Shown: piece by piece, positions 1 to 64,000 of the stretch | Numbering within the stretch: the first letter of the stretch is position 1 | Layout: each line of letters begins with the position of its first letter | DNA from: Candidatus Woesearchaeota archaeon | Lineage (GTDB): Archaea > Nanobdellota > Nanobdellia > UBA10117 > ARS21 | Direction of reading: 5' to 3' | DNA: 64,000 nt | NCBI GenBank assembly: GCA_964344705.1 | Contig: CAYFOG010000003.1 | Location: forward strand, 16,715-80,714 | Program-made: the position numbers and the translations under genes | Notes under the pieces: model-generated | Told to the model about the DNA's origin: nothing | What the model saw: the letters and a program-made list of their open reading frames with translations, nothing else | The model's database searches: none

Positions 1-453
1 TATGAATATGTTGAATTTTTGAAGAAAACAAAAACTGCAGTATTGGTTAGAGATTGGATTATGGAATTAAATGAAGATTATTTGCTTGAGAATTATAATG
101 TTCCTCCAGGGGAATTGAGAAATAAAATATCAACCGCGGAATGGCTACTTTATGGTGCATCTGAATTATGTGTTTTGCTTGGAGAAATGGAAAAGATTTC
201 TGGAATAAATAAGCTTAAGTTTAGAATCAAGAATGGAATCAAGGAAGAATTAATTCCTCTTGTTAAACTTCGCGGAGTTGGACGGGTTCGTGCTCGTAAA
301 TTGTTCAATGCTGGAATTAAGAATGTTCTTGGGTTACGTAATGTTAGTACTGAAAAGATTGCGGGTTTGATTGGAAGCGAAAAAGTTGCTCAGTCGATTA
401 AGAAGCAAGTCGGTCATAAGCGTATGACTGAGGCAGATTTTGAGAATTATTGA
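1..453 (+). CDS. hel308: Hel308/Ski2-type DNA helicase, C-terminal HhH domain (5'-truncated by window edge; reading frame open from base 1)
   Basis: Frame 1 is open from position 1. The C-terminal motif ...LRGVGRVRARKLFNAGIKN... matches the Hel308 domain-5 helix-hairpin-helix signature (RVRARKLYNAGIR). Confidence 0.7.
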   Translation, partial: YEYVEFLKKTKTAVLVRDWIMELNEDYLLENYNVPPGELRNKISTAEWLLYGASELCVLLGEMEKISGINKLKFRIKNGIKEELIPLVKLRGVGRVRARKLFNAGIKNVLGLRNVSTEKIAGLIGSEKVAQSIKKQVGHKRMTEADFENY

Positions 454-1188
454 TTACAGTCGTCTGACAAAAACTAGGAACGCTGTGTGTCCGATTGATT
501 GAGATTTTGGTCTTGATATTCTTTGCTTGAAAGACCACTCTCTTTCCTGAACTTCAACTATTCTATCAACGAGCAAATTGTTTTTCTCTGCAAAGTTTGC
601 AAAATCCATAACTTGGGAAACTTGAGGAAGATATGCTACAACATATCCTCCAGGTTTTAGATTGTTTCTGATTGTTTTGACCTTCCACGGCTCGGCCAAG
701 TCAAGAACCATCAAATCGAAGTTTCTTTCTTTGATATCTTTGTGGGCATTGCCGTGCTTTGCTGTGATTTTTAATCCCAAGTATTTGAAATTCTCTTTTG
801 CAAGTTTGTGATTTGCTTTGGATTTCTCATAAGTTACAACTCGTCCTTTTTCTCCAACAATGTTTGCTAAAAATGATGCCATCCAACCAGTTCCGGTTCC
901 AGCATCAAGCACTTTTGAACCAGGTCCGATTCCTGTTTCTGTGATTATTAGTCCTGCATCTTTTGGTAGAATTATTTGCGGTCCTCGTTTTGTTTTTTTC
1001 ATTCTGTCGAATAGCGTTGGTTCAACTGCAGTAAATTGTGCTCCTCTTGTTGAAGTGATTGTATCCCCAAATTTCTTGATTTTTCCCAAGTCAATTCCTC
1101 CTTCTTTTGTGTGGAAGACTTCCTTTCTGGCTTTGACTAAATACCTGACTTCTTTGCCCAGAAGTAGAATTGCAGTTCCTTTTTTCAT
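454..1188 (-). CDS. trmI: tRNA (adenine-N1)-methyltransferase TrmI/Gcd14 family (SAM-dependent)
   Basis: SAM-binding motif VLDAGTGTG and overall TrmI-like layout (N-terminal beta domain plus Rossmann MTase); 244 aa. Confidence 0.65.
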   Translation of the reverse strand: MKKGTAILLLGKEVRYLVKARKEVFHTKEGGIDLGKIKKFGDTITSTRGAQFTAVEPTLFDRMKKTKRGPQIILPKDAGLIITETGIGPGSKVLDAGTGTGWMASFLANIVGEKGRVVTYEKSKANHKLAKENFKYLGLKITAKHGNAHKDIKERNFDLMVLDLAEPWKVKTIRNNLKPGGYVVAYLPQVSQVMDFANFAEKNNLLVDRIVEVQEREWSFKQRISRPKSQSIGHTAFLVFVRRL

Positions 1189-1234
1189 ATAATTCTGAGG
1201 GGAAAGAAGTATTTAAAACATTGGCTATTAATAG

Positions 1235-2113
1235 TTGGATATGGGTCTGAAATCTAGCTATGAGAAGAATTGGAAAAAGTTTATGATTCTCCCAATTGGG
1301 TTTTTGATTATTGCTTTGTTTATACTTGGGAATAATTATTCAAACACTGGTGATTTTATTGAAAAGGATATTTCTTTGAAAGGTGGTTTCTTGCTTACGA
1401 TTGAAAGTTCAAAGTTAATTGATATCCCAATTGCTGAGGAAGAATTGAGTGTAAGTTTGAATGAACAAGTTAGAATTCGTGAGCTCAGCAGTCTCGGATC
1501 TGGTGGAGTCGTGGGTTATTCATTTGAATATGCAGGTGAGAATATTGATGTTTTGATGAATGAGGCTGGAATTTTGGTTGGAAACACTAATCGGGACCGA
1601 ATGAGTGTTGAAGAAATTTCAAGCGCAATTAGTGAACGATTCTGGAATGGAACTGTTCGCGCGATTATGGTTGCAATTGGGGCAATGTCTGTCGTTATGT
1701 TTCTTTACTTCAGAAAGTTGGTTCCTGCATTAGGAATTATTATTTCCGGAGTATCAAATATTATTGGAACTTTTGCGGTTATGAGTTTGATGGGAATTAG
1801 TATTTCTGCATCAGGTATTGCTGCGATTTTAATGCTGTTGGGTTATTCAATTGACTCGAATATTGTCTTGACTGCTCGGGCGCTTAAGCGAAAAGAGTTG
1901 GCCTTGAATGATAGAATTTATTCTGCGATTAAAACTGGTCTAACAATGTCGGTGACTTCCATTGTTGCATTGTTTGTTTTGTATCTGGCAAGTACTGCTG
2001 CAATTTTGAAAACAATTTCACTAATTTTGATAATTGGGTTGTTGCTTGACTTGATGTACACTTGGATTCAGAACGCTGGAATACTTAGAATGTATTTGGA
2101 GAAGAAAGGATGA
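1235..2113 (+). CDS. secF: protein-export membrane protein SecF
   Basis: About 290 aa with a C-terminal 6-TM SecD/F domain (GYSIDSNIVLTAR); 4-nt overlap with the downstream secD. Confidence 0.65.
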   Translation: MDMGLKSSYEKNWKKFMILPIGFLIIALFILGNNYSNTGDFIEKDISLKGGFLLTIESSKLIDIPIAEEELSVSLNEQVRIRELSSLGSGGVVGYSFEYAGENIDVLMNEAGILVGNTNRDRMSVEEISSAISERFWNGTVRAIMVAIGAMSVVMFLYFRKLVPALGIIISGVSNIIGTFAVMSLMGISISASGIAAILMLLGYSIDSNIVLTARALKRKELALNDRIYSAIKTGLTMSVTSIVALFVLYLASTAAILKTISLILIIGLLLDLMYTWIQNAGILRMYLEKKG

Positions 2114-3636
2114 AAAGAGAATTGAGAAGTATATTATTTTCTGGAAGGGTTTTGATATTAATTTCAGTATTGCTTATGTCTTTGGCAGCAATTTCTCCAA
2201 ATCTAGATGGAGACGGTCTTGAGATTAAGCGAGTGGATGTGGACAGCAGTGCTAGCGTCAACGGAATTGAGGAAGATATGATTTTGTATAGTTTGAATGA
2301 TGTTGTAACAAACGAACTGGCTGATTTTCAAAATGCTATTGGGAATTTCAGGAACGGAGATATAGTTGAGGTTGTGACTGATGCTGGGAGAAGTAGCATT
2401 ATTTATGATAATGGTCTTGGTTTTAGTGTTGGTGAAATCCCAACGTCTAATTTGAAAAAGGGTCTTGATTTGGTTGGAGGAGTTCGAGTTGTTTTGAAAC
2501 CAGATACTTCAGATGAGTCTCAAATCTTGGATATGATTGATTTAATCGAACAGCGATTGAATGTTTTTGGTGTTGCAGATCTTTCAATTAGAAATTCTCA
2601 AGATTTGGAAGGTACAAATTATATTATTACTGAGATTGCTGGGGCTTCCAAGGAAGAAGTTTTAGATTTAGTTGCAAAACAGGGTAAATTTGAAGCTAAG
2701 ATTGGAAACGAAGTGGTCTTTACTGGTGGAACAGATATTAAATCTGTTTGTAGATCTGGCGAATGTTCAGGTATTCCTCTTCAACAGGGTTGCGGTCAGT
2801 CTGGAGATGGTTGGAGTTGTCAGTATTTCTTCAGAGTTGATATTAGTCATGAATCTGCTAGGAAACATGCTGATTTGACTTCAGAGTTGGATGTTGTTGA
2901 TGGTTATTTATCTGAGAAGTTGGATTTGTATTTGGATGATGAATTGGTAAACAGTTTGTATATTTCTGAAGGATTACAAGGTGATATAAGCACTTCCTTT
3001 ACAATTCAAGGGCCTGGAAGTGGTTTGACTGAAGAAGCTGCAATTCGAGATGCATTGGATAGTATGAAGAGAATGCAGACTCTTTTGATTACTGGAAGTT
3101 TACCTTTCTCTGTTGATGTTGAGAGAGTTGATGTTATTTCTCCAACTCTTGGAGAGAACTTCTTCACTAGCGCGTTGTTTGCAATTGTTCTAGCAATCTT
3201 TGCTGTTGGAGGAGTTATTTTTGCCAGATATAGAAAAGCTACGATTTCAATTCCAATCATTATTACTGGATTGAGTGAGGTATTTATCATCCTTGGATTT
3301 GCTGCGCTGATCCGATGGAATTTGGACTTGGCTGCGATTGCAGGAATTATTGCTGCAGTTGGAACTGGAGTGGATGATCAGATTGTTATTACTGATGAAG
3401 TTATGTACGGACGTCGCAATGATGAAAAATGGTTACAGAGAATGAAGAATGCTTTTTTGATTATTTTTGCAGCCTACTTTACAATGGTTGTTGCAATGTT
3501 TCCTCTTTGGTATTTGGGCGCTGGAGTTCTGAGAGGTTTTGCTTTAACAACAATAGTCGGAGTTACAATTGGTGTGTTTGTGACTCGTCCAGCTTATGCA
3601 AAGATGATTGAAATCTTTATGGAGAAAGATGAGTAA
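2110..3636 (+). CDS. secD: protein-export membrane protein SecD
   Basis: 508 aa with N-terminal TM, a large periplasmic domain and a C-terminal SecD/F TM bundle (GTGVDDQIVITDEV); translationally coupled to secF. Confidence 0.7.
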   Translation: MKRELRSILFSGRVLILISVLLMSLAAISPNLDGDGLEIKRVDVDSSASVNGIEEDMILYSLNDVVTNELADFQNAIGNFRNGDIVEVVTDAGRSSIIYDNGLGFSVGEIPTSNLKKGLDLVGGVRVVLKPDTSDESQILDMIDLIEQRLNVFGVADLSIRNSQDLEGTNYIITEIAGASKEEVLDLVAKQGKFEAKIGNEVVFTGGTDIKSVCRSGECSGIPLQQGCGQSGDGWSCQYFFRVDISHESARKHADLTSELDVVDGYLSEKLDLYLDDELVNSLYISEGLQGDISTSFTIQGPGSGLTEEAAIRDALDSMKRMQTLLITGSLPFSVDVERVDVISPTLGENFFTSALFAIVLAIFAVGGVIFARYRKATISIPIIITGLSEVFIILGFAALIRWNLDLAAIAGIIAAVGTGVDDQIVITDEVMYGRRNDEKWLQRMKNAFLIIFAAYFTMVVAMFPLWYLGAGVLRGFALTTIVGVTIGVFVTRPAYAKMIEIFMEKDE

Positions 3637-4801
3637 GGTTCTTTTTGTATTTTTTTAAATCAAATTCCCATTCACAAGTTTTTGGATTGAAGAGTTCAGA
3701 ATAGTTTAATTTCATATTTATTTCTTTATTTTGCTTTCTTCGAAATATTACTTTGTTATCGTAATCCTTATCTATGTATTTTGGAAGAATTTCATTAGAG
3801 ATTTTTGTTTGACTTTCAAGATTTGTTGTTAATCCGATTCTAAGTTTGTTTGATAAATCAGTGGGTAGGTAAAAAGAAGTTATTATTGCCTTTTGTGCAA
3901 TCTCTTTGAATAACTCTTTGATTTGTTCTGGATTTTTTAATCTGATGAATATGTTTGCAACCACATTCTTGTCATCATTGAAAGGTCCGTAAAAAACTCG
4001 GACCTGTCGAAACAATTCATCGTGTGCAAGTTGTATGTCTCGAACAGATCTTTGTACCAACGCAACTCCTGCGCCCTGCCTTTCTCGAATTTTTGATTTT
4101 TTTCGTTTTATGTAATTCCACAAATTGTCTTCCAGATTGTCTCGTATCGCAAACCAAACTTTGTGAGAAGACCATCTCTTTCTTGAATACTCCACAATTA
4201 TTGGTAGAGTTATTGGGTTTTTTTCTATTAGTTTACTTAGTTTTTGTTCTGAAGGTTTTCTTAATGCATAATCAAACAAGGATTCAAAATGAGATGTGTC
4301 ATATGTTTGACTGAATTTGAAATTCCCTTCTGAATCAGTTACTTTGTGGAATGGTAAATAGGAATCTGCGACTTGATTGTAAGGAAATAGCTCAAAATCT
4401 TGAAGCAAATTAAGTTCTTTTGCTTTATTTAGAAATTCTTCCAGTTCTTTTTCTTTTCCTATTGGAATTGGAAAGTGTGTGCCAGTATAATTTACTAGCT
4501 TTGTTGCATTGTATCCGTAAAATGGAACAACGGAATATGGAATTGCAGTTAATAATTTTGGATGTGCTTCTTTTAGAAGAGTGTAAATAGTTTGCAAGTT
4601 TAGGCTTGCATAATTTATTCGGGAATGATAGGCTATATCTTTTCCTAAATACATAAACCATCTTTTGATTGTTCTTTCGCTGACTTTTTGTCCTCGCGTT
4701 TCAAGAAATTTTGATATGTTAAGTGGTGGCCTGATTTTTGGAGTGAAGGTTAAATTGTACATGAACTCTAGAAGCTCCTTGCTATAGGTTCTCAGTGCCA
4801 T
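3617..4801 (-). CDS. hypothetical protein (394 aa, soluble, no recognisable family)
   Basis: Long ORF with AT-rich codon usage consistent with its neighbours. Its stop overlaps the secD 3' end by 20 nt (convergent). No motif recognised. Confidence 0.45.
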   Translation of the reverse strand: MALRTYSKELLEFMYNLTFTPKIRPPLNISKFLETRGQKVSERTIKRWFMYLGKDIAYHSRINYASLNLQTIYTLLKEAHPKLLTAIPYSVVPFYGYNATKLVNYTGTHFPIPIGKEKELEEFLNKAKELNLLQDFELFPYNQVADSYLPFHKVTDSEGNFKFSQTYDTSHFESLFDYALRKPSEQKLSKLIEKNPITLPIIVEYSRKRWSSHKVWFAIRDNLEDNLWNYIKRKKSKIRERQGAGVALVQRSVRDIQLAHDELFRQVRVFYGPFNDDKNVVANIFIRLKNPEQIKELFKEIAQKAIITSFYLPTDLSNKLRIGLTTNLESQTKISNEILPKYIDKDYDNKVIFRRKQNKEINMKLNYSELFNPKTCEWEFDLKKYKKNLTHLSP

Positions 4802-4868
4802 GAAGAATTGTTATGTTCTAAAATAAAATAACTTTTAGTCTGGAACATATACTAAAAAATGAGCGAGA

Positions 4869-5138
4869 TTATCTTCTCGCTCGACGTGCTGTTGTTCGAC
4901 GGGCAGCTGATGCTCGTCTTCTAGCAGTTGTTCTTCGTGCAGCAGTGGTTCTTCGTGCGGTGGATGTTCGTCTCTTAGCTGTTGTTCGTCGTGCACTTGT
5001 TCGTCTTGCCGCTGTAGAACGTCGAGCCGTTGTTCGTCGTCTTGCTGTTGTTCTTTTTGCAGCTGTTCGTCTTGAACGAGTTCTTCTTGAACTGCCTGCA
5101 GAAGATCTTCCGAGAAGTCTTCTTAGAAGTGATCTCAT
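4869..5138 (-). CDS. arginine-rich low-complexity protein, (A-R-R-T-T)n pentapeptide repeats, 89 aa, predicted strongly basic
   Basis: The ORF is encoded by a GC-rich degenerate 15-nt tandem repeat. TTTTATATT (TATA-like) lies 26-34 bp upstream of the ATG on the minus strand, compatible with a leaderless archaeal promoter. Confidence 0.45.
   Translation of the reverse strand: MRSLLRRLLGRSSAGSSRRTRSRRTAAKRTTARRRTTARRSTAARRTSARRTTAKRRTSTARRTTAARRTTARRRASAARRTTARRARR
4880..5110. repeat. GC-rich degenerate 15-nt tandem repeat (about 15 units; plus-strand consensus near GCTGTTGTTCGTCGT)
   Basis: Visible periodicity (gttgttcgtcgt / gttcttcgtgc / gttcgtcttg ...) in an otherwise AT-rich divergent intergenic region. 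Confidence 0.7.
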
Positions 5139-5158
5139 ATAAATCTATAGTCTCTGGA

Positions 5159-5168
5159 ATATAAAAGC
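5159..5168 (-). promoter_or_regulatory. TATA-box-like element for the Arg-rich repeat gene
   Basis: Minus-strand TTTTATATT centred about 26-30 bp upstream of the ATG at 5138. Confidence 0.35.
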
Positions 5169-5211
5169 TTTATGTGGTAACTGTTAAAAATAAGGTTTGA
5201 GAATATAATTT

Positions 5212-6060
5212 ATGGTTTTGGAGTCGCTTACGGGGGCGGAATATGCTGAGAAAAGACCGGCCGAAATGTTTATTGTAGCGTTCGCATATACAACGATTGC
5301 TATCTTGCTTTCATTGTGGGTCTTTGCAGAATACGCTGGTTTGACTATGGTATTTTTTACAGTAATGGCTGCCATACCTTTGATGATTAAATTGATAGTT
5401 CTTGAAGAGCGGAAATTATTCTCACGAGTACATAACACAACTCATCGAGCTACAATACCTTTCTTTATCTTTTTGTTTCTGGGAATGGTTTCAGCATTTA
5501 CTTTCTTTTTTACAGTCTTGCCTGAAGCCACAGTTAATCAGATTTTCAATGTTCAAATATCTACTATTCAAAGTGTTAATGCCAATATTATAAGTCAACT
5601 TTCTGGACAATTCTTTGGAGATTTTTTTCCGTTAGTAATCTTCAATAATCTCAAAGTTATGACTTTTGCTGTATTATTTTCGTTCATTTATGGTTCGGGA
5701 GCAATATTTATTTTGACTTGGAATGCTTCTGTTCTAGGTGTGGCAATTGGAAGTTTGATACGGGAGATTGTTGGCGCTGCTGCAACGAGTGTTGGTGCAG
5801 TAGGCGTTGGTACTTATTTCGGTGCTGTTTCCATAAGCTTTGCCAGATATCTAATTCATGGAATTCCGGAGATTGGAGCATATTTTGTTGCCGGACTCGC
5901 GGGAGGAATAATCTCGGTCGGAGTTCTCAGGTATCAACTGTTTGATGAGAAATTTATGGTAGTTATGAAAGATGCTCTATTTTTACTAATTGTTGCAATC
6001 ATATTGGTCTTGATTAGTGGTGCAACAGAGGTTTTGATTTCGCCACTTTTCTACGCATAG
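5212..6060 (+). CDS. polytopic membrane protein, possibly DUF95/SpoIIM-like
   Basis: 282 aa with multiple hydrophobic helices; segment IFNNLKVMTFAVLFSFIYGSGAIFILTWNASVLG resembles SpoIIM-family cores. Confidence 0.35.
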   Translation: MVLESLTGAEYAEKRPAEMFIVAFAYTTIAILLSLWVFAEYAGLTMVFFTVMAAIPLMIKLIVLEERKLFSRVHNTTHRATIPFFIFLFLGMVSAFTFFFTVLPEATVNQIFNVQISTIQSVNANIISQLSGQFFGDFFPLVIFNNLKVMTFAVLFSFIYGSGAIFILTWNASVLGVAIGSLIREIVGAAATSVGAVGVGTYFGAVSISFARYLIHGIPEIGAYFVAGLAGGIISVGVLRYQLFDEKFMVVMKDALFLLIVAIILVLISGATEVLISPLFYA

Positions 6061-6090
6061 TTTTTTAAACTTTAATTCTATGGTCTATTC

Positions 6091-8595
6091 ATGGCTGAGA
6101 AGGAAGATAATGAATATGTTGACTTCAGTGAAGCTATTGCTAAATTAAAAAATTCTTGGAATAAAATAAACACTTACAAATATTTTGAACATATTGTTCT
6201 ATCAATAATTATTGGAATTTCTTTCTTTGTTCGGACGCGGAATCTTGATTCTTTGGGTGGCAAATATTTGGTTGGACTTGATCCTTATTACTATTTCAGA
6301 CTTGCTGGAGATGTCTTGGCAAATGGTAAAGTGTTATTGTTTGATACTTGGCGTAATCCTCCTCTTGGATCTGATCGAGGATTTGACTTATTTCCGTACA
6401 TCATGGCATATTGGTCAAAGTTCTTAGAAATATTTGGAGTTTCGCGAGAAATGGCTCATATAATTTATCCTCCGGTTGCTATGATTGGTATTTTAATTTT
6501 CTTTTATTTATGGTTGCGATTATTGGTTAGCAAACGTGTTGCAATAATTGCTTCGCTATTTTTGGCAGTAATTCCTGGGTTTGTTTTCAGAACTGCGGCG
6601 GGTTTCGCAGATCATGAAGCCATTTCAATTATGTTCATGTTCCTATCGCTTTGGTTGTTTACTAAGGCGGATTTGATGAAAATTTCACGAAATAAATATT
6701 TGATGATGTTTGGTGCGGGTCTTGCTGCATTTGGAATGGGTGTAACTTGGGTTGGTTATCCAATGTTGATTATTGTAATCTCCGGTTACTTGTTGAGCAA
6801 AATGCTTCTTAGCAAAGAGCGTGATGGTTATCCAAAATATTTTTGGTTCCTGACGTTTGCTGCTTTGATGTTTTTGGTAGGTAAATTACATTGGAAGAGC
6901 TATGGTTGGTTAATCGGGTTCTTCTCATTTGGAGTCTTGTTGGTTTATGATTTATTGAAAGATAGGAAATTTTTTGTTCCTAATTCGGTTTTGTCTATAT
7001 TGATTGTTGGTGTTGGAGGGTTGCTACTAAATAGTTTATTTGGTTTCTTTGATGTTGGTGCTTTCCTTTGGAATATTTTACACGCGGGTGGAGGAGATAA
7101 GTTAGCGGGAACTACTTCAGAAATTGCTCGGACTTATGTTACTTCTGGAAATAGTTATCTGGATAATTATGGCTACCTTACATTTATCTCATTATTTGGT
7201 GTTTTCTTTCTGAGTTGGAAATTGTTTATGGGTATTGGAAGAAGGCTTAGAATTACTTTAAGTTCAATTGCTGTTGGAAGTATTTTTGTTATCACAATGG
7301 GAAATTGGAATAGTGATTTCCAAATTCTTGGTAGCAATTACATTTATTTGATGCTAACTGTATTGTTTGGTCTTGTTTCTTATTATTTGTATTTGTATTA
7401 TAATAAACGCAAGGATTTTGATGTGTTGTCAAATTTGAAAAATATTAATCTGGTTATGCCAATCATTTTCTTTTTGATTATGGGTTTGCTTGCTCGAACA
7501 GCAGTGAGATTTATTTTTGTATTTGCGCCAGCGATTGCTTTATTATCGGCTGTTGCATTTGATGATTTTCTGAAACATGCAAAGCGCTACAAATTTGCAC
7601 AGCTCGGAGTTGTTCTGCTTATTGGTTTGTTGTCATTCGGCGCATTTGGTGAGGCTGCGCACGTTAGTGACGGAATGCGATCTGGACTTCCTGGGATGTG
7701 GGAAGACTCGATGGATTGGATCCGCGAGAATACTCCGGAAGGTTCTGTAATATCTCACTGGTGGGATTATGGTTATTGGACTCAAACTATTGGAAATCGT
7801 CCATCAATTAGTGATGGTGGTAAGCCAGGTGGTCAATTCTTTATTTATACTTTGGCCAGATACGGTATGACTCACGATAATATTAAGGAAAGCATGGAAT
7901 ATTTTGCTGCACACGAAGTTGATTATCTTCTTTATTCTGGTGAAGAGCTTGGAAAATATGGCGCATTTGCAACTCTTGGTTCAGATAAATATAATGACCG
8001 GGTTTCTGTGATTGGTATTTTTGCTTTGCAAGGTGAAGATGAGGCGCGGGACGGAAAGAAATTAGTATATAGTGGAAGTTGGCCTATTGATTCTCCAATT
8101 ATAGAAGGTAAAAGAGTTATACCTGCAGGTGCCGGACGAATAAACAAAGTTGAATTATATTTTGATGATGCTGAAGAAATAATTCTTGCACCGAAGGCAA
8201 CAGTTGTTGCTAATGGTTTTGAGCAAGAATATGAAATTCCTTGTTTAGTTACTGATAGCTTCAAGATTACTTATGAAGTTGGATCTGAAGTTATTGATGG
8301 TTGTGTTAGATTAATTCCGGGCGTTCAAGGAGAATATCAGAATCCTGTTGCAGGATTATTATTCATGTCTGAAAAAGTTAAAGATGGTTTGTTCGCGCGA
8401 CTTTATATTAACGGTGAACAACTTCCAGAATTTACTCAAACATATTCTTCGGATGTTCCTATAATGATTTACAATGGACAATTGGTTGGTCCGGTTAAGA
8501 TTTGGAGATTAAATTATCCAGACAATTTGGAAAATGTAGCTCGATTCTTGGATAGCGACAAGATGCCTGAGTTTGAAGAAAATTATAATTCATGA
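6091..8595 (+). CDS. aglB: archaeal oligosaccharyltransferase AglB (STT3 family, GT-C)
   Basis: 834 aa with about 13 N-terminal TM helices and the diagnostic WWDYGYW motif (SHWWDYGYWT) in the C-terminal soluble domain. Confidence 0.85.
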   Translation: MAEKEDNEYVDFSEAIAKLKNSWNKINTYKYFEHIVLSIIIGISFFVRTRNLDSLGGKYLVGLDPYYYFRLAGDVLANGKVLLFDTWRNPPLGSDRGFDLFPYIMAYWSKFLEIFGVSREMAHIIYPPVAMIGILIFFYLWLRLLVSKRVAIIASLFLAVIPGFVFRTAAGFADHEAISIMFMFLSLWLFTKADLMKISRNKYLMMFGAGLAAFGMGVTWVGYPMLIIVISGYLLSKMLLSKERDGYPKYFWFLTFAALMFLVGKLHWKSYGWLIGFFSFGVLLVYDLLKDRKFFVPNSVLSILIVGVGGLLLNSLFGFFDVGAFLWNILHAGGGDKLAGTTSEIARTYVTSGNSYLDNYGYLTFISLFGVFFLSWKLFMGIGRRLRITLSSIAVGSIFVITMGNWNSDFQILGSNYIYLMLTVLFGLVSYYLYLYYNKRKDFDVLSNLKNINLVMPIIFFLIMGLLARTAVRFIFVFAPAIALLSAVAFDDFLKHAKRYKFAQLGVVLLIGLLSFGAFGEAAHVSDGMRSGLPGMWEDSMDWIRENTPEGSVISHWWDYGYWTQTIGNRPSISDGGKPGGQFFIYTLARYGMTHDNIKESMEYFAAHEVDYLLYSGEELGKYGAFATLGSDKYNDRVSVIGIFALQGEDEARDGKKLVYSGSWPIDSPIIEGKRVIPAGAGRINKVELYFDDAEEIILAPKATVVANGFEQEYEIPCLVTDSFKITYEVGSEVIDGCVRLIPGVQGEYQNPVAGLLFMSEKVKDGLFARLYINGEQLPEFTQTYSSDVPIMIYNGQLVGPVKIWRLNYPDNLENVARFLDSDKMPEFEENYNS

Positions 8596-10391
8596 GATTA
8601 ATTGAATGGTGTAAACAAAACTGGATGTTTTTGGGAGCTCTTGGTTTTCTAGCTGCGTTGAATTATTTGTATTTGAGTCCTTTGGAAAGTTTGCCGAGTC
8701 CACTTTATGGTGGAGATTATTATTATCAGCTGGGTCAAACAAATCATTTCAAATTTGGAGGAAGTCCTTTTGACTCTTCTACAATACTTGGTGCGCTTCC
8801 GGGATATTTTATTCTTTATACAATTGGTGCGGGCCTGATTGCGAAGCTTGGATTTGACGCAATTACCGCACACTTTATTTTTTCATACATAGTTCTGTTG
8901 TTGGGTGGAATTGTATTCTATGCTTTAGTTAAGAAATTATTCAACTCAAAAGTATTGGGTGTTGTTGGAGTTTTGGTGTTCTTTATGGCAGACAAGTTTC
9001 CAATTTTGAAGTATACTCCTTTTTCTGAGATGTTGATTATGCCTTTGATAATTTTACTTTTGTACAACTTTCTGAAAGATAGCTCAAAAAAGAATGCATT
9101 GATTTTAGGCGTAGGATATGGTTTTGCAGGTTTAGCGCACAGTATTTCGTTCATTGGGAGCACGTTGTTAATTTTTGCTGCTTTCTTGTGGTATGGTTTG
9201 CGGAGAGTGGGAAGCTTTAATTCGAAATTGAAGCCATATGTTATCGTTGCGGTTGTTGGTGGATTAATTGCAATGGCTTATTGGGCTGGACCAATATTTG
9301 TTTATCAAGGACAAACAAGTCCAAATTACAATGAGTGGAATAATCCTGATTGGTCCGATTTAGGATTCCAATTTGAATTTGTTAAGACAGTTATTGTTGG
9401 TGGTTTGTTCAGCTTCGGAACAATTAGCATTGCATTTGTCTCACTGTTCACTTTGCTTGGTTTAATTGGTTTGTTCCTGCATAAAAAATCTAGAGCTTTT
9501 GGCACAGAAAGTTATCTTAAATTTCTACTTGCAAGTGGATTAATTATCACACTTCATTATCTTGTTACTTCCAATTTATTTGGAATGCATTTTATTCCTG
9601 ATCGATTAAACACAATGTTGATGCTTCCAGTTTGGAGTTTACTTTTTGTCTACGGAGTAAGATTTGGTATTAGATTTAGCAAGAGTTTCAGCCTGACAAG
9701 AAAACAATGTGTTTCACTTATTGTCTTGGCTTTGTTAGTTTTCCAAGTAAGCGCATACAGTGTTAAGTCTAATGGTCAATGGTATCAAGGTGCTCGTAAT
9801 GAATTACCAATTCATATTGTTGATGCTTCTGATTATTTTATTGAACATAGTGATGTAAATGATGTTATTCTTACTACGAAGGAGCTTGGCTTTTCAATTA
9901 ATGCTTTAAGTGGTAGAAAACTTGTCTCAGTACGTCGGGCTCAGAATGATCCTTTTGTAGATATGGATCCTCGAGAGATAGATCATGCAATTATTTTGTA
10001 TGGAAATAATGATGCGATGCGTAAAGCTTTGCTTGAGAAATACAGTATTGATTATTTGTACTGGGATCAATATTGGTTCCAAAGTGAATATACTTTTGAC
10101 AGCTCTGGACAAATAGTGGGTAGTTTTGATCCTCTAATTGTATTTGATACTGAGGCGAACCGTAGAAGTTTGAACAAGTATGGAATTCAATATGTTCCAC
10201 AACACACGTGGGTGGACCCTGCGCTTCGAGGTGATGAATATAGAACTTTTGATTTGCTTTTGATATCTCCACAAAATTATCGAAACTTTGCAACTCCGTG
10301 GACGACGGGACTTGATAAATATTTGACGGAAGTTTGGAGATATGATGGTGATGGGCAAGTTTTGAGTAAGGTTTACAAAGTTGATTTGTAG
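8592..10391 (+). CDS. GT-C-like polytopic membrane protein (STT3/PMT/ArnT-like paralog lacking the WWDYG motif)
   Basis: 599 aa with an N-terminal multi-TM region and a C-terminal soluble domain. The ATGA start/stop overlap with aglB indicates co-translation. Confidence 0.4.
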   Translation: MRLIEWCKQNWMFLGALGFLAALNYLYLSPLESLPSPLYGGDYYYQLGQTNHFKFGGSPFDSSTILGALPGYFILYTIGAGLIAKLGFDAITAHFIFSYIVLLLGGIVFYALVKKLFNSKVLGVVGVLVFFMADKFPILKYTPFSEMLIMPLIILLLYNFLKDSSKKNALILGVGYGFAGLAHSISFIGSTLLIFAAFLWYGLRRVGSFNSKLKPYVIVAVVGGLIAMAYWAGPIFVYQGQTSPNYNEWNNPDWSDLGFQFEFVKTVIVGGLFSFGTISIAFVSLFTLLGLIGLFLHKKSRAFGTESYLKFLLASGLIITLHYLVTSNLFGMHFIPDRLNTMLMLPVWSLLFVYGVRFGIRFSKSFSLTRKQCVSLIVLALLVFQVSAYSVKSNGQWYQGARNELPIHIVDASDYFIEHSDVNDVILTTKELGFSINALSGRKLVSVRRAQNDPFVDMDPREIDHAIILYGNNDAMRKALLEKYSIDYLYWDQYWFQSEYTFDSSGQIVGSFDPLIVFDTEANRRSLNKYGIQYVPQHTWVDPALRGDEYRTFDLLLISPQNYRNFATPWTTGLDKYLTEVWRYDGDGQVLSKVYKVDL

Positions 10392-10431
10392 CTTAACAAT
10401 ATCTTTTTAAGTCTCCCTCCAAGTTAAGATT

Positions 10432-11367
10432 ATGCGTACAATATTGGTCACTGGCGGGGCTGGCTTTCTTGGAAGTCATCTTTGCAGATATCTTCTAGAG
10501 CGTAATGGTAACAAGGTCATTTGTCTGGATAATTTCTTCACTGGACAGATGGATAATTTACGAGAATTAGAAAGCAATCCAAATTTTAAGATTATCTCTC
10601 ATGATATTACTGAACCTTTAGTTGAAAGAGTTACGGAACATGTGGATGAAATTTACAATCTTGCTTGCCCGGCAAGTCCGATTCATTATCAGTTTGATCC
10701 AATTGAAACAATTAAAGCAAATACTGTTGGCGTAGTTAATGTTCTTGAGTTTGCTCGATTAAATGGTGCAAAGATTTTACAGGCTTCGACTTCTGAAATC
10801 TATGGTGATCCTGAAGTTCATCCTCAAGTTGAGAGTTATCGAGGTAATGTGAATACTCTCGGTCCGCGAGCATGTTATGATGAAGGTAAGCGTGTTGCTG
10901 AAACTCTGTTTATGGATTATCATCGGAAATATGGACTTAATATTCGAATTGTCAGAATCTTTAACACGTATGGTCCCAACATGGCTAGGAATGATGGACG
11001 AGTTGTTAGTAATTTTATTATTCAAGCATTGAACAATCAACCAATTACAATTTATGGGGATGGTAATCAAACTAGAAGTTTTTGTTATGTTTCGGATTTG
11101 GTTGAAGGATTGTACAAAACTATGAATTCTGAAGAAATGATACCGATTAATCTTGGAAATCCTGATGAATTTACAATTAAAGAATTGGCTGAAAAAGTGA
11201 TTAGTCTTACTAGTTCAAAGTCAGAGATTGTTTATCATGAACTTCCCATTGATGATCCCAAACAGCGTCAACCGAACATTGACCGTGCAAACTCAGTCTT
11301 GACCTGGTCTCCAAGAGTTAGATTAGATGAGGGTTTGAAAAAAACTATTTCTTATTTTAAGACTTAA
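10432..11367 (+). CDS. uxs: UDP-glucuronate decarboxylase / UDP-xylose synthase (short-chain dehydrogenase/reductase family)
   Basis: [14 protein letters not shown] Rossmann motif plus [14 protein letters not shown]...IKANTVG typical of UXS; 311 aa. Confidence 0.75.
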
Positions 11368-12226
11368 TCATTTGTGTTAATCCGTCTCTCAAAGAGATTT
11401 TTGGTTCCCAATTAAGTTTTGCTTTTGTTTCAGAAATATCTGCGCAGAATTTTCCGACTTCTCCTTGCCTTTCATTTGTAATATTTATGTTTGAATTTGA
11501 ATTTGTTAATTCTTTTATCATATTTGCAAGATCTCCCAATCTTGTTTGTGTTCCCGATCCAATATTTAGAGTCAGTTCTGATTTGTCTTTTAGCTTTACA
11601 AATGCATCTACTACATCCTCGATGTGGATAAAGTCAATTATTTTTTCAGAACCATATAATTCAACATCTTGATTATTCTTGAACATGTTGATAAATATTG
11701 GAATGACTCTTCCTGCGTCTCCGTGCCCATATACATTACTCATTCGAACAATATTGTAATCTAGGTTGTAAGTTTTTCCGTATGATTTTATGAGTGCTTC
11801 TCCGGCTAATTTTGAAGCTGCGTATGGATTTTCTGGATTCAATTCTGTATTTATTTTTACTGGTAATTCGCTTTGTGTTCCATAAACTTCTCGGGATGAT
11901 GCAAAAATTAGTTTCTTTTTGTGTTTTGAACATGCTTCAATTATATTTTTGGTTGATTCAATATTTACCTTGTAAGTTAGTTCTGGATTTTCAATAGAAG
12001 TCATTACTTGACTAATCGCTGCCAGATGGTAGATTATATCGTTTTGTGAGATTAATTCCTCAAAGTCTTCCACTATGTCTTGCTCAACTACTTTTACTTT
12101 TTCATTGAGAACTATGTCATTTTTTCTGTAGAAATTGTCAATTATTGTAATTTCGTGTTTCGAACAAAGTTGATTTGCAAGGTATTTGCCTATAAAACCG
12201 GCTCCGCCAGTTATCAGAATCTTCAT
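11357..12226 (-). CDS. NAD-dependent nucleotide-sugar epimerase/dehydratase (GalE-like)
   Basis: [14 protein letters not shown] and the YAASK (YxxxK) catalytic motif; convergent 11-nt overlap with uxs. Confidence 0.7.
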
Positions 12227-12277
12227 ATTGCTTTCTTTTGAGTAAATTTAATAAAGGTTGTTAAGTATGGTATTTCG

Positions 12278-12988
12278 ATGCCAAGAAAAAGTAAACCAAT
12301 GGTTAGTTTTCTAATGCCTGCTCTTAATGAGGAAGATGCGTTGCCTGTAGTTATCAAGTCTATACCTGCTGCTAAATTGAAGAAGGCGGGCTATAGTGTT
12401 GAAATTGTAGTTGTTGATAACGCAAGTACTGATAATACTGCTAAAGTTGCTAAAAAGCTTGGTGCTCGAGTTGTCAAAGAGATGAAACGCGGCTATGGTT
12501 CTGCTTACAAAAAAGGTTTCAGATCTGTCAAAGGAGATATTGTAATTACTGGAGATGCAGATAACACTTATCCTTTCAAAGATGCACTTAAATTTGTCAG
12601 AATTTTGGAAAAAGAAGATTTAGAGTTCATTACTACTAATCGCTTTGCAAACATAGGTAAAGAATCTATGACTTTCCGGAATAAATTTGGTAATTATGTT
12701 TTCAGAACTGCAACTAATTTCTTGTTTGGATTGCGACTTGATGATTCTTGGTCTGGAATGTGGATTTTTAGAACCAAAGCTTTGAAACATTTGAACATCA
12801 CTAGTGATGGTATGCCTTTGTCTCAGGAAATTAAGATTGAGGCTTTCAGGAAATTGGGTGTTCGGGCCAAAGAGATTCCAATCAATTTTACTAATGTTAG
12901 AATTGGTGAGGCGAAACTGGAACCTTGGAAAGATGGTGTTCGAACTTTGAAGTTTTTTGCTCGTAAGAAATTGGGTTTGGTTCGCTAA
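12278..12988 (+). CDS. GT2 glycosyltransferase, dolichyl-phosphate sugar synthase (Dpm1-like)
   Basis: N-terminal VSFLMPALNEE...VVDNASTDNT and DAD motif (GDADNTY), typical of GT2 Dpm1/AglD-like enzymes. Confidence 0.7.
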   Translation: MPRKSKPMVSFLMPALNEEDALPVVIKSIPAAKLKKAGYSVEIVVVDNASTDNTAKVAKKLGARVVKEMKRGYGSAYKKGFRSVKGDIVITGDADNTYPFKDALKFVRILEKEDLEFITTNRFANIGKESMTFRNKFGNYVFRTATNFLFGLRLDDSWSGMWIFRTKALKHLNITSDGMPLSQEIKIEAFRKLGVRAKEIPINFTNVRIGEAKLEPWKDGVRTLKFFARKKLGLVR

Positions 12989-13369
12989 TTATTTTTTGAA
13001 TGTAAATTTTGAGTGGAAACTGTAGCTATAGAAAGCTACAAATATTGCTGAGATTAATTTTGCAATATGTGCTTGGATTCCGAAACTTTCCACTATGAAA
13101 ATTATGATGAGCGTGTTGAGTAATATTCCGCCAATGCTTACTCCGGTAAAAATTGATGCTTGTCTTTTGTAATTCTTGCTGTATTGTTTAAATGTGAAGA
13201 ATTTGTTCATAAAGAAATTGTATATATATCCAATTGTTTCTGCAAAAATTACTACTGGAATATAGAATAGTGCTAGAACGTTGTTGAGAATGTAAATCAA
13301 AGACCAAGTTATGAAGGTTGCTGTTCCTCCGACTATAAGGAATCTTATGAGTCTTCGATAGCTTTTCAT
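12989..13369 (-). CDS. GtrA-family small membrane protein (polyprenyl-sugar translocation)
   Basis: 126 aa, 4 TM, N-terminal LIRFLIVGGTATFITW GtrA signature. Confidence 0.65.
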   Translation of the reverse strand: MKSYRRLIRFLIVGGTATFITWSLIYILNNVLALFYIPVVIFAETIGYIYNFFMNKFFTFKQYSKNYKRQASIFTGVSIGGILLNTLIIIFIVESFGIQAHIAKLISAIFVAFYSYSFHSKFTFKK

Positions 13370-13404
13370 GTATAAGATTGTTATATAAAACTTATAAATA
13401 GATT

Positions 13405-14109
13405 GTGTGTAGTTTTTTGATGTCTAAGAGGTTAAAAGTTTTTGCGATTGTTCCTGCGTATAACGAAGAAAGGCGGATTTCCAAAGTTATCAACGATTTG
13501 AAAAAGTATAAGTACAATATGGTGATTGTTGATGATGCTTCTGTTGATGGCACAGTTAAAGTTGTTAAGAAATTTAGAAATATAATTTTGGTTGAACAGA
13601 AAATTAACAGCGGTCAGGGCGCAGCGCTTCGGGTAGGAATTAAACGTGCTTTGAAAGAAGGTGCAGATATTATTGTTACGTTTGATGGTGATGGTCAACA
13701 TCAGGCCAAAGAAATAAGTGAATTGATTGCTCCAATTGAGGCAGGAGTTTCAGATATTTCGTTGGGTTCCCGCTTTCTTGGGAAAAATACAGACATGCCT
13801 TTATCTCGGAAGATTCTGCTGAGCGGTTCGGTATGGATTGAAAGAATATTTTTTGGGATAAAATTAAGTGACGCTCATAACGGATTTAGGGCAATGTCAC
13901 GAAAGGCGGCTCAAAAAATTAGAATTAAGGAAAATAGAATGGCTCATGCTTCTGAAATAATCAAGGAAATTTCTCGACACGGTCTTAGATATAATGAAGT
14001 TCCTGTTCAAATTATATATAACAAGGAAACTCTTGATAGTGGAACGGGTTCGTATCGAACGGCGATTGGTGTTCTTTTCAAGATTATTAGTTGGAAGCTT
14101 TTTGATTGA
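13405..14109 (+). CDS. GT2 glycosyltransferase (dolichyl-phosphate glycosyl synthase-like)
   Basis: VFAIVPAYNEE...VDDASVDGT...FDGDGQH motifs. Confidence 0.7.
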   Translation: MCSFLMSKRLKVFAIVPAYNEERRISKVINDLKKYKYNMVIVDDASVDGTVKVVKKFRNIILVEQKINSGQGAALRVGIKRALKEGADIIVTFDGDGQHQAKEISELIAPIEAGVSDISLGSRFLGKNTDMPLSRKILLSGSVWIERIFFGIKLSDAHNGFRAMSRKAAQKIRIKENRMAHASEIIKEISRHGLRYNEVPVQIIYNKETLDSGTGSYRTAIGVLFKIISWKLFD

Positions 14110-14164
14110 ATTGGAAAGCAATAAAAGATTTAAGTGTGAGCGAAGAAGATTGGGAGAATGATGA

Positions 14165-15646
14165 ATGGTTGATTATCTTCGTAGAGTCTTAAAGGGCGGA
14201 TCTTACTATTTTATTGGATTGATTATTGCCGGAATTGTTGCATATACTTCTCGAGTTGTGCTGGTTCGAAGTTTGGCTCCTGAGGACTATGGTTTATTTG
14301 CTGCAATGTTTACTGCCATTGCATTTTTTTTGTTTTTTAGGAATTTCGGATTGAATGTTTCTATTGGAAAATTTATCCCTCAATTTAAAGTTAGGAGAAA
14401 ATATTCTGAAATCAAAACTTCAGTAATATCAGTATTATTCTTTCAATTATTAATTTCAAGTTTGTTTGTTGTTCTGTTTTGGTTGAGTGCAGACTTCTTA
14501 GCTTTGAATTATTTCAAAGATGCTAGAGCAAGTTTTCTAATTCGTGTGTTCTCATTTTATTTTATTACAAGTATATTTTTCAAGAATCTCTCTTCATTCT
14601 TCAAAGGTTTTCAAAAGAATCGATTACAATCTTTGGTTGAACCGATAAAAAATATTAGCATACTTACAATGATTGTAATTTTTCTTTACTTGGGTTATGG
14701 TGTTCTTGCTCCAATTCTTGCTTATGTTTTTGCAGGCCTGGTTTTATTGTTACTATTTATTTATCCAGTTTTTAAGACATTCAATTTCAGGAGGTATCCT
14801 TTCAAAGAGTTGAGCGTGTTCAAACGAATGTTTCTATTTGGTCTTCCAGTAATGATGACTGGTGTTGGAAACAAATTTGTTAGTTATTTTGACACTTTGA
14901 TGCTGACTTATTTTTCGAGCTTGGCTGAAGTTGGAGCATATAATATTGTTCTTCCAACAGCATTGCTTTTTATGTTGCCTGCCTCGGCGATTGGTGCGGT
15001 CTTTATGCCGTTAATTTCTGAATTGTCTGCACGCAAAGATTTTGAACGTGTTAAAGTTGGCATGAGTTTGTTGTACAGATATTTGTACATGTTTAGCGCT
15101 CCAATAATTTTTAGCTTATTTATCTTCGCAGATATTCTTATTGAAAAATTGTTTGGTCCGGGTTATTTAATTGGTATTTTGGCATTTAGAATTTTGTTAG
15201 TTGGAGTTCTGTTCAATATGTTGTCTGAATTGAATAATCAATATCTGATTGGTACTGGTTGCCCTAAGAAAGTATTTTGGGTTGTATTCTTTGGATCGGT
15301 TCTCAATGTTGGTTTGAATATCTTCTTAATTCCTGTTTACGGAATTTCTGGTGCAGCAGTTGCTACCAGTTTGAGTTATCTTTTGATGTTTTCCTTATCG
15401 ACTGCCAAAGTTATTCGTGGAACTAGAATGAAACTTCCAATATTCAACTGGTTTGCACTAATACTTGGTTTGATGGCTTTTATTGGTGTGGTGTATTTCA
15501 TTAAAGGTCTAATTTCTTGGAATGTGTGGTTGGAAGGTATTGTTTCATTATCTATCGGATATGTTGTTTATTTGTATGTTTTGAAGATTCTAGGTATTTT
15601 GAATGTTGAAGAAATTATGTCGTTTGTTCGAAGAATTACTAGTTAG
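14165..15646 (+). CDS. Wzx/RfbX-type oligosaccharide flippase (MOP superfamily)
   Basis: 493 aa with about 12-14 TM, polysaccharide biosynthesis protein-like. Confidence 0.65.
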   Translation: MVDYLRRVLKGGSYYFIGLIIAGIVAYTSRVVLVRSLAPEDYGLFAAMFTAIAFFLFFRNFGLNVSIGKFIPQFKVRRKYSEIKTSVISVLFFQLLISSLFVVLFWLSADFLALNYFKDARASFLIRVFSFYFITSIFFKNLSSFFKGFQKNRLQSLVEPIKNISILTMIVIFLYLGYGVLAPILAYVFAGLVLLLLFIYPVFKTFNFRRYPFKELSVFKRMFLFGLPVMMTGVGNKFVSYFDTLMLTYFSSLAEVGAYNIVLPTALLFMLPASAIGAVFMPLISELSARKDFERVKVGMSLLYRYLYMFSAPIIFSLFIFADILIEKLFGPGYLIGILAFRILLVGVLFNMLSELNNQYLIGTGCPKKVFWVVFFGSVLNVGLNIFLIPVYGISGAAVATSLSYLLMFSLSTAKVIRGTRMKLPIFNWFALILGLMAFIGVVYFIKGLISWNVWLEGIVSLSIGYVVYLYVLKILGILNVEEIMSFVRRITS

Positions 15647-15771
15647 TACAACTTAAGATATTTATCAGTTATGAGTTTTATATCAAAGTCTTTTGCTCGG
15701 ATAATTACTAGTTAGTACAACTTAAGATATTTATCAGTTATGAGTTTTATATCAAAGTCTTTTGCTCGGAT
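15634..15771. repeat. perfect 69-bp tandem duplication (2 units: 15634-15702 and 15703-15771) spanning a convergent gene junction
   Basis: Identical string AATTACTAGTTAGTACAACTTAAGATATTTATCAGTTATGAGTTTTATATCAAAGTCTTTTGCTCGGAT occurs twice head-to-tail. Copy 1 carries the flippase stop codon; copy 2 carries the last 10 codons and stop of the minus-strand GT4 gene. Confidence 0.9.
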
Positions 15772-16797
15772 TTTTCCGTTCTTGGAGATTTTTTTCTGGA
15801 GTTCTTGATTGTTTAGCAATTCTGAAACTTTTTTGTATAAATCATTTGAATCTTTTGGTTTTGATAGTAGAATGTTTTTTCTATTTTTGAATAGTTCTTG
15901 TGTTTCTGGAAGTTTGGAAGTTATTGTAGGTATTCCCATCGCCATGCTTTCGATTACTGACAGCGGATTTGATTCTGTTGCATCTAAATTTGGATAAGGA
16001 AATACTGTTATGTGTGCTTCCGATAGATAATCAATTAGGTTCTTTTCGTCTAGAATAATTTTATAGTTTTTTTGATTTTCTAGTTGTTTATCTATTTTCT
16101 TCTTGTTCTCTTTGAACGCCTCTGAGTGTTTGCATAGAAACGTGAAGACTGTGTCGTCTTTGAATTTTGGAATTATATCTACAAGATATTTGTATCCTTT
16201 TCTGTCTGCAAGCGGACCGTAGAATAGAACTATTTTTTTGGTTTTTGACTTGGTTTTTGATTTTACATTGAACTTTTTCAAATCTATATGTGAATTGATG
16301 TATCGAATTTTGGATTTTGACGTTCCATATTTTGTTATGATTTTTTCAATTGATTTGCTTCCAAGCGTAACGTTGGATAATAGATTTAAAATTGGTGATG
16401 CGAAATATGTTCTTTTGTATTTTGTTTTTGATTTCAGAGTATGTATTCTTTTTACTTTTTGGAAAGGTTTTCCAATTATTGTTCTTATTGCAAGCAGTGG
16501 AGATGAACTGAATCCATGAATTACATCAAATTTTACATTTTCTACCAGTTCAACTTTTCTTATTCCAGTCAGAGTAAATAATAGTTTGTTAACTTTGTCA
16601 CCAAAGGGCATCTTTATTCTGTAAACTTTGACTCCATCTATTCTTTCTTTTTCAAGTAGCGGACGTCGATGGTCCGTAATTATTATTGCATTGTGCCCGC
16701 GGGAATTGAGTTCCTTTGCTAATTGGAGTGTTGATAAATTTGTGGCTTCTACTTTATTCTTATGAAATGCATTTATTACAAGAGCTATGTTTTTCAT
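15712..16797 (-). CDS. GT4-family glycosyltransferase
   Basis: C-terminal GT-B motif ...ESNPLSVIESMAMGIPTITS...; 361 aa. Confidence 0.7.
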   Translation of the reverse strand: MKNIALVINAFHKNKVEATNLSTLQLAKELNSRGHNAIIITDHRRPLLEKERIDGVKVYRIKMPFGDKVNKLLFTLTGIRKVELVENVKFDVIHGFSSSPLLAIRTIIGKPFQKVKRIHTLKSKTKYKRTYFASPILNLLSNVTLGSKSIEKIITKYGTSKSKIRYINSHIDLKKFNVKSKTKSKTKKIVLFYGPLADRKGYKYLVDIIPKFKDDTVFTFLCKHSEAFKENKKKIDKQLENQKNYKIILDEKNLIDYLSEAHITVFPYPNLDATESNPLSVIESMAMGIPTITSKLPETQELFKNRKNILLSKPKDSNDLYKKVSELLNNQELQKKISKNGKIRAKDFDIKLITDKYLKLY

Positions 16798-17483
16798 TTT
16801 GCTAATCGTTCTGCTTGTTTCCAGTCTTCGTCAGAATCAATATTTACTATTTCCCTATCAATTATGTAACTTGTACATCTGTCTCCGAACAGACTGTTCT
16901 TTTCCATTAATGTTTCTGGAGTCATAATGTAAATTTGTCCATTTTTCCAATAAGTTTGTTTTAAATCTTGACGTCTGGTTGATTTTTTATCATCATCTAT
17001 TGGTGTGTTATTTGATATGTTGAGAACTTGTCCTTCTTCAGTTAAGGTTTTTTGCCATATTGGATTGAAATGTTTTGGGGTTGGTGAGAGAGATATTAGT
17101 GAATCCCAATTTCCGTTCAAAACTGTTTCAATCGCCTCATCAATTTCTTCAGCTTTTTGGAATTGTGCGGTTGGTTGTAAGAGTACAATTAGCTTTATTT
17201 GGGAGTTTAGATTTTTAACAGTGTGTTGTAAAACTGGTAGTGTTGGAGTATTGTCTTGCGCAAGATCTTCAGGTCTATCTATTACTTCGGCACCATATCT
17301 TTGTGCGACTTCTTTAATTTCTGTGTCCTCAGTTGAAACAACTATTCGATTTATGTGTTTGGACTGCTTTGCTGCGTTGATTGTGTAAGAAATTAGTGGT
17401 TCTCCATTTAGCAATTTTATATTCTTGCGAGGAATTCCTTTTGAGCCTCCTCTTGCTGGAATTATTGCAATGACTCCTTCCAT
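16794..17483 (-). CDS. neuA: CMP-N-acylneuraminate (nonulosonate) cytidylyltransferase
   Basis: N-terminal IAIIPARGGSKGIPRKNIKLLNGEPLI signature of NeuA/KdsB-type cytidylyltransferases; 229 aa. Confidence 0.8.
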   Translation of the reverse strand: MEGVIAIIPARGGSKGIPRKNIKLLNGEPLISYTINAAKQSKHINRIVVSTEDTEIKEVAQRYGAEVIDRPEDLAQDNTPTLPVLQHTVKNLNSQIKLIVLLQPTAQFQKAEEIDEAIETVLNGNWDSLISLSPTPKHFNPIWQKTLTEEGQVLNISNNTPIDDDKKSTRRQDLKQTYWKNGQIYIMTPETLMEKNSLFGDRCTSYIIDREIVNIDSDEDWKQAERLAK

Positions 17484-18634
17484 TAATAGTTTAACCTCTT
17501 CTGAACATTAACTTCTGATTTTGCTAGTATGTCTGCTATTTGTTTTGCTGTGTTTGGTTTGAAATATAATTCGCTTTTTGGATAAGTTCCGTTTTTGACT
17601 TGTTTGAGTATTGCTTCTTTTATTTTTTCTGAATTGTGCGGGACAGTTATCACATTCTTGTCTTTTAATCGTCCTTGTTGTCGTGTCCCAATATTTACTG
17701 CTGGAGTTCCAAGGAATGAGCTTTCTTTGATTCCTGCGGAGGAATTTCCCACTATACATGATGCGTTTTTCATTAATTTTGCAAATAATTTCGGATCTAA
17801 AAAAATAAAAAAATGTACATGATTTTGTTCTGTGTGTTCTCGATAAATACGAATTGCTTTGCTTAATTCATCCGTTCCTGCATCGACATTTGGCCAGATC
17901 CAAATTGTTGGGATTTTTAACTCATCTATTGCTTTGATTGTTTCCTCGGCTTGCTTCTTGGCTTCTTTATGTTCTGTTGTAACGGGATGTTGCATTACAA
18001 TAATATATCCTTTTGACAGGTCTGGTTGTGCTCCAACTCCGCTTATTTCGCCTTCCCATAATTCCACCATATCTAAAGTTAAGTCTTGGTTGTTTAGAAA
18101 TTCTGCGTCTGGGCTTCCAACATTATAAACATCTTCAGGATATTCACCTAATTTTAGTATTCGTTCTTTTGAGATTTCGTTTGTTGAGAAGTGTATGTGC
18201 GCAAGCTTTGTTACTGCATGTCTGACTGATTCATCAATTGTTCCAGTTACATCTCCACCTTCTATGTGTGCAAGCGGTATGTTCAGGTATGCTGCTGCGA
18301 TTGATGGTGCTAAGATTTCATATCTGTCTCCGCGGATTAAAACTATATCAGGTTTTAGATTTTCAAATGCTGTTGAAAATTCTAGCAATCCCAGTCCTGT
18401 TGTTTTTGCCATTGCTGTGGGTGTTCCTCCTTCCAACAACATAGTTATTTTTTTGTTAATTTTGAATCCATCTTCTTCAATCTTAGTTATTATTTTACCA
18501 TATTTATCAATTAACGCTGAACCTGCAACAATTATTTGTAATTCTAATTCTGGATGCTCGTCTATTGCTTTCAAGATTAATTTTCCTCGTGCATAATGTG
18601 CCCTGTTTGTTATTACTACGCAGACTTTTTTCAT
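17483..18634 (-). CDS. neuC: UDP-N-acetylglucosamine 2-epimerase (hydrolysing), NeuC type
   Basis: 383 aa with an N-terminal VCVVITNRAHYARGK.. motif typical of NeuC/SiaA hydrolysing epimerases. Confidence 0.75.
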   Translation of the reverse strand: MKKVCVVITNRAHYARGKLILKAIDEHPELELQIIVAGSALIDKYGKIITKIEEDGFKINKKITMLLEGGTPTAMAKTTGLGLLEFSTAFENLKPDIVLIRGDRYEILAPSIAAAYLNIPLAHIEGGDVTGTIDESVRHAVTKLAHIHFSTNEISKERILKLGEYPEDVYNVGSPDAEFLNNQDLTLDMVELWEGEISGVGAQPDLSKGYIIVMQHPVTTEHKEAKKQAEETIKAIDELKIPTIWIWPNVDAGTDELSKAIRIYREHTEQNHVHFFIFLDPKLFAKLMKNASCIVGNSSAGIKESSFLGTPAVNIGTRQQGRLKDKNVITVPHNSEKIKEAILKQVKNGTYPKSELYFKPNTAKQIADILAKSEVNVQKRLNY

Positions 18635-19740
18635 TCTATTGCCTCCTGAGTAATTGGGTCAAATCGTTTCAAATCAATTTTTGTGGTTTTTCCAATTATA
18701 TTTGAGAATTCTTCAGAAGGTAATCCTCCGGCATATTGTTGCGGACGCATTGCATAAATCATTTCTTTTGTAATTGTAGTTCCGGCAGAAATATTTTGTC
18801 CGGCCATAAGTGACTTTCTGAATAATGGTCTGAAAACTGCTTCATCTTCATTAAGTGTTTTCTCAGTTTTTCCGAGACTTCTTTTTGTTGATTCAGAATT
18901 TAATATTTCTTGTTGTTTTTCTAAAGTTGATTCTAATTCTCTAATTCTAGAAACTAATTGCTTAAACTCTTCGGGAGTTTGTGAGACTTTATGATCTGCC
19001 CCATAGAAATCTCTTGATAAGGTGAAATGTTTTTCAATCACTTTGGATCCAAGTGCGACTGCAGCGACTGCTGCATCATTTTCGATTGAATGATCTGAAA
19101 ATCCAATTGGGATATCAAATTTTTCACTGTAAAATTTTATTGTGTTCAGATTTAGCTCTTCTGGAGGACAGGGATATTTGGATACGCAATGAAGTAGTAT
19201 TGGTGTTGTATTTTTTGATTTTAGAAAGTTGATTGCTTTTTCAGTTTCCTCGAGAGTTGACATTCCTGAGGAAAAAATTATTGGTTTTTTTGTTTCTGCC
19301 AAATAATCTAGAATTACAAAGTCAAGTATGTCTCCAGACCCTACTTTCCATACTTTGGGATTTAATTTGTTTAATCTCTTTGCTGCGCCCCGGCTCATTG
19401 GTGTTGACATGAACATTATTTTTTGTTCGTCGCAGAATTCTTTCAATGGTTTCCAAAATTCAAGAAAGGGTGTTGCGTGAGTGTTTCTAGAAACCCATGA
19501 ATATCTGTCTGATCCTTTTTTGGTGAAGTGTGGTGAAGTGAAATCAATGTTTAGTACTTCATCATGAACGTAATGAGTTTGGAATTTGACTGCATCTGCT
19601 CCGGCCTCTTTTGCTTTCAGAACAAGCTCTTTTGCATTGTCAAGATATTCTTCAACAGATCTGGATTCTTCAGTTTGAATAAAATTCTTTCCAATTTCGG
19701 CGATGATAAATGTGCGTGCTAGAAGTTTATCAAGTTCCAT
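18631..19740 (-). CDS. neuB: N-acetylneuraminate (nonulosonate) synthase, NeuB family with C-terminal SAF domain
   Basis: TIM-barrel motif GADAVKFQTHY plus a C-terminal SAF/antifreeze-like domain; 369 aa. Confidence 0.8.
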   Translation of the reverse strand: MELDKLLARTFIIAEIGKNFIQTEESRSVEEYLDNAKELVLKAKEAGADAVKFQTHYVHDEVLNIDFTSPHFTKKGSDRYSWVSRNTHATPFLEFWKPLKEFCDEQKIMFMSTPMSRGAAKRLNKLNPKVWKVGSGDILDFVILDYLAETKKPIIFSSGMSTLEETEKAINFLKSKNTTPILLHCVSKYPCPPEELNLNTIKFYSEKFDIPIGFSDHSIENDAAVAAVALGSKVIEKHFTLSRDFYGADHKVSQTPEEFKQLVSRIRELESTLEKQQEILNSESTKRSLGKTEKTLNEDEAVFRPLFRKSLMAGQNISAGTTITKEMIYAMRPQQYAGGLPSEEFSNIIGKTTKIDLKRFDPITQEAIE

Positions 19741-19787
19741 GAGTTTGGGTTGGAACTATCATTTTAAAGGTTATGAAAGAAAAATAG

Positions 19788-21173
19788 TTAGAGTCTTTTG
19801 AATTCTTTCTCAAACCCGTCTACTAGAAGTTTGGTGTTGTTTTGATCCTTCATGAATTTCTTATATTTTCCCACATAAAACGCCTGTCCGGGATGTGTTG
19901 CTTCAATAACTGCGTTTATGTATTTGTATTGCTGTTTAGTCGTTAGTTTCTTTTTGAGTGTTCTCGTTATTGCGTTTGGAAGTTCATAGAAATCTCTGAC
20001 TCTTTCAAAATAATCAAATATATCATAATATGCTCGCCCCAGAACGATTGTGGGTTTTTTGTGTAGTAATGCTTCCCATCCCGTATTTGAATTAATTGTT
20101 ATTACTCCTTTTGAATTCTTTAGAATGTCGTGAGTGTTGGTTTTTGTATTAATTAGTCTAACATTGTATAGTTTTTTTATTTTTCTTAATTCGGATATCT
20201 TGAATTCTCCTTCTCCATTTGGATGTTGTTTTACATATAATTTGTATTTTATTGGTAGATGTTTTGAAATTGATTCAATTAATTGAAATTGATTATAATA
20301 TTGTGGTGCTCGTAGAAGTATTTGTGCATCTCCGCTTCGATGTAATGGAAAATATAAATATTTTTCATTGAAATTTGGTGGTTCAGTCATATGTTTTGCA
20401 ATGGGTTTTCTTAATGGTCTGATGCTCTGTTCTTTTGCAATATGCCATAAATTTGCATAAGGATTCCTGAATTTTTCATATCGTGCATTGCTGTATATGC
20501 TTCTCACAAATGACGCTAGCTCGATTATTCCCGGTACTCTGAAAACATTGTATGTTAATTTCTTTTCTTTTTTTGTGGGAGTTAGATAGTTCTTAACTCG
20601 TTTTATTTGTTTTGTAGTCAATTTTTTGTTTTTGTTTTTCTTCCAGTATTTTGTTAACTCGTCCCATCGTCCGGCGGGATCTTTGACAGTTACAAATGTG
20701 TTTGGAATTGGATTAACTTTGTAAATCATTTGTATTGCTCTGAACCTTGGTGCAACACATCTCGGTACCAAATTTACAAATCTTTCTTGACCTCCGAGAA
20801 TTACGTCTGGTTTGTGTTTCTTCAAATATTCTTCCCAGAACTTGAAATGTTTTACCAAATCTTGGAATGCGTGTTTGCGTTTTTTTGAAGAGTAATTCTT
20901 GTCTGCAGTTAGAAGTAGGTTCATGTTTGTATTGTATTTGTCTTCATATTTTTCAAGCTCTTTTTGTAAATTATTGATTTTGTAGGTTTCAAACTTGTCA
21001 AGAATATTTTCAACGGTTTTCCCTCGTTGCTTTAGAAAATTTTCTGCCTTTTTTGAATAAGTGACGTTCTGGACCGTGTAACCTCTTGCTTCAAACTCTT
21101 CAGTTAGAACTAATTCTCGCTTTGCGAAAGTTAAGGAGTTTGATATGAATATGATTTTTTTTACTTTTTTCAT
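19788..21173 (-). CDS. KpsS/KpsC-like (Capsule_synth family) putative keto-sugar transferase
   Basis: 461 aa. The segment YLYFPLHRSGDAQIL resembles the conserved PLQ..DSQ core of KpsS/KpsC beta-Kdo transferases. The gene sits directly upstream of neuB-neuC-neuA. Confidence 0.4.
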   Translation of the reverse strand: MKKVKKIIFISNSLTFAKRELVLTEEFEARGYTVQNVTYSKKAENFLKQRGKTVENILDKFETYKINNLQKELEKYEDKYNTNMNLLLTADKNYSSKKRKHAFQDLVKHFKFWEEYLKKHKPDVILGGQERFVNLVPRCVAPRFRAIQMIYKVNPIPNTFVTVKDPAGRWDELTKYWKKNKNKKLTTKQIKRVKNYLTPTKKEKKLTYNVFRVPGIIELASFVRSIYSNARYEKFRNPYANLWHIAKEQSIRPLRKPIAKHMTEPPNFNEKYLYFPLHRSGDAQILLRAPQYYNQFQLIESISKHLPIKYKLYVKQHPNGEGEFKISELRKIKKLYNVRLINTKTNTHDILKNSKGVITINSNTGWEALLHKKPTIVLGRAYYDIFDYFERVRDFYELPNAITRTLKKKLTTKQQYKYINAVIEATHPGQAFYVGKYKKFMKDQNNTKLLVDGFEKEFKRL

Positions 21174-21212
21174 GGCGAATTTTGTTAATTGGAGTTATAA
21201 ATATTATGAAAT

Positions 21213-22484
21213 TTAATACTTCAGTCTGCTGAAATGTTTTTTCAATATTTTGTTGTTTATTGATGCCAGATTTTTGTTTAAGGTTTGAGATTTCAATATC
21301 TGCGCATTTGGCAGTTTTTTCAATTGTTTGTATCTGTTTTGTTGATCTTCCAAGTTTTGTTTGATAATTGTTTTTCTTCGTTTCTTGAGTTTTGTGATGT
21401 TGGTATCTATAATGAATGTTTGGTCTGGCTTTGGAAATAATCTCAAGAGCAATTTCATTATTATTGATTTCTCTGCGTAAGGATATTGCCCGTAAACATG
21501 GTAAAAATATCTGTCACAAATTACTAATTCTCTGTTTCGTAGTTTTGGATATATTTTTGTTAGATATGTTGTTAGATATTCAACAAATAAGTATGTGAAA
21601 AATAATTCGTATTTTAAACTGAATTTTGGTGTCTTTTCAACTGTTGCAGTTTTGTATAAAGCTTTCTTTGGTATTTTTTGTAATAGTTTTGTTAAAGGTA
21701 AGATTGGATTCCATCCAAAATAGAAATAATTTGCTTTGAGTTTTAATTTGTCAAACAATTTGTTGTATGTTTTTACTGACTCTTTGGAGAGTGTTGATTT
21801 TCCAGAACCGTTTGGTCCAATCAAAGCGATTAGTGCGCCTTTTCTTTTCGATGAACTCCGTTTTGTGAAGAATTGTATTAATTGCTTTGTAAGAAGCATT
21901 TGAGTCTTTATATTTAAGATTGGTTTTATTGGTAGTGTTAGTTTTTTTTCATTGATTAGTTTGTAAAAATTTCTTTTCCAGCCATATTTTTCTAATTGTG
22001 AGTTTATGTACTCATAGTCTAAGTTTTTGTTTTTGAAAATCTTTTTTTCGGTTGGAGTTATTTTTCTATTTTCAAATAATATGTGTGCAGCATGAATCAA
22101 AACTTGGTCCTCTTTGCTTGGAATTTTCACTAGTGGATTTAATTGCTTGGCTCTTTGAGTGACTTTTTCTTGGTTCAAGGCTTTTATTCCGAGCCATGCA
22201 ATTCTACGATGCAAATGTAAAATAATTATGAAATTTTTCTCAAATTTTACCATCATTGTTTTGAAAGGTTCATTCTTTTCAGTCAGATAAATTTGATATT
22301 TATTTTTTTGAAGAACTTTCATTGCTTGTTTGTAGTCTTTGTTATTTTGGAATAAAATATCAAGTCCTCCGATTGGAGTGTTATGTTTTTCAGTCTGTTT
22401 GAAAAGATTGTAATCTATTTTTGATTTATTGAAAAGCGTGAGTGGAAGTTTGTATATTTCGGGAATTTTGTATTCTACAAGCAT
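21213..22484 (-). CDS. two-domain protein: N-terminal LicD/nucleotidyltransferase-like domain plus C-terminal P-loop kinase
   Basis: N-terminal G(G)LDILF plus an HLH motif; Walker A LIALIGPNGSGKSTL at about residue 215. Paralogous in architecture to the 25339-26604 protein. Confidence 0.45.
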   Translation of the reverse strand: MLVEYKIPEIYKLPLTLFNKSKIDYNLFKQTEKHNTPIGGLDILFQNNKDYKQAMKVLQKNKYQIYLTEKNEPFKTMMVKFEKNFIIILHLHRRIAWLGIKALNQEKVTQRAKQLNPLVKIPSKEDQVLIHAAHILFENRKITPTEKKIFKNKNLDYEYINSQLEKYGWKRNFYKLINEKKLTLPIKPILNIKTQMLLTKQLIQFFTKRSSSKRKGALIALIGPNGSGKSTLSKESVKTYNKLFDKLKLKANYFYFGWNPILPLTKLLQKIPKKALYKTATVEKTPKFSLKYELFFTYLFVEYLTTYLTKIYPKLRNRELVICDRYFYHVYGQYPYAEKSIIMKLLLRLFPKPDQTFIIDTNITKLKKRRKTIIKQNLEDQQNRYKQLKKLPNAQILKSQTLNKNLASINNKILKKHFSRLKY

Positions 22485-22535
22485 TTCTGGTTTCTTCCAA
22501 TATGTTTTATAAATTGTGTTAAATTGTGTTCTATT

Positions 22536-24260
22536 TTATTTGTAGATTGTTGCTAACGTTTGTACTTTTCGTCCAAGCAGTAGGTTAAATATTGTTTTGA
22601 ATGGTTTATTCTTTCTTAATAAGAATTGGTAATCTTGTACTTCTACTTTTTTACCGGAACAATATTCTAATAGTCCTTTCCAATGTTCTTTAGTTAATAA
22701 TCTTTCATTTCCAAAATCTTTTTCAGGATAATTGTTGTTTGGAATGCTTATTATTACTGCTTTTCTTGAAACTCTTAATTGTTCGTCCAAAAGTTTCTTT
22801 ATTTCGCTATTACTAAAGTGTTCAAAGAATCCTTGAGAGATAGTTACGTCAAATTCGTTTTTCTTGAAAGGTAACTTGAATGCATCTGCGTACTTTAATT
22901 TGAGTTTGCCGTTGAATTCCTTGTTATTTTCTGAAACAGATCTTAATATTTCTTTGTCATTATCTATTGACGTTACTTTGTGCCCTAAATGAGATAACAA
23001 TATTCCCATTACGCCCGTTCCTGAACCTACTTCCAATATCTTTTTTGGTTTTTGTGAAATTATCTTATCAAATAATTCGGCGTGGTAATAGTTTCCAAGA
23101 AACTCCTTTAATGTTATTTTTTCTTTATAGTAGTCTCCCCAGGTTTTTTCTTTCTTTTTTGTTAAATCTTGGTAGATATTTAGCGTTTTTCTTGCAGTTT
23201 CTTTCCAACTAAACTTCTTGGATTGTTTTAATCCCGACTTAATGAGTTTATTTCTTAGTCGTTTGTCTGTTATTAGTGATTCCATTGCTTTTTGAATTTG
23301 TTTTGTATTGTTTGGATTTATTAGGATTGCGGCATCTTCTACTACTTCGAGTAGACTTGAATTATTTGAAGTTATTACGGGACATTTACAGCTCATTGCT
23401 TCCAGAGGAGGGAGCCCAAAACCTTCATATAAAGAAGGATAAACAAACATCTTTGCATTTGAATATATTTCTGGAAGTTCGCTTGTTTTTACATTTTCCA
23501 AAAAAGTTATTTTTTTTCCTAAGTTCTCAGTCTTTACTAATTCAAATATTTGTTCATATTTCCAACCTTTTCTTCCGACTATCAATAATTGTTCATTCGG
23601 ATTTTTTGCTACCACTTTTGAGAATGCTTTTATCAAATTAGTTATATTTTTTCTAGGTTCCAATGTTCCCACGAACAGGATATAATCTTTGTTCAGTTTA
23701 TACTTCTTCAAGGTTTGATTTGATTTGGTTGGTTTGAAAATTTTGTTTGTTGCGAGCAAAGTTACATCTATTTTTTCATTAACTATTCCTAATTGTTTAT
23801 GTACGTCTTTTTTTGTTGATTCACTTATTGTAATTATCTTTTCGTTTCTTCTCGAGATTATTGGTAACGCAAATTTGTGATGAATTGTTGAAAATTTTGG
23901 TTGTGTTTCTGGAACTACTAACGGTACTAAGTCACAAATTGTTGTTATCTTCTTGTATTTTGAAGGTAGTAAGAATGGACCTATTTGTGCTGTTTCATGA
24001 ACAATAGTTAAATTGTGGTTTCTCAACCTGAACGGAATCTCGATTAATTTTCTGAATTCTCTTGCAAAAGGTATTTTTCTAATAGGTATAATTATTTCAT
24101 TTTTGTTTTTGTAAAGAAGGTCCTTGTTTAATTTGTTGTGAATTAAATAATATTCATTATTCTTATCTAATTTGTGTAGCTCCTCGACCAAATTTCTCAC
24201 ATAGGTCGCTATTCCTGCAGCACCATCGTCGATTGCGTCAGTTATTATTCCGATTTTCAT
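22536..24260 (-). CDS. GT4 glycosyltransferase fused to a C-terminal class I SAM-dependent methyltransferase
   Basis: GT-B C-terminal motif EGFGLPPLEAMSCKCPVITS in the first 360 aa, then ILEVGSGTGVMGILLSHLGHKVTSIDND (MTase motif I); 574 aa. Confidence 0.7.
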   Translation of the reverse strand: MKIGIITDAIDDGAAGIATYVRNLVEELHKLDKNNEYYLIHNKLNKDLLYKNKNEIIIPIRKIPFAREFRKLIEIPFRLRNHNLTIVHETAQIGPFLLPSKYKKITTICDLVPLVVPETQPKFSTIHHKFALPIISRRNEKIITISESTKKDVHKQLGIVNEKIDVTLLATNKIFKPTKSNQTLKKYKLNKDYILFVGTLEPRKNITNLIKAFSKVVAKNPNEQLLIVGRKGWKYEQIFELVKTENLGKKITFLENVKTSELPEIYSNAKMFVYPSLYEGFGLPPLEAMSCKCPVITSNNSSLLEVVEDAAILINPNNTKQIQKAMESLITDKRLRNKLIKSGLKQSKKFSWKETARKTLNIYQDLTKKKEKTWGDYYKEKITLKEFLGNYYHAELFDKIISQKPKKILEVGSGTGVMGILLSHLGHKVTSIDNDKEILRSVSENNKEFNGKLKLKYADAFKLPFKKNEFDVTISQGFFEHFSNSEIKKLLDEQLRVSRKAVIISIPNNNYPEKDFGNERLLTKEHWKGLLEYCSGKKVEVQDYQFLLRKNKPFKTIFNLLLGRKVQTLATIYK

Positions 24261-24284
24261 ATTTTATCAATTAATTAAGGATTG

Positions 24285-25241
<957 letters not shown>

Positions 25242-25338
25242 CTATTGGAGTTGTATGTGAATTTAAAAGTTTAATTAAACTAAGTTCAATAAACAATGTC
25301 TTTGCTAAACCTTAAAAGATTTGTTTTGATGGCTAAAC

Positions 25339-26604
25339 ATGAGTTCACGTAAGAATGCTCTTAGAATTCTTAGGAAATTTGGCCAGAGCAAAGTTAATTA
25401 TGCGATTATGCGTAATTGGGAATTTTTGACTAAAGATGTTCGTCTTGGAAAAGATATTGACATTGTTATTGATTCAAAGAGCGTAGGTAAAGCTGGAAAA
25501 ATTTTGCTCAAAGAAGGTTTTGTTCGTGAGAAAATATCTCCCTACTCTCATCACTTTGGATATGCTAAATATTTTTCAAAGGAATTGAAGTTGGTTAAGT
25601 TTCATTTCCATGTTGGAGGAATAAGTGGCCGTCATGTGACTTATTTGTCTGCTGAGCAAATATTGCGTCGTCGAGAAAGGATTGGGAAATATTATGTTTT
25701 GTCTCCTGAAGATTTGTATATTTCGTTGGTTTTACATTCTCCTGGAAGCAAAAGATATTCTAAAGTTGTAAACAAGTTGAAAAAGCTTGACAAAGAATAT
25801 TTGAGAGTTAATTTGATTGATATTTTTGGAACTTCGCTTGGAACAAAAGTTTTTGAAAGTAAGTTTTCAGATTTAAGGAACTTAAAGACACAAATCCGCG
25901 GTAAAGTGTCTTTGGGTGATCCAATTGGCGCGATTTATATCCTTGGAATGTCTGTAATTTGGTATATTCCAAAACTTATTCGTGGTTCTCCAGTTGTAAG
26001 CTTTATTGGGATGGATGGTTCTGGAAAAACTACTGCAACTTCTAAGATGATTGAGCTCTTGAAGGAGCATCGGATAAAAAGTGAGTTGGTTTATGTGGGT
26101 CGAGGTAGAGGAAATATTCTTCCGATTCAATTTTTTGGTAGAAAGTACAAACGTAGAGAGAAACAGATTGATTCTAAGTCAAAAAAGAATAAGGATATTA
26201 AATTTTCAAGAAAAGTTTTGTACTCTTTGGCTGCGCCGGTGTTTTACTTGGACTTTTTGTTAAGATATTTCAGAGTTTTTGTTGCTCGACGAACTAAGAA
26301 AGTTGTAATCACAGATAGATTTGCAACGGACTTCTTGATTATGAAGAATGTTCCGTTGTGGTTGAGAAATTTATTGTATATTTTGTCTCCGAAACCCAAC
26401 GCAGTTATTTATTTGTATAATTCTCCAAGGCTCTTGTATAAACGAAAACCGGGTCACCCGGCAGGTGATTTAGAGCGTCAAGAAAAATTATATGCTTCGG
26501 TTCTTAGAAAAGTGAAAAAAGTTCACAGAGTTAAAAGTTTGAATGAGTGTCAAACAATCCAAGATGTTTCAGAAATTATTTTTGGTGAGATAATTTCAAA
26601 TTAA
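25339..26604 (+). CDS. two-domain protein: N-terminal LicD/nucleotidyltransferase-like domain plus C-terminal thymidylate-kinase-like P-loop kinase
   Basis: N-terminal RLGKDIDIVID (GxDxD NTase-like) plus an FHFHVGG motif; Walker A SFIGMDGSGKTT (Tmk-type GxDGxGKTT). Confidence 0.45.
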   Translation: MSSRKNALRILRKFGQSKVNYAIMRNWEFLTKDVRLGKDIDIVIDSKSVGKAGKILLKEGFVREKISPYSHHFGYAKYFSKELKLVKFHFHVGGISGRHVTYLSAEQILRRRERIGKYYVLSPEDLYISLVLHSPGSKRYSKVVNKLKKLDKEYLRVNLIDIFGTSLGTKVFESKFSDLRNLKTQIRGKVSLGDPIGAIYILGMSVIWYIPKLIRGSPVVSFIGMDGSGKTTATSKMIELLKEHRIKSELVYVGRGRGNILPIQFFGRKYKRREKQIDSKSKKNKDIKFSRKVLYSLAAPVFYLDFLLRYFRVFVARRTKKVVITDRFATDFLIMKNVPLWLRNLLYILSPKPNAVIYLYNSPRLLYKRKPGHPAGDLERQEKLYASVLRKVKKVHRVKSLNECQTIQDVSEIIFGEIISN

Positions 26605-27610
26605 AGCTTTTGTAGAGTTTCAAATAATTTTCATTCATCTGCTTTTCATCGTACAGTTTTTTTACTCGCGCTCTTGCAGATTTTCCAAGGCGTTTCTGAA
26701 GTTTTGGATTTGATTTTAGCTTCTTAACTGCTGAGGTAATTTGCTTTGGTGAGTAAGTATCAACACATATTGCTGTATTTCCTACAATCTCCTTTATGTG
26801 TGGAAGGTTTGTTGTTATTATTGGTTTTCCACAAGACATTGTTTCAATTAAAGTGAGTGGAATTCCAATTGAAGAAACGTCTGATCGGAAAGGTAACACG
26901 ATTATGTCTGATTTATTGTAATCTTTGACTATGTTTTTGCTTGGTCCGTAAACTTTGATTCTTTCGTTGTGTTTCTTTGCGTAGCTTTCCGTTTTTTCTG
27001 AATACTGTGTTAGGTGTAAATTTAGATTTAGCTCTTTATCATCTAACAATTTGAAGGCTTTTACTGCGTCTGGAAAACCTTTGAGTGGTGTGTTATGTCC
27101 AAAATACGCTAAAGTTAATTTTTTGTTCTTTGATGTTTTAGTTGGTTTGAATTTGTTTGTGTCTATTCCTAACCGAATTAGTTTTGTGTTTGGAAGATTT
27201 AGTTTGTTTTTGAGATATTTTGTTGGAACTACAATTGTGTTCATCTTGCTTATTGCTCGGGTTTTGAAAGTGAGAGGTATGAAATTAGTTATTGTTGCAG
27301 GAATCATTCTTAATAAATATGTAATTTTTGATTTTTCATAGAATTTTAAGTATTCAAGTATATATCTTAAATATTCCAGAGGATTGCTTGCTAGATTTGA
27401 GTGTAATGAATATATTGCTTTATCTGAAATGTTCTTGTTTGTTAGTGCTGGAAGAAATCCTGAAGTATGTATATGATATAAATCTGCAGAATTTCCGTTG
27501 TGAGTTATTTTGTACTTCTTTTTCTGCATATAGTTTTTGATTTCTGATTGAATTTGTACTAATCCTTCTGCTTTGAAATCTTTGAAATCTCCAATAAACG
27601 ATACTTTCAT
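26576..27610 (-). CDS. GT4-family glycosyltransferase
   Basis: ...GIPLTLIETMSCGKPIITT... GT-B C-terminal motif; last gene of the heptose operon, with a 4-nt overlap to the upstream GT9. Confidence 0.65.
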   Translation of the reverse strand: MKVSFIGDFKDFKAEGLVQIQSEIKNYMQKKKYKITHNGNSADLYHIHTSGFLPALTNKNISDKAIYSLHSNLASNPLEYLRYILEYLKFYEKSKITYLLRMIPATITNFIPLTFKTRAISKMNTIVVPTKYLKNKLNLPNTKLIRLGIDTNKFKPTKTSKNKKLTLAYFGHNTPLKGFPDAVKAFKLLDDKELNLNLHLTQYSEKTESYAKKHNERIKVYGPSKNIVKDYNKSDIIVLPFRSDVSSIGIPLTLIETMSCGKPIITTNLPHIKEIVGNTAICVDTYSPKQITSAVKKLKSNPKLQKRLGKSARARVKKLYDEKQMNENYLKLYKSFNLKLSHQK

Positions 27611-28602
27611 CTCAATTCCCTCAAAACATCAGCTAATTTTATTTTATTCAGCTCTTTTCCGTTTCCAAAATATTTTCCCCTGTTGTTGTAACTTGGTGCT
27701 TTTTGCTTCCAGATTACTTTGCTTCCTTTGTTTAACGGCCCGAGTCGCTTTGGATCAGTTGGTCCAAACAGCGCGATTACATTGTTGTTGACTGCTGATG
27801 CCATGTGCATTGGTCCAGAATCATTACAAATTATTTTGTTACACTTGGCCATTAATGCTACGCTTTGGTGAAGTGTTGTTGTTCCTATTACTGAGTTTAC
27901 TGTTTTGGATTTTAGTATTTCTTCTTCTTTGTCTTTGTCCGTTGGTCCACCGAGCAAAAGTATTGGTTGCTTAATCTTTTTCACAAGCTCAACATACTTT
28001 TTGATATTCCAGATTTTTGCGTTTAGTGTTTGGCCGGGGTTGTCGCCTCCGCCAGGACATATTCCAATCGTGTTCTTTGTTAGTTTATGAGTTCTAAAGA
28101 ATTTGTTTGCAAAGTTTTTGTCTTCTTTTGTGAGGATTAAATCTAGTTTTGTATCATAATAGTTTGGTTCAAAGTTTAGTGCATTGAGTTGGTTTAGATA
28201 ATAATAGATATCGTGCCGTCTTCGGCCATAATGTATTTTGTGTGTTAATCCGTACCCTTCTTTTCCGTTTCTGTCAAATCCAATTCGCGTTGGAATGTTA
28301 AACAGCCGTGCAGTTAGGTTGAATATCCAATGCCGGTCAAGAACGAAGATTATGTCGTAGTTATCTTCTCGGATTCCCGCGATTAGGTTAATTAGTTTGA
28401 GTGGTTTCTTCTTGAAGAACATTGCTTCATCAAATTTTATTATGTTGTTGATGTTTGGGTTGTTTAGAAGTGCTTGTGAAGCAGACTTTCCGACTAGATA
28501 ATCTATTCTTGCTTTGGGGTGCGTTTGTCGAAGTTGTCTGACTAAGGGTGTGGTCATTAACGTATCTCCAATTGCTCCTATCTTAAACAATAATATTTTC
28601 AT
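27607..28602 (-). CDS. GT9 ADP-heptose:acceptor heptosyltransferase (WaaC/WaaF-like)
   Basis: N-terminal ILLFKIGAIGDTLMTTPLVRQLRQ..P.A.IDYLV is the GT9 heptosyltransferase signature; 331 aa. Confidence 0.75.
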   Translation of the reverse strand: MKILLFKIGAIGDTLMTTPLVRQLRQTHPKARIDYLVGKSASQALLNNPNINNIIKFDEAMFFKKKPLKLINLIAGIREDNYDIIFVLDRHWIFNLTARLFNIPTRIGFDRNGKEGYGLTHKIHYGRRRHDIYYYLNQLNALNFEPNYYDTKLDLILTKEDKNFANKFFRTHKLTKNTIGICPGGGDNPGQTLNAKIWNIKKYVELVKKIKQPILLLGGPTDKDKEEEILKSKTVNSVIGTTTLHQSVALMAKCNKIICNDSGPMHMASAVNNNVIALFGPTDPKRLGPLNKGSKVIWKQKAPSYNNRGKYFGNGKELNKIKLADVLRELR

Positions 28603-29512
28603 TTGCTTTTATCCATTCAATATATTCTTTTATTCCGCTTTCCAAATTGTATTTGGATTTGTAGTTTGGCAAAAAGTTGTTTGTGTCTGCTTGTGTGAAC
28701 TCTTGGTAGAATTTGTATGGGTTGTCAATGTATTCTGGTTCGAGGTTTGTGCCTAAGTTTTTGTTTAATTCTTCAACGATTTTATTGAAATCTTCGGGGG
28801 TTCCAGTTGCTACGTTGTATATTCCGGACGGTGCGTTCATTGCGATTATGTTTGACTCAACTATGTCTTTGATATAAACAAAATCTCGTTTCTGTTGTCC
28901 GTGTTTGAATATTTTTGGTTTATTTCCCTCTTTCATCTGCAAGTATAGTTGCCAAATCATTGATGACATCTTTGTTTCCATTTTGTAAGTCTCTCTCGGT
29001 CCGTAGACATTGAAGTATCTTAGTCCAACAATGTGAGTGTTTGGATTTTCCTTTAGAGTTTGTCTTGCTATATTGTCGCAAGATAGTTTTGAGTATCCGT
29101 ATATGTTTGCAGGAAATTCGCCTTTCCCAACTGTGTTTGGTGGTACTGTTAATCCGTATGTTGCTCCAGAAGAGGCATAGATAAGTTTGATATTATTTTT
29201 CACACAGTGATTGATTAGTCGCTTTGTTACATTTGTGTTGATTTCCATCACAAGCTTTTGGTCGGTTTCTGTTGTGACAACTTGTGCGCCTTGGTGGAAG
29301 ATTGTTGTTGGTTTATCCAACGCGTTCCAATCAAATTCTCGCAAGTCGGAAGTTATTACTTCACCATTGAAACCGTACAAGTTCTTGAAGTGTCCTGTGC
29401 TGAAGTCATCAATAACAGTTATCTTTGCTTTAGGATATATTTCTTGCAGCTCTAATGCTAAGTTGGAACCTATAAACCCCGCACCTCCCGTTACTACAAA
29501 GTGTTCAACCAT
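28583..29512 (-). CDS. hldD: ADP-L-glycero-D-manno-heptose 6-epimerase (HldD/RfaD-like SDR)
   Basis: [18 protein letters not shown]...VIDDFSTG plus a YGYSK catalytic motif; embedded between hldE and GT9. Confidence 0.7.
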   Translation of the reverse strand: MVEHFVVTGGAGFIGSNLALELQEIYPKAKITVIDDFSTGHFKNLYGFNGEVITSDLREFDWNALDKPTTIFHQGAQVVTTETDQKLVMEINTNVTKRLINHCVKNNIKLIYASSGATYGLTVPPNTVGKGEFPANIYGYSKLSCDNIARQTLKENPNTHIVGLRYFNVYGPRETYKMETKMSSMIWQLYLQMKEGNKPKIFKHGQQKRDFVYIKDIVESNIIAMNAPSGIYNVATGTPEDFNKIVEELNKNLGTNLEPEYIDNPYKFYQEFTQADTNNFLPNYKSKYNLESGIKEYIEWIKANENIIV

Positions 29513-30926
29513 TTTGACTTTTCCTTATTCTTTCAATTGTGTTTGTAGATGATTTTCCTTCCACTAATTTGATTATTTTTACTTCTCCACCGTGCTTTTG
29601 GACTGTTTCTGTTTCTGGCAAATCTTTGGCGTTGTAGTCTCCTCCTTTTACATGAACGTCTGGTTGGAGTTGGTTGAGCAGTTCTTCAGGAGTGTCTTCA
29701 TCAAATAGAACAACATAATCTACTGTAGTTAAGTTTGCTGCAAGTTCTGCTCTTTCGGTTTCGCTGTTGATTGGTCGTTTTGGACCTTTGTATCTCTTAG
29801 TTGAAGCATCTGTGTTGATTGCTAATATTAGAATGTCGCCGAAAGCTTTGGCTGTGTTAAGCAATTGTGTGTGTCCGACATGAAGTAAATCATATATTCC
29901 GTTTGTTGTGACTATTTTCTTTCCTTCGGCTTTTAGTTTTTGGACAATTTGTGATAGTTCTTCTTGAGTTTTTATCTTTGAATGCTTTCCATTGAATGAT
30001 GATTTTAATTCTTCTGAAGTGAGCGTTGCTGTTCCGAACTTTCCTACAACTACGCCCGCTGCCTGGTTAGCAATCTGTGTTGCTTCGTATAATTCTGCTT
30101 TTGAGGCTAGCGCAAGTGTTAATGCCGCTATGAATGTGTCTCCCGCTCCAGAAACATCGTAAACTTCGCGGGCTTTCGTTGGTAGATGATTGTATTCTTT
30201 TGTATATTTGTTGTATGAGGAAGTTCCATTTGGTCCTTGTGTGATTATTACATGAGTATTGTGTTTTTCTGCAATTAATTGGGATAATTCTTCCGGGGAG
30301 GTGTTTGTGTTTGTTATTTCTTTTGCTTCTTTTATGTTGGGCGCAATTGTAAACACATCTTTGAATAAATTCATATTGATTGGTTTTGGGTCCACAACAA
30401 TCACTATGTCGAGTTTCTTTAACTCTTCGGTTAGTTCTTTTGTTAGCGTTCCTTTGTTGTAATCTGATAATAGGATCATGTCAAACTGATTTGATTTGAT
30501 GAACTTGATTATTTGTTGGACATGTTCTGATTGAATTGGTTTTGGATCTTCAAAATCCACTCTCAATGCTTGTTGGTTTTGTGCAACTAGGCGGGTTTTC
30601 TTTATTGTTGTGAAGTTATTTCTTTCAATTAGAAAGGTATTGATGTTTGCTTGCTTGAACAGTTCTAGCATCGGCTCTTTGAACTTGTCGTTTCCAACCT
30701 GTCCAATTACTGTGCACTTTGCTCCGAGTGCTACCACGTTGTTTGCAGTGTTTGCTGCGCCACCAAGTCTGTGTTCTCGGTTGTTGTTTGAAACGTTGAG
30801 AACTGGTACTGGTGCTTCTGGATTGATTCGGTTTATGTCTCCGAATAAGTATTCGTCAAGAATTAAATCTCCGATTACAAGTATGTGCTTCTTTGGAAAT
30901 TCCTGAATGGTCTTAATCAGTTTCAT
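29505..30926 (-). CDS. hldE: bifunctional D-beta-D-heptose 7-phosphate kinase / D-beta-D-heptose 1-phosphate adenylyltransferase
   Basis: N-terminal pfkB ribokinase-like domain (GGAANTANN, DVSGAGDTF) plus a C-terminal cytidylyltransferase-like domain (NGIYDLLHVGHTQLL); 473 aa. Confidence 0.85.
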   Translation of the reverse strand: MKLIKTIQEFPKKHILVIGDLILDEYLFGDINRINPEAPVPVLNVSNNNREHRLGGAANTANNVVALGAKCTVIGQVGNDKFKEPMLELFKQANINTFLIERNNFTTIKKTRLVAQNQQALRVDFEDPKPIQSEHVQQIIKFIKSNQFDMILLSDYNKGTLTKELTEELKKLDIVIVVDPKPINMNLFKDVFTIAPNIKEAKEITNTNTSPEELSQLIAEKHNTHVIITQGPNGTSSYNKYTKEYNHLPTKAREVYDVSGAGDTFIAALTLALASKAELYEATQIANQAAGVVVGKFGTATLTSEELKSSFNGKHSKIKTQEELSQIVQKLKAEGKKIVTTNGIYDLLHVGHTQLLNTAKAFGDILILAINTDASTKRYKGPKRPINSETERAELAANLTTVDYVVLFDEDTPEELLNQLQPDVHVKGGDYNAKDLPETETVQKHGGEVKIIKLVEGKSSTNTIERIRKSQNG

Positions 30927-31503
30927 TTACTTTGTAGATTATATGGTCAACTAGTTCACACCAAGTATGGATTATGTTTATGTGTGACTCTTGGATTCTT
31001 GCAGTTGTGTGAGAAGGTATAATTATATTTGAATCTAAAGTTAGTTCGTTAATTGTTCCGCCAGTTTTTCCGTTAAGGCATATTGTTTTCATACCTTTTT
31101 CCTTTGCAGTTTCAAAGGCATTATGAATATTCTTTGAGTTTCCCGAGGTTGTGATTCCGACTAGAACGTCTCCCGGTCTTCCCAAGCCTTCAACTTGTCG
31201 TGAAAATACAAACTCATAACCATAATCGTTTGATGCAGCGGTTACTGCTGACGCATCTGAGGACAGTGCAATCGCTGGAACACTTGGTCGCTCTTTGTTG
31301 TATCGAATAATTAATTCTGCTGCGAAGTGTTGTGCGTCTGCTGCTGAACCGCCGTTTCCGCAAGTTAGTATTTTATTTCCGTTTCTTACTGATTCAAGGA
31401 TTATTTCTCCCGCTCCAACTATTTGATTTAGGTATTTGTCATCCAATAGTTTCTTTTTCGTTTCAATTGACTCTTCTAAGAAGTCTCTAGCTATTTCTTT
31501 CAT
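30913..31503 (-). CDS. gmhA: phosphoheptose (sedoheptulose-7-phosphate) isomerase, SIS domain
   Basis: CGNGGSAADAQHFAAEL...GITTSGNSKNI is the canonical GmhA motif set; 196 aa. Confidence 0.85.
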   Translation of the reverse strand: MKEIARDFLEESIETKKKLLDDKYLNQIVGAGEIILESVRNGNKILTCGNGGSAADAQHFAAELIIRYNKERPSVPAIALSSDASAVTAASNDYGYEFVFSRQVEGLGRPGDVLVGITTSGNSKNIHNAFETAKEKGMKTICLNGKTGGTINELTLDSNIIIPSHTTARIQESHINIIHTWCELVDHIIYKVNETD

Positions 31504-32612
31504 CTTTTCTTTCTTCTTTTTTGTTTGTATATTAACTTTTCAGCGTTTCGGAATACATCATTGACTGTGATTTTATCCATCCAATTTTGTGAGGGAAGCT
31601 TGAAGCTTCCCAAATGCGGGTTAATAACTGGGGCTTCTTTTGATTTGTAAAGTGAGAGGTTGTTTTTACCATATGGTGCGTATCGGACTGGAGTATTGGG
31701 TCCAAACAGTCCAATTGTATCTGTTCCTTGCGCTGCCGAGATGTGTAGAGGTCCCGTATCGTTTGAAATGTAGATGTTACATCGTTCTGTGAGTCCGAAT
31801 AATTGTTTCAATGAGAATTTTCCTGCAAGATTGTAAACTGATTCCCGGTAATTCATTTGTTCTATTATGTTTTCAATGTATTTGTGATGGTTTAATGTAT
31901 CGGGAATTAGAATTATTGCATTATGCTCTTCAATTAGCTTGTCCGCAAGTTTTGCGAAGTTGTTTGCTGACCATCTACGCCACTTTGCTGTTCCAGCACT
32001 CGTGACAGTCATTCCAACTATTGGTCTGCGCTTTGGAAGTCTTTTGAAGAAGTTGTCTACTCTTTTTTTGTCTGAATTCGAGTATTTTAGTAGACTTAGT
32101 TTGTCTGGTTTATTGGGTTTTATGTTTAGAGGTTTGAGTAAATTCAAGAAAGTGTTGACTGCGTGAATTTTATCATTATAATGAACTAATTGATCGTAAA
32201 GTTTTGCTCTCAGACCGTGTGAAAAACCAATTACTGTTTCCGAAAGATGGTTTGTTAGAAGAGCAGATAGTTTTAGATATGGTTCTAAGTCAAAGGCCAA
32301 GTCATATTTCTTATATTGCTTTGTGAGTGTTAGTAAATTGTGTGGTTCAAATAGTTCTATATCGTCGATGAATGGTTGATTATTATATACTGCTTTGTTT
32401 TGATTTCTGCATAGAACAGTTATTCTTGTGTTCGGATAGTTTTGTTTGAATTGTTGGATTAATGGCAAAGTTAGAACTGATTCTCCAATTGCCCAGAGTT
32501 TTACAAATAGCACTTCTTCTGGAACTGCTTTCTTTTGTCGCTTCAAAAGTGAGAGTGTATTTACTAGTGGAGTTCCTACGATTTTGTCTATCTTTCGTTG
32601 TAAACTAAGCAT
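31500..32612 (-). CDS. GT9 heptosyltransferase (second copy)
   Basis: GT9-like fold (ESVLTLPLIQQFK...TVLCR) with a C-terminal GPNTPVRYAPY motif; 370 aa. Confidence 0.65.
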   Translation of the reverse strand: MLSLQRKIDKIVGTPLVNTLSLLKRQKKAVPEEVLFVKLWAIGESVLTLPLIQQFKQNYPNTRITVLCRNQNKAVYNNQPFIDDIELFEPHNLLTLTKQYKKYDLAFDLEPYLKLSALLTNHLSETVIGFSHGLRAKLYDQLVHYNDKIHAVNTFLNLLKPLNIKPNKPDKLSLLKYSNSDKKRVDNFFKRLPKRRPIVGMTVTSAGTAKWRRWSANNFAKLADKLIEEHNAIILIPDTLNHHKYIENIIEQMNYRESVYNLAGKFSLKQLFGLTERCNIYISNDTGPLHISAAQGTDTIGLFGPNTPVRYAPYGKNNLSLYKSKEAPVINPHLGSFKLPSQNWMDKITVNDVFRNAEKLIYKQKRRKKR

Positions 32613-33132
32613 TTTTTATCTTATTTGCTGCGTCTAGCAAATCCTCTGCGATGAATGTTGGTTTTGAGTTTGATTCTGGTTGTATTTCAGATATTCCAGT
32701 TGTTACTAAGACTGATTTCAGTCCCACGCTCTTAGCCAGTTCTATATCTGAGGATCTGTCGCCGATAACATATGAGTTATTTTTGTCAAAATTTGGTGTG
32801 AACAGTGGTTCAATTAGTTTTGTTTTGGGCTTTCTACAGTCGCAGTTGTCTTGTGGAGTGTGTGGACAGAATAGAACTTCTTCAATGTTGATATTTGCTT
32901 GTTTTAGTTCTTCGAGCAAGTGATTGTTGAACTCGTGCATTTGCTCTTCAGTATAGAATCCTCGACCAATTCCTGATTGATTTGTGACAATTATTAGTTT
33001 GAAGCCTTGCTCTTGTAGACTTTGAAGACCTTTGATTGTGTTTGGTAGGAGTTCTGAGTCTCCAATATTGTGAGTGTATCCGTCGTCTTTGTTGATTGTC
33101 CCATCTCGGTCTAGAAATATGATTCGAGTCAT
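32605..33132 (-). CDS. gmhB: D,D-heptose 1,7-bisphosphate phosphatase (HAD superfamily, GmhB)
   Basis: IFLDRDGTIN...VTNQSGIGRG...CDCRKPK are the GmhB HAD motifs and zinc-binding cysteines; 175 aa, first gene of the operon. Confidence 0.85.
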   Translation of the reverse strand: MTRIIFLDRDGTINKDDGYTHNIGDSELLPNTIKGLQSLQEQGFKLIIVTNQSGIGRGFYTEEQMHEFNNHLLEELKQANINIEEVLFCPHTPQDNCDCRKPKTKLIEPLFTPNFDKNNSYVIGDRSSDIELAKSVGLKSVLVTTGISEIQPESNSKPTFIAEDLLDAANKIKNA

Positions 33133-33176
33133 GGATTGGCTTAGTAAGAGGTTTAAAAATGTTTATGAAATAAGGT

Positions 33177-33515
33177 TCAACAGTCTTCGCACCAGATTTT
33201 GTTGGCTATGATTTCGAAGTCTCCTCGATAAATATCTACCTTTCCTTGAATTTTTAGCTGGGTTCCGTTTGTTTGGTAATTATCAAAAAGAATTACAGGG
33301 ATTGTTTCTGTTTGAGTCTTGAGTTTGATAAATGTGAATGATTCTTTTGGCGCGATTTTCTCTATTTCTCCTTGAACGATAACTTCTTTTCCAAAGTGAT
33401 TCTCTATGGAGTCGTTTATAGGTTGGGCAACTGAAACTTCTGCAACAATGAATAATACAAAAGTTGCTACAAATATCCAGACTAGTGCTAGTTTTGTTAG
33501 TGTGGTTTCGTTCAT
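33177..33515 (-). CDS. membrane-anchored OB-fold protein (hypothetical)
   Basis: 112 aa with an N-terminal signal-anchor helix followed by a short beta-rich domain resembling OB/tRNA_anti-like folds. Confidence 0.35.
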   Translation of the reverse strand: MNETTLTKLALVWIFVATFVLFIVAEVSVAQPINDSIENHFGKEVIVQGEIEKIAPKESFTFIKLKTQTETIPVILFDNYQTNGTQLKIQGKVDIYRGDFEIIANKIWCEDC

Positions 33516-33620
33516 AGAAAGATATGTTTTGATATCTTTTAGTTAGTATGGGACAATTATTTTTCAGCAGTTTCTGGAGCATCGAAAAGTATTTATTGAG
33601 ATTTGACTCTTTTAATAGTA

Positions 33621-33880
33621 TGGTTGCTCAAAAATCGAAGTCGGGCGAGATTATTGGAAAGACTGTTGTATCTAAGTCTGGGCGTAAGTTTGGAGTTCTT
33701 GGAGATCTAATTTTTGAATCTCGAACGGGTGAATTGATTTATTTGAGTGTTAAGACTCCGACAGCATATTGTCTAAGTTTAGATTTGGAAAAATCTCGAG
33801 GAGGAGAACATTTGATTCCGTTTAGTGCAGTTATTTCTACAGGTGACTTTGTAATTGTTGCTGAAGAAGATATTGTATAA
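33621..33880 (+). CDS. PRC-barrel domain protein
   Basis: GKTVVSKSGRKFGVLGDLIFESRTGELIYLSV is a PRC-barrel signature. The start chosen is ATG (MVAQ) rather than the longer upstream alternative at 33548. Confidence 0.5.
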
Positions 33881-33940
33881 AACTAACTTCGTTGTTTTTT
33901 GACCTGTGGTTAATTAATATATTCATTTTTTAGTTAATAT

Positions 33941-35140
33941 ATGATTGAATTGGTTTTCGGACTAATTATTGGAGTCTTTCTAGGAATTCTTACGGGTCTT
34001 ATTCCTGGACTACATACTAATACTATTGCAATAATTTTAATGGGTCTTGTTTTGAGAGGTTGGTTGGATTTTAGTAATACTGTTGTTGTTGCGGGATTGG
34101 TGTGTATGCTTGTTGTTCACTCGTTTGTTGATTATATTCCGAGCATATTTTTTGGTGCTCCAAACTCTGATACGGTTCTTAGTGTTTTACCAGGTCATCG
34201 TCTATTGTTGAAAGGTGAGGGCTACTTTGCATTGCGTGAGACTGTTGTTGGAGGAATCACTTCCGTTATTATTGGGTTGCCTTTCTTGATATTCTTTAGT
34301 TGGTTCTTAATGAATTGGTTGGATTTTTTGAAATTGTTTGTGGCGCCGGTTTTGATAATTATTACTTCGTGGTTGATATTGAGTGAGGTTAATTTGAAAA
34401 AAATTGTTTGGGCAACTTTTATCTTTCTTTCTGCAGGAGTCTTGGGAATAATTAGTTTGAATACTTATATTGTGAAAGATCCTTTGTTTCCTTTATTGAG
34501 TGGATTTTTCGGAGTAAGTATGTTACTATTTAGTCTTGGAAAACGTGGTGTTGTTCCCTCGCAAAAAATTGGGGGTGAATTTGAATTATTTAGTTTTGGG
34601 AATTTGGCTTTGGGTTTCGTCAGTTTATTTGCCAGCAGTTTGATGGTGTTGTTTCCTAGTTTAGGTCCAACGCAAAGTGCAACGGTCGCTCAAGCAGTAC
34701 TTAGAAAAAGTTCACATCGAAAATTCTTGAATGTTATGGGCGGAATTAATACTTTGGATGTATTGTTTACGCTTGTTATGTTGTATTTGGTCGGTTCTGC
34801 CCGAAGCGGCGTTCTTGTTGTTGTTCAACAATTATTTGAGATAAATTTGAATATTTTTTTGGTAATGTTGTTATCTTTGTTCATTGGTTTGGGAGTTGGA
34901 GTTCTTGTTAGTTTATATATTGGAAAAAGAGTTAGTAAAGTTGTTTCGAAGATAAATTATAATCTGGTTTCAATACTTATGATTCTTTTTCTTGGAATCT
35001 TGGCAATTTTCCTTTCTGGATTTTTGGGTTTGTTTCTGATGAGTATTTCAACAGCAATTGGAATTATATCTCAAATGGTGGGTGTTAAAAAGGTCCATGC
35101 GATGGGCGTCCTAACTCTTCCAACTATTTTAAATTTTTAA
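33941..35140 (+). CDS. polytopic membrane protein, TctA/DUF112-like transporter family
   Basis: 399 aa, about 10-12 TM, N-terminal GILTGLIPGLHTNT resembling the TctA G..PG.G motif. Confidence 0.4.
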   Translation: MIELVFGLIIGVFLGILTGLIPGLHTNTIAIILMGLVLRGWLDFSNTVVVAGLVCMLVVHSFVDYIPSIFFGAPNSDTVLSVLPGHRLLLKGEGYFALRETVVGGITSVIIGLPFLIFFSWFLMNWLDFLKLFVAPVLIIITSWLILSEVNLKKIVWATFIFLSAGVLGIISLNTYIVKDPLFPLLSGFFGVSMLLFSLGKRGVVPSQKIGGEFELFSFGNLALGFVSLFASSLMVLFPSLGPTQSATVAQAVLRKSSHRKFLNVMGGINTLDVLFTLVMLYLVGSARSGVLVVVQQLFEINLNIFLVMLLSLFIGLGVGVLVSLYIGKRVSKVVSKINYNLVSILMILFLGILAIFLSGFLGLFLMSISTAIGIISQMVGVKKVHAMGVLTLPTILNF

Positions 35141-35659
35141 TTACATCTCAAAAGATATTGAGTCTCTTCTTTGTTTTTCTATTACTTCATTTCCTTCTTT
35201 GGTTAAATAATATTTTCTTGGTCTTGTTCCGGTTGTTGCTACAAAACCTCTATATTCAAGTTCAATTAATTTGTTGCGAATAGTTCTTTCGGATTTATCT
35301 AGAGAATATGCTAATTTTAATTGAATTGGGGATACTGCAAAATGTACTGAGTCTGCTTTTCCTTGTTTGAGTAATATTAGGAATTGTAGCTCAGACATTC
35401 TGAACATTGCAGGTTTTATATTTGCGATTGGTTGTTGCGAGGTATATTTTTGAGTTGTGGAAAGTTTTGGAATTTCGTTTTTCCAATTTCCACTAATTTC
35501 CAAAGATTTTTCCAATAGTTTTTCTTGTTTTTCTTGGAGATTTTTGAGACTTTCTTGGAGATTTTTTATTGTTGTTTCACTTTGAGAAAGCTTTGATTTG
35601 AGGTGCTCTATGTCGATTTTATGGTCGTTGAGAATTTCGCGTATAGCTTTTGGAATCAT
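35141..35659 (-). CDS. coiled-coil + C-terminal winged-helix DNA-binding protein (the ORF track extends it to a TTG at 35782)
   Basis: C-terminal SELQFLILLKQ...ERTIRNKLIELEYRGFVATTGTRPRKYYLTKEG is a wHTH. The first ATG is at 35659, with a TTTTTATA TATA-like element about 30 bp upstream. The upstream extension is encoded by the TTTCCA repeat DNA. Confidence 0.5.
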   Translation of the reverse strand: MIPKAIREILNDHKIDIEHLKSKLSQSETTIKNLQESLKNLQEKQEKLLEKSLEISGNWKNEIPKLSTTQKYTSQQPIANIKPAMFRMSELQFLILLKQGKADSVHFAVSPIQLKLAYSLDKSERTIRNKLIELEYRGFVATTGTRPRKYYLTKEGNEVIEKQRRDSISFEM

Positions 35660-35689
35660 GCGTTTTAGACTTGATAATCGTATAAAAAC

Positions 35690-35910
35690 ATTTATCGTTT
35701 GGAAAAAGGTTTCCAAAGTTTTTCCACTAATTTCCAAAGTTTTTCCACAAAAAGACCCCTTTATTTCCACTGGAGTTTCCAATTGAATTGGTTAAAAACC
35801 ACCTTACTTAATGCTTATTGTTTATTTTTTGTCCATTTTGTTTGGAAAGAGTTTTGGAAAAGTTTTGGAAAGAGTTTCCAAAGTTTTTCCACTAATTTCC
35901 ACTGTTTTCC
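35690..35910. repeat. array of TTTCCA(C/A)/GTGGAAA-type direct and inverted repeats (ORB-like), including an exact 27-bp duplicate
   Basis: TTTCCAAAGTTTTTCCACTAATTTCCA occurs exactly at 35710-35736 and 35875-35901. TTTCCACTAATTTCCAAAG also occurs at 35487-35505 inside the ORF. Multiple TTTGGAAA/TTTCCAAA 8-mers lie in both orientations between the Cas4-like and wHTH genes. Confidence 0.8.
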
Positions 35911-36620
35911 AAAGAAGTTTGTATGTGTGTGCTGGATTCTTTTTTGCTAAAACAAGTATCGTAAAATTCGCAATAATTACAGAAATATGATTCTTCTCTT
36001 ACAGGAGGTGTTGATGTTTTTAGCGCATTAGCTAATACTGTTCCTCTTGCTTCCAAATAACCCAGCATATTTCGCTTCTCAACCTCAAAGGTTTTTATCT
36101 TACTTAAGGAAAAGTAAACTATCATTAATTTTTTGACATCTTTTTGTTGGGATTCAGGTAACATTGAGAAGTATGATTGTATCTGCATAGTATGTTCGGG
36201 TTTGGGTTGTTTTGGTATTCGTTCTGTTGTCTTGAATTCATACATTATGTTGTTGGAAAATACGTCAATAAATCCTATGGCATCGAATACAGAAAAAGGT
36301 GCTTGGAGAAATACTTCATTTTCTTCTTCAGGAATGTGTTCTTGGAAGAAATTATGAATTGCGTGTCCTCTTGAAAATATCCAAAGTTTTTCCAAAGATA
36401 TTGGGATTTCTTCAGTTAAATCATAATAGGACTTTCTGAGGCAGTGTCCAGTTAGTCGAGTTACTCCAAAACGTGGTTTCTTGTTTGGATCTTTCTTTTT
36501 TCTTGGCTTTTGTCCGGCAAGAAGTGCTCTAAGGACAACATTTGGGTAGTTTTCAAAATTACTTTCTCTTACTTCATCAATATGTCTTTCCACACCATCT
36601 GGACAAATAATGTTACTCAT
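35892..36620 (-). CDS. Cas4/RecB-family PD-(D/E)xK exonuclease with 4-Cys Fe-S cluster (stand-alone; Dna2-nuclease-like)
   Basis: All Cas4 signatures are present in order: GVTRLTGHCLRKSYY (N-terminal Cys), GHAIH, AIGFIDVF (motif II Asp), YEFKT (ExK), QIQSYF (QxxxY), and C-terminal CNYCEFYDTC (CxxCx5C). Its 8-nt overlap with the PolD DP2 stop implies an operon. Confidence 0.8.
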   Translation of the reverse strand: MSNIICPDGVERHIDEVRESNFENYPNVVLRALLAGQKPRKKKDPNKKPRFGVTRLTGHCLRKSYYDLTEEIPISLEKLWIFSRGHAIHNFFQEHIPEEENEVFLQAPFSVFDAIGFIDVFSNNIMYEFKTTERIPKQPKPEHTMQIQSYFSMLPESQQKDVKKLMIVYFSLSKIKTFEVEKRNMLGYLEARGTVLANALKTSTPPVREESYFCNYCEFYDTCFSKKESSTHIQTSLENSGN

Positions 36621-39600
36621 TTATGAAACCTCCAAGACTTATTTGTTTTGTAGCATCTTTCCCGAAGACTGATTCGACTCTGCTGCTAAACAATCTTATC
36701 GATTCTCTCAAGTATTCACTAGTACCTTCAATTTCAATTAAGTTTAAAGTTGGCTCCAAATATTTCTTTACTGAACCTTCACTTATTGTGTATATTACTT
36801 TCGGTTTGTTGCATTTTACACACTTACCTGCGAGAGGTGGTCGACGATATTTTTCATTACAAGCAATGCAACGGAATCTTTGCATTGTGAACTTGCGCAT
36901 GTTTCCCTTAAGATCTCTTATGAAGTGTCCGTTGATTATTAGCTCACCAACTTTGTGTAAATCTACAGCACGTATTTTGTCAGCTAAATCGAGCTGCCCT
37001 TCCATTTTTTCCACCATTGTTGGAAGATATTTATATGCAGAAACATTTACTCCTTTGTTCATGTCTGAAACGGTATGTGTGAATCCGTGATTTTGATATT
37101 GATCTTCTTGGTCAATTACATCACCTATCGATTTAACTCTTACCTCCCAAGGATATTTCATTCCCAATGTTGCTTCATAAAACTCTAAAGGATAATCCCA
37201 AGTAATATTTAAATCGTATACTTCATCGTCAACTTCTTTGGAATTTAATATCGTAGATATAACTAAGGGTGCGTCCATGCTTCGGGCACCTCTTCGGTCA
37301 GGTAAAAAGTCTCTTGAGAAATTTAGGAATGCATCCAAAGTTAACATTATTGCTGTTTCTTCTCCATCTAAATCTCTACGTTGTGCTGCATGCCACATTG
37401 GATGGGCGATTACTCCTGAAATATTTGAGAATCCAATTATCCGACCAATGATTCCTGCTGACGTGTGTGGGGCAAGTCCGATTATTAGTTGTCCGATTAG
37501 ATCTTCATTTGTTGCGATGTTGTAGAATGCAGGCAATTTGTATAAATTCACAAGTTCTTCATCAACAAAATCTGCAACTCGTTTGAACACTGAGGTTGCG
37601 GATTCAATTCCTAAGAATTCTTCGTTCGGTAGAATTACGTCTTGAGGGAATATTTCCACCAATTGGGTTGGTTTCGTTAGTGGTTGGTTATGAACATCTT
37701 TTGTATATCCTAATTTATTTGCTTTCTTGACAGATAGTCCAATTTCTTTTGGTGTAAAGTGTGTTGCTCCCAATTCAGTTCCGTCATATCTTACTGTTCC
37801 ATCTTTGTTTACTCGGAGCGAGTGTTTGGCGCGTAGTAAACCTTTGGTTGGGTGTTCAACGTATCGGAATTTGTTCATTGTCGCTCGAACGCCTTTAATT
37901 AGTTTAGGGAAAGGTCCGTCCCATTCTTTTTTTATTCTCTTTGAAAGTTCAGGTAGAGCATACTTTCTCCTTTCGTAAGGGACGCAGGTTGGTGTTTCAG
38001 GTGTTGAATATTTTTTCTTTGTTTTGTAATCCACATATTGTTGTTGAGTATTTTCAGAATTACAGTGTTCGCACTTCTGAAATATTGTTGATTTGTTGCA
38101 GTCCAAACATTTGATTATTGGGAAGTCTGCAGTTACATGTCCAACAGTAATTGCTTCATTGAATGATCTCAATCGTCCACCTTCATTTCCAACCGGGAAT
38201 AAGAAATTTGGTGAGCCTTTCAAATCTCGCATTTTTGCCTTTTCAGGTCTTCCCATTCTTGCGCCGATTCCTGTTCCAAATTTATTTCTGAATTTTATGT
38301 CTGTTCTGAAGTGTGTATTTAGAATATTTTGATTTAATTTTGTTAAGATTATTTTATTGTCTTTTATCGTATGCGGACAACCAATTAATTCTAGCAATCT
38401 TTTTTCGGGCGCATCTGCAGGCATTTCTGATTTTATGTAATTTTGAAGTTGGATTTTTTGTTTTTCTTGGAGAGCGTCTAAATAGAATGTGAACTCTGGA
38501 TGTAGGGGAATGTTAAAATCTTTTGAGAGTTTGATAGCTGTGTCAAAATTTATTTCGGGTGGGATAAACGTGTTGAAAAAATCCTTTGGTAAATTGTGAT
38601 ACGTTTTCGGGTTGTCTTTGATTGCTTTCTTCAATTCCTGCGCCCACCATTCTGGACAATATCCTGCAGGAACGAGAAAGTGTCCGTTTTCTGTGAATTC
38701 TCCCGGAGATATTAGTATGTCTCCCAAATATAATATTTCTGCGATTTCTTTTGTGAGTTCCTTTGCCTCTTCTTCGGTTTTTGGTTTGTGTACTGATCCG
38801 TCTTTAAGTTTTACAATTGGTCCTTCAATTGAATCGCAAGAAGTAAGTGAAGTTGATTTCCCGGGTCGCTCAACCCTTAGTTGTGTTCCGATAGCCAAAT
38901 AATTGTTTAAGACTTGCATTGTTATTGGAGATATTGCCCAAGATCCATGACCTGTTAATCTTGACCTTCCATATCTTTGTCTGAAGCCACCCTGTCTTAA
39001 TGGGTGTGTGAATACGGGCCGTCCTGCAACAATTTCTGCAATATATGAATAATTTGGTTTGAGTTTGTTGTTGTCCTTTTCCTCAGTTTTCTGTCCATCT
39101 GCTTGTTCATGAATTTGTTTTTTTAGCTCTTGGTAATCATTTAGCCACTGCCAGTCTAAATCAAAATCTTTGCCCCAATTATTTAGCTTTTTCATTACTT
39201 TTCCGCCTTTTAGTGGAAGCGCGTCAGTCAACATGAGCGCAACACCGCCTCGAATTCTGTCAGTTTCAATTCGTGAGAGTCCTTTGAAATTTGATACTGT
39301 TAATTCAGAAGTTGGATCTCCGTCGAGCTCCACGGGAAGATTTGAAATTATGTGTCTAATTTCTTCTTCAGTTGGTTTGTATTGTTTTCTCTCAACTCGT
39401 TCGTAATAATCCATGACTTCTGTGTACATTCTTTTGATTTCTTGAGTCGTTGGATCATATTTTTCTATTCCTTGCTTTTTTCGGACGTAATCTGCAATTA
39501 CTGTTGTGACTGCTGACGCTGTTGCTCCACCGCCTCGAATCGGTCCAGCATAGTAAAGTGCTAAATAATCCTTTCCGTCGTTTCGTTTTTTGAATTTTAC

Positions 39601-40008
39601 ATCGATTAAGCCTTCTAAAGGTGCTGAAACAACGCCTTGTGTAATGTATGCGAAGCCGGTTCTGATGCCAATATTTATTGCAGTTATTTTGTTCTCAAAT
39701 TTACAAAATTTTTCTGAGCTTATTTCATCCGCCAGAACGAGCGCTACGCGCCAATCTCCAAAACCATATTGTTTTTCAAGTTCGCTGATTCTTTCAACAA
39801 TTCCGCTTCCAATTAAATTTGGAGATATGGATCCCATGATTGCTTCAACCCTTTCTGCGACAGAAGCAGCAATTGGAATATCACATTTGGTTTGTGGGTC
39901 AATTCCTGCTTTTCTTGCTTGGTTTGCTAATTCACGTAGTTCAAGAGTTTTTGATTTGAGTGTTGAAAAATATTCTTCGATATGTTTGGGTGCAACAAGA
40001 TTTGACAT
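36613..40008 (-). CDS. polC: DNA polymerase II (PolD) large catalytic subunit DP2
   Basis: 1131 aa with the archaea-specific DP2 architecture and C-terminal zinc-ribbon cysteines (CIACNEKY...CVKCNKPK). Length indicates no intein. Confidence 0.85.
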   Translation of the reverse strand: MSNLVAPKHIEEYFSTLKSKTLELRELANQARKAGIDPQTKCDIPIAASVAERVEAIMGSISPNLIGSGIVERISELEKQYGFGDWRVALVLADEISSEKFCKFENKITAINIGIRTGFAYITQGVVSAPLEGLIDVKFKKRNDGKDYLALYYAGPIRGGGATASAVTTVIADYVRKKQGIEKYDPTTQEIKRMYTEVMDYYERVERKQYKPTEEEIRHIISNLPVELDGDPTSELTVSNFKGLSRIETDRIRGGVALMLTDALPLKGGKVMKKLNNWGKDFDLDWQWLNDYQELKKQIHEQADGQKTEEKDNNKLKPNYSYIAEIVAGRPVFTHPLRQGGFRQRYGRSRLTGHGSWAISPITMQVLNNYLAIGTQLRVERPGKSTSLTSCDSIEGPIVKLKDGSVHKPKTEEEAKELTKEIAEILYLGDILISPGEFTENGHFLVPAGYCPEWWAQELKKAIKDNPKTYHNLPKDFFNTFIPPEINFDTAIKLSKDFNIPLHPEFTFYLDALQEKQKIQLQNYIKSEMPADAPEKRLLELIGCPHTIKDNKIILTKLNQNILNTHFRTDIKFRNKFGTGIGARMGRPEKAKMRDLKGSPNFLFPVGNEGGRLRSFNEAITVGHVTADFPIIKCLDCNKSTIFQKCEHCNSENTQQQYVDYKTKKKYSTPETPTCVPYERRKYALPELSKRIKKEWDGPFPKLIKGVRATMNKFRYVEHPTKGLLRAKHSLRVNKDGTVRYDGTELGATHFTPKEIGLSVKKANKLGYTKDVHNQPLTKPTQLVEIFPQDVILPNEEFLGIESATSVFKRVADFVDEELVNLYKLPAFYNIATNEDLIGQLIIGLAPHTSAGIIGRIIGFSNISGVIAHPMWHAAQRRDLDGEETAIMLTLDAFLNFSRDFLPDRRGARSMDAPLVISTILNSKEVDDEVYDLNITWDYPLEFYEATLGMKYPWEVRVKSIGDVIDQEDQYQNHGFTHTVSDMNKGVNVSAYKYLPTMVEKMEGQLDLADKIRAVDLHKVGELIINGHFIRDLKGNMRKFTMQRFRCIACNEKYRRPPLAGKCVKCNKPKVIYTISEGSVKKYLEPTLNLIEIEGTSEYLRESIRLFSSRVESVFGKDATKQISLGGFINE

Positions 40009-40029
40009 GCTAATTTCATTATGATGATG

Positions 40030-40037
40030 TTTAAATA
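40030..40037. promoter_or_regulatory. shared, near-palindromic TATA element (TTTAAATA) for divergent PolD-DP2 and padR-like promoters
   Basis: Lies about 25 bp from the DP2 ATG (40008, minus) and about 25 bp from the PadR-like ATG cluster (40057/40060, plus). Confidence 0.35.
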
Positions 40038-40056
40038 TGATTGTGTGAAAAAGTAT

Positions 40057-40386
40057 ATGATGGGAAATGGATCTCGAGGGCGACCAACATTTAGTCCAAT
40101 AAGAGACAATCTGGTTGAACTTTTATTTTTTGTAGGTAATAGTTACGGATATGATTTGTACAAGAAATATATACAAGTCTTTCACAAAACAACTATGAGA
40201 TCAATTTATTATCATTTGAATAAAGGTGTGGAGCTTGGTGTGTTTAAGATTGACAAAGTTGAAAATATTCCGGGAAATTATTCTTGGGGCGAAGGTGTTA
40301 GACGCGTGGTGTTTGCACTTGATGAAAAAGCTCAACCTAAAAAGGATGTGCGTGTTTTGAAGCGTCTTAAAGAAATTTCTAAGTGA
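40057..40386 (+). CDS. PadR-like winged-helix transcriptional regulator (start placed at second Met cluster; track start is 40021)
   Basis: LVELLFFVGNSYGYDLYKKYIQVF...MRSIYYHLNKGVELGVF...RRVVFAL matches the PadR pattern. The earlier ATGs would overlap the divergent DP2 promoter TATA. Confidence 0.45.
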   Translation: MMGNGSRGRPTFSPIRDNLVELLFFVGNSYGYDLYKKYIQVFHKTTMRSIYYHLNKGVELGVFKIDKVENIPGNYSWGEGVRRVVFALDEKAQPKKDVRVLKRLKEISK

Positions 40387-40672
40387 AAATGATAAGACTC
40401 TGAGCCCTGTATTTCTCATGGAACTTAGTTATTGTTAATTGATTTTCATTTTATATTTTCTTTCTTTTCTATATTGAAAATAATAATATATAATATATTA
40501 ATCGTTTTGATTTTATAATTCAAATACAAGTTCTATAGGAAATAAAAGGGTAGGAGGTCTGTATTTTATAAGCAAATTTAAAAGCATAGCGGCACAGTTA
40601 TACGTTTTTGTAGAATTTTTTAGATTCTCAAACGGATAAAGTATTTTAAGCTCAGTTTCTTATGGAACTTTT
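40387..40672. promoter_or_regulatory. candidate chromosomal replication origin (oriC): AT-rich DUE-like region with flanking direct repeats, immediately upstream of cdc6/orc1
   Basis: A 286-bp non-coding, extremely AT-rich stretch (..aataataatatataatatattaat..) is bounded by TTTCTCATGGAACTTAG (about 40414) and TTTCTTATGGAACTTTT (about 40655). A GGAAATAAAAGGG element is present. Its position next to orc1 and PolD genes is the classical archaeal oriC context. Confidence 0.45.
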
Positions 40673-41950
40673 ATGAGTGATCCACAAACCAAATTGAACG
40701 ATTCAGGAATTGAAGAAAAACAAGTCACGGAAGAAGTTGAACGCACGCGAGACGAATTAGATGATTTATTCGATGATTTTGTTTCAAAAAAATCCATTTT
40801 CATCAATAAAGATGTTTTATCTATCCGCCACGTTCCCAAAACAATACCTCACCGAAAAGAACACATCAAAAAACTAGGAATGATTTTGGCACCAGCGCTT
40901 AGAAACGACAGACCTTCAAATATTTTTGTCTATGGAAAAACAGGAACTGGAAAAACTTTGTGTGTATTACACACACTGAATAGAATTGTTGACCGAATTA
41001 AGGGAACTGATTCTTCTTTATCTTTTGCATACTTAAACTGTAAATTGAAGAAAGTTGCAGATACGGAATACCGAGTCATCGCTTCCCTTGCTAAAGAATT
41101 GGGTGCCAATGTTCCAGTTACAGGTTTACCAACTGATGAAGTATACAATATTTTCTTAAAAAAACTCGATGAACAAGAACAAGTTGTTATCTTAGTATTG
41201 GACGAAATCGATAGATTAGTTAAAAAAACAGGTGACGAAATATTATATAGCTTAACTCGAATCAATTCCGAACTCAAAAAATCAAAACTTTGTTTAATAG
41301 GAATTTCAAACGATGTTCGTTTCATTGAAAATATCGATCCAAGAGTTAAGAGCTCGCTAGGTGAAGAAGAACTAATCTTCCCACCATATAATGCTCTCGA
41401 GTTAAAAGATATTTTGAGTGAGCGAGCAACAAACGCATTCGCAGAAAATTCAATTCATCCAGCAGTACTACCGAAATGTGCAGCATATGCTGCCAAAGAG
41501 CATGGTGATGCCCGACGAGCTCTTGACTTATTACGAGTTGCGGGAGAAGTTGCTGAACGAGCTGCAGCAGAAGAAGTTAAGATGGATCATATTCGCGAGG
41601 CAGAAGACAAAATCGAAAAAAATAGAATACTTGAACTAGTCAAAACGCTACCAAACCAATCAAAATTATTAATTTACTCAATATTTATTTTAAGTAAAAA
41701 TAAAACTGACAAACTCGTTACGGGAGAAATATATCAAACCTATGCCGAGTTATGTAAAATTAACGACAACTCAATTTTAACACAACGAAGAATTTCAGAT
41801 CTAATTTCAGAGTTAGATATGCTTGGTTTGATTAATGCTCGAGTAATAAGTAAAGGACGACACGGACGCACTCGCGAGATTTATTCCACAATTCCAGCAG
41901 ATTTAACTGAAATTATAACTGAAGATTTGAAAGGTGAATTAAGATTATGA
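40673..41950 (+). CDS. cdc6: Orc1/Cdc6 replication initiator (AAA+ plus C-terminal winged helix)
   Basis: Walker A VYGKTGTGKT, Walker B VLDEID, C-terminal wH; 425 aa. TATA-like gtattttaa about 30 bp upstream. Confidence 0.9.
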   Translation: MSDPQTKLNDSGIEEKQVTEEVERTRDELDDLFDDFVSKKSIFINKDVLSIRHVPKTIPHRKEHIKKLGMILAPALRNDRPSNIFVYGKTGTGKTLCVLHTLNRIVDRIKGTDSSLSFAYLNCKLKKVADTEYRVIASLAKELGANVPVTGLPTDEVYNIFLKKLDEQEQVVILVLDEIDRLVKKTGDEILYSLTRINSELKKSKLCLIGISNDVRFIENIDPRVKSSLGEEELIFPPYNALELKDILSERATNAFAENSIHPAVLPKCAAYAAKEHGDARRALDLLRVAGEVAERAAAEEVKMDHIREAEDKIEKNRILELVKTLPNQSKLLIYSIFILSKNKTDKLVTGEIYQTYAELCKINDNSILTQRRISDLISELDMLGLINARVISKGRHGRTREIYSTIPADLTEIITEDLKGELRL

Positions 41951-43317
41951 TTAACCAAGAAATCATCAAACAATTATTGGACAAAGGGATTCTACCCACA
42001 TCGGAAAATATTGAAAAGGCCACACAGGAAGTAGTAATTGTTAAACCAAAAATTGATGATTTGCGTGCTCGTTTGAAGATTGTCAAGGAATTCGACTATA
42101 AACAAAAGAAGATTACTCCGGCTGATTTTACTGAACACTATCGCGAGAGGTATAAAACTATGAAGAATATACTATTCAATCGACCTGAAGCAGCAACAGC
42201 AGTTTCAATTGACCGCGCTAAGCAAGGTTTCGGAAACGATGATCAAATTATAATTGCAATGGTTTCAGATATCAATAGAATGACTACTGGAACAATCAAA
42301 ATAACTGTAGAGGATTTAAGTGGTCAAATGGACATAATCATATCATCAAAAAACACTGATTTGATTGAGGAAGCCAAGTTTTTGACACTCGATGAAGTCC
42401 TAATTTTCAAAGGGCGAGTTATGAGAGATGTTATGTTTCTACAAGAGATAATCTTACCTGATATTCCACAACAACCAGTACAATATAGTCCTGAAGAAGT
42501 TTACGCGGTGTTTTCAGGAGACATTCATGTTGGATCGAAGCTATTCCTGCCAAAACAATTTGGTTCGTTTATAGATTGGTTAAGTGGAAAAGTTGGAAGT
42601 GAGCGTCAGAAAGAGATCGCGAAGAAGACCAAATATTTCTATATTCCTGGAGACTTGGTCGACGGTGTTGGAATTTTTCCAAGACAGAACAAAGAATTGG
42701 AAATTGGAGATTTGAGAGGGCAATACGAAGAGCTTGCAAAATATCTTGCTCGCGTGCCGAGTGACAAACAGATAATAATCTGCCCGGGAAATCACGACGC
42801 AGGCGTGCGTCTGGAAGAACCACAGCCTCGAATGAAAGATTACGCTGAATCAATTCTTGAATTACCAAATGTTACTATGGTCACAAATCCATCTTATACA
42901 AATATTCATGCGATAGATAAATACAAAGGTCAAGATGTTCTGATGTATCATGGATATTCCTTCGATAGATTAATTGATCAAGTTGAAGGTTTGCGTTTGG
43001 CAGGAGGATATGAGAAGGCAGACGAAATTCACAAGTTCTTGTTGAAACGCCGACACTTGAGCCCGACTCACAATCTAAATTTAACAATTCCAATGAAGCA
43101 AGATCCGCACGCAATTACACAAATTCCAGACATTATGGTTTCAGGTCATATTCACAAAGCAAATATTGGGAATTATAAAAACACAGTTTCGATTTCCGGA
43201 AGCTGCTGGCAATCAGTTACAGACTTTCAATTGAAATTTGGTCATGTCCCCGATCCAGGAATGATTCCAATCATGAATCTGAAAACACGAAAGTCAAACA
43301 TGCTTAGCTTCAAGTAG
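41947..43317 (+). CDS. polB2: DNA polymerase II (PolD) small subunit DP1 (calcineurin-like phosphoesterase, 3'-5' exonuclease)
   Basis: Phosphoesterase motifs GDIHVGS, GDLVDG and PGNHDA; N-terminal OB-fold region. 4-nt overlap with cdc6. Confidence 0.85.
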   Translation: MINQEIIKQLLDKGILPTSENIEKATQEVVIVKPKIDDLRARLKIVKEFDYKQKKITPADFTEHYRERYKTMKNILFNRPEAATAVSIDRAKQGFGNDDQIIIAMVSDINRMTTGTIKITVEDLSGQMDIIISSKNTDLIEEAKFLTLDEVLIFKGRVMRDVMFLQEIILPDIPQQPVQYSPEEVYAVFSGDIHVGSKLFLPKQFGSFIDWLSGKVGSERQKEIAKKTKYFYIPGDLVDGVGIFPRQNKELEIGDLRGQYEELAKYLARVPSDKQIIICPGNHDAGVRLEEPQPRMKDYAESILELPNVTMVTNPSYTNIHAIDKYKGQDVLMYHGYSFDRLIDQVEGLRLAGGYEKADEIHKFLLKRRHLSPTHNLNLTIPMKQDPHAITQIPDIMVSGHIHKANIGNYKNTVSISGSCWQSVTDFQLKFGHVPDPGMIPIMNLKTRKSNMLSFK

Positions 43318-43332
43318 TTATTTATACTTTAA

Positions 43333-44166
43333 TTGCTTGGAAAGAACATGTTCCCGTTGTTCGGATTTGTTATACATGTAGCTTTATTTGCAGCCGTACA
43401 AATTCTAGGAATTTTTACTGGATTAAATGCTTTAAAAATATTAGATAGTTCTTCCACAGCTATTCAAGAAGTTCCACTATCCGCAACAATATTGTCTTTT
43501 CTGATTGCATTTAGTTTATTATTTTTGCTTTTGAGATTTTCAGGTAAGTTTAATTTGTTCAAATACTTCTTTTATTTTCTAATTATAATTGGAAGTAAGC
43601 TCGTATTTGAAGCTTTCTTTGCACCACTGATTGCAAACATTCTAACGTTATCTTTATTGGCGCTGTTTTTATTTTACAAATCTTTACTAGTCCATAACTT
43701 AACTTTAGGAATCACCATTGCTGGAGTGGCAGTCAGTTTAGGTTTGAGTTTCAGCTTTTCAACAGTGTTATTTTTGATAGGAATATTTTCATTCTATGAT
43801 GTTTTGGCAGTTTATAGAAGTTCACACATGATCAATTTGTTCAAAGGAATGGCCAAGAAAGGAGTTATTCTTGCAGTTATGGTTCCTCAACATTTAAGCA
43901 AAATCAGTGCTAAATCAAATGAGTTCAAGCCAGGACAAGGCGTCTTTGTTTTAGGCACAGGAGATTTAGCATTTCCATTATTTCTTGCAGTTAGCGCATT
44001 AAAGTTTTCAGTTGTTAGTGCTTGGTTTATTGCGAGCGGAGCAATTTTTGGATCTGCACTTGTTTATTATCTTTTGAATACTCAGAAATCAAATAGAGCA
44101 ATGCCAGCATTACCGCCAATTGCGCTTTGTAGCGTGCTAGGATTCTTACTGAGTTTGGTTGTTTAA
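43333..44166 (+). CDS. presenilin/signal-peptide-peptidase homolog (A22 intramembrane aspartyl protease, PSH-like)
   Basis: The YD (FSFYDVLAVY), GxGD (LGTGDLAFP) and PAL (AMPALPP) motifs are present in the correct order within a roughly 9-TM protein. Confidence 0.7.
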   Translation: MLGKNMFPLFGFVIHVALFAAVQILGIFTGLNALKILDSSSTAIQEVPLSATILSFLIAFSLLFLLLRFSGKFNLFKYFFYFLIIIGSKLVFEAFFAPLIANILTLSLLALFLFYKSLLVHNLTLGITIAGVAVSLGLSFSFSTVLFLIGIFSFYDVLAVYRSSHMINLFKGMAKKGVILAVMVPQHLSKISAKSNEFKPGQGVFVLGTGDLAFPLFLAVSALKFSVVSAWFIASGAIFGSALVYYLLNTQKSNRAMPALPPIALCSVLGFLLSLVV

Positions 44167-44813
44167 TGTTCACCTTCAATATCTAAAAGTTCACGAATAA
44201 GTTTTGCTTTCTTTGGACCGAGTTTGTCAATTTTTGTCAAATCTTCTTCAGTGGCATTTAGTAAACTAATTGGCGATTTGAATTCCTTCAACAGAGATTT
44301 TGCAAGTTTTGGCCCAACAAGAGGAAGACCTTCCACCAAAAATTGTTGCTGTTCTTCAATCGACCAAGTTCGTTTCGATCCTCGAAGTGAAATTTCTTTA
44401 TTATTTTCAAGCTGCTCTCGTTTTGCAAGTGAAATTAACAAGTTTACAGTCTCTTCAGTATCTTGTGAAAATAAGAAAGGAATTTGATAGTCCAAAGTTA
44501 GTGAAAGCATCGCTGCCCTGATGGCATTTGGATGAACATTCCGAATTTCAAAAATATTTTGAATATCTCCTTCAATAATGTAAAGCGGTTTTTGAAAATT
44601 TTCTCGCAGTTCTTTTGCTTGCGTGAATAATCGTCCATCAACTAACGAGTTAACAAAGTCTGGAACTTTCTTCAATTCTACAACACATTCGTTTGAGAGA
44701 ATAAAATCTCCAACTTCTAAAGCTTTAGTTTCTATTTGAATATCTTTTTCATAGAGATATCTAGGCAATTGACCTTTGTTCTCTCTGTGATCAACAATTA
44801 TCTTAAGATCCAT
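44163..44813 (-). CDS. hef: Hef/XPF-family ERCC4 nuclease domain + tandem HhH (C-terminal half of Hef as a separate ORF)
   Basis: ERCC4-like core (VDHREN...GDFIL...VELKK) and C-terminal HhH2 (LPLVGPKLAKSLL...IDKLGPKKAKLIRELL). The start overlaps the upstream helicase ORF by 11 nt in a different frame. Confidence 0.7.
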   Translation of the reverse strand: MDLKIIVDHRENKGQLPRYLYEKDIQIETKALEVGDFILSNECVVELKKVPDFVNSLVDGRLFTQAKELRENFQKPLYIIEGDIQNIFEIRNVHPNAIRAAMLSLTLDYQIPFLFSQDTEETVNLLISLAKREQLENNKEISLRGSKRTWSIEEQQQFLVEGLPLVGPKLAKSLLKEFKSPISLLNATEEDLTKIDKLGPKKAKLIRELLDIEGEH

Positions 44814-46254
44814 TTTCGAGGAGTTCTTTCATTCGACGTTCTTTATGGTATGAGACCCAGTAGTATTTTTCGTCAATTGTGTCCTTTGTTATTAACATAT
44901 ATACCTTGCCAATGTTCACTCTTCCAATTCTTCCTCTTCGTTGTATGGTTCTTAATGCCGAGGGAACTGGCTCAAAGAAAATTCCAATATCTGCGTTTTC
45001 AATGTGAAGACCTTCTTCACTTACTGATGTTGCAACCAAAACATTAAATTCGCCATCTTTGAATTTTTCTAAAGTTTCAATTTGTTTCTTTTGACTCATA
45101 CCTTCCTTTTGACCAACAAATGCTTTTGCGCTACTTCGCGTATGGAGATTAATTTGCTCCGTTAGAAATTCAACAGTTTTTCTGAGTTGTGAGAAAATTA
45201 TAATTTTTTCATTTTTATTTTGTGTCAGTTCCAAGACTTTTGAAATTTTAGGATGTTCAATACCTTCATCCACTAAATTTTGCGCAGTTATTTTTGCGCG
45301 CTTGAAATCCCACTCATTAATAATTCTTTGAGAAGCTTTGGTTGATTTGGCTTGTGACTCAATCTTTTCTAATGCTTTACTGAAAGTATGAAGATTTTGG
45401 GTTTCAAGAGTTTCAATTAAATGTAATAGTTTGATTAATACGGTTAGTTCAGAAACTAGAAAATAAGTGTCTGGTCCTTTCTGTCTTTGTGAAAAAAGTG
45501 CGCGCTGAGTTTTCAGCAATTCAACCTTTCTTAGATGCGAAATGTCCTGACTTTTTATTGCGCCCCTTCCGTACAGAAGGTTGACATGTTTTTTGAGTAT
45601 ATTTTGAAGATAAGCTTTGACTTTTTTGTAATCAGCAGGAAGTTCAACCATCATTCGTTCAATCTCCTTTTTCTTGAGATGTTTTTTGAGATGCGGATTT
45701 TCTTCAGTAAGCAATTCAAAATTGTCAATGAATAAATTTTGCTTTATTTCATCTAATCTTTGCTGATCTGAAGCAGGACTTGCGGAAAGTGCAAGTATTT
45801 GTGAAGTTTCACTAAACTGTTTTGCAAGCCAAACGTAAGCGTAGTCTCCAGTTGCGCGATGAGCTTCGTCAAAAATTGCAAGTGAGATGTCTTGTGGTTT
45901 GAAATATCGTTTGATGAGGTCTGACTCGATTGTTTGAGGTGTAGCACAAATTATTTCCGAAGTTTTCCAGAGTTCCTTTCTTTGTGAAGGTGGAATTGCA
46001 CCAGTTAAATGTATTATTTTTTCATCCGGTTGAAAATATTCTTTGAAAGATTTCTCGTGCTGTACTGTGAGAGGTTTTGTTGGAGCCATAATTAAGATTT
46101 TACCTTTGTCCATGTTGAGAGATGCCAAAGCGATGGCGACAATGGTTTTACCTGCACCTGTTGGCAAAACAACGAATGAATTTTTGTCCACAATTTTTCC
46201 CAAAATTTGCTCTTGATAAGTTCTGAGCTTAAGTTTATCCTTTAGAAATTGCAT
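44803..46254 (-). CDS. hef: Hef-family SF2 helicase domain (DEAH box) as a separate ORF
   Basis: Walker A VLPTGAGKT, DEAH box FDEAHRATG, helicase C motifs (QRRGRIGR); 483 aa. Confidence 0.75.
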   Translation of the reverse strand: MQFLKDKLKLRTYQEQILGKIVDKNSFVVLPTGAGKTIVAIALASLNMDKGKILIMAPTKPLTVQHEKSFKEYFQPDEKIIHLTGAIPPSQRKELWKTSEIICATPQTIESDLIKRYFKPQDISLAIFDEAHRATGDYAYVWLAKQFSETSQILALSASPASDQQRLDEIKQNLFIDNFELLTEENPHLKKHLKKKEIERMMVELPADYKKVKAYLQNILKKHVNLLYGRGAIKSQDISHLRKVELLKTQRALFSQRQKGPDTYFLVSELTVLIKLLHLIETLETQNLHTFSKALEKIESQAKSTKASQRIINEWDFKRAKITAQNLVDEGIEHPKISKVLELTQNKNEKIIIFSQLRKTVEFLTEQINLHTRSSAKAFVGQKEGMSQKKQIETLEKFKDGEFNVLVATSVSEEGLHIENADIGIFFEPVPSALRTIQRRGRIGRVNIGKVYMLITKDTIDEKYYWVSYHKERRMKELLENGS

Positions 46255-46278
46255 GAGAAATTTTTGTGATTGTAGTAT

Positions 46279-46986
46279 TTATTGATTTGTATTAATTAGT
46301 TTACTGACGAATTTTTTCATTTTTTCTTTATGTCCAGCACCAACAATTATCAAAAGTTTCGAATCGGGAAATTTTCTTGAAATAAGTTGAACTTGATTTT
46401 GCATGTAAGTATCTCGCTCGGAAACAAGTACTCGATAGAATCCAGGAAATTTGTGACTCAGCTCTGAAATTAATTTATGAACAAGCCGATCTTTTGGAAC
46501 TTTTGTTAAATCAAGATTTATTTTGTTTTTACTGAAACCACCAAATAGCAAATATAGAACTAACTTTGATTTTTCTTTCATTGGAATATTTTTTGACATC
46601 CGATAAAGTGTGATTGAAATGTCTCTATCAATTAGCGCAACTTTTGCATCAATCTTCTTTGCCTCAAGAATTCCAGTTTTCATGTCGATACCTGGTTCTT
46701 GACCAGTTTTCTTTCCAAGAATTTTTTGTGAAATTGAACCGATAATGTAAAATAGAAACCCGAAAAGTCCGAGCTTTAATGCAGTTCTCAAATTCATTTT
46801 TCGCCTCCGTCTCGACATTAGTGCAGCATATCTTTGAGCATCAAGCTCCACAGCAATAATATTTGGTTTAAATTCCTTTACTTCTTTTTTGATTTCTTCA
46901 ATACTCTGTTCAGAAATGTGAGACGTTCCAATAACTCTAATTCGTTGATTTGTTTTTTTCAAGTCGCGAGGAGCATTTGCTTTCAT
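46279..46986 (-). CDS. TraB/PrgY-family protein
   Basis: N-terminal IRVIGTSHISEQS...IIAVELD motif typical of TraB-family proteins; 235 aa with a C-terminal TM. Confidence 0.6.
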   Translation of the reverse strand: MKANAPRDLKKTNQRIRVIGTSHISEQSIEEIKKEVKEFKPNIIAVELDAQRYAALMSRRRRKMNLRTALKLGLFGFLFYIIGSISQKILGKKTGQEPGIDMKTGILEAKKIDAKVALIDRDISITLYRMSKNIPMKEKSKLVLYLLFGGFSKNKINLDLTKVPKDRLVHKLISELSHKFPGFYRVLVSERDTYMQNQVQLISRKFPDSKLLIIVGAGHKEKMKKFVSKLINTNQ

Positions 46987-47034
46987 ATACTACTTATTAG
47001 AAATGCTTTTATTTAAAAACACTATTGAATTGTT

Positions 47035-47295
47035 ATGTTAAGCACTAAAAACTTGGGCAGTGTTCAAGGATTATCAGTTTACACTGATGCTGGAGAATTT
47101 TTTGGAATTATTGAAGAAGCAATTCTACACGCGAATAAAGTTGATTCCTGGAAAGTTAGATCAACTTCAAAATCTTACTTATCCAAAGCAATGCCGGGCA
47201 CAAAAGGAGTGATATTACCTCACCACCACGTCAAAGCAATTGGTGATGTTGTTCTGATTTCAAGATCTGCAGCACCAGCAATATCTGAAGACTAA
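47035..47295 (+). CDS. PRC-barrel-like small protein
   Basis: 86 aa; the QGLSVYTDAGEFFGIIEEAIL pattern is similar to the PRC-barrel at 33621-33880. Confidence 0.4.
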   Translation: MLSTKNLGSVQGLSVYTDAGEFFGIIEEAILHANKVDSWKVRSTSKSYLSKAMPGTKGVILPHHHVKAIGDVVLISRSAAPAISED

Positions 47296-47342
47296 TTGTG
47301 TCACTCTGATATCTTTTTAAGCTTTGATGATATCGCTAGTTA

Positions 47343-49205
47343 ATGGGTTTTAAGAATACATCTGAACTTGAAGTTCCCAATAAACTTGTAGATAAAATTA
47401 TTGGACAATCCAAAGCAGTTTCAATTATCAAAAAAGCTGCAAAACAAGGAAGACACGTTCTTTTGATTGGTGAACCGGGCACTGGGAAATCAATGCTTGG
47501 TCAGGCTTTAGCCGAAATTGCACCGCGGCAAAATTTACAAGACATCTTAGTTATACCTAATCTCAAAGATGAAAACAATCCAAAGATTCGTTCTTTACCT
47601 TCTGGACGAGGACAAGAGATAATTTCACGAGCTAAACAAAGAGCAGATATTGGTAACCGAAGACAAACAGTTGTGTTCTTCTTTTTGGCAATCATTGCGG
47701 CATTCTTCCCTTGGTGGATTCGAAATAACTATGGAGATATTATGGCAGCAGCTTCACTTATTTCTGGAATGATGTTCTTGTTACTTTATGGAGTCATGAC
47801 TAGCATGGGTGCAAAGCGAAAACAAATTCTTGAGCCAAAACTTCTCATTGATACAGCAAAAAATAATGCTGCGCCGTTTATTGATGCAACGGGAGCACAT
47901 GCCGGAGCTTTACTTGGTGATGTTCGACACGATCCATTTCAATCCGGAGGATTAGGAACGCCTGCGCATATGCGAGTTGAGCCAGGAATGATTCACAGAG
48001 CAAATCAAGGAGTTTTATTTATTGATGAAGTGGCGACACTCAATCCAACAACTCAACAAGATCTTTTGACGGCCATGCAGGATCGAAAATATTCAATCAC
48101 TGGACAATCTGAACGGAGTGCGGGCGCAATGGTTCGAACTGACCCGGTTCCGTGCAAATTTATTTTAGTTGCGGCAGGAAATACAGATACAATTCAAAAA
48201 ATGCATCCTGCTTTAAGATCCAGAGTTCGAGGGTATGGATATGAAGTTGTAATGGACAAGTTTATTGATGACACGCCAAAGAACAGAGATTATTATTATA
48301 GGTTTATTGCACAAGAAGTTTTGAAGGATGGAAAAATTCCACATTTTGATAAGAAAGCATGTGATGAAATTATTAGAATTGCTCGGAGAATGGCGGGCCG
48401 TAAAAGCAAACTAACTCTTAAATTTAGAGAACTTGGAGGAATTGTTCGCGGAGCGGGCGATTTAGCATCAGAGGAAAACAGTAAATATGTCGAACTTAAA
48501 CATGTTCGTGCAGCCATGAAGATTTCAAAGACTTTGGAACAACAGCTTGCTGACAAACACATTGAACACATTTCAGATTACAGAATTATTCGTAGCGAAG
48601 GAACAGAAGTTGGAAGAGTAAATGGTCTGGCAGTTATCGGAGATTCGGGAATTGTTTTACCGATTGAAAGTGAGGTTGCAAAAGGCGGAAAGAAACGAGA
48701 AATTATTGCAACAGGAAAGCTTGGAAAGATTGCAAAAGAGGCAATCGACAATGTTAGCGCAATAATCATGAAACATTTTGGAGAAGACATCAAAGATAAG
48801 TATGACTTGTATGTTCAGTTTATTCAAACTTATGAAGGTATTGAAGGAGATTCTGCGAGCGTTTCAGTTGCAAGTTCAATTATATCTGCTTTGAGAAATG
48901 TACCATTGAAACAAAATGTTGCAATGACTGGAAGTCTATCTGTTCGTGGAGAAGTTCTACCTGTTGGTGGAGTGACTCCCAAGATTGAAGCTGCAATCGA
49001 GGCAGGTTTGAAGGAAGTAATAATTCCAAAACAAAATGAAAAAGATATTGTGCTAAGTCCTACTATGCGGAGAAAAATTAAGATTCATTTTGCAGATAAT
49101 TTAATTGACGTTCTAAAAATATCGCTTGACAATCGAAAAGGTAAAAAGGTAATTCAAGCATTGAAGACTAATGGAATTAAATCCCGAAAAACTAAAAAGA
49201 ATTGA
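47343..49205 (+). CDS. lonB: archaeal membrane-bound Lon protease (LonB)
   Basis: AAA+ Walker A GEPGTGKS, a two-TM insertion within the ATPase domain ([13 protein letters not shown]...), and a C-terminal protease domain with catalytic Ser in [11 protein letters not shown] plus a downstream Lys. Confidence 0.9.
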
Positions 49206-49326
49206 GGCAGTTTTATCTCGTTCAGATTTTAAGAGTGTTGAAGAATTTGTGAACCATGCAGTTGAAATGTTATTATTTGCTGAAGAGAACAGAGACAAGT
49301 TTGCTAAGATGGTCGGCAGTGAGTGA
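49171..49326 (+). CDS. possible small ORF (51 aa) overlapping the lonB 3' end, weak ribbon-helix-helix-like pattern
   Basis: ATG at 49171 in a different frame from lonB; [36 protein letters not shown]... Too short for the ORF track. Speculative. Confidence 0.15.
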
Positions 49327-49347
49327 CAAAATCGTTTTAAATTTTAC

Positions 49348-50808
49348 GTGGTTCTTTTTCCTATGAAAATAAAATTGCGTGAAGGAGATATTTATGAATG
49401 TAAGGAAAGCATTCTACTTTTTCTGACTGAAGAACAAATCAAAAATTTGGATAGCAAACTAGTTGATTTAGCAGATAGTTCAATTCACGCAGAAAATTTT
49501 AAAGGTAAAAAATATGAGGCATTGGTTGTTCCAGTTGTAGGTCGAAGTTTTGACAGAATTGTTATGGTCGGCCTCGGCAAACGCGAAGAATTAAACAATG
49601 AAATCTTTCGCAGAGCGGCAAATGTTGGTGTACAAGTGTTTTCAAAATTAAAAGTTAAAGAATTCTCAACTTTTGCAGAATATGATGTGGATATTGTTCG
49701 AGCACTCTCAGATGGATTCAGACTTTCAAATTATTCTTTTGATAAATATAAAACTGAAAAGGATGACAAATTTCTAAGAGTTCAAAAAATTGATATGTAC
49801 GTACATGAGATTAAAGATGACTTCAAAAAAGCAATTGATTTTTCTGAAGCAACCTGTGAGGCCACAAATTTTGTTAGAGATTTACAGACAGATGATGCAG
49901 ATGTTGTTAATCCAGAGTATCTAGCAGATTTGGCAAAAAGCATGTCAACAAAATATCGATTACATTTGGAATTATTGGATCGGGCTGCTTTGAAACGCAA
50001 AGGCTTAGGCTTGCTTCTTGGTGTCGGACAGGGAAGTAGATTTGAACCTCATTTAATAATTCTTGAATACAAAGGAAATCCAAGTTCCAAGGAAAAGATT
50101 GCAATTGTTGGTAAAGGCGTTACTTATGACACTGGCGGATTGGATATCAAACTTCGTTCAATGAAGGAAATGAATACAGATATGTCTGGTGCGGCAGTAG
50201 TTTTAGGAATTGTGAGAGCTGCGGCTGAATTAAAACTAAAGAAAAATATTTTAGCAGTTGCACCTGTTGTTGAGAACGCAGTAGGATCAAAAGCGTACAA
50301 ACCTGGAACAATTCTAGATTCTTATCTTGGAAAAACTGTCGAGATTGGAAACACAGATGCAGAAGGTCGACTAGCGCTCGCAGACGCAATGGCATATGTT
50401 GTTAAGAATTACAAACCAAAGAGAATTGTGGATTTTGCAACTCTGACTGGTTCAATTGTCGCTGCACTGGGTGAAGATTATGCGGGATTATTTTCAACTG
50501 ATAACGTTGCAGATAAAATTATTGAATCTGGAGATTATGTCGGCGAGAAAGTTTGGCGAATGCCTTTGCCTGAAGATTATGAAGAATTATTAAAATCAAA
50601 AATTGCTGATTTGAACAACATTTCAAGCTCGAATTATGGTGGCGCAATAACTGCTGCATTGTTTTTGAAGAATTTTGTTGGAGAAACTCCTTGGACACAT
50701 ATTGATATTGCTGGAACTGCGCGAGGTTCAAAACGAAAACACTATTGGCCAATATATGGGACGGGATTTGGAGTGCGTCTTGTTTTGGAATGGCTAAGAA
50801 AGAATTAA
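49348..50808 (+). CDS. pepA: leucyl aminopeptidase (M17 family)
   Basis: NTDAEGRLALADA metal-binding motif and GKGVTYDTGG; 486 aa. Confidence 0.9.
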   Translation: MVLFPMKIKLREGDIYECKESILLFLTEEQIKNLDSKLVDLADSSIHAENFKGKKYEALVVPVVGRSFDRIVMVGLGKREELNNEIFRRAANVGVQVFSKLKVKEFSTFAEYDVDIVRALSDGFRLSNYSFDKYKTEKDDKFLRVQKIDMYVHEIKDDFKKAIDFSEATCEATNFVRDLQTDDADVVNPEYLADLAKSMSTKYRLHLELLDRAALKRKGLGLLLGVGQGSRFEPHLIILEYKGNPSSKEKIAIVGKGVTYDTGGLDIKLRSMKEMNTDMSGAAVVLGIVRAAAELKLKKNILAVAPVVENAVGSKAYKPGTILDSYLGKTVEIGNTDAEGRLALADAMAYVVKNYKPKRIVDFATLTGSIVAALGEDYAGLFSTDNVADKIIESGDYVGEKVWRMPLPEDYEELLKSKIADLNNISSSNYGGAITAALFLKNFVGETPWTHIDIAGTARGSKRKHYWPIYGTGFGVRLVLEWLRKN

Positions 50809-50862
50809 TTTTTTACTACGTCGCGTCGTAATCCTTAAAAGCCTGTAAGCTCATGTTTCATT

Positions 50863-52134
50863 ATGTTAGATATCAAACTGTTTCGTGAAAAACCTGACTT
50901 AATTCGTGGTTCTGAGAAAATGCGCTTTAAAAATCCAAAAGTAGTAGACCAAGTTATACGACTCGACAACCGATGGAGAAAAACAATTCATGAAATGGAG
51001 AAGCTTAAGGCCGAGCGGAATAAAGTTTCCAAGGAAATCAATGCTTTGAAGAAGTCAGGTAAGAACGGAGTGACGAAGATTCGCGCGATGAAGAAAGTTG
51101 GACAAGACATCAAAGATTTACAAGTTAAAGCTGATAAATTAATTATCCAAAGAGATGAACTTCGATACAAAGTTGGAAATATTTTACACAAATCTGTTCC
51201 AGTTGCTAAAACTGAAGAAGGAAATGAAATTGTTCGGAAGCGCGGTAAACTTCCAAAATTCAGCTTTCCAGTTAAACATCAAGTTGATTTGCTACTCGAT
51301 TTAGATCTGGCAGATTTTGACAAAGCTTCAAAAGTTTCAGGAGCACGATTCTATTATTTGAAGAATGAATTAGTTATACTCAATTTTGCGATTCTCAGAT
51401 ATGCAATGGATACTTTAGTTAAGCAAGGATTTACTCCAATGTGGACACCAGTTCTTTTGCGACACGAACCAATGAAAGCTGCAGCCGAACTTGGAGATTT
51501 TGAAGAACAACTTTACAAAATTCAAGATGAAGATTTGTATCTGATTGCAACATCTGAACAAACACTTGCAACTTTCCATATGAATGATGTGTTTAATTGG
51601 AAAGATTTGCCAAAAGCTTATACTGCCTATTCCTCATGTTTCAGAAAAGAAGCAGGAAGTCACGGAAAAGACACTAAAGGAATTTTTAGAGTTCACCAAT
51701 TTGATAAAATTGAACAGTATGTGTTCTGTCATCCAGATGAAAGTTGGAAGTGGCATGAAAAGATGATTGAAGTTACTGAAGATATTTTCAAAGGCTTGGA
51801 AATTCCTTACCAAATCGTGAATATTGCATCAGGAGAGATGAATGATAACGGATCCAAGAAGTATGATATTGAAGGATGGTTTCCTGCTCAAAATAAATAT
51901 CGCGAATTATGTTCTGGAACTAACGTTACTGACTATCAAGCTCGAAAGGTTAATGTTAAATTCGATGACCGAGATGGTCGCCGTAAAGTGGTCCATACTT
52001 TGAATTGTACGGCTGTTGCGAGCGAAAGAACAATGGCTTGTTTGCTTGAGAATAATCAGCAAAAAGATGGCTCTGTCAAAATTCCTAAAGCGCTTTGGAA
52101 ATATACTGGATTCAAAGCAATCAAACCAAAATGA
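50863..52134 (+). CDS. serS: seryl-tRNA synthetase (class II)
   Basis: N-terminal coiled-coil arm (MLDIKLFRE...) plus a class II catalytic core (FRKEAGSHGKDTKGIFRVHQF, GSGTNVTD). Confidence 0.9.
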   Translation: MLDIKLFREKPDLIRGSEKMRFKNPKVVDQVIRLDNRWRKTIHEMEKLKAERNKVSKEINALKKSGKNGVTKIRAMKKVGQDIKDLQVKADKLIIQRDELRYKVGNILHKSVPVAKTEEGNEIVRKRGKLPKFSFPVKHQVDLLLDLDLADFDKASKVSGARFYYLKNELVILNFAILRYAMDTLVKQGFTPMWTPVLLRHEPMKAAAELGDFEEQLYKIQDEDLYLIATSEQTLATFHMNDVFNWKDLPKAYTAYSSCFRKEAGSHGKDTKGIFRVHQFDKIEQYVFCHPDESWKWHEKMIEVTEDIFKGLEIPYQIVNIASGEMNDNGSKKYDIEGWFPAQNKYRELCSGTNVTDYQARKVNVKFDDRDGRRKVVHTLNCTAVASERTMACLLENNQQKDGSVKIPKALWKYTGFKAIKPK

Positions 52135-52793
52135 AAATTCTAGCATTTACAGATTTCCATGGAAATGAAAAGACAATATACAAGATATTGAAACGTGCTG
52201 AGAAAGAAAACCCTGATGTTTTAGTTTGTACAGGAGATTTTACAACATTTGGAAAGAATCTCAATAAAATAATGTCAAAATTTTTGATTGGCAAGCCTTT
52301 AGTATTTATTCCTGGAAATCATGAAGACAATGAGAAGTCTTTGTACGTTTTTGCTAAAAAACCTGAAGCTCTACTTGTTCATCAAACCGCGATTGTTGTT
52401 GGAGGTATTTTGTTTGTTGGAAGTGGAGGAGGAATTTATGGAAAAACTGAACCAACTCTAGATATCTCAAAGAAAATTTTGACTCTAAAGATTAAGAACT
52501 TCAAGAATAACCATCCGGACGGGAAAGTTGTGTTCTTGACACATCGTCCCGCTTATGGAACTAAGTGTGATTTTATGTCAGATATCAAAGAACATGTCGG
52601 CGCGACAAATATTACTGAATTCATTGAGAAGAATACAATTGATTTGCATATTTGCGGACACATTCATGAATGTTTCAATACTCGAGATAAGATTGGAAAG
52701 ACCATTACTATGAATCCAGGTCCAGATGGGACAATAATTAATGTTTCAAATAAAATTACTATTTCAAAAAATAATTCATTTAGTAGATTTTAA
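52131..52793 (+). CDS. calcineurin-like metallophosphoesterase
   Basis: MKILAFTDFHGN...VCTGDFT...GNHED motifs. The ATG overlaps the serS stop (ATGA). The track's longer start at 52095 lies inside serS. Confidence 0.65.
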   Translation: MKILAFTDFHGNEKTIYKILKRAEKENPDVLVCTGDFTTFGKNLNKIMSKFLIGKPLVFIPGNHEDNEKSLYVFAKKPEALLVHQTAIVVGGILFVGSGGGIYGKTEPTLDISKKILTLKIKNFKNNHPDGKVVFLTHRPAYGTKCDFMSDIKEHVGATNITEFIEKNTIDLHICGHIHECFNTRDKIGKTITMNPGPDGTIINVSNKITISKNNSFSRF

Positions 52794-52799
52794 AACTAG

Positions 52800-54854
52800 T
52801 TGTCTAGTGATATTTTTATGGTGGAGTTAATTATCTCTGAGAAACCGTCTGCTGCTGAAAAAATTGCTGCAAGTTTTGATAAGTCTAGTTTGAAGCGTCT
52901 TAATGGAGTGAAGTATTGGGAAGCAGATAATGGAAATATTCTGATTGGTTCTGCAGTTGGACATTTGTTTGGTTTAAAGAAAACTGAGAGATTTTATCCA
53001 GTGTTTAATCTTGAGTGGCAACCATCTTATTCAAGTCGCGGAGGCGCCTTTCAAAAACCATATTTTCAAACTTTGAAAAGTCTTGGAAAGAAAGCCGATG
53101 CGGTAACTGTTGCGACAGACTATGATATCGAAGGAGAAGTTATTGGTCTGAATGTTGTTCGTGAGTTGTTAGGTTTGAAGGACGCAAACAGAATGAAGTT
53201 CTCTACACTTACGGTTGAGGAGTTACGAGAAGCATACAAAAATAAAACTAAGACTTTAGATTGGGGACAAGCAAATGCCGGAGTTGTTCGACATACTCTT
53301 GATTGGTATTATGGAATTAACTTGTCTCAAATAATTTCCAAATCACTTTCAGCTGTTTTGAACAGATATCAGCCTTTGAGCATTGGAAGAGTTCAAGGAC
53401 CTGCGCTTGCGATATTGGCTGAACGTGAGCTTGAAATTAAGAAGTTTAAACCTGAACCTTTTTGGCAGATTTTTGCAAACCTTTGGTTGAATTCTCAGAA
53501 GTTTCAAGCAGTTCATGAGAAAGATAAGTTCTGGAAAAAGGCCAATGCTGATAAAATATTTGCAAAGGTTAAAGATAAGCCTGGACGAATTGTTGATATT
53601 AAGAAACGCAAGCAAAAAGTTCCAGTTCCAGTTCCGTTTGATTTAACATCCCTTCAAATTGAAGCTTATAGAGTTTTCAAATACAGTCCGTCAATGACTT
53701 TGAAGATCGCTCAAACGCTTTACACTAAAGCCTTAATTTCATATCCTCGAACTTCAAGTCAGAAGTTGCCAAAGGCTTTGAATTTCAAGAAAATAATTTC
53801 CAAACTCGGTTCAAATCCTGCTTATTATGAAATCGCTAAAGAAGTTTTAGCTACTAAATTGATTCCGAAACAAGGTCGAAAGTCTGATCCTGCGCATCCA
53901 GCAATTCATCCAACAGGTGAAAGAGCTGGAGCTTTGGCTGAACCGGACAGGAGAATCTATGATTTGATTGTTAGACGATTCTTTTCCGTATTTGGTCAAG
54001 ATGGAGAACGCGAGACAACGGCAGTCAGGATAGATGTTGAGAAAGAGATTTTCAAATTTTCTGGGACTGTTACAACTAACACTGCTTGGCAGAAATGGTA
54101 CGGCCCTTATGCTTTGCGGAAAGAACTTGAATTGCCCCCACTTAAAGTTGGACAAGTGTTGAATCAGAATACTGAACTGCTTGAGAAAGAAACTCAACCG
54201 CCTGCGCGATATAATGTTGCATCTTTGATTAAACTATTGGAGAAATTGAACTTAGGAACTAAAGCGACACGTTCGCAAATTATTGAAACGCTTGTGAAGA
54301 GGAATTATGTTCAAGGCAATCCGATGGAAGTCACTGAGTTTGGAATGAAAGTTTATCATGTCTTCAAGAAACACGCGCCAGAAGTTTTGAGTGCGAAGTT
54401 AACTCGAAATTTTGAAAAAGGAATGGACGGAATTCGTGAGGGCAAAGTTAAACCTGAAGCAGTTATAAAAGTTGGACAAGATGCAGTTACTAAATTATAC
54501 TCTCAGTTGAAGGAAAGTTCTGAAGCGATTGGTAAAGCGCTATCTGCAAGTTTTGTTGAAACCAAAAAGAAACAAGTTACGTTGTTTAAGTGTGTAAAGT
54601 GTAAGAAAAATGATTTAGTTGTTCGAAGGTCGCGCGCGTCTCGGAAAAGATTTATTGCTTGTTCAGGTTATCCTAAGTGTAAATTTACTTGGCCTCTTCC
54701 TCAGAAAGGAATTTTGAGCGTGGTAAAAAATAAAAAGTGTGAGTACTGTAATATACAAATGTTGCAGACGCGATCTGGTCGACGACGACCTTGGATTTTC
54801 TGCCCAAATCCAGATTGTGAAAGTAAAAAGAAAGATGAAACCGAAGACAGTTGA
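52800..54854 (+). CDS. topA: type IA DNA topoisomerase (Topo I/III-like) with C-terminal zinc ribbons
   Basis: Toprim (ELIISEKPSAAEKIA, TDYDIEGE), active-site Tyr region ISYPRTSSQ, and C-terminal CxxC...CxxC repeats (CVKCKK..., CSGYPKC, CEYC...CPNPDC). Confidence 0.85.
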   Translation: MSSDIFMVELIISEKPSAAEKIAASFDKSSLKRLNGVKYWEADNGNILIGSAVGHLFGLKKTERFYPVFNLEWQPSYSSRGGAFQKPYFQTLKSLGKKADAVTVATDYDIEGEVIGLNVVRELLGLKDANRMKFSTLTVEELREAYKNKTKTLDWGQANAGVVRHTLDWYYGINLSQIISKSLSAVLNRYQPLSIGRVQGPALAILAERELEIKKFKPEPFWQIFANLWLNSQKFQAVHEKDKFWKKANADKIFAKVKDKPGRIVDIKKRKQKVPVPVPFDLTSLQIEAYRVFKYSPSMTLKIAQTLYTKALISYPRTSSQKLPKALNFKKIISKLGSNPAYYEIAKEVLATKLIPKQGRKSDPAHPAIHPTGERAGALAEPDRRIYDLIVRRFFSVFGQDGERETTAVRIDVEKEIFKFSGTVTTNTAWQKWYGPYALRKELELPPLKVGQVLNQNTELLEKETQPPARYNVASLIKLLEKLNLGTKATRSQIIETLVKRNYVQGNPMEVTEFGMKVYHVFKKHAPEVLSAKLTRNFEKGMDGIREGKVKPEAVIKVGQDAVTKLYSQLKESSEAIGKALSASFVETKKKQVTLFKCVKCKKNDLVVRRSRASRKRFIACSGYPKCKFTWPLPQKGILSVVKNKKCEYCNIQMLQTRSGRRRPWIFCPNPDCESKKKDETEDS

Positions 54855-54974
54855 ACAAGACTTGCAAAGTTTGAATGAGGACGAGCTTTTATCCAATTGG
54901 AAAGAACGCAAATGGAATTGGATTTGGTATGTTGCGGCGTTTCTAGTATTTATTGTAATCTTTTACTATATGTT

Positions 54975-55670
54975 TTAAAACAAACTGAATTTTCGTTTTT
55001 CAGTTGCTTCTTCAATATTTTCTTGAGTGATTTTGAAATTTACTTCTTTTCTTGGAATTGAGCGATGTTTGAGAAGTTTAAGAATTCGCCCAGTTTCTCG
55101 AATTTCTAATTTTACTATACATTTTGATGTGTATTTCATTAAGTCTCCACCAACCATTTTGATATCATTCTTTCTTTCAAAGTCAGCATAGACTTGATTT
55201 GTTAGCAGAATTGGAATTACTAATTTGTGAGATATTTTCCTGAGTATGCTGAGTTGTCGAGCCATTTCTTTATTTACGTCGTAGGCTTCTCTTTCTCCAA
55301 GCTCCAATCTATAAAGCATAGATATGGAATCGACCACAATTAGTTTCGGTTTATGTTCTTCTGAAAATTTTTCAAGACTATTGAAGAGGTCTGTTTGCTC
55401 TTTGAACGTTGTTGGCTTGAAGATTATTAGATTTTTTAATCTGCGCTCATGAGTCTCAGGAAACATTTGCTTTACTCTGTCTATTGAAAAGCCACCTTCT
55501 GTGTCAATGAAGATAATTTTCTTGTTTTTTGCGTTGTAAAGTGCAGCGAGAATTGCTATATTAGTTTTTCCCGATCCACTTGGCCCATAGATTGTTGTGG
55601 TAACTTCATTTTCTAGTCCACCTTCCAGAATATTGTCGATAAGTTCAGAACCCGTACTACATCGTTTCAT
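54975..55670 (-). CDS. radB: RadB / KaiC-like RecA-superfamily ATPase (archaeal Rad51 paralog)
   Basis: Walker A TIYGPSGSGKTN and Walker B LIVVDS; 231 aa, the size of RadB rather than RadA. Confidence 0.75.
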   Translation of the reverse strand: MKRCSTGSELIDNILEGGLENEVTTTIYGPSGSGKTNIAILAALYNAKNKKIIFIDTEGGFSIDRVKQMFPETHERRLKNLIIFKPTTFKEQTDLFNSLEKFSEEHKPKLIVVDSISMLYRLELGEREAYDVNKEMARQLSILRKISHKLVIPILLTNQVYADFERKNDIKMVGGDLMKYTSKCIVKLEIRETGRILKLLKHRSIPRKEVNFKITQENIEEATEKRKFSLF

Positions 55671-55702
55671 TTCATAATGTTTTTATATGGACATTTAAGA
55701 TA

Positions 55703-55948
55703 TTGTATATGGTAGTATCTACTCGTAAGAAAGATTATATGAATAAATATAACAAGCGACCTGAAGTTAAAGCGCGAAAAGCAGAATACATGCGCAAAGT
55801 TAGATCTAAGGCTGATCGAGAAGCAGCAGAACGACTTGTCAATTCTTTGTTAGAACAAGGTTTTGAAAATTGGGCGTTCGATATTGCTCAAGAAAGAGCT
55901 CCACATATGTTAGTAACTGCCAAAAATCGAGTTAGAAAGAGAAAGTAA
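55703..55948 (+). CDS. small basic hypothetical protein
   Basis: 81 aa, Lys/Arg-rich (KRPEVKARKAEYMRKVRSK...RVRKRK); no recognised family. Confidence 0.3.
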   Translation: MYMVVSTRKKDYMNKYNKRPEVKARKAEYMRKVRSKADREAAERLVNSLLEQGFENWAFDIAQERAPHMLVTAKNRVRKRK

Positions 55949-55995
55949 AGGCATCCACTCAATCCACTTTTAAAATTTAATGTTTTTCCCTTTTT

Positions 55996-58281
55996 ATGCC
56001 TAAAGCTGAAATTATCTTAAAAGTTCAAGAAGCCGTTCAGGACGACGTTGATAAAGGTGTTGTCCGTGTTGAAAATGAATATTTGAAAAAGCTTGGAATT
56101 GAACAAGGCGATTTTGTTGAAATTCAAGGTGACAAAAAGACTGTCGCTATTGCAGGTAGAGCTTTTCCAGCAGATTTGGGTCTTGGAACTATTCGAATGG
56201 ATCCATTGAGTAGAAAAAATGCTGGAACAAGCGTTTCCGAAAGAGTAACTATTCGCGCAGCTGAAGTTGAAGTTGCAAAAAAAGTTACTTTGGCACCAGC
56301 ACAGAAAGGTGTCCGAATTAAAGCTCCAGCGCAAATGTTTCAACGAGCACTTCTCAGACGACCAATCTCTAAAGGAGATATAGTTACAATCAGCACCTCA
56401 AGACGAAGACGTTTCAATAATCGTGGAGATCCTCTGATGGAATTTGCGGAAGCACTTGCAGGTTTGGATATTGGTGGCGCATTACCATTTATGTCGGGAC
56501 TGCGGTTTGTAGTTGTTAGTGCAACCCCTAAAGGGGCGGTTCTGATTACTGAAGACACTAAGATTGAATTGAGATCTGAGGCCGTACAAATTTCAGAAGA
56601 TGCAGTTCCAGATGTTTCTTATGAGGACATTGGTGGACTTAAAGGTGAAGTTGAAAAAGTCCGTGAAATGATTGAAATTCCAATGAAGCGTCCAGAACTA
56701 TTTGATCGTTTAGGAATTCAACCTCCAAAAGGAGTCCTTCTTTACGGACCGCCCGGAACAGGTAAGACTTTGTTAGCTAAAGCAGTCGCCTCGGAATCTC
56801 AAGCATCTTTTCACTTAATAAATGGTCCAGAAATTATGAGTAAGTTTGTTGGAGATGCTGAAAAGAAAATTAGAGCCATTTTCGATGATGCTGAAAAGGA
56901 AGCCCCAAGCATTATATTCATTGATGAAATTGACGCAATCGCACCGAAGCGAGAAGAAAGTTATGGTGAAGTTGAGCGAAGAGTAGTTGCACAGTTATTG
57001 ACTCTTATGGATGGAATGAAGGGTCGAGGAAAAGTTATCGTCATTGCAGCCACAAATCGGCAGGACGCACTTGATCCAGCACTTAGACGGGGTGGAAGAT
57101 TTGATAGAGAAATTGAAATTGGTGTTCCAAACAAAGAAGGTCGATTACAAGTTTTGAAAATTCATACCAGAAATATGCCGCTAGCAAGAAATGTCAGTTT
57201 GAAGGAATTAGCAGATGTTACTCATGGTTTTGTTGGGGCAGACTTAGAAGCGCTAGCTAAAGAGGCCGCGATGAACGTTATTCGTAGAGTTATTATGAAG
57301 CACGATTTGAAAGATGACGAACCCCTTACTGATGAAATTATGAAGAAACTAGTAGTTAGAATGGCAGATTTCAAAGATGCATTGAAGAATGTTACTCCTT
57401 CAGCTATGCGTGAAATTTTAGTTGAAACTCCAAATGTTCCTTGGGAACGAATTGGAGGTCTGGAGAAAACTAAGGCAGAATTAATTGAATCTGTTGAGTG
57501 GCCAATCAAGAATAGAAAGATGTTCACAGATATGGGAATTAGACCTCCGCGAGGAATTTTACTTTATGGGCCTCCAGGAACAGGTAAGACTTTGTTAGCT
57601 AAAGCAGTCGCAACTGAAAGCGAGGCAAATTTTATTTCTGTTAAAGGTCCAGAACTGCTGAACAAATGGGTTGGAGAATCTGAGAAAGCAGTTCGAGAAA
57701 TATTCAAGAAAGCTAAGCAAGTTGCACCGGCAGTTATTTTCTTTGACGAAATTGATTCTATTGCGGGATCTCGAGGAGCAAGAGAAGGTTCAAAGGTTTC
57801 CGAGAGTGTTGTCAATCAAATTTTAACCGAAATTGACGGTGTTGAAGAACTTAGTGATGTTGTAGTTATCGCTGCGACGAACAGACCCGAATTGGTTGAT
57901 GCTGCATTACTTCGGCCTGGACGATTTGACCGACACTTGTTAGTAAGTCCTCCAAATAAAGAGGCAAGAATTGAAATTCTAAAAGTTCACACTAAAGATG
58001 TTCCTTTAGCCAAAGAGATTTCATTGTCCAATTTAGCCAAAGATATGGATGGATATTCTGGAGCAGATATTGAAGCAGTAGTCCGAGAATCGGCGATGAT
58101 TGTTTTGCGAGAAATCAAAGAAGGAAAAAAAGGCAAAGGAAAAGTTACAAAGAAACATTTTGCTGAAGCTTTGAAGAAAGTTAAACCTTCATTGAGCAAG
58201 CTTGAACTCGATAAGTATCGTGAAGCACTTGAAGCGGCATCTGTAGCTGCGCCAAAGAATGGTCCGAGCTATATGGGTTAA
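55996..58281 (+). CDS. cdc48: CDC48/VCP-type AAA+ ATPase (double AAA cassette)
   Basis: N-domain plus two AAA modules with Walker A GPPGTGKT (twice) and Walker [17 protein letters not shown]; 761 aa. TATA-like cttttaaaattt about 30 bp upstream. Confidence 0.95.
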
Positions 58282-58310
58282 GCTTTTTAGTTTGTGCATC
58301 TTAAAATAAT

Positions 58311-58991
58311 ATGGCTGAACAATCTTCGCGCTATATTAGTTTTAATGGAAAAGTTAGTGCAAGTCCTTCTTTCAAGAATCTAGATTCATACAAAGTTCGA
58401 GTGACATCAACAAAACAAGTTTATGATTCAATAAAGCATCTTGGCGAGGCAAAAGTTGATGAGAATGCAGGAATCATTCTTGGCAATGTTTCATATTCTG
58501 GTGAAAATAATTCAGTTCTTACTTTGAATGTTACAGGATTCAAACCTTTATCTTATAGAGAACGTAATGATGAACGCCTAGATGGAAAGGAAGGTCCGCA
58601 AATTGGATTTTTAACTAAATTGGCCTTTAGTGTTATTCTTGCCAGAAAGCCAAAAGATCTTCCTCAAGGCGGAACATATCTCACCCGGAAAGTTATTGCT
58701 TTGCTTGGGCAATTAGGTTCAGGAATAGGTTTTTATCATTCACATCCAACTATTGACAAACTTGGATCTTCAGATAAAAAAGAGATTAAACAAATGGTTT
58801 CTGTACCGCAATTCAAAGATTCTGTAAAATTTCATGTTCTGGCTCGCTCATCAGGAATAGGTTTTAGCTTATATTATTTAGGAAGAGTTCCAGGAATGAA
58901 ATTTATGAACAAACGATTAAAACCAGTTGAGCCAATTGCATATTATACGATTGATGATAAAATTGTTCCAATTCCTTGGGAAATTATCTAA
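58311..58991 (+). CDS. MPN/JAMM-domain protein (putative metalloisopeptidase, Rpn11/JAMM-like) with N-terminal extension
   Basis: MPN signature Glu followed by GIILG (DENAGIILGN) and the JAMM-type GFYHSHPT...S.D motif; 226 aa. Immediately downstream of cdc48 with a 29-bp gap. Confidence 0.5.
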   Translation: MAEQSSRYISFNGKVSASPSFKNLDSYKVRVTSTKQVYDSIKHLGEAKVDENAGIILGNVSYSGENNSVLTLNVTGFKPLSYRERNDERLDGKEGPQIGFLTKLAFSVILARKPKDLPQGGTYLTRKVIALLGQLGSGIGFYHSHPTIDKLGSSDKKEIKQMVSVPQFKDSVKFHVLARSSGIGFSLYYLGRVPGMKFMNKRLKPVEPIAYYTIDDKIVPIPWEII

Positions 58992-59878
58992 CCCAAAACA
59001 ATTGGTTTATCATCTACAATTATTGTATGCTCAAACTGAGCCACGAGTGATCCTTTTTCTTCTAATAGAACTTTATGATCGTATAGAATATCTGCCTTTA
59101 CAAATGAGTTTAGTGCCAACCTAGTTTTCAACGGACCAAACTTATTTTGTAATTCTCTTTCCGAAAATGGAAGAGTTTTGTAGGTTTCAACAATATGTTT
59201 TAATATTTCTTTATACATGCGAACTGGTTTAGCTTCCTTGAGTTCGTAGATTCCTGAGCTTGCGCCACCCTTTACGGCTCCGCGTCCGTTAGTTACGAAA
59301 GGCTCTATTGCAATTACGTCGCCCTTTTTCAGAGTTTCATTGCTCTTGTTGTCATAATTTGGAATGTTATATCCAGTATGAACAGCATACCTATCAATGC
59401 CGTGTCCGGACAAATTTTTGATTACTCTGTAACCTGCCTTTTTTGCAGTGCCCTCTATTTGAGCACCAATATCGGAGACTTTAACCCCGGGCTTGAGAAT
59501 TTTTATGGCGTTGTCGAGAGCAGATCTTGCCGTTTTTATCATCTTATCATGCTCTTTTGTATCAACTCCGAATGAAATCGCGCTATCTACAATGTATCCG
59601 TCTACGTGTACGCCCGCATCTAACTTTACTAAATCCCCTTTCTTTATCACGTTTTTATCGTTGTACAGAGCAGAATAATGTGCTGCTACATCATTAACCG
59701 AAACATTTGCCGGGAAAGCCAAGTCTGCGCCAAGTTCTCTAGTCTTAGATTCAATTTTTTCAGTCAATTCTAAATAAGATATTCCTGGCTTTGCTAAACT
59801 CTTCCCATATTTTTTTACTTTTTTGGAAATCTCGCTCGCTTTTTTGTATTTTGTCAGTGCTTCTTTACTTAGTCCCAT
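58988..59878 (-). CDS. map: methionine aminopeptidase, type 2 (archaeal/eukaryotic form)
   Basis: Pita-bread fold motifs (DAGVHVDGYIVDSA, HGIDRY..H, AIEPF); 296 aa. Confidence 0.85.
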   Translation of the reverse strand: MGLSKEALTKYKKASEISKKVKKYGKSLAKPGISYLELTEKIESKTRELGADLAFPANVSVNDVAAHYSALYNDKNVIKKGDLVKLDAGVHVDGYIVDSAISFGVDTKEHDKMIKTARSALDNAIKILKPGVKVSDIGAQIEGTAKKAGYRVIKNLSGHGIDRYAVHTGYNIPNYDNKSNETLKKGDVIAIEPFVTNGRGAVKGGASSGIYELKEAKPVRMYKEILKHIVETYKTLPFSERELQNKFGPLKTRLALNSFVKADILYDHKVLLEEKGSLVAQFEHTIIVDDKPIVLG

Positions 59879-59884
59879 TTCAGT

Positions 59885-62215
59885 TTAGAACCATTGGTCA
59901 AGTCCTGTATTAAGGTTTTTGATTTGCTCCTCTGAATAACCAAAGAGTTCAAGAATTTTATATGTTGCGCCAATTACTTGATTGTTGATATAATAATCTT
60001 CATCAATTTCTTCTATTTTTGTTTGTTCAGGTAGTTTTACTCTATCACTAATTCGTTTTGAAATTCCCTTAGTGACGACATAATTCACAATCGTTCCTGC
60101 TCCAACTTTAATTCCACTTTGAGCTAATAATTCTCCTGCTGCAACTTGCGGTCCGCGCGTTTTATATTCATGCAGTTGTTTTGTCAATCTGTTTGAAATT
60201 ATTAAATCCCGAATATCTATGTTTTTACTTCTAACATTTGCAATTATTTCTTGTATTTTTTCCAATGCTGGCTTTCCATCAACTTCAGTTAGAATTTTAT
60301 TAAGTGTTTCAACTTGTGCTTTTTGTGCGAGCTTTGACCAATCCCCTCTCCGAGACTCCAAACCCTTTACAATTAATTTATCGTTTTGATCCAATAAAGC
60401 ATACCTCTTTTTTGCACCCGCACCAGAACCTTTCTTCTCAAGAAATACTCCAGACTTGAACAAACCTTCTTCTTCAAGTTCCATTGGGTTTGGAAGGAGT
60501 TTATTTGCCTCGACTTTGAAGTCATCCATTGAATCAGAATCGATTAGGAATACAGAATCAGTATCTCCATAGATTACTTTTATATCATGTTTTTCTGCCA
60601 AGTCAATTGTGTTGTGAATATATTTTCTTCCCATTGCAGTTATTGATCGTGCGCAATCCAAAGAGTACCATCTCGCACCAAAGAATGCTAAGTATCCGTA
60701 GAAAGAATTAGCAAGAATTTTTAGTCCGTATGATTCTGCATCTAAAGTCCTATACTCATCTGAATCTTTCTTATATTTCTTTAGTTCATATTTCACTTCA
60801 AATCTTCGAGTAATTATTCTCTCAATTAGTTCCGGCACGAAACCTTTCTTAGATTTATCAAAAAACACTGCTTTATCAGGAAGATTTATTTTTTCTTCAT
60901 CACTCCCTTTGAATTTCATAGTATACTTATCGATGTTGTGAGCAATCAGAATTGTCGGATACAAACTTCGGAAGTCAAAAACTCTAACATCTTTGTAAAC
61001 TCCCGGTGTTGGCTGATACACAAATGCACCTTCTGCTTGTGTCGCACGTCTTTTTATTATTTCATCATTTGAAGGACGATTTTCAATTATTCTATTCTGC
61101 TCAATTGCACTTTTGATTATGAACTGTTCTACAAGTCTACCATATCTCATTCGAGTTACATCAAACAAAGGTAGTCCTGTGAATTTTGAAAATTGTAATG
61201 CGATGGGCAATATTTTCTCAGCAAGCAAATAAGTTAGTTTGGAATCTAATAAATTATATTCCGAAAATCGATTCATATTTTCATCGCTTTTATCTAACCA
61301 TGCTTCATGAGGTAAAACTCCCAGTTCTAGTTTTTTCTGTCCCAAAATTTCTTCAGATACATTATCTAAAGAAAGTGAACTTGTTTTCAGTTTCGGAGCC
61401 AAGACATTTCGAATAAAAATATATGCGTCCAAATGAGTTATCCCATTTATTTTTACAGGTCTGGCGTTTCTGGTTCCACGCGTAAAAATTGGTTCTTCAT
61501 TTAATGGCGCCAAAGTTAGTTTTACTTTATTTTTCGCTGCACGCTCTTTAATAAACCACAAGTCAAATATATCTGAGTTGTAACCAGTTATAATATCTGG
61601 TTTAAATTTATTTATTGTTTCTCTAAAATCTTCCAAAAGTTCTCTTTCTGAAGCGACCGAATTTATGTATTTGTGTTTTTTCTTAAAGTCTCGGATTATT
61701 GTAACTTTTTCAAAATCTTTACTATAATATGAGATTGATACAATTTTGTCAATCAAGGGATCTGGAAAATTTCCGTCACTTGTAGTCTCAATATCAAATG
61801 CAAGAATCTTTGGTTGAAAGTTTTTGTATAATTCTATTCCATTATCCAAAATTGACCGGAAAACATATGGAATGTCTGCTTCATAAACTTCTTTCACGCT
61901 TGGCAATTCACGTATTGTTTCACGGATAACTGGAACTTCTCTGGGAAAATTGACAACGATCTTCAGAAATTTAGTTTCTTTGTTTTGAAAATTTTTAATT
62001 ACCTTTTCAACCCCAACAACCTTTCTTTGTTTATCTTTGAATTCGTAAGTTAGTGCAAGAATATCCTTTTTCGCCTGCTCCAAATTAATTGGGAGCACCA
62101 TAAAATAAGGTTCTGGCGCATCAAAGTCTTCTACAATCTTTTTTCCGTCCGAAGTTTTGATTAATTTGAGATGCCGTTGGCTATCTTCTGAATAAACAAC
62201 ATCAATAATAGTCAT
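59885..62215 (-). CDS. polB: family B DNA polymerase (PolB) with 3'-5' exonuclease domain
   Basis: Exo I FDIETT, Exo II/III motifs, polymerase motif A DFRSLYPTI, motif B KILANSFYGY, motif C YGDTDS; 776 aa, no intein. Confidence 0.9.
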   Translation of the reverse strand: MTIIDVVYSEDSQRHLKLIKTSDGKKIVEDFDAPEPYFMVLPINLEQAKKDILALTYEFKDKQRKVVGVEKVIKNFQNKETKFLKIVVNFPREVPVIRETIRELPSVKEVYEADIPYVFRSILDNGIELYKNFQPKILAFDIETTSDGNFPDPLIDKIVSISYYSKDFEKVTIIRDFKKKHKYINSVASERELLEDFRETINKFKPDIITGYNSDIFDLWFIKERAAKNKVKLTLAPLNEEPIFTRGTRNARPVKINGITHLDAYIFIRNVLAPKLKTSSLSLDNVSEEILGQKKLELGVLPHEAWLDKSDENMNRFSEYNLLDSKLTYLLAEKILPIALQFSKFTGLPLFDVTRMRYGRLVEQFIIKSAIEQNRIIENRPSNDEIIKRRATQAEGAFVYQPTPGVYKDVRVFDFRSLYPTILIAHNIDKYTMKFKGSDEEKINLPDKAVFFDKSKKGFVPELIERIITRRFEVKYELKKYKKDSDEYRTLDAESYGLKILANSFYGYLAFFGARWYSLDCARSITAMGRKYIHNTIDLAEKHDIKVIYGDTDSVFLIDSDSMDDFKVEANKLLPNPMELEEEGLFKSGVFLEKKGSGAGAKKRYALLDQNDKLIVKGLESRRGDWSKLAQKAQVETLNKILTEVDGKPALEKIQEIIANVRSKNIDIRDLIISNRLTKQLHEYKTRGPQVAAGELLAQSGIKVGAGTIVNYVVTKGISKRISDRVKLPEQTKIEEIDEDYYINNQVIGATYKILELFGYSEEQIKNLNTGLDQWF

Positions 62216-62607
62216 TATTCTGATTCTTCGCCCTTGATTTGATTGAAGAATCTTCGCATATCTCGTTGAACTTGGTCTGCGTCAACCTTAAGCTTTTCAA
62301 GACTTAAATGAAGTCTTTCTTCATCTTTTACAAGATTTGCAATTTGATCAAAAGGCGCTGTTGCTCTTTGGAAGTCAGCAAGTCCAATAGAACCATATGG
62401 AGAATTGTCCATCTCCTGCGCGACCTTTGCAACGAGGCTCCCAAGCCATAGATTTAATGAATCCTTAACTTCAGATCGAATTTGTTTCCCATCAGTAATC
62501 GATGCTCGCATCAGTCTTACAACTCTTGCGCGAGGAAAAGGTAAACTTTCATCATCATCCTCTTCAGTTATTTGCTCTTCTACTGGCATTTTTTCGTCAG
62601 TTTCCAT
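62215..62607 (-). CDS. histone-fold protein of the NF-YC/Dpb3/H2A-like (CBFD_NFYB_HMF) type with acidic N-terminus
   Basis: ESLPFPRARVVRLMRA (alpha1, cf. LPLARIKKIMK), long alpha2 IRSEVKDSLNLWLGSLVAKVAQE, L2 and alpha3 ...FQRATAPFDQIANLV (cf. NF-YC ...AITKFDQFDFLI). The stop overlaps the polB ATG (TAATG). Confidence 0.55.
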   Translation of the reverse strand: METDEKMPVEEQITEEDDDESLPFPRARVVRLMRASITDGKQIRSEVKDSLNLWLGSLVAKVAQEMDNSPYGSIGLADFQRATAPFDQIANLVKDEERLHLSLEKLKVDADQVQRDMRRFFNQIKGEESE

Positions 62608-62654
62608 GTTATATGGTTAGTTGTAAAAGCTTTAAAATTTAAGGATTTGCCTTT

Positions 62655-63044
62655 TTAATCAGACAAATCAATATCGCTCTCGTATTGCGTTTCCTCTAAT
62701 TCTTGTACTTCGTTTTCATCTTCTTCATCAAAATTGTAACCATATTCTTCTTCAATGATTTTATTACAAATTTGTGAGACTCCATACTTCAACAATTCTT
62801 CAGTGGGTTCTTCATGAATCGCCTCTGCAACAGCAGTGAGAAGAGTCATTACATTCTCTGAAAGTTCATAACTTCCACCCCTTTGACCGTTTACATATTG
62901 TGAGATTGCCGATACTTGGGAATTCATCAATTCCGCAATATCTTTTTGAGAAATTCCTCTTCCTTTGAGTTCTTTTGCAAGCGCAGCTTTAACCGAATGT
63001 ATTGCTGTTCGAGCAATAAACTCGTGAGGATACACAATTGGCAT
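62655..63044 (-). CDS. HTH (XRE-like) domain protein with acidic C-terminal tail
   Basis: ISQKDIAELMNSQVSAISQYVNGQRG helix-turn-helix; C-terminal 35 aa are D/E-rich (EEDENEVQELEETQYESDIDLSD). Confidence 0.45.
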   Translation of the reverse strand: MPIVYPHEFIARTAIHSVKAALAKELKGRGISQKDIAELMNSQVSAISQYVNGQRGGSYELSENVMTLLTAVAEAIHEEPTEELLKYGVSQICNKIIEEEYGYNFDEEDENEVQELEETQYESDIDLSD

Positions 63045-63084
63045 GAGTGTTGATTATTGTGCGTGGTTAAAAGTATTTTGCTAG

Positions 63085-63360
63085 TTAAGAGAAGTTTTTG
63101 ATGAAAATTCGAGTGATAAATCCACTAACTATTAACAGTCCAAGCCCCACAGCCATTGCTTCTCCATAACTCAGATATGATGAACTCCATCGACTAATGC
63201 CGCTCCATAATAATATGAACCCAATTCCTGCAGTAAATGCGAGCATGAAATGACGAATAATTGCTGCTTGTTTATCAAATTCTTTTTGTCTTTTACGTCG
63301 TTTTTTTGCAAGGAAGCTAGCACGCCTTTTTTGTGACCGTGTTAGTTTTGAAAAGTCCAT
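63085..63360 (-). CDS. small membrane protein (hypothetical)
   Basis: 91 aa with a basic N-terminus (KRRASFLAKKRRKRQ) followed by two predicted TM helices. Confidence 0.3.
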   Translation of the reverse strand: MDFSKLTRSQKRRASFLAKKRRKRQKEFDKQAAIIRHFMLAFTAGIGFILLWSGISRWSSSYLSYGEAMAVGLGLLIVSGFITRIFIKNFS

Positions 63361-63407
63361 AATATGGTTTGAGCTGAGAATATTAAAATGTTTTTGAAAT
63401 AATTAAT

Positions 63408-63413
63408 CAAAAA
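63408..63413 (-). terminator. oligo-T run immediately 3' of tRNA-Cys (archaeal-type terminator)
   Basis: Plus-strand aaaaaa equals TTTTTT on the minus strand directly after the tRNA discriminator base. Confidence 0.4.
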
Positions 63414-63487
63414 AGCGCGGAGAGGGATTTGAACCCCCGAATGACGGGACTGCAACCCGTCGCCTTACCGGACTTGGCCACCCGCGC
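63414..63487 (-). tRNA. tRNA-Cys (anticodon GCA)
   Basis: The reverse complement folds as a cloverleaf: acceptor GCGCGGG/TCCGCGC, D-arm GCC-AAGTCCGGTAA-GGC, anticodon stem ACGGG/CCCGT with loop TTGCAGT (GCA), T-arm GGGGG-TTCAAAT-CCCTC, and discriminator U (Cys identity). CCA is not encoded and an oligo-T follows. Confidence 0.8.
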
Positions 63488-63575
63488 CTATTTTTAGGGC
63501 TGATTTTTCATTTAAAACTCTTTCTGAGCTGGTTTTTCGGATTAAACTTATATAGTTCAAACGTCATTTTTGAAA

Positions 63576-63743
63576 ATGGCAAAAAAGACTAACACCATGA
63601 ATTATTGGTATGCTATTTACGGCTTGCTTCTTCTTGCATTAGGTTGGATGACCTATAGTGGAGGTTTTTCAATTGAGCAGGCTTTCGGTGGTCTACTAAT
63701 GTTGTGGGGTTTGAAGAAACTCTTTATGGGTCACGCTTGTTAA
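63576..63743 (+). CDS. possible small membrane protein (55 aa)
   Basis: ATG with ttatatagtt TATA-like 20-27 bp upstream; MAKKTNTMNYWYAIYGLLLLALGWMTYSGG... is a single hydrophobic helix. Below the ORF-track size cutoff. Confidence 0.25.
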   Translation: MAKKTNTMNYWYAIYGLLLLALGWMTYSGGFSIEQAFGGLLMLWGLKKLFMGHAC

Positions 63744-63751
63744 ATCGTGAC

Positions 63752-64000
63752 TTATTTTCTTTTTAGAATGTAACTTTTGATAGTGTCTTCTATCTCGTAA
63801 CCTTTGGATTTGAGCATGTCTCTTAGCTTGTCTGCAGTTTTGAAGTCTTTTTTGAGCCGAGCTTTCAATCGTTTTTCTGCCAGACGCTTTATTGTGAAAG
63901 GAATTGACTTGGATTTTAATTTTCTAAGGTTGAATCCAAAAATATTATCAAATCTCAGAATTAAATACACTTTTTCATTCTCTGGAACTTTCTTATCATT
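63752..64000 (-). CDS. cysS: cysteinyl-tRNA synthetase, C-terminal end (5' part beyond window edge)
   Basis: C-terminal tail ...RLKARLKKDFKTADKLRDMLKSKGYEIEDT... matches the conserved CysRS terminus (R..AR..KD...AD.LRD.L...G). The reading frame stays open to the window end. Confidence 0.55.
   Translation of the reverse strand, partial: NDKKVPENEKVYLILRFDNIFGFNLRKLKSKSIPFTIKRLAEKRLKARLKKDFKTADKLRDMLKSKGYEIEDTIKSYILKRK

Follow-up and report, generated by a model that had tools for sequence, protein, structure and literature searches.

A GC-rich island in a DPANN archaeal genome very probably encodes a small arginine-rich repeat protein

Introduction

Does a short GC-rich island between two divergent genes of a DPANN archaeon encode a protein and, if so, on which strand, under which signals and with what likely function? 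The question arises at positions 4802-5211 of the window, by which we mean the whole stretch of 64,000 nucleotides analysed here. This segment fills the gap between a gene encoding a protein of 394 amino acids (3617-4801, minus strand; hereafter the 394-aa gene) and a SpoIIM-like gene (5212-6060, plus strand), whose product is of a membrane protein type. An earlier note on this DNA preferred to read the segment as a minus-strand gene for a basic ARRTT-type protein, preceded by a TATA-like promoter. The present analysis backs that first choice through codon composition, selection, and the conservation of start, stop, promoter and terminator, and we consider it very probable that the island is a real, selected protein-coding gene.

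Genomic context of the island

The genes surrounding the island are archaeal and include SecF/SecD, an AglB/STT3 oligosaccharyl-transferase, a Hel308-type helicase, and DNA polymerase D. Near-identical and related contigs, referred to below by L numbers, come from marine metagenomes and are labelled as Nanoarchaeota, Candidatus Nanoarchaeia or Candidatus Woesearchaeota archaeon.

The GC content at positions 4880-5109 is 0.513, compared to a window mean of 0.354. This ranks the island, as first described for 4880-5110, among the 0.04% most GC-rich 230-nt segments and makes it the highest GC peak in the 64 kb. The same positions hold the most extreme AT skew of the window, with a T-poor minus strand. 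The setting had been described as a divergent intergenic region, and the flanking genes are indeed divergent; however, the island appears to form a transcription unit of its own, the third here, running in the same direction as the 394-aa gene on the minus strand. The whole cassette (4852-5176, minus strand) comprises about 325 bp with the predicted promoter, ORF and terminator, and is present or absent as a block among relatives.

At its 3′ end the 394-aa gene shares 20 nt with the end of SecD. Its product had no match in Pfam, NCBIfam, PHROGs or PADLOC, and the sole distant relative found, in L015, is 32% identical and located in a different context. The idea of a mobile-element hotspot was pursued through the structure of this protein, but the AF2 model built with 8 sequences reached a pLDDT of 46, which was too poor for a fold search.

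Open reading frame and protein composition

The minus-strand ORF anticipated from the first inspection was found at positions 4869-5138, stop codon included. It starts with ATG, opens with MRSLLRRLLGRSS, continues in A-R-R-T-T(-A) units of five or six residues and ends in RRARR; its full translation of 89 aa is MRSLLRRLLGRSSAGSSRRTRSRRTAAKRTTARRRTTARRSTAARRTSARRTTAKRRTSTARRTTAARRTTARRRASAARRTTARRARR. The extreme basicity claimed for this protein is evident in its composition: 34 R (38%), 18 A, 18 T, 10 S, 2 K, and no D or E, with a net charge of about +35 and a mass of about 10.3 kDa. In the genome R/(R+K) is 0.32 and Lys is twice as common as Arg, compared to 34 R and 2 K in this protein.

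Three parts can be distinguished in the protein. The N-terminal module MRSLLRR(L/I)LGRSS (5100-5138, minus strand) is conserved; a short amphipathic helix with a break at Gly after it is predicted for this module. Close variants retain it through synonymous changes (CTA/TTA, AGA/CGA, CTC/TTA), and in L040 it reads MRRLLRRLIGRKSS. The C-terminal end RRAR(R/K) is likewise conserved, the final residue being always R or K among the variants. Between the two lies the length-variable repeat region (4884-5099, minus strand), the GC-rich, T-poor core of the island, in which residue lags of 5, 6, 11 and 12 are enriched.

This region had been described as about 15 units of 15 nt, a regularity that did not hold. 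Autocorrelation showed identity peaks at 15 and 18 nt, corresponding to 5 and 6 residues, and also at 33/36 and 51/54 nt, with z of about 3-5 against codon shuffles, which indicates a mixture of five- and six-residue units. TRF detected weak arrays of 18 nt (2-2.6 copies) and 33 nt (3.3 copies, 67% match), and the units are imperfect, with matches of 67-94%. Arginine occurs in clusters of RR or RRR only, with T, S or A between them and no long Arg blocks.

Coding strand and reading frame

As the minus strand is T-poor, three of six frames read through the repeat without a stop; the length and openness of an ORF therefore prove nothing here by themselves. Codon structure is more informative. 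In the ARRTT frame GC1/GC2/GC3 is 0.46/0.92/0.12, compared to 0.46/0.33/0.28 in the genome (54 long ORFs of the window). The choice among Arg, Ala, Thr and Ser codons is that of the genome; for arginine, AGA/CGA/CGT are used at 0.50/0.38/0.12 in the ORF and at 0.44/0.27/0.10 in the genome. The GC island is thus a consequence of the choice of Arg, Ala and Thr as amino acids, while the genome's AT bias prevails at third codon positions. This AT pressure on third positions argues against a recent foreign origin of the gene.

The search for similar proteins in related genomes, proposed in the earlier note, was productive: ten lineage variants, the one of the window included, were gathered from syntenic contigs. 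All ten are intact and share the same ATG and the same TAA. Their lengths are 69, 73, 73, 80, 85, 87, 89, 90 and 95 aa, one 85-aa protein being encoded by two DNA variants, and the indels among them (1, 4, 5, 12 and 17 residues) are all in frame. Variable columns are distributed over codon positions as 29/11/30 (chi-square p = 0.007), and 27 codon columns vary only synonymously in the ARRTT frame, compared to 4-15 in the other frames.

The Nei-Gojobori dN/dS was 0.31 in the ARRTT frame (bootstrap CI 0.23-0.42) and 0.62-1.61 in the five other frames, values to be read with some bias in favour of the ARRTT frame because the codon alignment was derived from its protein alignment. An independent nucleotide alignment placed the gaps at essentially identical positions. 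Among the other frames, the Glu/Gln/Asp frame gave 0.80, the plus-strand Leu/Val/Arg frame 0.62 (CI 0.46-0.82), and the rest 0.65-1.6. Against the distant homologue of L040 (62% nucleotide identity), dN/dS in the ARRTT frame was 0.21. The codon-position check on both strands, also suggested in the earlier note, thus showed periodicity and purifying selection that fit the minus-strand ARRTT frame. The gene uses the codon preferences of its own genome and is under purifying selection.

The coding strand had been regarded as uncertain because of a Leu/Val/Arg-rich repeat ORF on the plus strand, and this ORF could be the true gene. It exists in the window (4945-5142, GTG start, 65 aa), and gene calling placed an antisense gene of 90 aa in L005-L007 (3644-3916) and one of 136 aa in L016-L019 (3558-3968), the latter overlapping the start of SpoIIM. 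In the window type, L022 and L040 the gene callers picked the sense ORF, and in L020-L021 (3638-4000) they predicted no gene at all. Yet neither start nor stop of the plus-strand frame is conserved, and an ATG is missing. In L016 the frame continues into SpoIIM, in L020 it is uncalled, and no promoter lies upstream of it at the right distance. Its dN/dS of 0.62 compared to 0.31 in the sense frame also speaks against it, and we consider a plus-strand gene extremely improbable.

Promoter, terminator and transcription unit

The minus-strand arginine-rich gene is preceded by an archaeal TATA box, TTTTATATT, at positions 5158-5166 (minus strand). A TATA-like sequence had been noted upstream of the ORF, and that observation stands; the distance of 26-34 bp given for it does not, as the box lies 20-28 nt upstream of the ATG, counted from its A at 5138. 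TTTTATA is invariant in 10/10 variants, the distant L040 among them. Elsewhere in the window, 16/20 matches to TATA-like heptamers upstream of genes start between -33 and -26 from the ATG, and those of the island gene start at -28/-27. The mRNA implied by this spacing is leaderless or nearly so. Adjoining the box, at what would be the BRE position, is an upstream element, CACATAAAGC (5167-5176, minus strand), conserved as CACATAA(A/G)G(C/T) in the nine close variants; CA(C/T)AA-like motifs precede the TATA box of other window genes as well. The promoter segment is single-copy in the window. The number of matches in a sigma-70 promoter scan was that expected by chance, and such a scan is not meaningful for an archaeon.

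At the other end of the gene, the hairpin GAGCGAGA-agataa-TCTCGCTC (4861-4882, minus strand) carries the TAA stop codon within its loop. With 8 pairs, 5 of them GC, it is the best terminator-like site in 1-20 kb. All nine close variants share the identical stem, and L040 has GAGCGAG-12 nt-CTCGCTT, with a larger loop. A T6 run follows 3′ of the hairpin (4854-4859, minus strand) and is likely an archaeal transcription stop. A T-rich run follows the hairpin in every variant, mostly as T6-T7; in L022 it is broken (TTTCTTTTT). The 394-aa gene has a TATA-like region of its own downstream of the island, also present in relatives without the island. From the TATA box and the hairpin with its T-run, the arginine-rich gene is predicted to form its own transcription unit.

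The same signals would equally suit a small RNA. If the element were non-coding, as a gene for such an RNA, a satellite, or a contingency repeat prone to slippage, the ORF would be incidental; a structured or satellite element and a hypervariable contingency locus had been offered as alternatives in the earlier note. The repeats are real, and the T-poor strand keeps several frames open. Such an element, however, would not account for the strict three-base structure (GC2 0.92, GC3 0.12) and the frame-specific selection. Rfam gave no relevant match at E <= 1, and the RNA fold had a z of -0.96, with 34/200 shuffles folding as well, so that a structured RNA or satellite is disfavoured. A hypervariable or fast-switching contingency locus is disfavoured too, as the units are imperfect, the copy number is stable within a lineage, and none of the indels shifts the frame. 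Within-lineage alleles are identical across independent samples (5 copies of the window type, 4 of the L005 type, and 6 of the L016 type). That the island is non-coding is, in our view, very improbable.

Distribution and history of the gene

Homologues of the protein-coding gene were sought with DNA-pattern and synteny searches within the clade, and gene states were mapped on a SecD tree rooted with distant relatives. L044 and L042, whose SecD proteins are 54% and 65% identical to that of the window, possess neither extra gene, and their SecD-SpoIIM gap measures 35-37 bp. L040 (SecD 73%) harbours an 87-aa homologue, MRRLLRRLIGRKSSVATKSRTRRVAARRTTSRTRATSTRKRASTARRTTARRSTAARRTRAKTAARRTTAARRTTARKRTSARRARK, between SecD and SpoIIM, and lacks the 394-aa gene. 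Three contigs of one inner clade (L012, L009 and L008) possess the 394-aa gene only, with a spacer of 93-94 bp in which TTCCCAC is followed by 7-8 nt and TATGTTC; in relatives having the island the spacer is 363-479 bp. Both genes are present in the clade of the window, with the exception of L029, which has the arginine-rich gene only. The 394-aa gene is thus absent from L040, L042, L044 and L029, and is itself an insertion specific to some lineages.

The simplest account is that the arginine-rich gene was gained once, that the 394-aa gene was gained later, and that each was cleanly lost once. L029 and L040 retained the arginine-rich gene although its 394-aa neighbour is absent; the two genes vary independently and hence form no functional pair. 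The loss in the sister clade of L008, L009 and L012 shows that the arginine-rich gene is dispensable. Every copy found has SecD (or the 394-aa gene) on one side and SpoIIM on the other, and within the clade covered by the searches the gene is confined to one locus in one subclade of marine Nanoarchaeota/Woesearchaeota-type DPANN archaea.

Viral contigs (IMG/VR) were scanned with the hairpin, the 5′ DNA, and two degenerate N-terminal patterns, and none of them matched. A back-translated RRTTAARRTTAR pattern did match two viral contigs, and both matches were rejected, as they are antisense to poly-serine and have stops in the ARRTT frame. L045 (4385-5035) encodes an 805-aa viral protein with a poly-serine run of several hundred residues, the antisense of which gives RRTTAA-type repeats with stops. 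L046 (1248-1541) has the same antisense repeat pattern and is likewise unrelated to the protein of the window. In metagenome contigs a degenerate N-terminal pattern, which missed the L040 type because codon 3 differs, retrieved only the same clade and chance ORFs of 14-20 aa. With a single locus and no true viral matches, no sign of mobility was seen.

This history would also suit a young ORF that is transcribed and translatable but of no real use, a proto-gene formed by repeat expansion and drifting to loss. The gene is an orphan with no relatives detected outside one subclade, it was cleanly lost in one clade, and its low-complexity sequence readily changes length. A useless ORF would not be expected to show dN/dS values of 0.2-0.3 over a SecD divergence down to 73% identity, or to keep its N- and C-terminal motifs, promoter and terminator with 10/10 variants intact. 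We regard this explanation as distinctly unlikely and favour a gene maintained by selection.

Database searches

Protein homology searches with the ORF, among them phmmer against all representatives and a search of PDB, gave no match, and PHROGs and PADLOC had no match to the arginine-rich protein. In a collection of 15 billion protein sequences, 0/5 of the sense-frame variants looked up were present. The negative protein search is uninformative, because the variants are absent from the collection and composition correction removes the score. A literature search on arginine-rich proteins in DPANN lineages found nothing relevant. The only database resemblances were of the Hc2 type and both sub-threshold: Pfam HC2 (PF07382) reached 17.6 bits where the cut-off is 40, and for NCBIfam histone_lik_HC2 (NF038052) the score was 21.7 bits with a cut-off of 135. 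These scores reflect composition and not family membership, and they give no evidence of common descent.

Predicted structure and comparison with known basic proteins

The single-sequence AF2 model of the protein has a helix at residues 2-10, a break at G-R-S, and a long helix at 14-88 (mean pLDDT 89). The hydrophobic moment of the N-terminal helix is 0.56. We give this prediction little weight, and it is doubtful that the long predicted helix, at +35 and without counter-charges, would form in isolation. Two opposite arginine stripes along the helix were considered and rejected, because the basic residues are spread evenly around it (resultants 0.05-0.2).

The chlamydial histone H1-like protein Hc2 (HctB) and BpH1 of Bordetella are DNA-binding proteins built of basic pentamers with an occasional hexamer, and their length varies from strain to strain through gain and loss of units (PMC2848022). 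Similar to them, the arginine-rich protein is acid-poor and strongly basic, is composed of tandem pentamers with occasional hexamers, has Ala and Thr or Val between basic pairs, and varies in length (here 69-95 aa) by in-frame gain or loss of units. Unlike in Hc2, the basic residue is Arg (34 R, 2 K) instead of Lys, and the pentamers are not Lys/Ala-rich; the protein is also half the size or less (69-95 aa compared to 165-237 aa), is archaeal with an archaeal promoter, and carries a distinct conserved N-terminal amphipathic helix.

Protamines and the baculovirus protein P6.9 are small, dominated by Arg, contain Ser/Thr, lack acidic residues, and condense DNA. With 89 aa, 38% Arg and 0 D/E, the present protein has the hallmarks of a protamine, being small, acid-free and at least 30% Arg, and by analogy it would be expected to act in the same way, through charge neutralisation and compaction of nucleic acid. 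It differs from protamines in having Arg pairs or triplets every 5-6 residues instead of blocks of 4-6, in being Ala/Thr-rich and predicted to be helical, in its prokaryotic host, and in the absence of any sequence relationship. Short basic repeats that bind polyanions such as DNA or polyphosphate are also described for the KPAA repeats of AlgP and the PAKKA tails of mycobacterial HupB and Ku (PMC9239181, PMC5676037, PMC3553676). Those repeats are Lys/Pro-based and mostly tails on folded domains, whereas here a stand-alone Arg/Thr repeat is found. The arginine-rich protein is outside any described family and resembles Hc2, BpH1 and protamines in design only.

An Arg content of 38%, the lack of acidic residues, and the even charge lead to the expectation that the protein binds a polyanion. 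Among nucleic-acid binders arginine is more typical than lysine, and provided that the protein is made, it would probably bind nucleic acid. The partner might instead be polyphosphate granules, acidic lipids or the cell envelope. For the first of these there is a parallel in AlgP of Pseudomonas, a basic H1-like repeat protein that is reported to space polyphosphate granules (PMC9239181), and the predicted uniform spread of charge with no sequence-specific fold would suit any of these partners. Polyphosphate genes were not seen near the locus and the basic residue is Arg rather than Lys, which make a polyanion other than nucleic acid quite improbable.

The protein could also be real and directed at a host or competitor, as a cell-penetrating or antimicrobial-like polycation of an episymbiotic DPANN cell, or act as a self-toxic peptide. 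Its composition is like that of arginine-rich penetrating or toxic repeat peptides, and its gene is dispensable and limited to certain lineages. Broad toxicity through aberrant condensation is described for positively charged repeat peptides (PMC10028949), which would fit as well. Such a role is less compatible with an N-terminus (MRSLLRRLLGRSS) that offers no signal peptide or hydrophobic segment. Moreover, no secretion, immunity or antitoxin gene travels with the gene, whose neighbours are SecD, SpoIIM and AglB, with the 394-aa gene varying independently, and PADLOC gave no match. We consider a toxin unlikely.

Other features of the window

Three further features of the window were recorded. 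At 15619-15771 lie 2.2 copies of a 69-nt unit with 95% identity, spanning the ends of the convergent ORFs 14165-15646 (plus strand) and 15712-16797 (minus strand); the 3′ end of one or both frames thus lies within duplicated sequence. Dense repeats of 10-12 nt of the TTTCCA(A/C) type, with inverted TTGGAAA forms, occupy 35453-35911. Their clusters straddle the start of a 213-aa coiled-coil-like ORF (35141-35782, minus strand), occur within it as well, and adjoin a Cas4-like nuclease gene (35892-36620) and the gene for the large subunit of DNA polymerase D (36613-40008). These repeats could be protein-binding sites, either origin-like or regulatory. Finally, a Lys/Arg-rich ORF of 79 aa (55709-55948, plus strand; 28% K+R, 13% D+E) is located in the 325-nt gap between 54975-55670 (minus strand) and 55996-58281 (plus strand) and may be another small unannotated gene.

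Proposed function and significance

Taking the evidence on the arginine-rich gene together, we lean towards a selected arginine repeat gene of DPANN archaea whose product of 69-95 aa would coat or condense nucleic acid, by analogy with protamines and Hc2. The gene would be autonomous and read from the minus strand in the ARRTT frame, its leaderless ORF being served by a TATA box and by a hairpin followed by a T-run. Its product would be an acid-free polycation of about +35, consisting of an N-terminal amphipathic helix, a run of five- and six-residue units, and an RRAR(R/K) end. Evenly spread guanidinium groups would bind DNA or RNA non-specifically, and charge neutralisation would compact or coat the polymer as in protamines, P6.9 and Hc2. 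The N-terminal helix may serve self-association or membrane contact, and the number of repeats would tune the length of the binding surface.

A further proposal is put forward tentatively, as a possibility that we consider rather unlikely in its entirety: the gene would be an orphan, possibly born de novo through expansion of a 15-18-nt unit after the split from the relatives with adjoining SecD and SpoIIM, and would now be an arginine-based archaeal counterpart of protamines and Hc2 that compacts chromatin or RNA in ultrasmall cells. To our knowledge, a class of arginine-based, protamine- or Hc2-like nucleoid proteins has not been described in Archaea.

Genes of this kind are systematically missed, because HMMER-type searches return blank, none of the five variants looked up is in the collection, and gene callers disagree on the strand. 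The locus also shows cleanly, and in a way that can be dated, how an orphan gene of low complexity was gained once, lost once, and changed in length under selection. If the proposed function holds, the protein would be an archaeal, Arg-based analogue of the bacterial Lys-rich H1-like proteins and of eukaryotic and viral protamines, of independent origin in a group of uncultivated, ultrasmall cells, the DPANN archaea, about whose chromatin little is known.

Follow-up and report, generated by a model that had tools for sequence, protein, structure and literature searches.

Proteins of the Capsule_synth family (PF05159) encoded beside nonulosonic acid modules were given a transferase role in 2015 (Gtr59, KpsS1 and KpsS2; PMC4487303), and KpsS1 of Acinetobacter baumannii is described, in the work of Walklett et al. 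(2024) as cited in PMC12887879, as GT118, a retaining Pse5Ac7Ac pseudaminyltransferase. A PF05159 transferase for a nonulosonic acid is as such not new for bacteria (PMC4487303, PMC12887879). A structural argument of 2026 holds that sialic acids are not expected to be accepted readily by transferases of the retaining, Kdo-like kind (PMC12887879). In Tannerella forsythia, closely related transferases, described as TagB-like, serve differing nonulosonic acid stereoisomers (PMC5420450), and for the legionaminic acid pathway of the archaeon Halorubrum sp. PV6 no transferase was assigned (PMC6137143). The TagB-like SpsB of B. subtilis is encoded in the legionaminic operon and is dispensable for legionaminic acid transfer (PMC7439481), which represents a warning against relying on gene adjacency.

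Here we describe a locus of a tiny marine woesearchaeote, in whose genome a Kdo transferase-like enzyme is encoded beside intact genes for a sialic acid-type route. Both kinds of gene are already known; what is unusual is the pairing, that is, a putative sialic acid-type donor for an enzyme of the PF05159/Kdo transferase-like class. We propose that the region serves a surface-glycan island as its nonulosonic acid module, and as the best explanation overall we give this reading a probability of about 0.6.

Results

The stretch analysed (64,000 nucleotides, hereafter the window) belongs to a 540-kb, 91%-complete genome with a single copy each of NeuA, NeuB, NeuC and the PF05159 gene. On the minus strand neuB (18631-19740, 369 aa), neuC (17483-18634, 383 aa), neuA (16794-17483, 229 aa) and a GT4 glycosyltransferase gene (15712-16797; PF00534, 87 bits) form one series whose junctions, read directly, overlap as ATGA (neuB/neuC), TAATG (neuC/neuA) and ATGA (neuA/GT4), the last of which couples GT4 translationally to neuA. 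The PF05159 gene (19788-21173, minus strand, 461 aa) lies 47 bp upstream of neuB. The preliminary description had placed four open reading frames here, neuA to the PF05159 gene, with neuA-neuC-neuB as a tight operon of overlapping stops and starts, and the junctions bear this out. In the 47-nt spacer (19741-19787, minus strand) there is a TTTAAAAT box whose centre is about 27 nt from the ATG of neuB, on its upstream side; judging by its letters and position, this box may act as the archaeal TATA box of a leaderless transcript that covers neuB, neuC, neuA and GT4. Convergent with the operon is a gene for a Wzx/MOP-type flippase (14165-15646, plus strand; PF01943, 109 bits), which probably exports a lipid-linked glycan; in two related loci (L009 and L128) a GT4 gene and then a convergent flippase gene occupy the same position. 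An STT3-type oligosaccharyltransferase, AglB (6091-8595, plus strand; PF02516, 63.7 bits), hints at an N-glycan destination.

Residues 256-385 of the 461-aa protein match PF05159 with 61.5 bits against a cut-off of 20, and the protein also matches NF046086 (42 bits) and KpsS (32 bits), so its earlier assignment to the Capsule_synth family stands. This extends to the core YFPLHRSGDAQ, previously said to resemble that family: HMMER pairs these residues (274-284) with PGQVESDAS in the KpsC of Thermosulfurimonas (PDB 6mgd, E 5e-7). Hydropathy revealed no transmembrane segment in the protein. When an AF2 model (pLDDT 90.4) was searched all against 48,161 chains, KpsC (Z 17.0 and 16.8) and WbbB (Z 16.0-16.4) were matched with rmsd of 3.6-4.5, as compared to Z of 13 or less and rmsd of 7.5 or more for other GT-B proteins, and TagF was absent from the top 50. 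The key residues are D282 at the nucleophile position of the QXXXD motif, H278 in place of its Gln, H317-P318 (the HP motif) and E367. D282 aligns with Asp165 of T. dismutans KpsC, the proven nucleophile of that enzyme (PMC10148158). All of 32 homologues have D or E at position 282, and none departs from H317, E367 or K373. The His at 278 counts against our reading, given that the Gln it replaces binds the donor carboxylate in Kdo transferases.

Most archaeal and bacterial homologues of the 461-aa protein adjoin nonulosonic acid genes: a NeuB and/or PF02348 gene lies within about 15 kb in roughly 12 of 16 archaeal and all five distinct bacterial contexts examined. The transferase gene occurs in 12 of 401 genomes of the phylum, 11 of them with a strong NeuB match, versus 115 of the 401 overall; conversely, of 80 unselected NeuB loci, 7 encode PF05159-like proteins. 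The NeuB-family count also bears on the earlier remark that sialic acid decoration is rare in archaea, which is true of chemical demonstrations (PMC6137143) but does not apply to the genes in this phylum. The proposal that the 461-aa protein is a candidate transferase for a 9-carbon keto sugar is credible. The accompanying label “non-Leloir-type” was a misnomer, CMP-sugar-dependent transferases being Leloir enzymes.

A further gene, 39 bp upstream of the transferase gene (21213-22484, minus strand), encodes a nucleotidyltransferase-fold domain fused to a thymidylate kinase-like domain (NTK; weak matches to PF14907 and PF02223), with a paralogue at 25339-26604 on the plus strand. NTK is a conserved companion of the transferase subclade and of NeuB clusters: it adjoins the transferase in six of seven close-subclade contexts and is found in 34 of the 401 genomes, in 18 of which a NeuB gene lies no more than 20 kb away. 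This raises the unlikely alternative that the transferase-like protein does not use a CMP-nonulosonate and works with the adjacent NTase-kinase fusions on another substrate. For instance, another CMP- or CDP-activated group might be transferred, or a lipid acceptor primed in a KpsS-like manner, neuBCA being a swappable neighbour. Two homologues lacking nearby nonulosonic acid genes favour this explanation and weaken our own: one genome (G195, 95% complete) retains the transferase with no NeuB detected in it, and on a second contig (P0016), where NTK again adjoins the transferase, no nonulosonic acid gene lies within 10 kb. Moreover, close homologues adjoin differing nonulosonic acid gene sets; one that is 59% identical (P0009) is set amid pseudaminic-type genes, so the donor type is not fixed in the transferase clade. 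The C-terminal domain resembles TagB/TagF-type CDP-glycerol transferases in some relatives, and the SpsB precedent agrees. Against this, the fold is far nearer to CMP-Kdo transferases than to other GT-B proteins, TagF is absent from its top 50 matches, the catalytic carboxylate and HP motif are conserved, and one subclade (f14) is without NTK yet keeps NeuB/NeuA neighbours. Since NTK is itself a companion of NeuB clusters, the NTK-transferase pair still points to nonulosonic acid glycans, and we lean modestly towards the CMP-nonulosonate of the cassette as the donor.

As to the cassette, NeuC, a hydrolysing UDP-GlcNAc 2-epimerase (PF02350, 257 bits), passes the TIGR03568 NeuC_NnaA cut-off of 236 with 398 bits; its top PDB matches are the human GNE epimerase (234 bits) and LegG (209 bits), and of the two classes into which NeuC scores split it belongs to the high one (701), that of aminotransferase-free loci. 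NeuB, a PEP-dependent nonulosonate synthase (PF03102, 244 bits; C-terminal SAF domain, 21.5 bits), scores 279 bits with TIGR03569, below the cut-off of 400, versus 236 bits with PseI, and its top solved relative (161 bits) is SpsE, which belongs to the legionaminic pathway of B. subtilis (PMC7439481). In the NeuB tree it falls in a clade of 15 rows (SH-aLRT 98), 11 of them NeuC-adjacent and without an aminotransferase; the sister clade has PseB and DegT, and rows with NeuC and DegT lie elsewhere. Because no member of the tree is a reference typed by experiment, the assignment of the sugar type relies on gene context, which makes the Neu5Ac type likely for NeuB. NeuA, a CMP-nonulosonate synthetase (PF02348, 97 bits) and the sole PF02348 cytidylyltransferase of the genome, has CMP-Neu5Ac synthetases as top PDB matches (101-107 bits) and PseF as top NCBIfam match (175 bits, below the cut-off of 206). 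The sub-threshold NeuB and NeuA scores tell against our reading. None of the known sialyltransferase families GT38, GT42, GT52 and GT80 was recognised in the cluster.

With Pfam/NCBIfam models and our own HMMs, neither a DegT-type aminotransferase (matches only to NifS and aspartate aminotransferase) nor a NeuD/PglD acetyltransferase was found in the 91%-complete genome, and KdsA was likewise not found there. PseB/PseC- or LegB/LegC-type genes, earlier said to be missing, were detected neither in the window nor in the rest of the assembly. Together with the single NeuA, NeuB and NeuC, these results leave a CMP-Neu5Ac-type sugar as the only CMP-ulosonic donor that the assembly accounts for; lacking KdsA and a second cytidylyltransferase, the genome would not provide CMP-Kdo. 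By family models the NeuC/NeuB/NeuA route is complete, in line with the earlier statement that the three genes suffice for Neu5Ac. The sole ulosonic acid route found leads from UDP-GlcNAc via ManNAc and Neu5Ac to CMP-Neu5Ac, and on this gene content the sugar is probably Neu5Ac. The supply of precursors is less straightforward: GlmS is present and a PPDK/PpsA-like gene indicates that PEP can be made, but the assembly yielded neither GlmM nor a GlmU-type enzyme nor enolase, which detracts from our reading and leaves the source of UDP-GlcNAc unexplained.

Alternatively, the cassette might produce, instead of Neu5Ac, some other derivative or a 5,7-diamino sugar of the legionaminic or pseudaminic type, with genes for the dehydratase, aminotransferase and acetyltransferase in the unassembled 9% or a precursor supplied by a host cell. 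The PseF and SpsE matches fit such a product, as do the use of NeuC-type enzymes such as LegG in the legionaminic route, the pseudaminic-type context of the 59% identical homologue, and the incomplete and metabolically reduced genome. Two SDR genes (10432-12226) give weak LegB matches (124-132 bits), but dTDP-glucose dehydratase and GalE models score higher. We consider a diamino sugar quite improbable, as NeuB and NeuC both fall in aminotransferase-free classes, DegT and NeuD/PglD were not detected, and partner genes lie mostly within a few kb of NeuB in the loci examined, the 64 kb surrounding NeuB here being fully assembled.

A third possibility, a passenger cluster that was acquired recently or is decaying and has no present function, is very improbable. 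In its favour, NeuB has its nearest relatives among CPR bacterial proteins (61-68% identity), which suggests lateral transfer, the transferase is patchily distributed and precursor-supply genes are missing. Against it, every reading frame is intact and translationally coupled, several independent metagenome contigs carry homologues with 73-93% identity, the G+C content is that of the surroundings and the catalytic residues are retained.

Discussion

The observation in the preliminary description is confirmed and its reading of cassette and transferase as a whole is supported. In the pathway that we propose, NeuC would hydrolyse and epimerise UDP-GlcNAc to ManNAc, NeuB would condense this with PEP to N-acetylneuraminic acid, and NeuA would use CTP to form CMP-Neu5Ac. 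The soluble 461-aa enzyme would then transfer the sugar from CMP to a lipid-linked oligosaccharide at the cytoplasmic face of the membrane, the coupled GT4 would extend the glycan, the neighbouring Wzx-type flippase would flip it, and AglB would probably deliver it to surface proteins; acceptor and final destination are the most speculative of these steps. By analogy to KpsC, WbbB and KpsS1, catalysis might proceed by double displacement, in which D282 would attack the donor at C2, CMP would be held by E367 and by the HP-motif residue H317, and the acceptor would be activated by one of the N-terminal domain's acidic residues (E77, D91 or E114). We put forward this retaining mechanism tentatively, as doubtful on balance.

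The synthesis genes compare closely with the NeuC/NeuB/NeuA route of E. coli K1 and Neisseria meningitidis (and human GNE): the same three enzyme families form one operon, NeuC exceeds its equivalog cut-off, and among solved structures both NeuA and NeuC have their nearest counterparts in sialic acid enzymes. Unlike in that route, NeuB and NeuA fall below equivalog cut-offs, and the nearest relatives of NeuB are from CPR bacteria. With the legionaminic acid N-glycan pathway of Halorubrum sp. PV6 (PMC6137143) the locus shares an archaeal nonulosonic acid pathway and a putative AglB-dependent surface glycan; the LegB/LegC/LegH-type genes needed there were not found here.

The 461-aa protein has its top structural matches, over nearly its whole length (Z 16-17, 260-300 residues), among the retaining beta-Kdo transferases KpsC (GT107; 6mgb, 6mgd, 6mgc, 8fuw), WbbB (GT99; 5fa0, 8csb) and KrkA (GT140; 9yfx), and like them has the Asp of QXXXD in the aligned position, an HP motif and, at the CMP site, the conserved Glu. 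It differs in having just 12-15% identity to them, a His for the Gln of QXXXD, and a single module without a membrane anchor. The Tannerella forsythia transferases of Pse/Leg derivatives (NF046086, BFO_1060 family; PMC5420450) have a similar C-terminal HP-motif domain (residues 310-411) and also belong to a nonulosonic acid locus, but the 42-bit match is far under the NF046086 cut-off of 200 and the N-terminal domains show no sequence relationship.

A close parallel is with KpsS1, Gtr59 and KpsS2. These too belong to PF05159, are similar in size and related to KpsC/KpsS/WbbB, and have genes that adjoin a module for nonulosonic acid synthesis; the role assigned to them is likewise the transfer of a 9-carbon ulosonic acid from its CMP-activated form. 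Those are proteins of bacterial capsule loci (KpsS1 being compared here by its description), whereas ours comes from an archaeon and is encoded in a putative N-glycan island; and in contrast to the pseudaminic acid of KpsS1, the sole donor route here is of the Neu5Ac type, with an equatorial C5 substituent and a beta-CMP donor. The 461-aa protein is a candidate archaeal variant of the PF05159 nonulosonic acid transferases known from bacteria.

Genomic context of the neu cassette

The window (C3:16715-80714 of an assembly of 539,699 bp in 31 contigs, 90.9% complete and 0.6% contaminated) is archaeal, since it encodes PolD DP2, Cdc6/Orc1, LonB, a Hef-type helicase and nuclease, and an STT3/AglB oligosaccharyltransferase. 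A search of sequencing runs gave four DNA metagenome runs of a single study, three of them possibly the origin of the DNA itself, and no RNA run. Window positions 6-33 kb are a surface-glycan island that holds AglB, GT2/GtrA genes, a Wzx-type flippase, the neu cassette, a GT4-methyltransferase fusion, a GDP-mannose dehydratase and an ADP-heptose operon. The last of these lies at 26576-33132, 5 kb from the neu cassette, and includes two GT9 heptosyltransferase genes. In bacterial LPS heptose is added to Kdo by GT9 enzymes, and by analogy it might be speculated that heptose is linked to an ulosonic acid at this locus as well.

The cassette is encoded on the minus strand as neuB (18631-19740), neuC (17483-18634) and neuA (16794-17483), followed by a GT4 gene (15712-16797), and the gene for the 461-aa putative transferase lies upstream at 19788-21173 on the same strand. 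The open reading frames of neuA, neuC, neuB and the 461-aa protein lie at exactly the positions first assigned to them, and the tight operon with overlapping stops and starts was likewise borne out: the successive junctions across neuB, neuC, neuA and GT4 read ATGA, TAATG and ATGA, so the four genes are translationally coupled. Between the end of the transferase gene and neuB is a spacer of 47 nt (19741-19787), in which a TTTAAAAT box precedes the neuB ATG by about 27 nt; this box may be a TATA box giving a separate leaderless neuB-neuC-neuA-GT4 transcript. A 69-bp tandem repeat at 15619-15771 (2.2 copies, 95% matches) overlies the convergent 3' ends of the flippase and GT4 genes.

Nature of the nonulosonic acid

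According to our own HMMs, NeuA, NeuB, NeuC and the transferase are each present in a single copy in the assembly. NeuC scores 397.9 bits against TIGR03568, the model of hydrolysing UDP-GlcNAc 2-epimerases, over residues 2-370, its full length, with an equivalog cut-off of 235.9; its best solved relatives are human GNE (234 bits) and LegG (209 bits), and its substrate may be UDP-GlcNAc as opposed to the UDP/GDP-diNAcBac of the LegG role. NeuB has a PF03102 TIM-barrel domain (244 bits) and a C-terminal SAF domain (21.5 bits, cut-off 21), and is a family member only, below the equivalog cut-offs of both TIGR03569 (278.7 vs 399.65) and PseI (236.5 vs 340.25), with SpsE of the B. subtilis legionaminic pathway as its best solved relative. 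NeuA is a PF02348 cytidylyltransferase (97 bits) that reaches 175 bits against PseF, below the cut-off of 205.7, and its best solved relatives are CMP-Neu5Ac synthetases (101-107 bits).

Both the pseudaminic and the legionaminic route require a 4,6-dehydratase, a DegT-family aminotransferase and an N-acetyltransferase. The preliminary description had held that the cassette suffices for the Neu5Ac route and is without pseudaminic- or legionaminic-type partner genes, and this view stands when extended to the whole assembly: NeuC, NeuB and NeuA are present, no DegT-family aminotransferase was found, and the NeuD/PglD model had no match. The DegT model gave two weak matches in the genome, which were rejected as NifS and aspartate aminotransferase. 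The Polysacc_synt_2 model matched generic SDRs only across the assembly, and the SDR genes at 10432-12226 are of generic dehydratase/epimerase types. The absence of aminotransferase and acetyltransferase partner genes across the assembly was repeated with our own HMMs.

The question of NeuB subfamily, that is, whether the synthase is of NeuB type as opposed to PseI or LegI type, was approached by fetching 80 NeuB loci from species-representative genomes, each classed by its neighbour genes, and by a tree of 90 sequences. In this tree, a quick LG+G4 reconstruction with SH-aLRT supports only and with no experimentally typed NeuB, LegI or PseI among its sequences, the window NeuB falls in a clade of 15 rows (SH-aLRT 98), 11 of which have an adjacent NeuC and no aminotransferase. 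The sister clade is of the PseB+DegT, NeuC-free type (SH-aLRT 96), and the NeuC+DegT, legionaminic-type rows fall elsewhere; the window NeuB thus groups with NeuC-linked, aminotransferase-free loci. Scores against an HMM made from the window's type of NeuC form two classes, 449-712 at aminotransferase-free loci and about 110-350 at aminotransferase loci, and the window NeuC, at 701, belongs to the first. We conclude that the product of the cassette is probably a Neu5Ac-type sugar, a reading tempered by the scores of NeuB and NeuA below their equivalog cut-offs, by SpsE as the best solved relative of NeuB and by a tree free of typed references.

The window NeuB shares 61-68% identity with CPR/Patescibacteria proteins (Sungbacteria, Saccharibacteria and others) and only 31-38% with most of the remaining NeuB proteins, bacterial or archaeal, that of the related archaeon G388 being still farther, and the window NeuC is 50-54% identical to CPR and archaeal relatives alike. 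These identities and the NeuB tree suggest that the neu cassette has been exchanged between CPR bacteria and DPANN archaea.

With regard to donor supply, GlmS, a PPDK/PpsA-like enzyme and a GalU-like gene are present in the genome, and no GlmM-type phosphohexomutase, GlmU-type enzyme or enolase was found in this 91%-complete assembly. The sole NTP_transferase of the assembly is the GalU-like one, cut by a contig end, so the genes found do not account for UDP-GlcNAc; its source may be in the 9% of the genome that is not assembled or with a host, and the organism may be host-dependent for its nucleotide-sugar precursors. No KdsA was found in the genome, which has one PF02348 gene, so a supply of CMP-Kdo is not in evidence and the NeuA product is the only CMP-ulosonic donor accounted for.

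The putative transferase

The resemblance of the 461-aa protein to the Capsule_synth family, proposed at the outset from a short core motif, is upheld by a PF05159 match of 61.5 bits (gathering threshold 20) over residues 256-385. No transmembrane segment was found in the protein. It scores 32 bits against the KpsS model NF050054 (cut-off 600), so the level of a KpsS/KpsC-proper equivalog is not reached, and 42 bits, in the C-terminal domain only, against the BFO_1060 family model NF046086 (cut-off 200).

An AlphaFold model built with 32 homologues (pLDDT 90.4, pTM 0.88) was compared with known structures in two ways, through re-aligned Foldseek matches and through an independent search of 48,161 representative chains. 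The raw Foldseek ranking was uninformative before re-alignment, with generic GT-B proteins and 2-epimerases on top at TM 0.24-0.32. Both comparisons put retaining beta-Kdo transferases at the top: KpsC (6mgb, Z 17.0, rmsd 4.2 over 274 residues; 6mgd, Z 16.8) and WbbB (Z 16.0-16.4, with 5fa0 at 16.0), with KrkA at Z 12. Other GT-B proteins match at Z of at most 13 and rmsd of 7.5-10, the next unrelated one at Z 13.0 and rmsd 7.5. In the predicted structure, the modified GT-B architecture common to KpsC and WbbB is kept. Sialyltransferases of GT38, GT42, GT52 and GT80 were neither among the best 50 of the 48,161 chains nor among the Pfam and NCBIfam matches, which is still compatible with a distant kinship.

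In the HMMER alignment PLHRSGDAQ of the 461-aa protein corresponds to PGQVESDAS of the T. dismutans KpsC. The Gln of the QXXXD motif, which binds the donor carboxylate, is replaced by His278, a position that is H in 20 and Q in 8 of the 32 homologues, and the HP motif, which belongs to the CMP site, is H317-P318, with Pro in 25 of the 32. His317, Glu367, Lys373, Asn337 and Gly365 are invariant across these homologues, and in the N-terminal domain E77, Y80, D91 and E114 reach 90% conservation or more. D282, a position that is D or E in all 32, aligns with Asp165 of the QXXXD motif in the T. dismutans enzyme; Asp165 is the residue that becomes Kdo-modified, and its equivalent in E. coli KpsC, Asp160, is the proven nucleophile (PMC10148158).

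We consider it possible, at roughly one chance in four, that the 461-aa protein is a retaining, double-displacement transferase of the KpsC type that uses CMP-beta-Neu5Ac. If this is true, a covalent Asp282-sialyl intermediate and a beta-linked sialic acid product would be expected, and an archaeal glycan would for the first time have an assigned nonulosonic acid transferase. We know of no report of a beta-linked sialic acid among natural sialosides, and to our knowledge Archaea have no assigned enzyme for attaching a sialic-acid-like sugar. The Asp-variant adduct assay has already been applied to WbbB, KpsC and KrkA. The locus represents a clean test case, a very small genome in which the only donor route found is of the Neu5Ac type and the only candidate transferase recognised has the fold of retaining Kdo/Pse transferases. 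If, alternatively, this fold cannot handle sialic acid, the locus would be unremarkable among surface-glycan gene clusters, which form a widespread class.

Gene neighbourhoods of transferase homologues

The transferase occurs in 12 of the 401 genomes of the phylum sample, and 11 of these 12 have a strong NeuB match; NeuB is found in 115 of the 401 overall (about 80 strong NeuB-family matches), and PF05159-like proteins in 7 of 80 unselected NeuB loci. The homologue P0014/G388 (43% identity) has NeuC directly upstream and NeuA and NeuB 2-3 kb off, that of genome G088 has NeuC at 2 kb, and for P0018 the order is transferase-NeuA-NeuB(SAF), with NeuC 3.7 kb downstream of the transferase gene. In one archaeal subclade of the transferase (f14) the neighbours are NeuB, NeuA and DegT genes, and a homologue from Planctomycetota (28% identity) closes the series PseB-PseC-methyltransferase-NeuA-formyltransferase-NeuB-transferase. 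For every homologue from CPR or other bacteria, a PF02348 gene lies no more than 7 kb away. There are two exceptions, contig P0016, where the transferase is more than 10 kb from any nonulosonic acid gene, and genome G195, 95% complete, which has the transferase but no NeuB and a weak PF02348 match only. The G195 protein, a close homologue (locus L036, G195:C5:4551-24500), lies amid PAPS-reductase-like and CysN-like sulfate-activation genes, two phosphodiesterase/sulfatase-like genes and a flippase.

A fusion of a nucleotidyltransferase fold with a thymidylate-kinase-like domain is encoded just upstream of the transferase gene (21213-22484, minus strand), and a paralogue with the same two-domain make-up lies at 25339-26604 on the plus strand. 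Six of 7 close-subclade contexts have the fusion directly beside the transferase, and no NeuB locus without the transferase has it. It is present in 34 of the 401 genomes and has NeuB within 20 kb in 18 of the 34, which marks it as a companion of nonulosonic acid clusters; it might serve in sugar modification or CMP recycling. The transferase and the fusion could instead form a module unrelated to the nonulosonic sugar; the association of the fusion itself with nonulosonic acid clusters in the phylum sample weakens this reading.

The homologue P0009 (59% identity) adjoins a pseudaminic-type gene set, so members of the transferase clade differ in donor type. For comparison, the Pse and Leg transferases of Tannerella are 81% identical and yet differ in donor type (PMC5420450).

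At the CPR loci L017 and L018, and also at L011, L043 and L045, the transferase candidate beside NeuC, NeuB and NeuA is a Glyphos_transf (TagB/TagF-like) protein and not a PF05159 one. The C-terminal domain of some proteins is matched by both families, and one family may substitute functionally for the other. The open reading frame in the SpsB position of a Pontibacillus locus (L069) does not match PF05159. A PF05159 match in a control genome may be SpsB of B. subtilis, and the published work on SpsB serves here only as a caution on gene adjacency as evidence.

Comparison with known systems

The observation is confirmed and its original interpretation is supported with corrections: the neu cassette is ordinary, and the transferase belongs to a known kind of bacterial enzyme, here in an archaeal variant with a sialic-acid context. 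The statement that sialic-acid decoration is rare in Archaea holds for chemical detection, pseudaminic acid in an extract of Methanobrevibacter smithii and legionaminic acid in Halorubrum sp. PV6 being the only cases (PMC6137143), but not for the genes in this phylum, where the NeuB family is common among the 401 genomes. Among 122 surveyed archaeal genomes, fewer than 20% had nonulosonic pathway components, and the pathways were complete in six species (PMC6137143).

The idea of a PF05159 transferase for a nine-carbon keto sugar is sound but not new in kind. In 2015 the PF05159 proteins beside nonulosonic modules, Gtr59, KpsS1, KpsS2 and orf10 of E. coli O108, were proposed as retaining transferases, with acinetaminic, pseudaminic and 8-epilegionaminic acids as donors (PMC4487303), and KpsS1 was shown to be a retaining Pse5Ac7Ac transferase, the founder of GT118 (Walklett et al. 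2024, as cited in PMC12887879). It has further been argued that in Kdo and Pse the axial substituent at C5 helps to position the acceptor, and that Kdo-like retaining transferases are not readily adaptable to sialic acids (PMC12887879).

At the window locus and at those of G388, G088 and P0018, a PF05159 enzyme is paired with a NeuC-type, aminotransferase-free route. Either the prediction of PMC12887879 fails, or the enzyme works otherwise, for instance by inversion, or the product of its neighbours is not what it uses. A retaining enzyme using CMP-beta-Neu5Ac would be a counterexample to that structural argument, and the central question is therefore whether a PF05159/KpsC-type fold uses CMP-Neu5Ac and with what stereochemical outcome, which bears directly on this 2026 prediction. 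Compared with the bacterial PF05159 nonulosonate transferases, the enzyme described here differs in its archaeal origin, in the likely destination of its product in an AglB-type glycan island and, above all, in its putative donor.

Follow-up and report, generated by a model that had tools for sequence, protein, structure and literature searches.

We identified two diverged paralogues, each joining a nucleotidyltransferase (NTase)-fold domain to a thymidylate kinase (TMPK)-like P-loop domain, in a glycan island of a tiny marine DPANN (Nanoarchaeia-like) archaeon. The stretch of DNA analysed, hereafter the window, is 64 kb long. It encodes paralogue A on the minus strand (21213..22484, 423 aa) and paralogue B on the plus strand (25339..26604, 421 aa), the positions, strands and approximate lengths (about 420 aa) given in a preliminary description. 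Homologues are numerous for both, with 48 clusters for B and 1245 representatives for A (E ≤ 1e-3), and these are therefore real genes. BLASTP aligns A with B from end to end at 23% identity (E=1e-8; A residues 18-399, B 14-400). In a non-circular test, an HMM built only from the B clade matched A with 130.9 bits (residues 10-418), and one built only from the A clade matched B with 151.6 bits. Both halves contributed to these cross-clade matches (46-57 bits for the N halves, 93-99 bits for the C halves), whereas shuffled halves, used as a control, scored at most 6 bits (30 shuffles of each half). The similarity thus reaches far past the Walker A motif, and A and B are genuine full-length paralogues with a common two-domain layout. 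The preliminary description had proposed this paralogy and suggested the pairwise alignment as a check; the alignment extends well beyond Walker A and the N-terminal regions did not fall into unrelated folds. Its NTase plus kinase layout and its glycan module are also upheld, but its LicD assignment and its alcohol kinase are not, HxH is not constant in the family, and the bracketing of neighbouring genes is not a conserved design.

The N-terminal domain has the fold of the Pol-beta nucleotidyltransferase superfamily and belongs to the Pfam family NTP_transf_5. It covers aa 1-197 of A (21894..22484, minus strand), supported by conserved-motif alignments, and aa 1-196 of B (25339..25926, plus strand; model pLDDT 92.6). 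The family profile (PF14907) matched B with 35.5 bits (GA 31.2) and the degenerate domain of A with 19.4 bits, below GA. Foldseek matched the model of the B domain to MenT1 (8an5_B, E=3.6e-4), ANT(2'')-Ia, JHP933, LnuA (4fo1, target TM 0.61) and TM1012. Profile and structural matches thus agree with the NTase-superfamily membership first proposed, but not with its LicD/fukutin variant: the LicD Pfam profile had no match in A or B at E ≤ 1, and no FKRP, LicD or fukutin structure was among the Foldseek top 50 for the B domain.

The motifs quoted in the preliminary description are all found, in B as KDIDIVID (aa 38-45), FHFHVGG (88-94) and GMDGSGKTT (224-232), and in A as GGLDILF (39-45), LHLHRR (89-94) and GPNGSGKST (223-231). 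The NTase site of B is D39-I-D41 (25453-25461) with H89-F-H91 (25603-25611), and the conserved S122-x-E124 and H133, whereas in A the corresponding G40-L41-D42 (22359-22367), followed by H90-L-H92, has lost the first Asp of the DxD. These carboxylates are variable in the family, with DxD..HxH in B, GxD..HxH in A and 23 close relatives, and NxD..HxH in 61. Among 207 two-domain members, D41 is kept in 98%, the D39 position is occupied by D, N or G, and position 89, the first of the HxH, carries a His in 72% and in 24% an Asp, the residue that serves as third carboxylate in canonical NTases; HxH is therefore not a family-wide motif. Since the third carboxylate is His in both proteins and A is without the first Asp, the two domains need not be capable of nucleotidyl or phospho transfer.

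The C-terminal domain has a thymidylate-kinase-like P-loop phosphotransferase fold. It spans aa 205-423 of A (21216..21872, minus strand), supported by invariant alignment columns and the alignment to 2plr, and aa 216-421 of B (25984..26601, plus strand), supported by Foldseek and the family profile. Pfam, Foldseek and the family profile all confirm the kinase type originally suggested. Thymidylate_kin matched A with 27.5 bits (GA 27) and B with 23.9 bits, A matched the Sulfolobus tokodaii TMPK (2plr) with E=3e-4, and the family profile matched PDB TMPKs with E=3e-10 through the P-loop, the DRY strand and the LID. The AlphaFold model of full-length B (pLDDT 90.5, pTM 0.85, with the lowest pLDDT at aa 250-290) had only thymidylate kinases in its Foldseek top 50 (target TM 0.55-0.70). 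The active-site motifs are Walker A GPNGSGKS (21795-21818), D324-R325-Y326 (21507-21515) and the LID R369 in A, and GMDGSGKT (26008-26031), D326-R327-F328 (26314-26322) and the LID R369 in B. In place of the NMP-binding segment of TMPKs, the family has a GRGxNILPIQ block of its own and a long basic insert (in B a Lys/Arg-rich variable insert, aa 252-292), so that something other than a nucleotide may be the acceptor.

Fold and motifs, as well as the JGI annotation as thymidylate kinase, would fit A and B being the host's dTMP or other NMP kinases that merely lie in a glycan island; DPANN genomes are reduced, and the window has no other TMPK-like ORF. We consider this hardly credible. The dTMP-kinase equivalog TIGR00041 scored 30 and 21 bits on the window proteins, far under its cut-off of 83.25 (nine of ten stand-alone relatives scored 32-54 bits and the tenth had no match). 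The window has two copies, both joined to an NTase domain and with the nucleotide-binding segment remodelled, and translational coupling to flippase and GT4 genes occurs in distant phyla, including bacteria with a normal tmk.

The 207 two-domain members are nearly invariant at the kinase site (Walker A Gly 99.5-100%, Walker A Lys and D326-R327 100%, R369 98%). Their alignments hold no conserved acidic residue after strand 2 able to deprotonate a hydroxyl, and the acceptor is therefore probably a phosphate; for a domain of TMPK type that has DR[YF] but not such a base, a phosphate-bearing acceptor is more likely than a free alcohol. This argues against the kinase acting on a small alcohol, sugar or polyol, as had been suggested, and alcohol-type kinases occur in the family as a separate APH/choline-kinase domain or gene. 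The literal model, in which a LicD/fukutin-type transferase is fed such a phosphorylated compound by the P-loop domain, is accordingly very improbable. It could draw on the DxD of B, on the Pol-beta NTase fold common to LicD and NTP_transf_5, and on phospho-substituent-related genes in several loci. Beyond the missing LicD similarity, however, it leaves out the cytidylyltransferase that would have to act between the kinase and the transferase, the substrates of TMPK-like enzymes are phosphates, and separate APH domains appear to fill the alcohol-kinase role where present.

The glycan island comprises STT3/AglB, a Wzx-type (Polysacc_synt/MOP) flippase annotated by Pfam (14165..15646, plus strand), GT2 and GT4 genes, the sialic-acid genes neuABC, Capsule_synth and heptose genes. 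Eight minus-strand genes form an operon with A in third place, in the order gmd, GT4-MTase, A, Capsule_synth, neuB, neuC, neuA and GT4. Upstream of A lies a GT4 fused to a SAM-dependent methyltransferase (22536..24260, minus strand; Glycos_transf_1 144 bits, Methyltransf_25 56 bits), preceded by the GDP-mannose 4,6-dehydratase gene gmd (24285..25241, minus strand; PF16363, 460.5 bits), and Pfam thus bears out the identities first given to the genes between A and B. Immediately downstream of A is a KpsS/KpsC-like Capsule_synth protein (19788..21173, minus strand; PF05159, 61.5 bits), and further on in the operon are the genes for a CMP-NulO synthetase (neuA), a hydrolysing 2-epimerase (neuC) and a NulO synthase (neuB) (16794..19740, minus strand; Pfam CTP_transf_3, Epimerase_2 and NeuB). 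B stands alone on the plus strand between two operons of the minus strand, divergent from gmd across a 97-nt spacer and convergent with a GT4 gene identified by ORF and Pfam (26576..27610, minus strand; 3' ends overlapping by 29 nt).

The fusion family, with its 1245 representatives, is found in many archaea and bacteria, always with the kinase and NTase-fold domains together; we know of no experimentally characterised member. Our sample of neighbourhoods is small (around 15 loci) and without statistical control, and glycan loci often hold such genes anyway. In five loci (L006, L008, L022, L023 and that of P0036), the gene directly upstream of the fusion encodes a flippase. In the window and in L004, L008, L017, L018, L020 and L021, a GT4 gene either precedes the fusion gene, coupled to it, or follows it convergently. 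Convergent overlap with the downstream gene occurs in L004, L008, L010, L018 and L021, the gene being a GT4 in all four that were scanned (all except L010). Some members are fused to GT4 (P0163, P0168) or to APH/choline-kinase domains (P0145, P0169, P0198), and in Micromonospora a separate APH gene adjoins the fusion gene. A-clade genes form operons with NeuC-like epimerases (L017-L019), NeuA and Capsule_synth are near family genes in the window, L004, L019 and L020, and Sulfatase-fold transferases in L005, L006, L015 and L021. As a neighbour of the A/B pair, Capsule_synth is conserved in the window, L004 and L020. The last two are related loci with a tandem A->B pair, next to which the GT4 and the MTase are encoded separately; this shows that the bracketing of GT4-MTase and gmd in the window is a local rearrangement and not a conserved inverted design.

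The recurrence of the same fusion beside flippase and glycosyltransferase genes suggests that the enzyme probably carries out a sugar-decoration step of unknown kind. The AglB/Wzx/GT4/sialic-acid/heptose island, and the same linkage in other loci, agree with the glycan-modification module of unknown chemistry first described, and decoration with a phospho-substituent or a phosphodiester is, in general terms, plausible, with some support from gene context. Our tentative proposal is that A and B are accessory enzymes that tailor the product of a Wzx-dependent surface or N-glycan pathway, in which a phosphodiester-forming step would be coupled to the phosphorylation, by ATP, of a phosphomonoester or NMP. 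At the cytoplasmic face, before the lipid-linked glycan is flipped, the NTase-fold domain of B, with its DxD and HxH metal site, would form a phosphodiester on the glycan from a nucleotide-activated donor, either CMP/CDP-linked or an NTP. With ATP, the attached kinase domain would phosphorylate the phosphomonoester that takes part in this reaction. Its simplest substrate would be the released NMP, e.g., CMP converted to CDP, which would relieve product inhibition, and the alternative would be a phospho- or phosphono-substituent precursor. Neighbouring genes that produce or consume CMP/CDP donors or phospho-substituents speak for this model. Besides the NeuA, Capsule_synth and Sulfatase-fold genes mentioned above, they include a CDP-OH_P_transf in L017 and L018, a stand-alone cytidylate kinase in L017, and cytidylyltransferases with a PEP-mutase phosphonate cluster in L006 and the P0036 locus. 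On the other hand, the separate cytidylate kinase of L017 speaks against a simple CMP-kinase role for the fused domain, and no CMP/CDP-donor gene was found within the flanks read at L005, L008, L021, L022 and L023. A, with a complete kinase site and one more NTase carboxylate lost, is probably a partner of B that is active as a kinase and impaired as an NTase. The tandem A->B operon would be the ancestral layout, and an A-B heteromer is a conjecture.

Erosion of the NTase carboxylates in most members beside an invariant P-loop, together with translational coupling to the flippase in archaea as well as bacteria, could also point to an ATP-binding or ATP-hydrolysing regulator or scaffold of the Wzx/GT4 machinery, whose NTase-fold domain only binds a ligand. 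This is quite unlikely: 98-100% of members keep DR[YF] and the LID Arg, which serve specifically to pass a phosphoryl group to an acceptor, D41, S122, E124 and H133 are still conserved, and the catalytic GT4 and APH fusions suggest a metabolic role.

NTases and P-loop kinases are recurrently combined to make activated donors, as in PAPS synthase, CoA synthase, Campylobacter jejuni Cj1416/Cj1415 and HldE. By analogy, the two domains might build a nucleotide-linked, possibly further phosphorylated substituent for the nearby GT4, Capsule_synth or Sulfatase-fold transferases, such candidates being always close by. The APH/choline-kinase-type small-molecule kinases fused or adjacent to family members, and the adjoining phosphonate and cytidylyltransferase genes, are consistent with this. 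Yet, profile searches of A and B gave no ATP-sulfurylase, APS-kinase, DPCK or CTP_transf_like match, the degenerate NTase site of A is hard to square with an obligatory synthetic step, the catalytic Asp used by 3'-OH kinases is absent, and Pol-beta NTases normally act on hydroxyls rather than phosphates. We therefore regard donor synthesis as unlikely.

A further alternative, phospho-glycosylation in two steps, follows a proposal for the biosynthesis of a lasso peptide, in which PsmN and a kinase (PsmK) are both required to place hexoses on a phosphate (PMC6993621). By analogy, the kinase domain of A and B might phosphorylate a hydroxyl of a glycan, protein or lipid, and the NTase domain then add a sugar or another group to the phosphate. 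The constant pairing of the two domains would fit this, as would the ANT(2'')-Ia match of the B domain: PsmN, an “uncharacterized NTP transferase”, has modelled similarity to ANT(2'') and is inactive as a DxD double mutant (PMC6993621). The odds are nevertheless low, because PsmK is of the HPr-kinase type and not TMPK-like, PsmN is at most a putative member of PF14907, the TMPK-like domain here has DR[YF] and no conserved residue that could serve as base towards a hydroxyl, and PsmN activity has never been reconstituted in vitro (PMC11912497).

The two fusion proteins, A (21213-22484, minus strand, 423 aa) and B (25339-26604, plus strand, 421 aa), are paralogues. The positions of both ORFs in the preliminary description were correct, and every motif it quoted was found. 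Two genes lie between them, one for a protein that combines a GT4 glycosyltransferase with a SAM methyltransferase (22536-24260) and one for a GDP-mannose 4,6-dehydratase (24285-25241). A and B aligned end to end with 23% identity (BLASTP, E=1e-8). In a non-circular test, A scored 130.9 bits with an HMM built only from the sequences grouping with B (B clade), and B scored 151.6 bits with an HMM built only from A-clade sequences. The N-terminal halves scored 46-57 bits across clades and the C-terminal halves 93-99 bits, with shuffled controls at 6 bits or less. Both halves score across clades, hence the paralogy spans both domains and reaches beyond the Walker A motif. We considered the linker helix of B (aa 195-215) as a transmembrane anchor and rejected it: the helix is non-hydrophobic in A and in many homologues, and AlphaFold models it with high confidence as a packed inter-domain helix.

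The N-terminal ~195 residues correspond to the Pfam family NTP_transf_5 (PF14907, “uncharacterised nucleotidyltransferase”; gathering threshold 31.2 bits). B passed this threshold (35.5 bits) and A fell under it (19.4 bits). Precomputed annotations assign PF14907 to many family members, and A-clade relatives carry it too. The matches to the Pfam model begin at around model position 91 (model positions 91-191 for B, 95-240 for A), the first ~90 positions of the model being absent from the proteins. The AlphaFold model of the N-domain of B alone (pLDDT 92.6) has a Pol-beta nucleotidyltransferase (NTase) fold followed by a helical C-terminal subdomain. Its Foldseek matches were the MenT1 toxin (E=3.6e-4), ANT(2'')-Ia, JHP933, LnuA (target TM-score 0.61) and TM1012, and CCA enzymes were also among the best 50 PDB matches. 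The best sequence-profile match in the PDB was LnuA, which was weak and aligned over the DxD motif. The canonical three-carboxylate Pol-beta site is present in neither protein: the corresponding residues are D39, D41 and H89 in B, and G40, D42 and H90 in A.

The N-terminal domain had been likened to LicD. The assignment to the superfamily stands, as the NTase fold includes LicD, and so does the description of the P-loop as thymidylate-kinase-like, but the specific resemblance to LicD was not borne out. Neither A nor B matched the LicD profile (PF04991) at E≤1 in the Pfam scan; LicD, FKRP and fukutin were absent from the best 50 Foldseek matches of the N-domain in the PDB; and a sequence profile retrieved neither FKRP nor LicD from the PDB at E≤10. 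Given the lack of profile matches and of structural neighbours, we rejected LicD membership of A and B. The literal model of a LicD transferase joined to an alcohol kinase is very unlikely.

The C-terminal ~200 residues correspond to Thymidylate_kin (PF02223), with 27.5 bits for A and 23.9 bits for B against a gathering threshold of 27 bits. The full-length AlphaFold model of B, built with 28 homologues, had a pLDDT of 90.5 and a pTM of 0.85, and its best 50 PDB matches were all thymidylate kinases (TMPK; Foldseek target TM-score 0.55-0.70). Solved TMPKs were also matched by the family profile (E=3e-10 to 1e-8), in alignments that take in P-loop, DR[YF] strand and LID. Fold, P-loop, DR[YH/F] and the basic residue of the LID all place the domain in the TMPK superfamily. 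The equivalog model of dTMP kinases (TIGR00041, cut-off 83.25 bits) gave 30.0 bits for A and 21.2 bits for B. Among ten stand-alone relatives of the kinase domain (~200 aa), nine scored 32-54 bits with this model and one had no match. Judging from their sequences, A and B are not housekeeping dTMP kinases, and with scores so far under the cut-off a housekeeping NMP kinase activity is extremely unlikely. In TMPK, dTMP is bound by the segment between strands 2 and 3. In the fusions this segment aligns only partially with its counterpart in the TMPK of P. falciparum (YtGrG with YFPNRETG), and otherwise conserved family-specific blocks take its place, GRGxNILPIQ in the B clade or YFGWxPxLP in the A clade. 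After the blocks come two long helices and an insert rich in Lys/Arg. The insert varies in length and is the lowest-confidence part of the B model.

We compared the active sites in an alignment of 207 two-domain members made with the family HMM (B numbering). In the kinase domain, the Walker A glycines (224/227/229) were conserved in 99.5-100% of the members, the Walker A lysine (K230) and the D326-R327 pair in all of them, and the LID arginine (R369) in 98%. Of the three NTase carboxylate positions, only the second aspartate (D41) was comparably conserved (98%). The first (D39) was D in 53% of the members, N in 30% and G in 12%, and the third carboxylate position (89) was H in 72% and D in 24%. 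The canonical DxD..D triad was found in ~50 of the 207 members, which are the deeper relatives, DxD..HxH in 57 (B clade), and [N/G]xD..HxH in ~87 (A clade, where the A of the window has GxD). Hence, HxH is a derived state common to A and B, not a family signature, and A lacks one more NTase carboxylate than B. As aligned, the kinase half is the constant part of the family. It has, in the family alignment, no conserved acidic residue after strand 2 able to deprotonate a hydroxyl, and it retains the arginines that in TMPK hold the acceptor phosphate. From this we infer that the kinase acts on a phosphomonoester, which may be an NMP. Where the helical subdomain starts, S122, E124 and H133 are conserved in both clades, which suggests that the acceptor-binding side of the NTase domain has been retained.

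The family is large. Homologues of B were found in marine metagenomes under the labels Nanoarchaeia, DHVE6 or Woesearchaeota, which assigns the window to a DPANN archaeon, in keeping with its gene content. In an exhaustive HMMER search with A, 1245 cluster representatives passed E≤1e-3, and 132 passed E≤1e-10. Most representatives were two-domain proteins of 420-470 aa, and there were single-domain and longer forms as well. A scan of genome contigs seeded on the P-loop peptide gave at least 11 loci, and the relatives in the loci listed include Methanosarcinales MAGs, Micromonospora, Pseudomonas, and others. For distant proteins of ~500 aa in bacterial Wzx/Wzy loci, the alignment still covers the two domains (hhalign probability 98%, E=7e-14), and the motifs are shared. 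JGI names the family “thymidylate kinase” and NCBI “nucleotidyltransferase family protein”, and no source gives a name that says more about function. Our literature searches found no characterised member of the fusion family, no reaction assigned to it, and a single paper mentioning PF14907. The architecture is already visible in databases and has been mentioned once in passing. Two candidates for a split NTase gene beside a kinase-type gene, a 248-aa ORF in Pseudomonas (L015) and a 206-aa ORF in L006, showed no similarity to the NTase domain and were discarded. In the former locus (Pseudomonas sp. MPB23, 5037-11189), a stand-alone TMPK-like gene (251 aa) is flanked by the genes for an ABC exporter and a membrane Sulfatase-fold transferase of 618 aa. 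A class I/II aminotransferase is encoded upstream, and the locus may be an operon for lipid or envelope modification in which only the kinase half is used.

Eight minus-strand genes form a tight operon (gaps of -4 to 51 nt), with A in third place: gmd, GT4-methyltransferase, A, Capsule_synth, neuB, neuC, neuA, and GT4. B stands by itself on the plus strand, and its 3' end overlaps that of a convergent GT4 gene by 29 nt (26576-26604). Convergent 3' overlaps of 9-32 nt recur in five other loci (L004, L008, L010, L018, L021), which suggests that the fusion gene and its convergent neighbour form a conserved gene pair. The inverted arrangement, in which A and B bracket two glycan genes, is not conserved: in L004 and L020, two related lineages, A and B instead follow each other in tandem (A->B) on the same strand, beside Capsule_synth, GT4, and SAM-methyltransferase genes. 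The B of L004 shares 46-48% identity with the window protein, and identities in L020 are 42-47%. The arrangement in the window is a local rearrangement of this tandem pair.

The fusion genes recurrently lie beside flippase and glycosyltransferase genes. A Wzx-type flippase is encoded directly upstream of the fusion in L006, L008, L022, L023, and the locus of the homologue P0036, often with overlapping stop and start codons. In L009 and L010, the same position is occupied by an ORF of flippase size (~495 aa). A non-catalytic role as an ATP-dependent partner of the flippase would fit this position, but we regard it as quite improbable. GT4 genes are translationally coupled upstream of the fusion or convergent downstream of it in L004, L008, L017, L018, L020, and L021, and L010 has a convergent overlapping ORF of similar size. 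In L017-L019, the gene after the A-clade fusion encodes a long NeuC-like epimerase and lies beside NeuB/NeuA. Some members contain a GT4 (P0163, P0168) or APH/choline-kinase-type domains (P0145, P0169, P0198) as a further fused part, and in Micromonospora an APH gene follows the fusion gene. Frequent neighbours in the loci examined make or use CMP/CDP-linked donors or phospho-substituents: NeuA and Capsule_synth; in L017, a CDP-alcohol phosphotransferase along with a cytidylate kinase that stands alone; in the P0036 locus, cytidylyltransferases with a phosphonate cluster (PEP-mutase/decarboxylase/ADH); and in L005, L006, L015 and L021, membrane transferases of the Sulfatase fold. In L017 (5523-9026), a sulfotransferase, the CDP-alcohol phosphotransferase, and the cytidylate kinase lie just upstream of the GT4 and the A-type fusion, which hints that CMP recycling is encoded within such archaeal glycan clusters. 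The MenT/AbiEii-like fold led us to consider a defence or toxin-antitoxin role, which we rejected given the glycan-biosynthesis context of every locus examined. With the PADLOC defence models, A had only short, mostly P-loop-centred matches and B had none.

The glycan genes of the window encode an STT3/AglB oligosaccharyltransferase (6091-8595, 834 aa), GT2 enzymes, a Wzx-type flippase, GT4 enzymes, NeuA/NeuC/NeuB, a KpsS/KpsC-like Capsule_synth protein, a full ADP-heptose pathway, and two GT9 heptosyltransferases. The STT3/AglB gene is followed by one for a 599-aa protein with a weak match to DUF6541 (24 bits, under the Pfam threshold), both lying within 6091-10391 (plus strand). These two mark the 6-33 kb region as an island for protein glycosylation or a surface glycan. 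The neuA/neuC/neuB genes, for nonulosonic-acid synthesis and CMP activation, directly adjoin Capsule_synth (16794-21173, minus strand). The product of the latter may be a ulosonic-acid transferase; it is only distantly similar to KpsS (32 bits, cut-off 600). The ADP-L-glycero-D-manno-heptose pathway is complete (27607-33132, minus strand), with a GmhB-like HAD (32605-33132), GmhA/SIS (30913-31503), a bifunctional HldE (29505-30926), an HldD-like epimerase (28583-29512), and the two GT9 heptosyltransferases (31500-32612 and 27607-28602). This block of bacterial LPS-core-type genes in a DPANN archaeon is syntenic in L004. The G+C content of 20000-24000, which includes A and the GT4-methyltransferase gene, is 0.30, against ~0.35 in the rest of the window, a low value typical of variable glycan islands. 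Further along, a gene for a Cas4-family nuclease (35892-36620, minus strand) is directly followed by a 1131-aa ORF (36613-40008, minus strand), and a tRNA gene (63414-63487, minus strand) is the sole Rfam match within the window.

The analysis establishes the fold and family of either domain, how their sites are conserved, and the linkage of the genes in the genomes. Our best inference, to which we give somewhat less than even chances as a whole, is that the fusion works in the cytoplasm as a tailoring enzyme during the Wzx-dependent assembly of glycans. The NTase-fold domain of B would use a nucleotide-activated donor to form a phosphodiester on the lipid-linked glycan, and the fused TMPK-like domain would phosphorylate, at the expense of ATP, the phosphomonoester partner of this step. 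The simplest candidate substrate of the kinase would be the released NMP (CMP to CDP), the alternative being a precursor of the substituent. A, whose kinase site is complete but whose NTase site is further eroded, would act as B's partner. This proposal is weakened mainly by the His substitutions at the NTase site, the remodelling of the acceptor pocket, the separate cytidylate kinase in L017, and a small sample of contexts without statistical control.

Other divisions of labour between the two domains can be envisaged. The fusion might make an activated donor, much as PAPS synthase or HldE does. The likeness to PAPS-synthase, CoA-synthase or Cj1416-Cj1415-type systems is in logic only, and there was no match to the ATP-sulfurylase, CTP_transf_like, APS-kinase or DPCK families in Pfam and NCBIfam; we consider this reading unlikely. 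A long shot is that the fusion, at the flippase, carries out a previously undescribed, nucleotide-independent chemistry of activation and transfer. Phosphomevalonate kinase, which has the NMP-kinase fold, performs a conversion of the type X-P to X-PP. Similarly, the TMPK-like domain might turn a phosphomonoester or phosphonate substituent X-P into the diphosphate X-PP, which the NTase-fold domain would consume in the way that polymerases consume NTPs. X-phosphate would thereby be placed on the lipid-linked glycan immediately before its export by Wzx. An A/B heteromer would then pair an active with a pseudo-active subunit.

Both domains belong to well-known superfamilies, yet this large family has no characterised member or assigned chemistry. 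In DPANN archaea, in methanogen-related archaea and in several lineages of bacteria, the fusion holds a conserved position beside Wzx flippases and GT4s, within loci for polysaccharides and N-glycans. Its reaction, once worked out, would probably add a tailoring or nucleotide-handling step to Wzx-dependent glycan assembly, would correct the current misleading labels, and could also account for the odd “thymidylate kinase + PF14907” genes of phosphonate clusters. For DPANN biology, the locus points to an elaborate surface glycan (sialic-acid-like sugar, heptose, methylation) despite a minimal genome. Being widespread, tightly linked to flippases and GT4s, and mis-labelled, the family is a good target for glycobiology.

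Several known systems resemble the fusion in part. In the biosynthesis of the lasso peptide pseudomycoidin, the kinase PsmK acts with PsmN, an NTase-fold protein resembling ANT(2'') whose DxD is essential, and the substituent is attached via a phosphate (PMC6993621). As proposed for the fusion, a kinase cooperates with an uncharacterised NTase-fold protein. By this analogy the fusion might carry out a phospho-glycosylation, which we find unlikely. The PsmK/PsmN substrate is a peptide, PsmK is of the HPr-kinase type, the two proteins are separate, and the activity of PsmN was not reconstituted. In the PEP-mutase family “GCF 540”, Ppm is flanked by a “thymidylate kinase” and a PF14907 nucleotidyltransferase, a gene set called unusual and left without a proposed function (PMC8942020). 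The P0036 homologue sits between a flippase and a cytidylyltransferase-Ppm-Ppd-ADH cluster, whereas the window has no phosphonate genes. The LicA/LicC/LicD pathway and fukutin/FKRP share with the fusion the NTase-fold superfamily, the DxD, and the logic of phosphodiester-linked glycan decoration, and LicA-like APH domains are fused or adjacent to some members. However, the fusion includes no LicC-type step, and its kinase is TMPK-like, not choline-kinase-like.

Other likenesses are those of the single domains. ANT(2'')-Ia, LnuA, MenT1, JHP933, and TM1012 share the NTase core and the helical subdomain of the N-domain, with weak matches (E=4e-4 to 3e-2, 11-20% identity). In contrast to these enzymes, A and B have a His as third carboxylate, A lacks the first Asp, and the context is neither resistance nor toxin-antitoxin. 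Thymidylate kinases (PF02223; e.g., S. tokodaii ST1543, 2plr/4nzy, and human TMPK, 1e2d) share the fold of the kinase domain, the P-loop G-x-D-G-x-G-K-[ST]-T, the DR[YF] strand, and the LID arginine. Unlike them, the kinase domain of the fusion is joined to an NTase domain, is encoded in glycan operons, and has family blocks and a basic insert in place of the dTMP-binding segment. The fusion is not a categorically new kind of system: it joins two known kinds, the NTase fold and the NMP-kinase fold.
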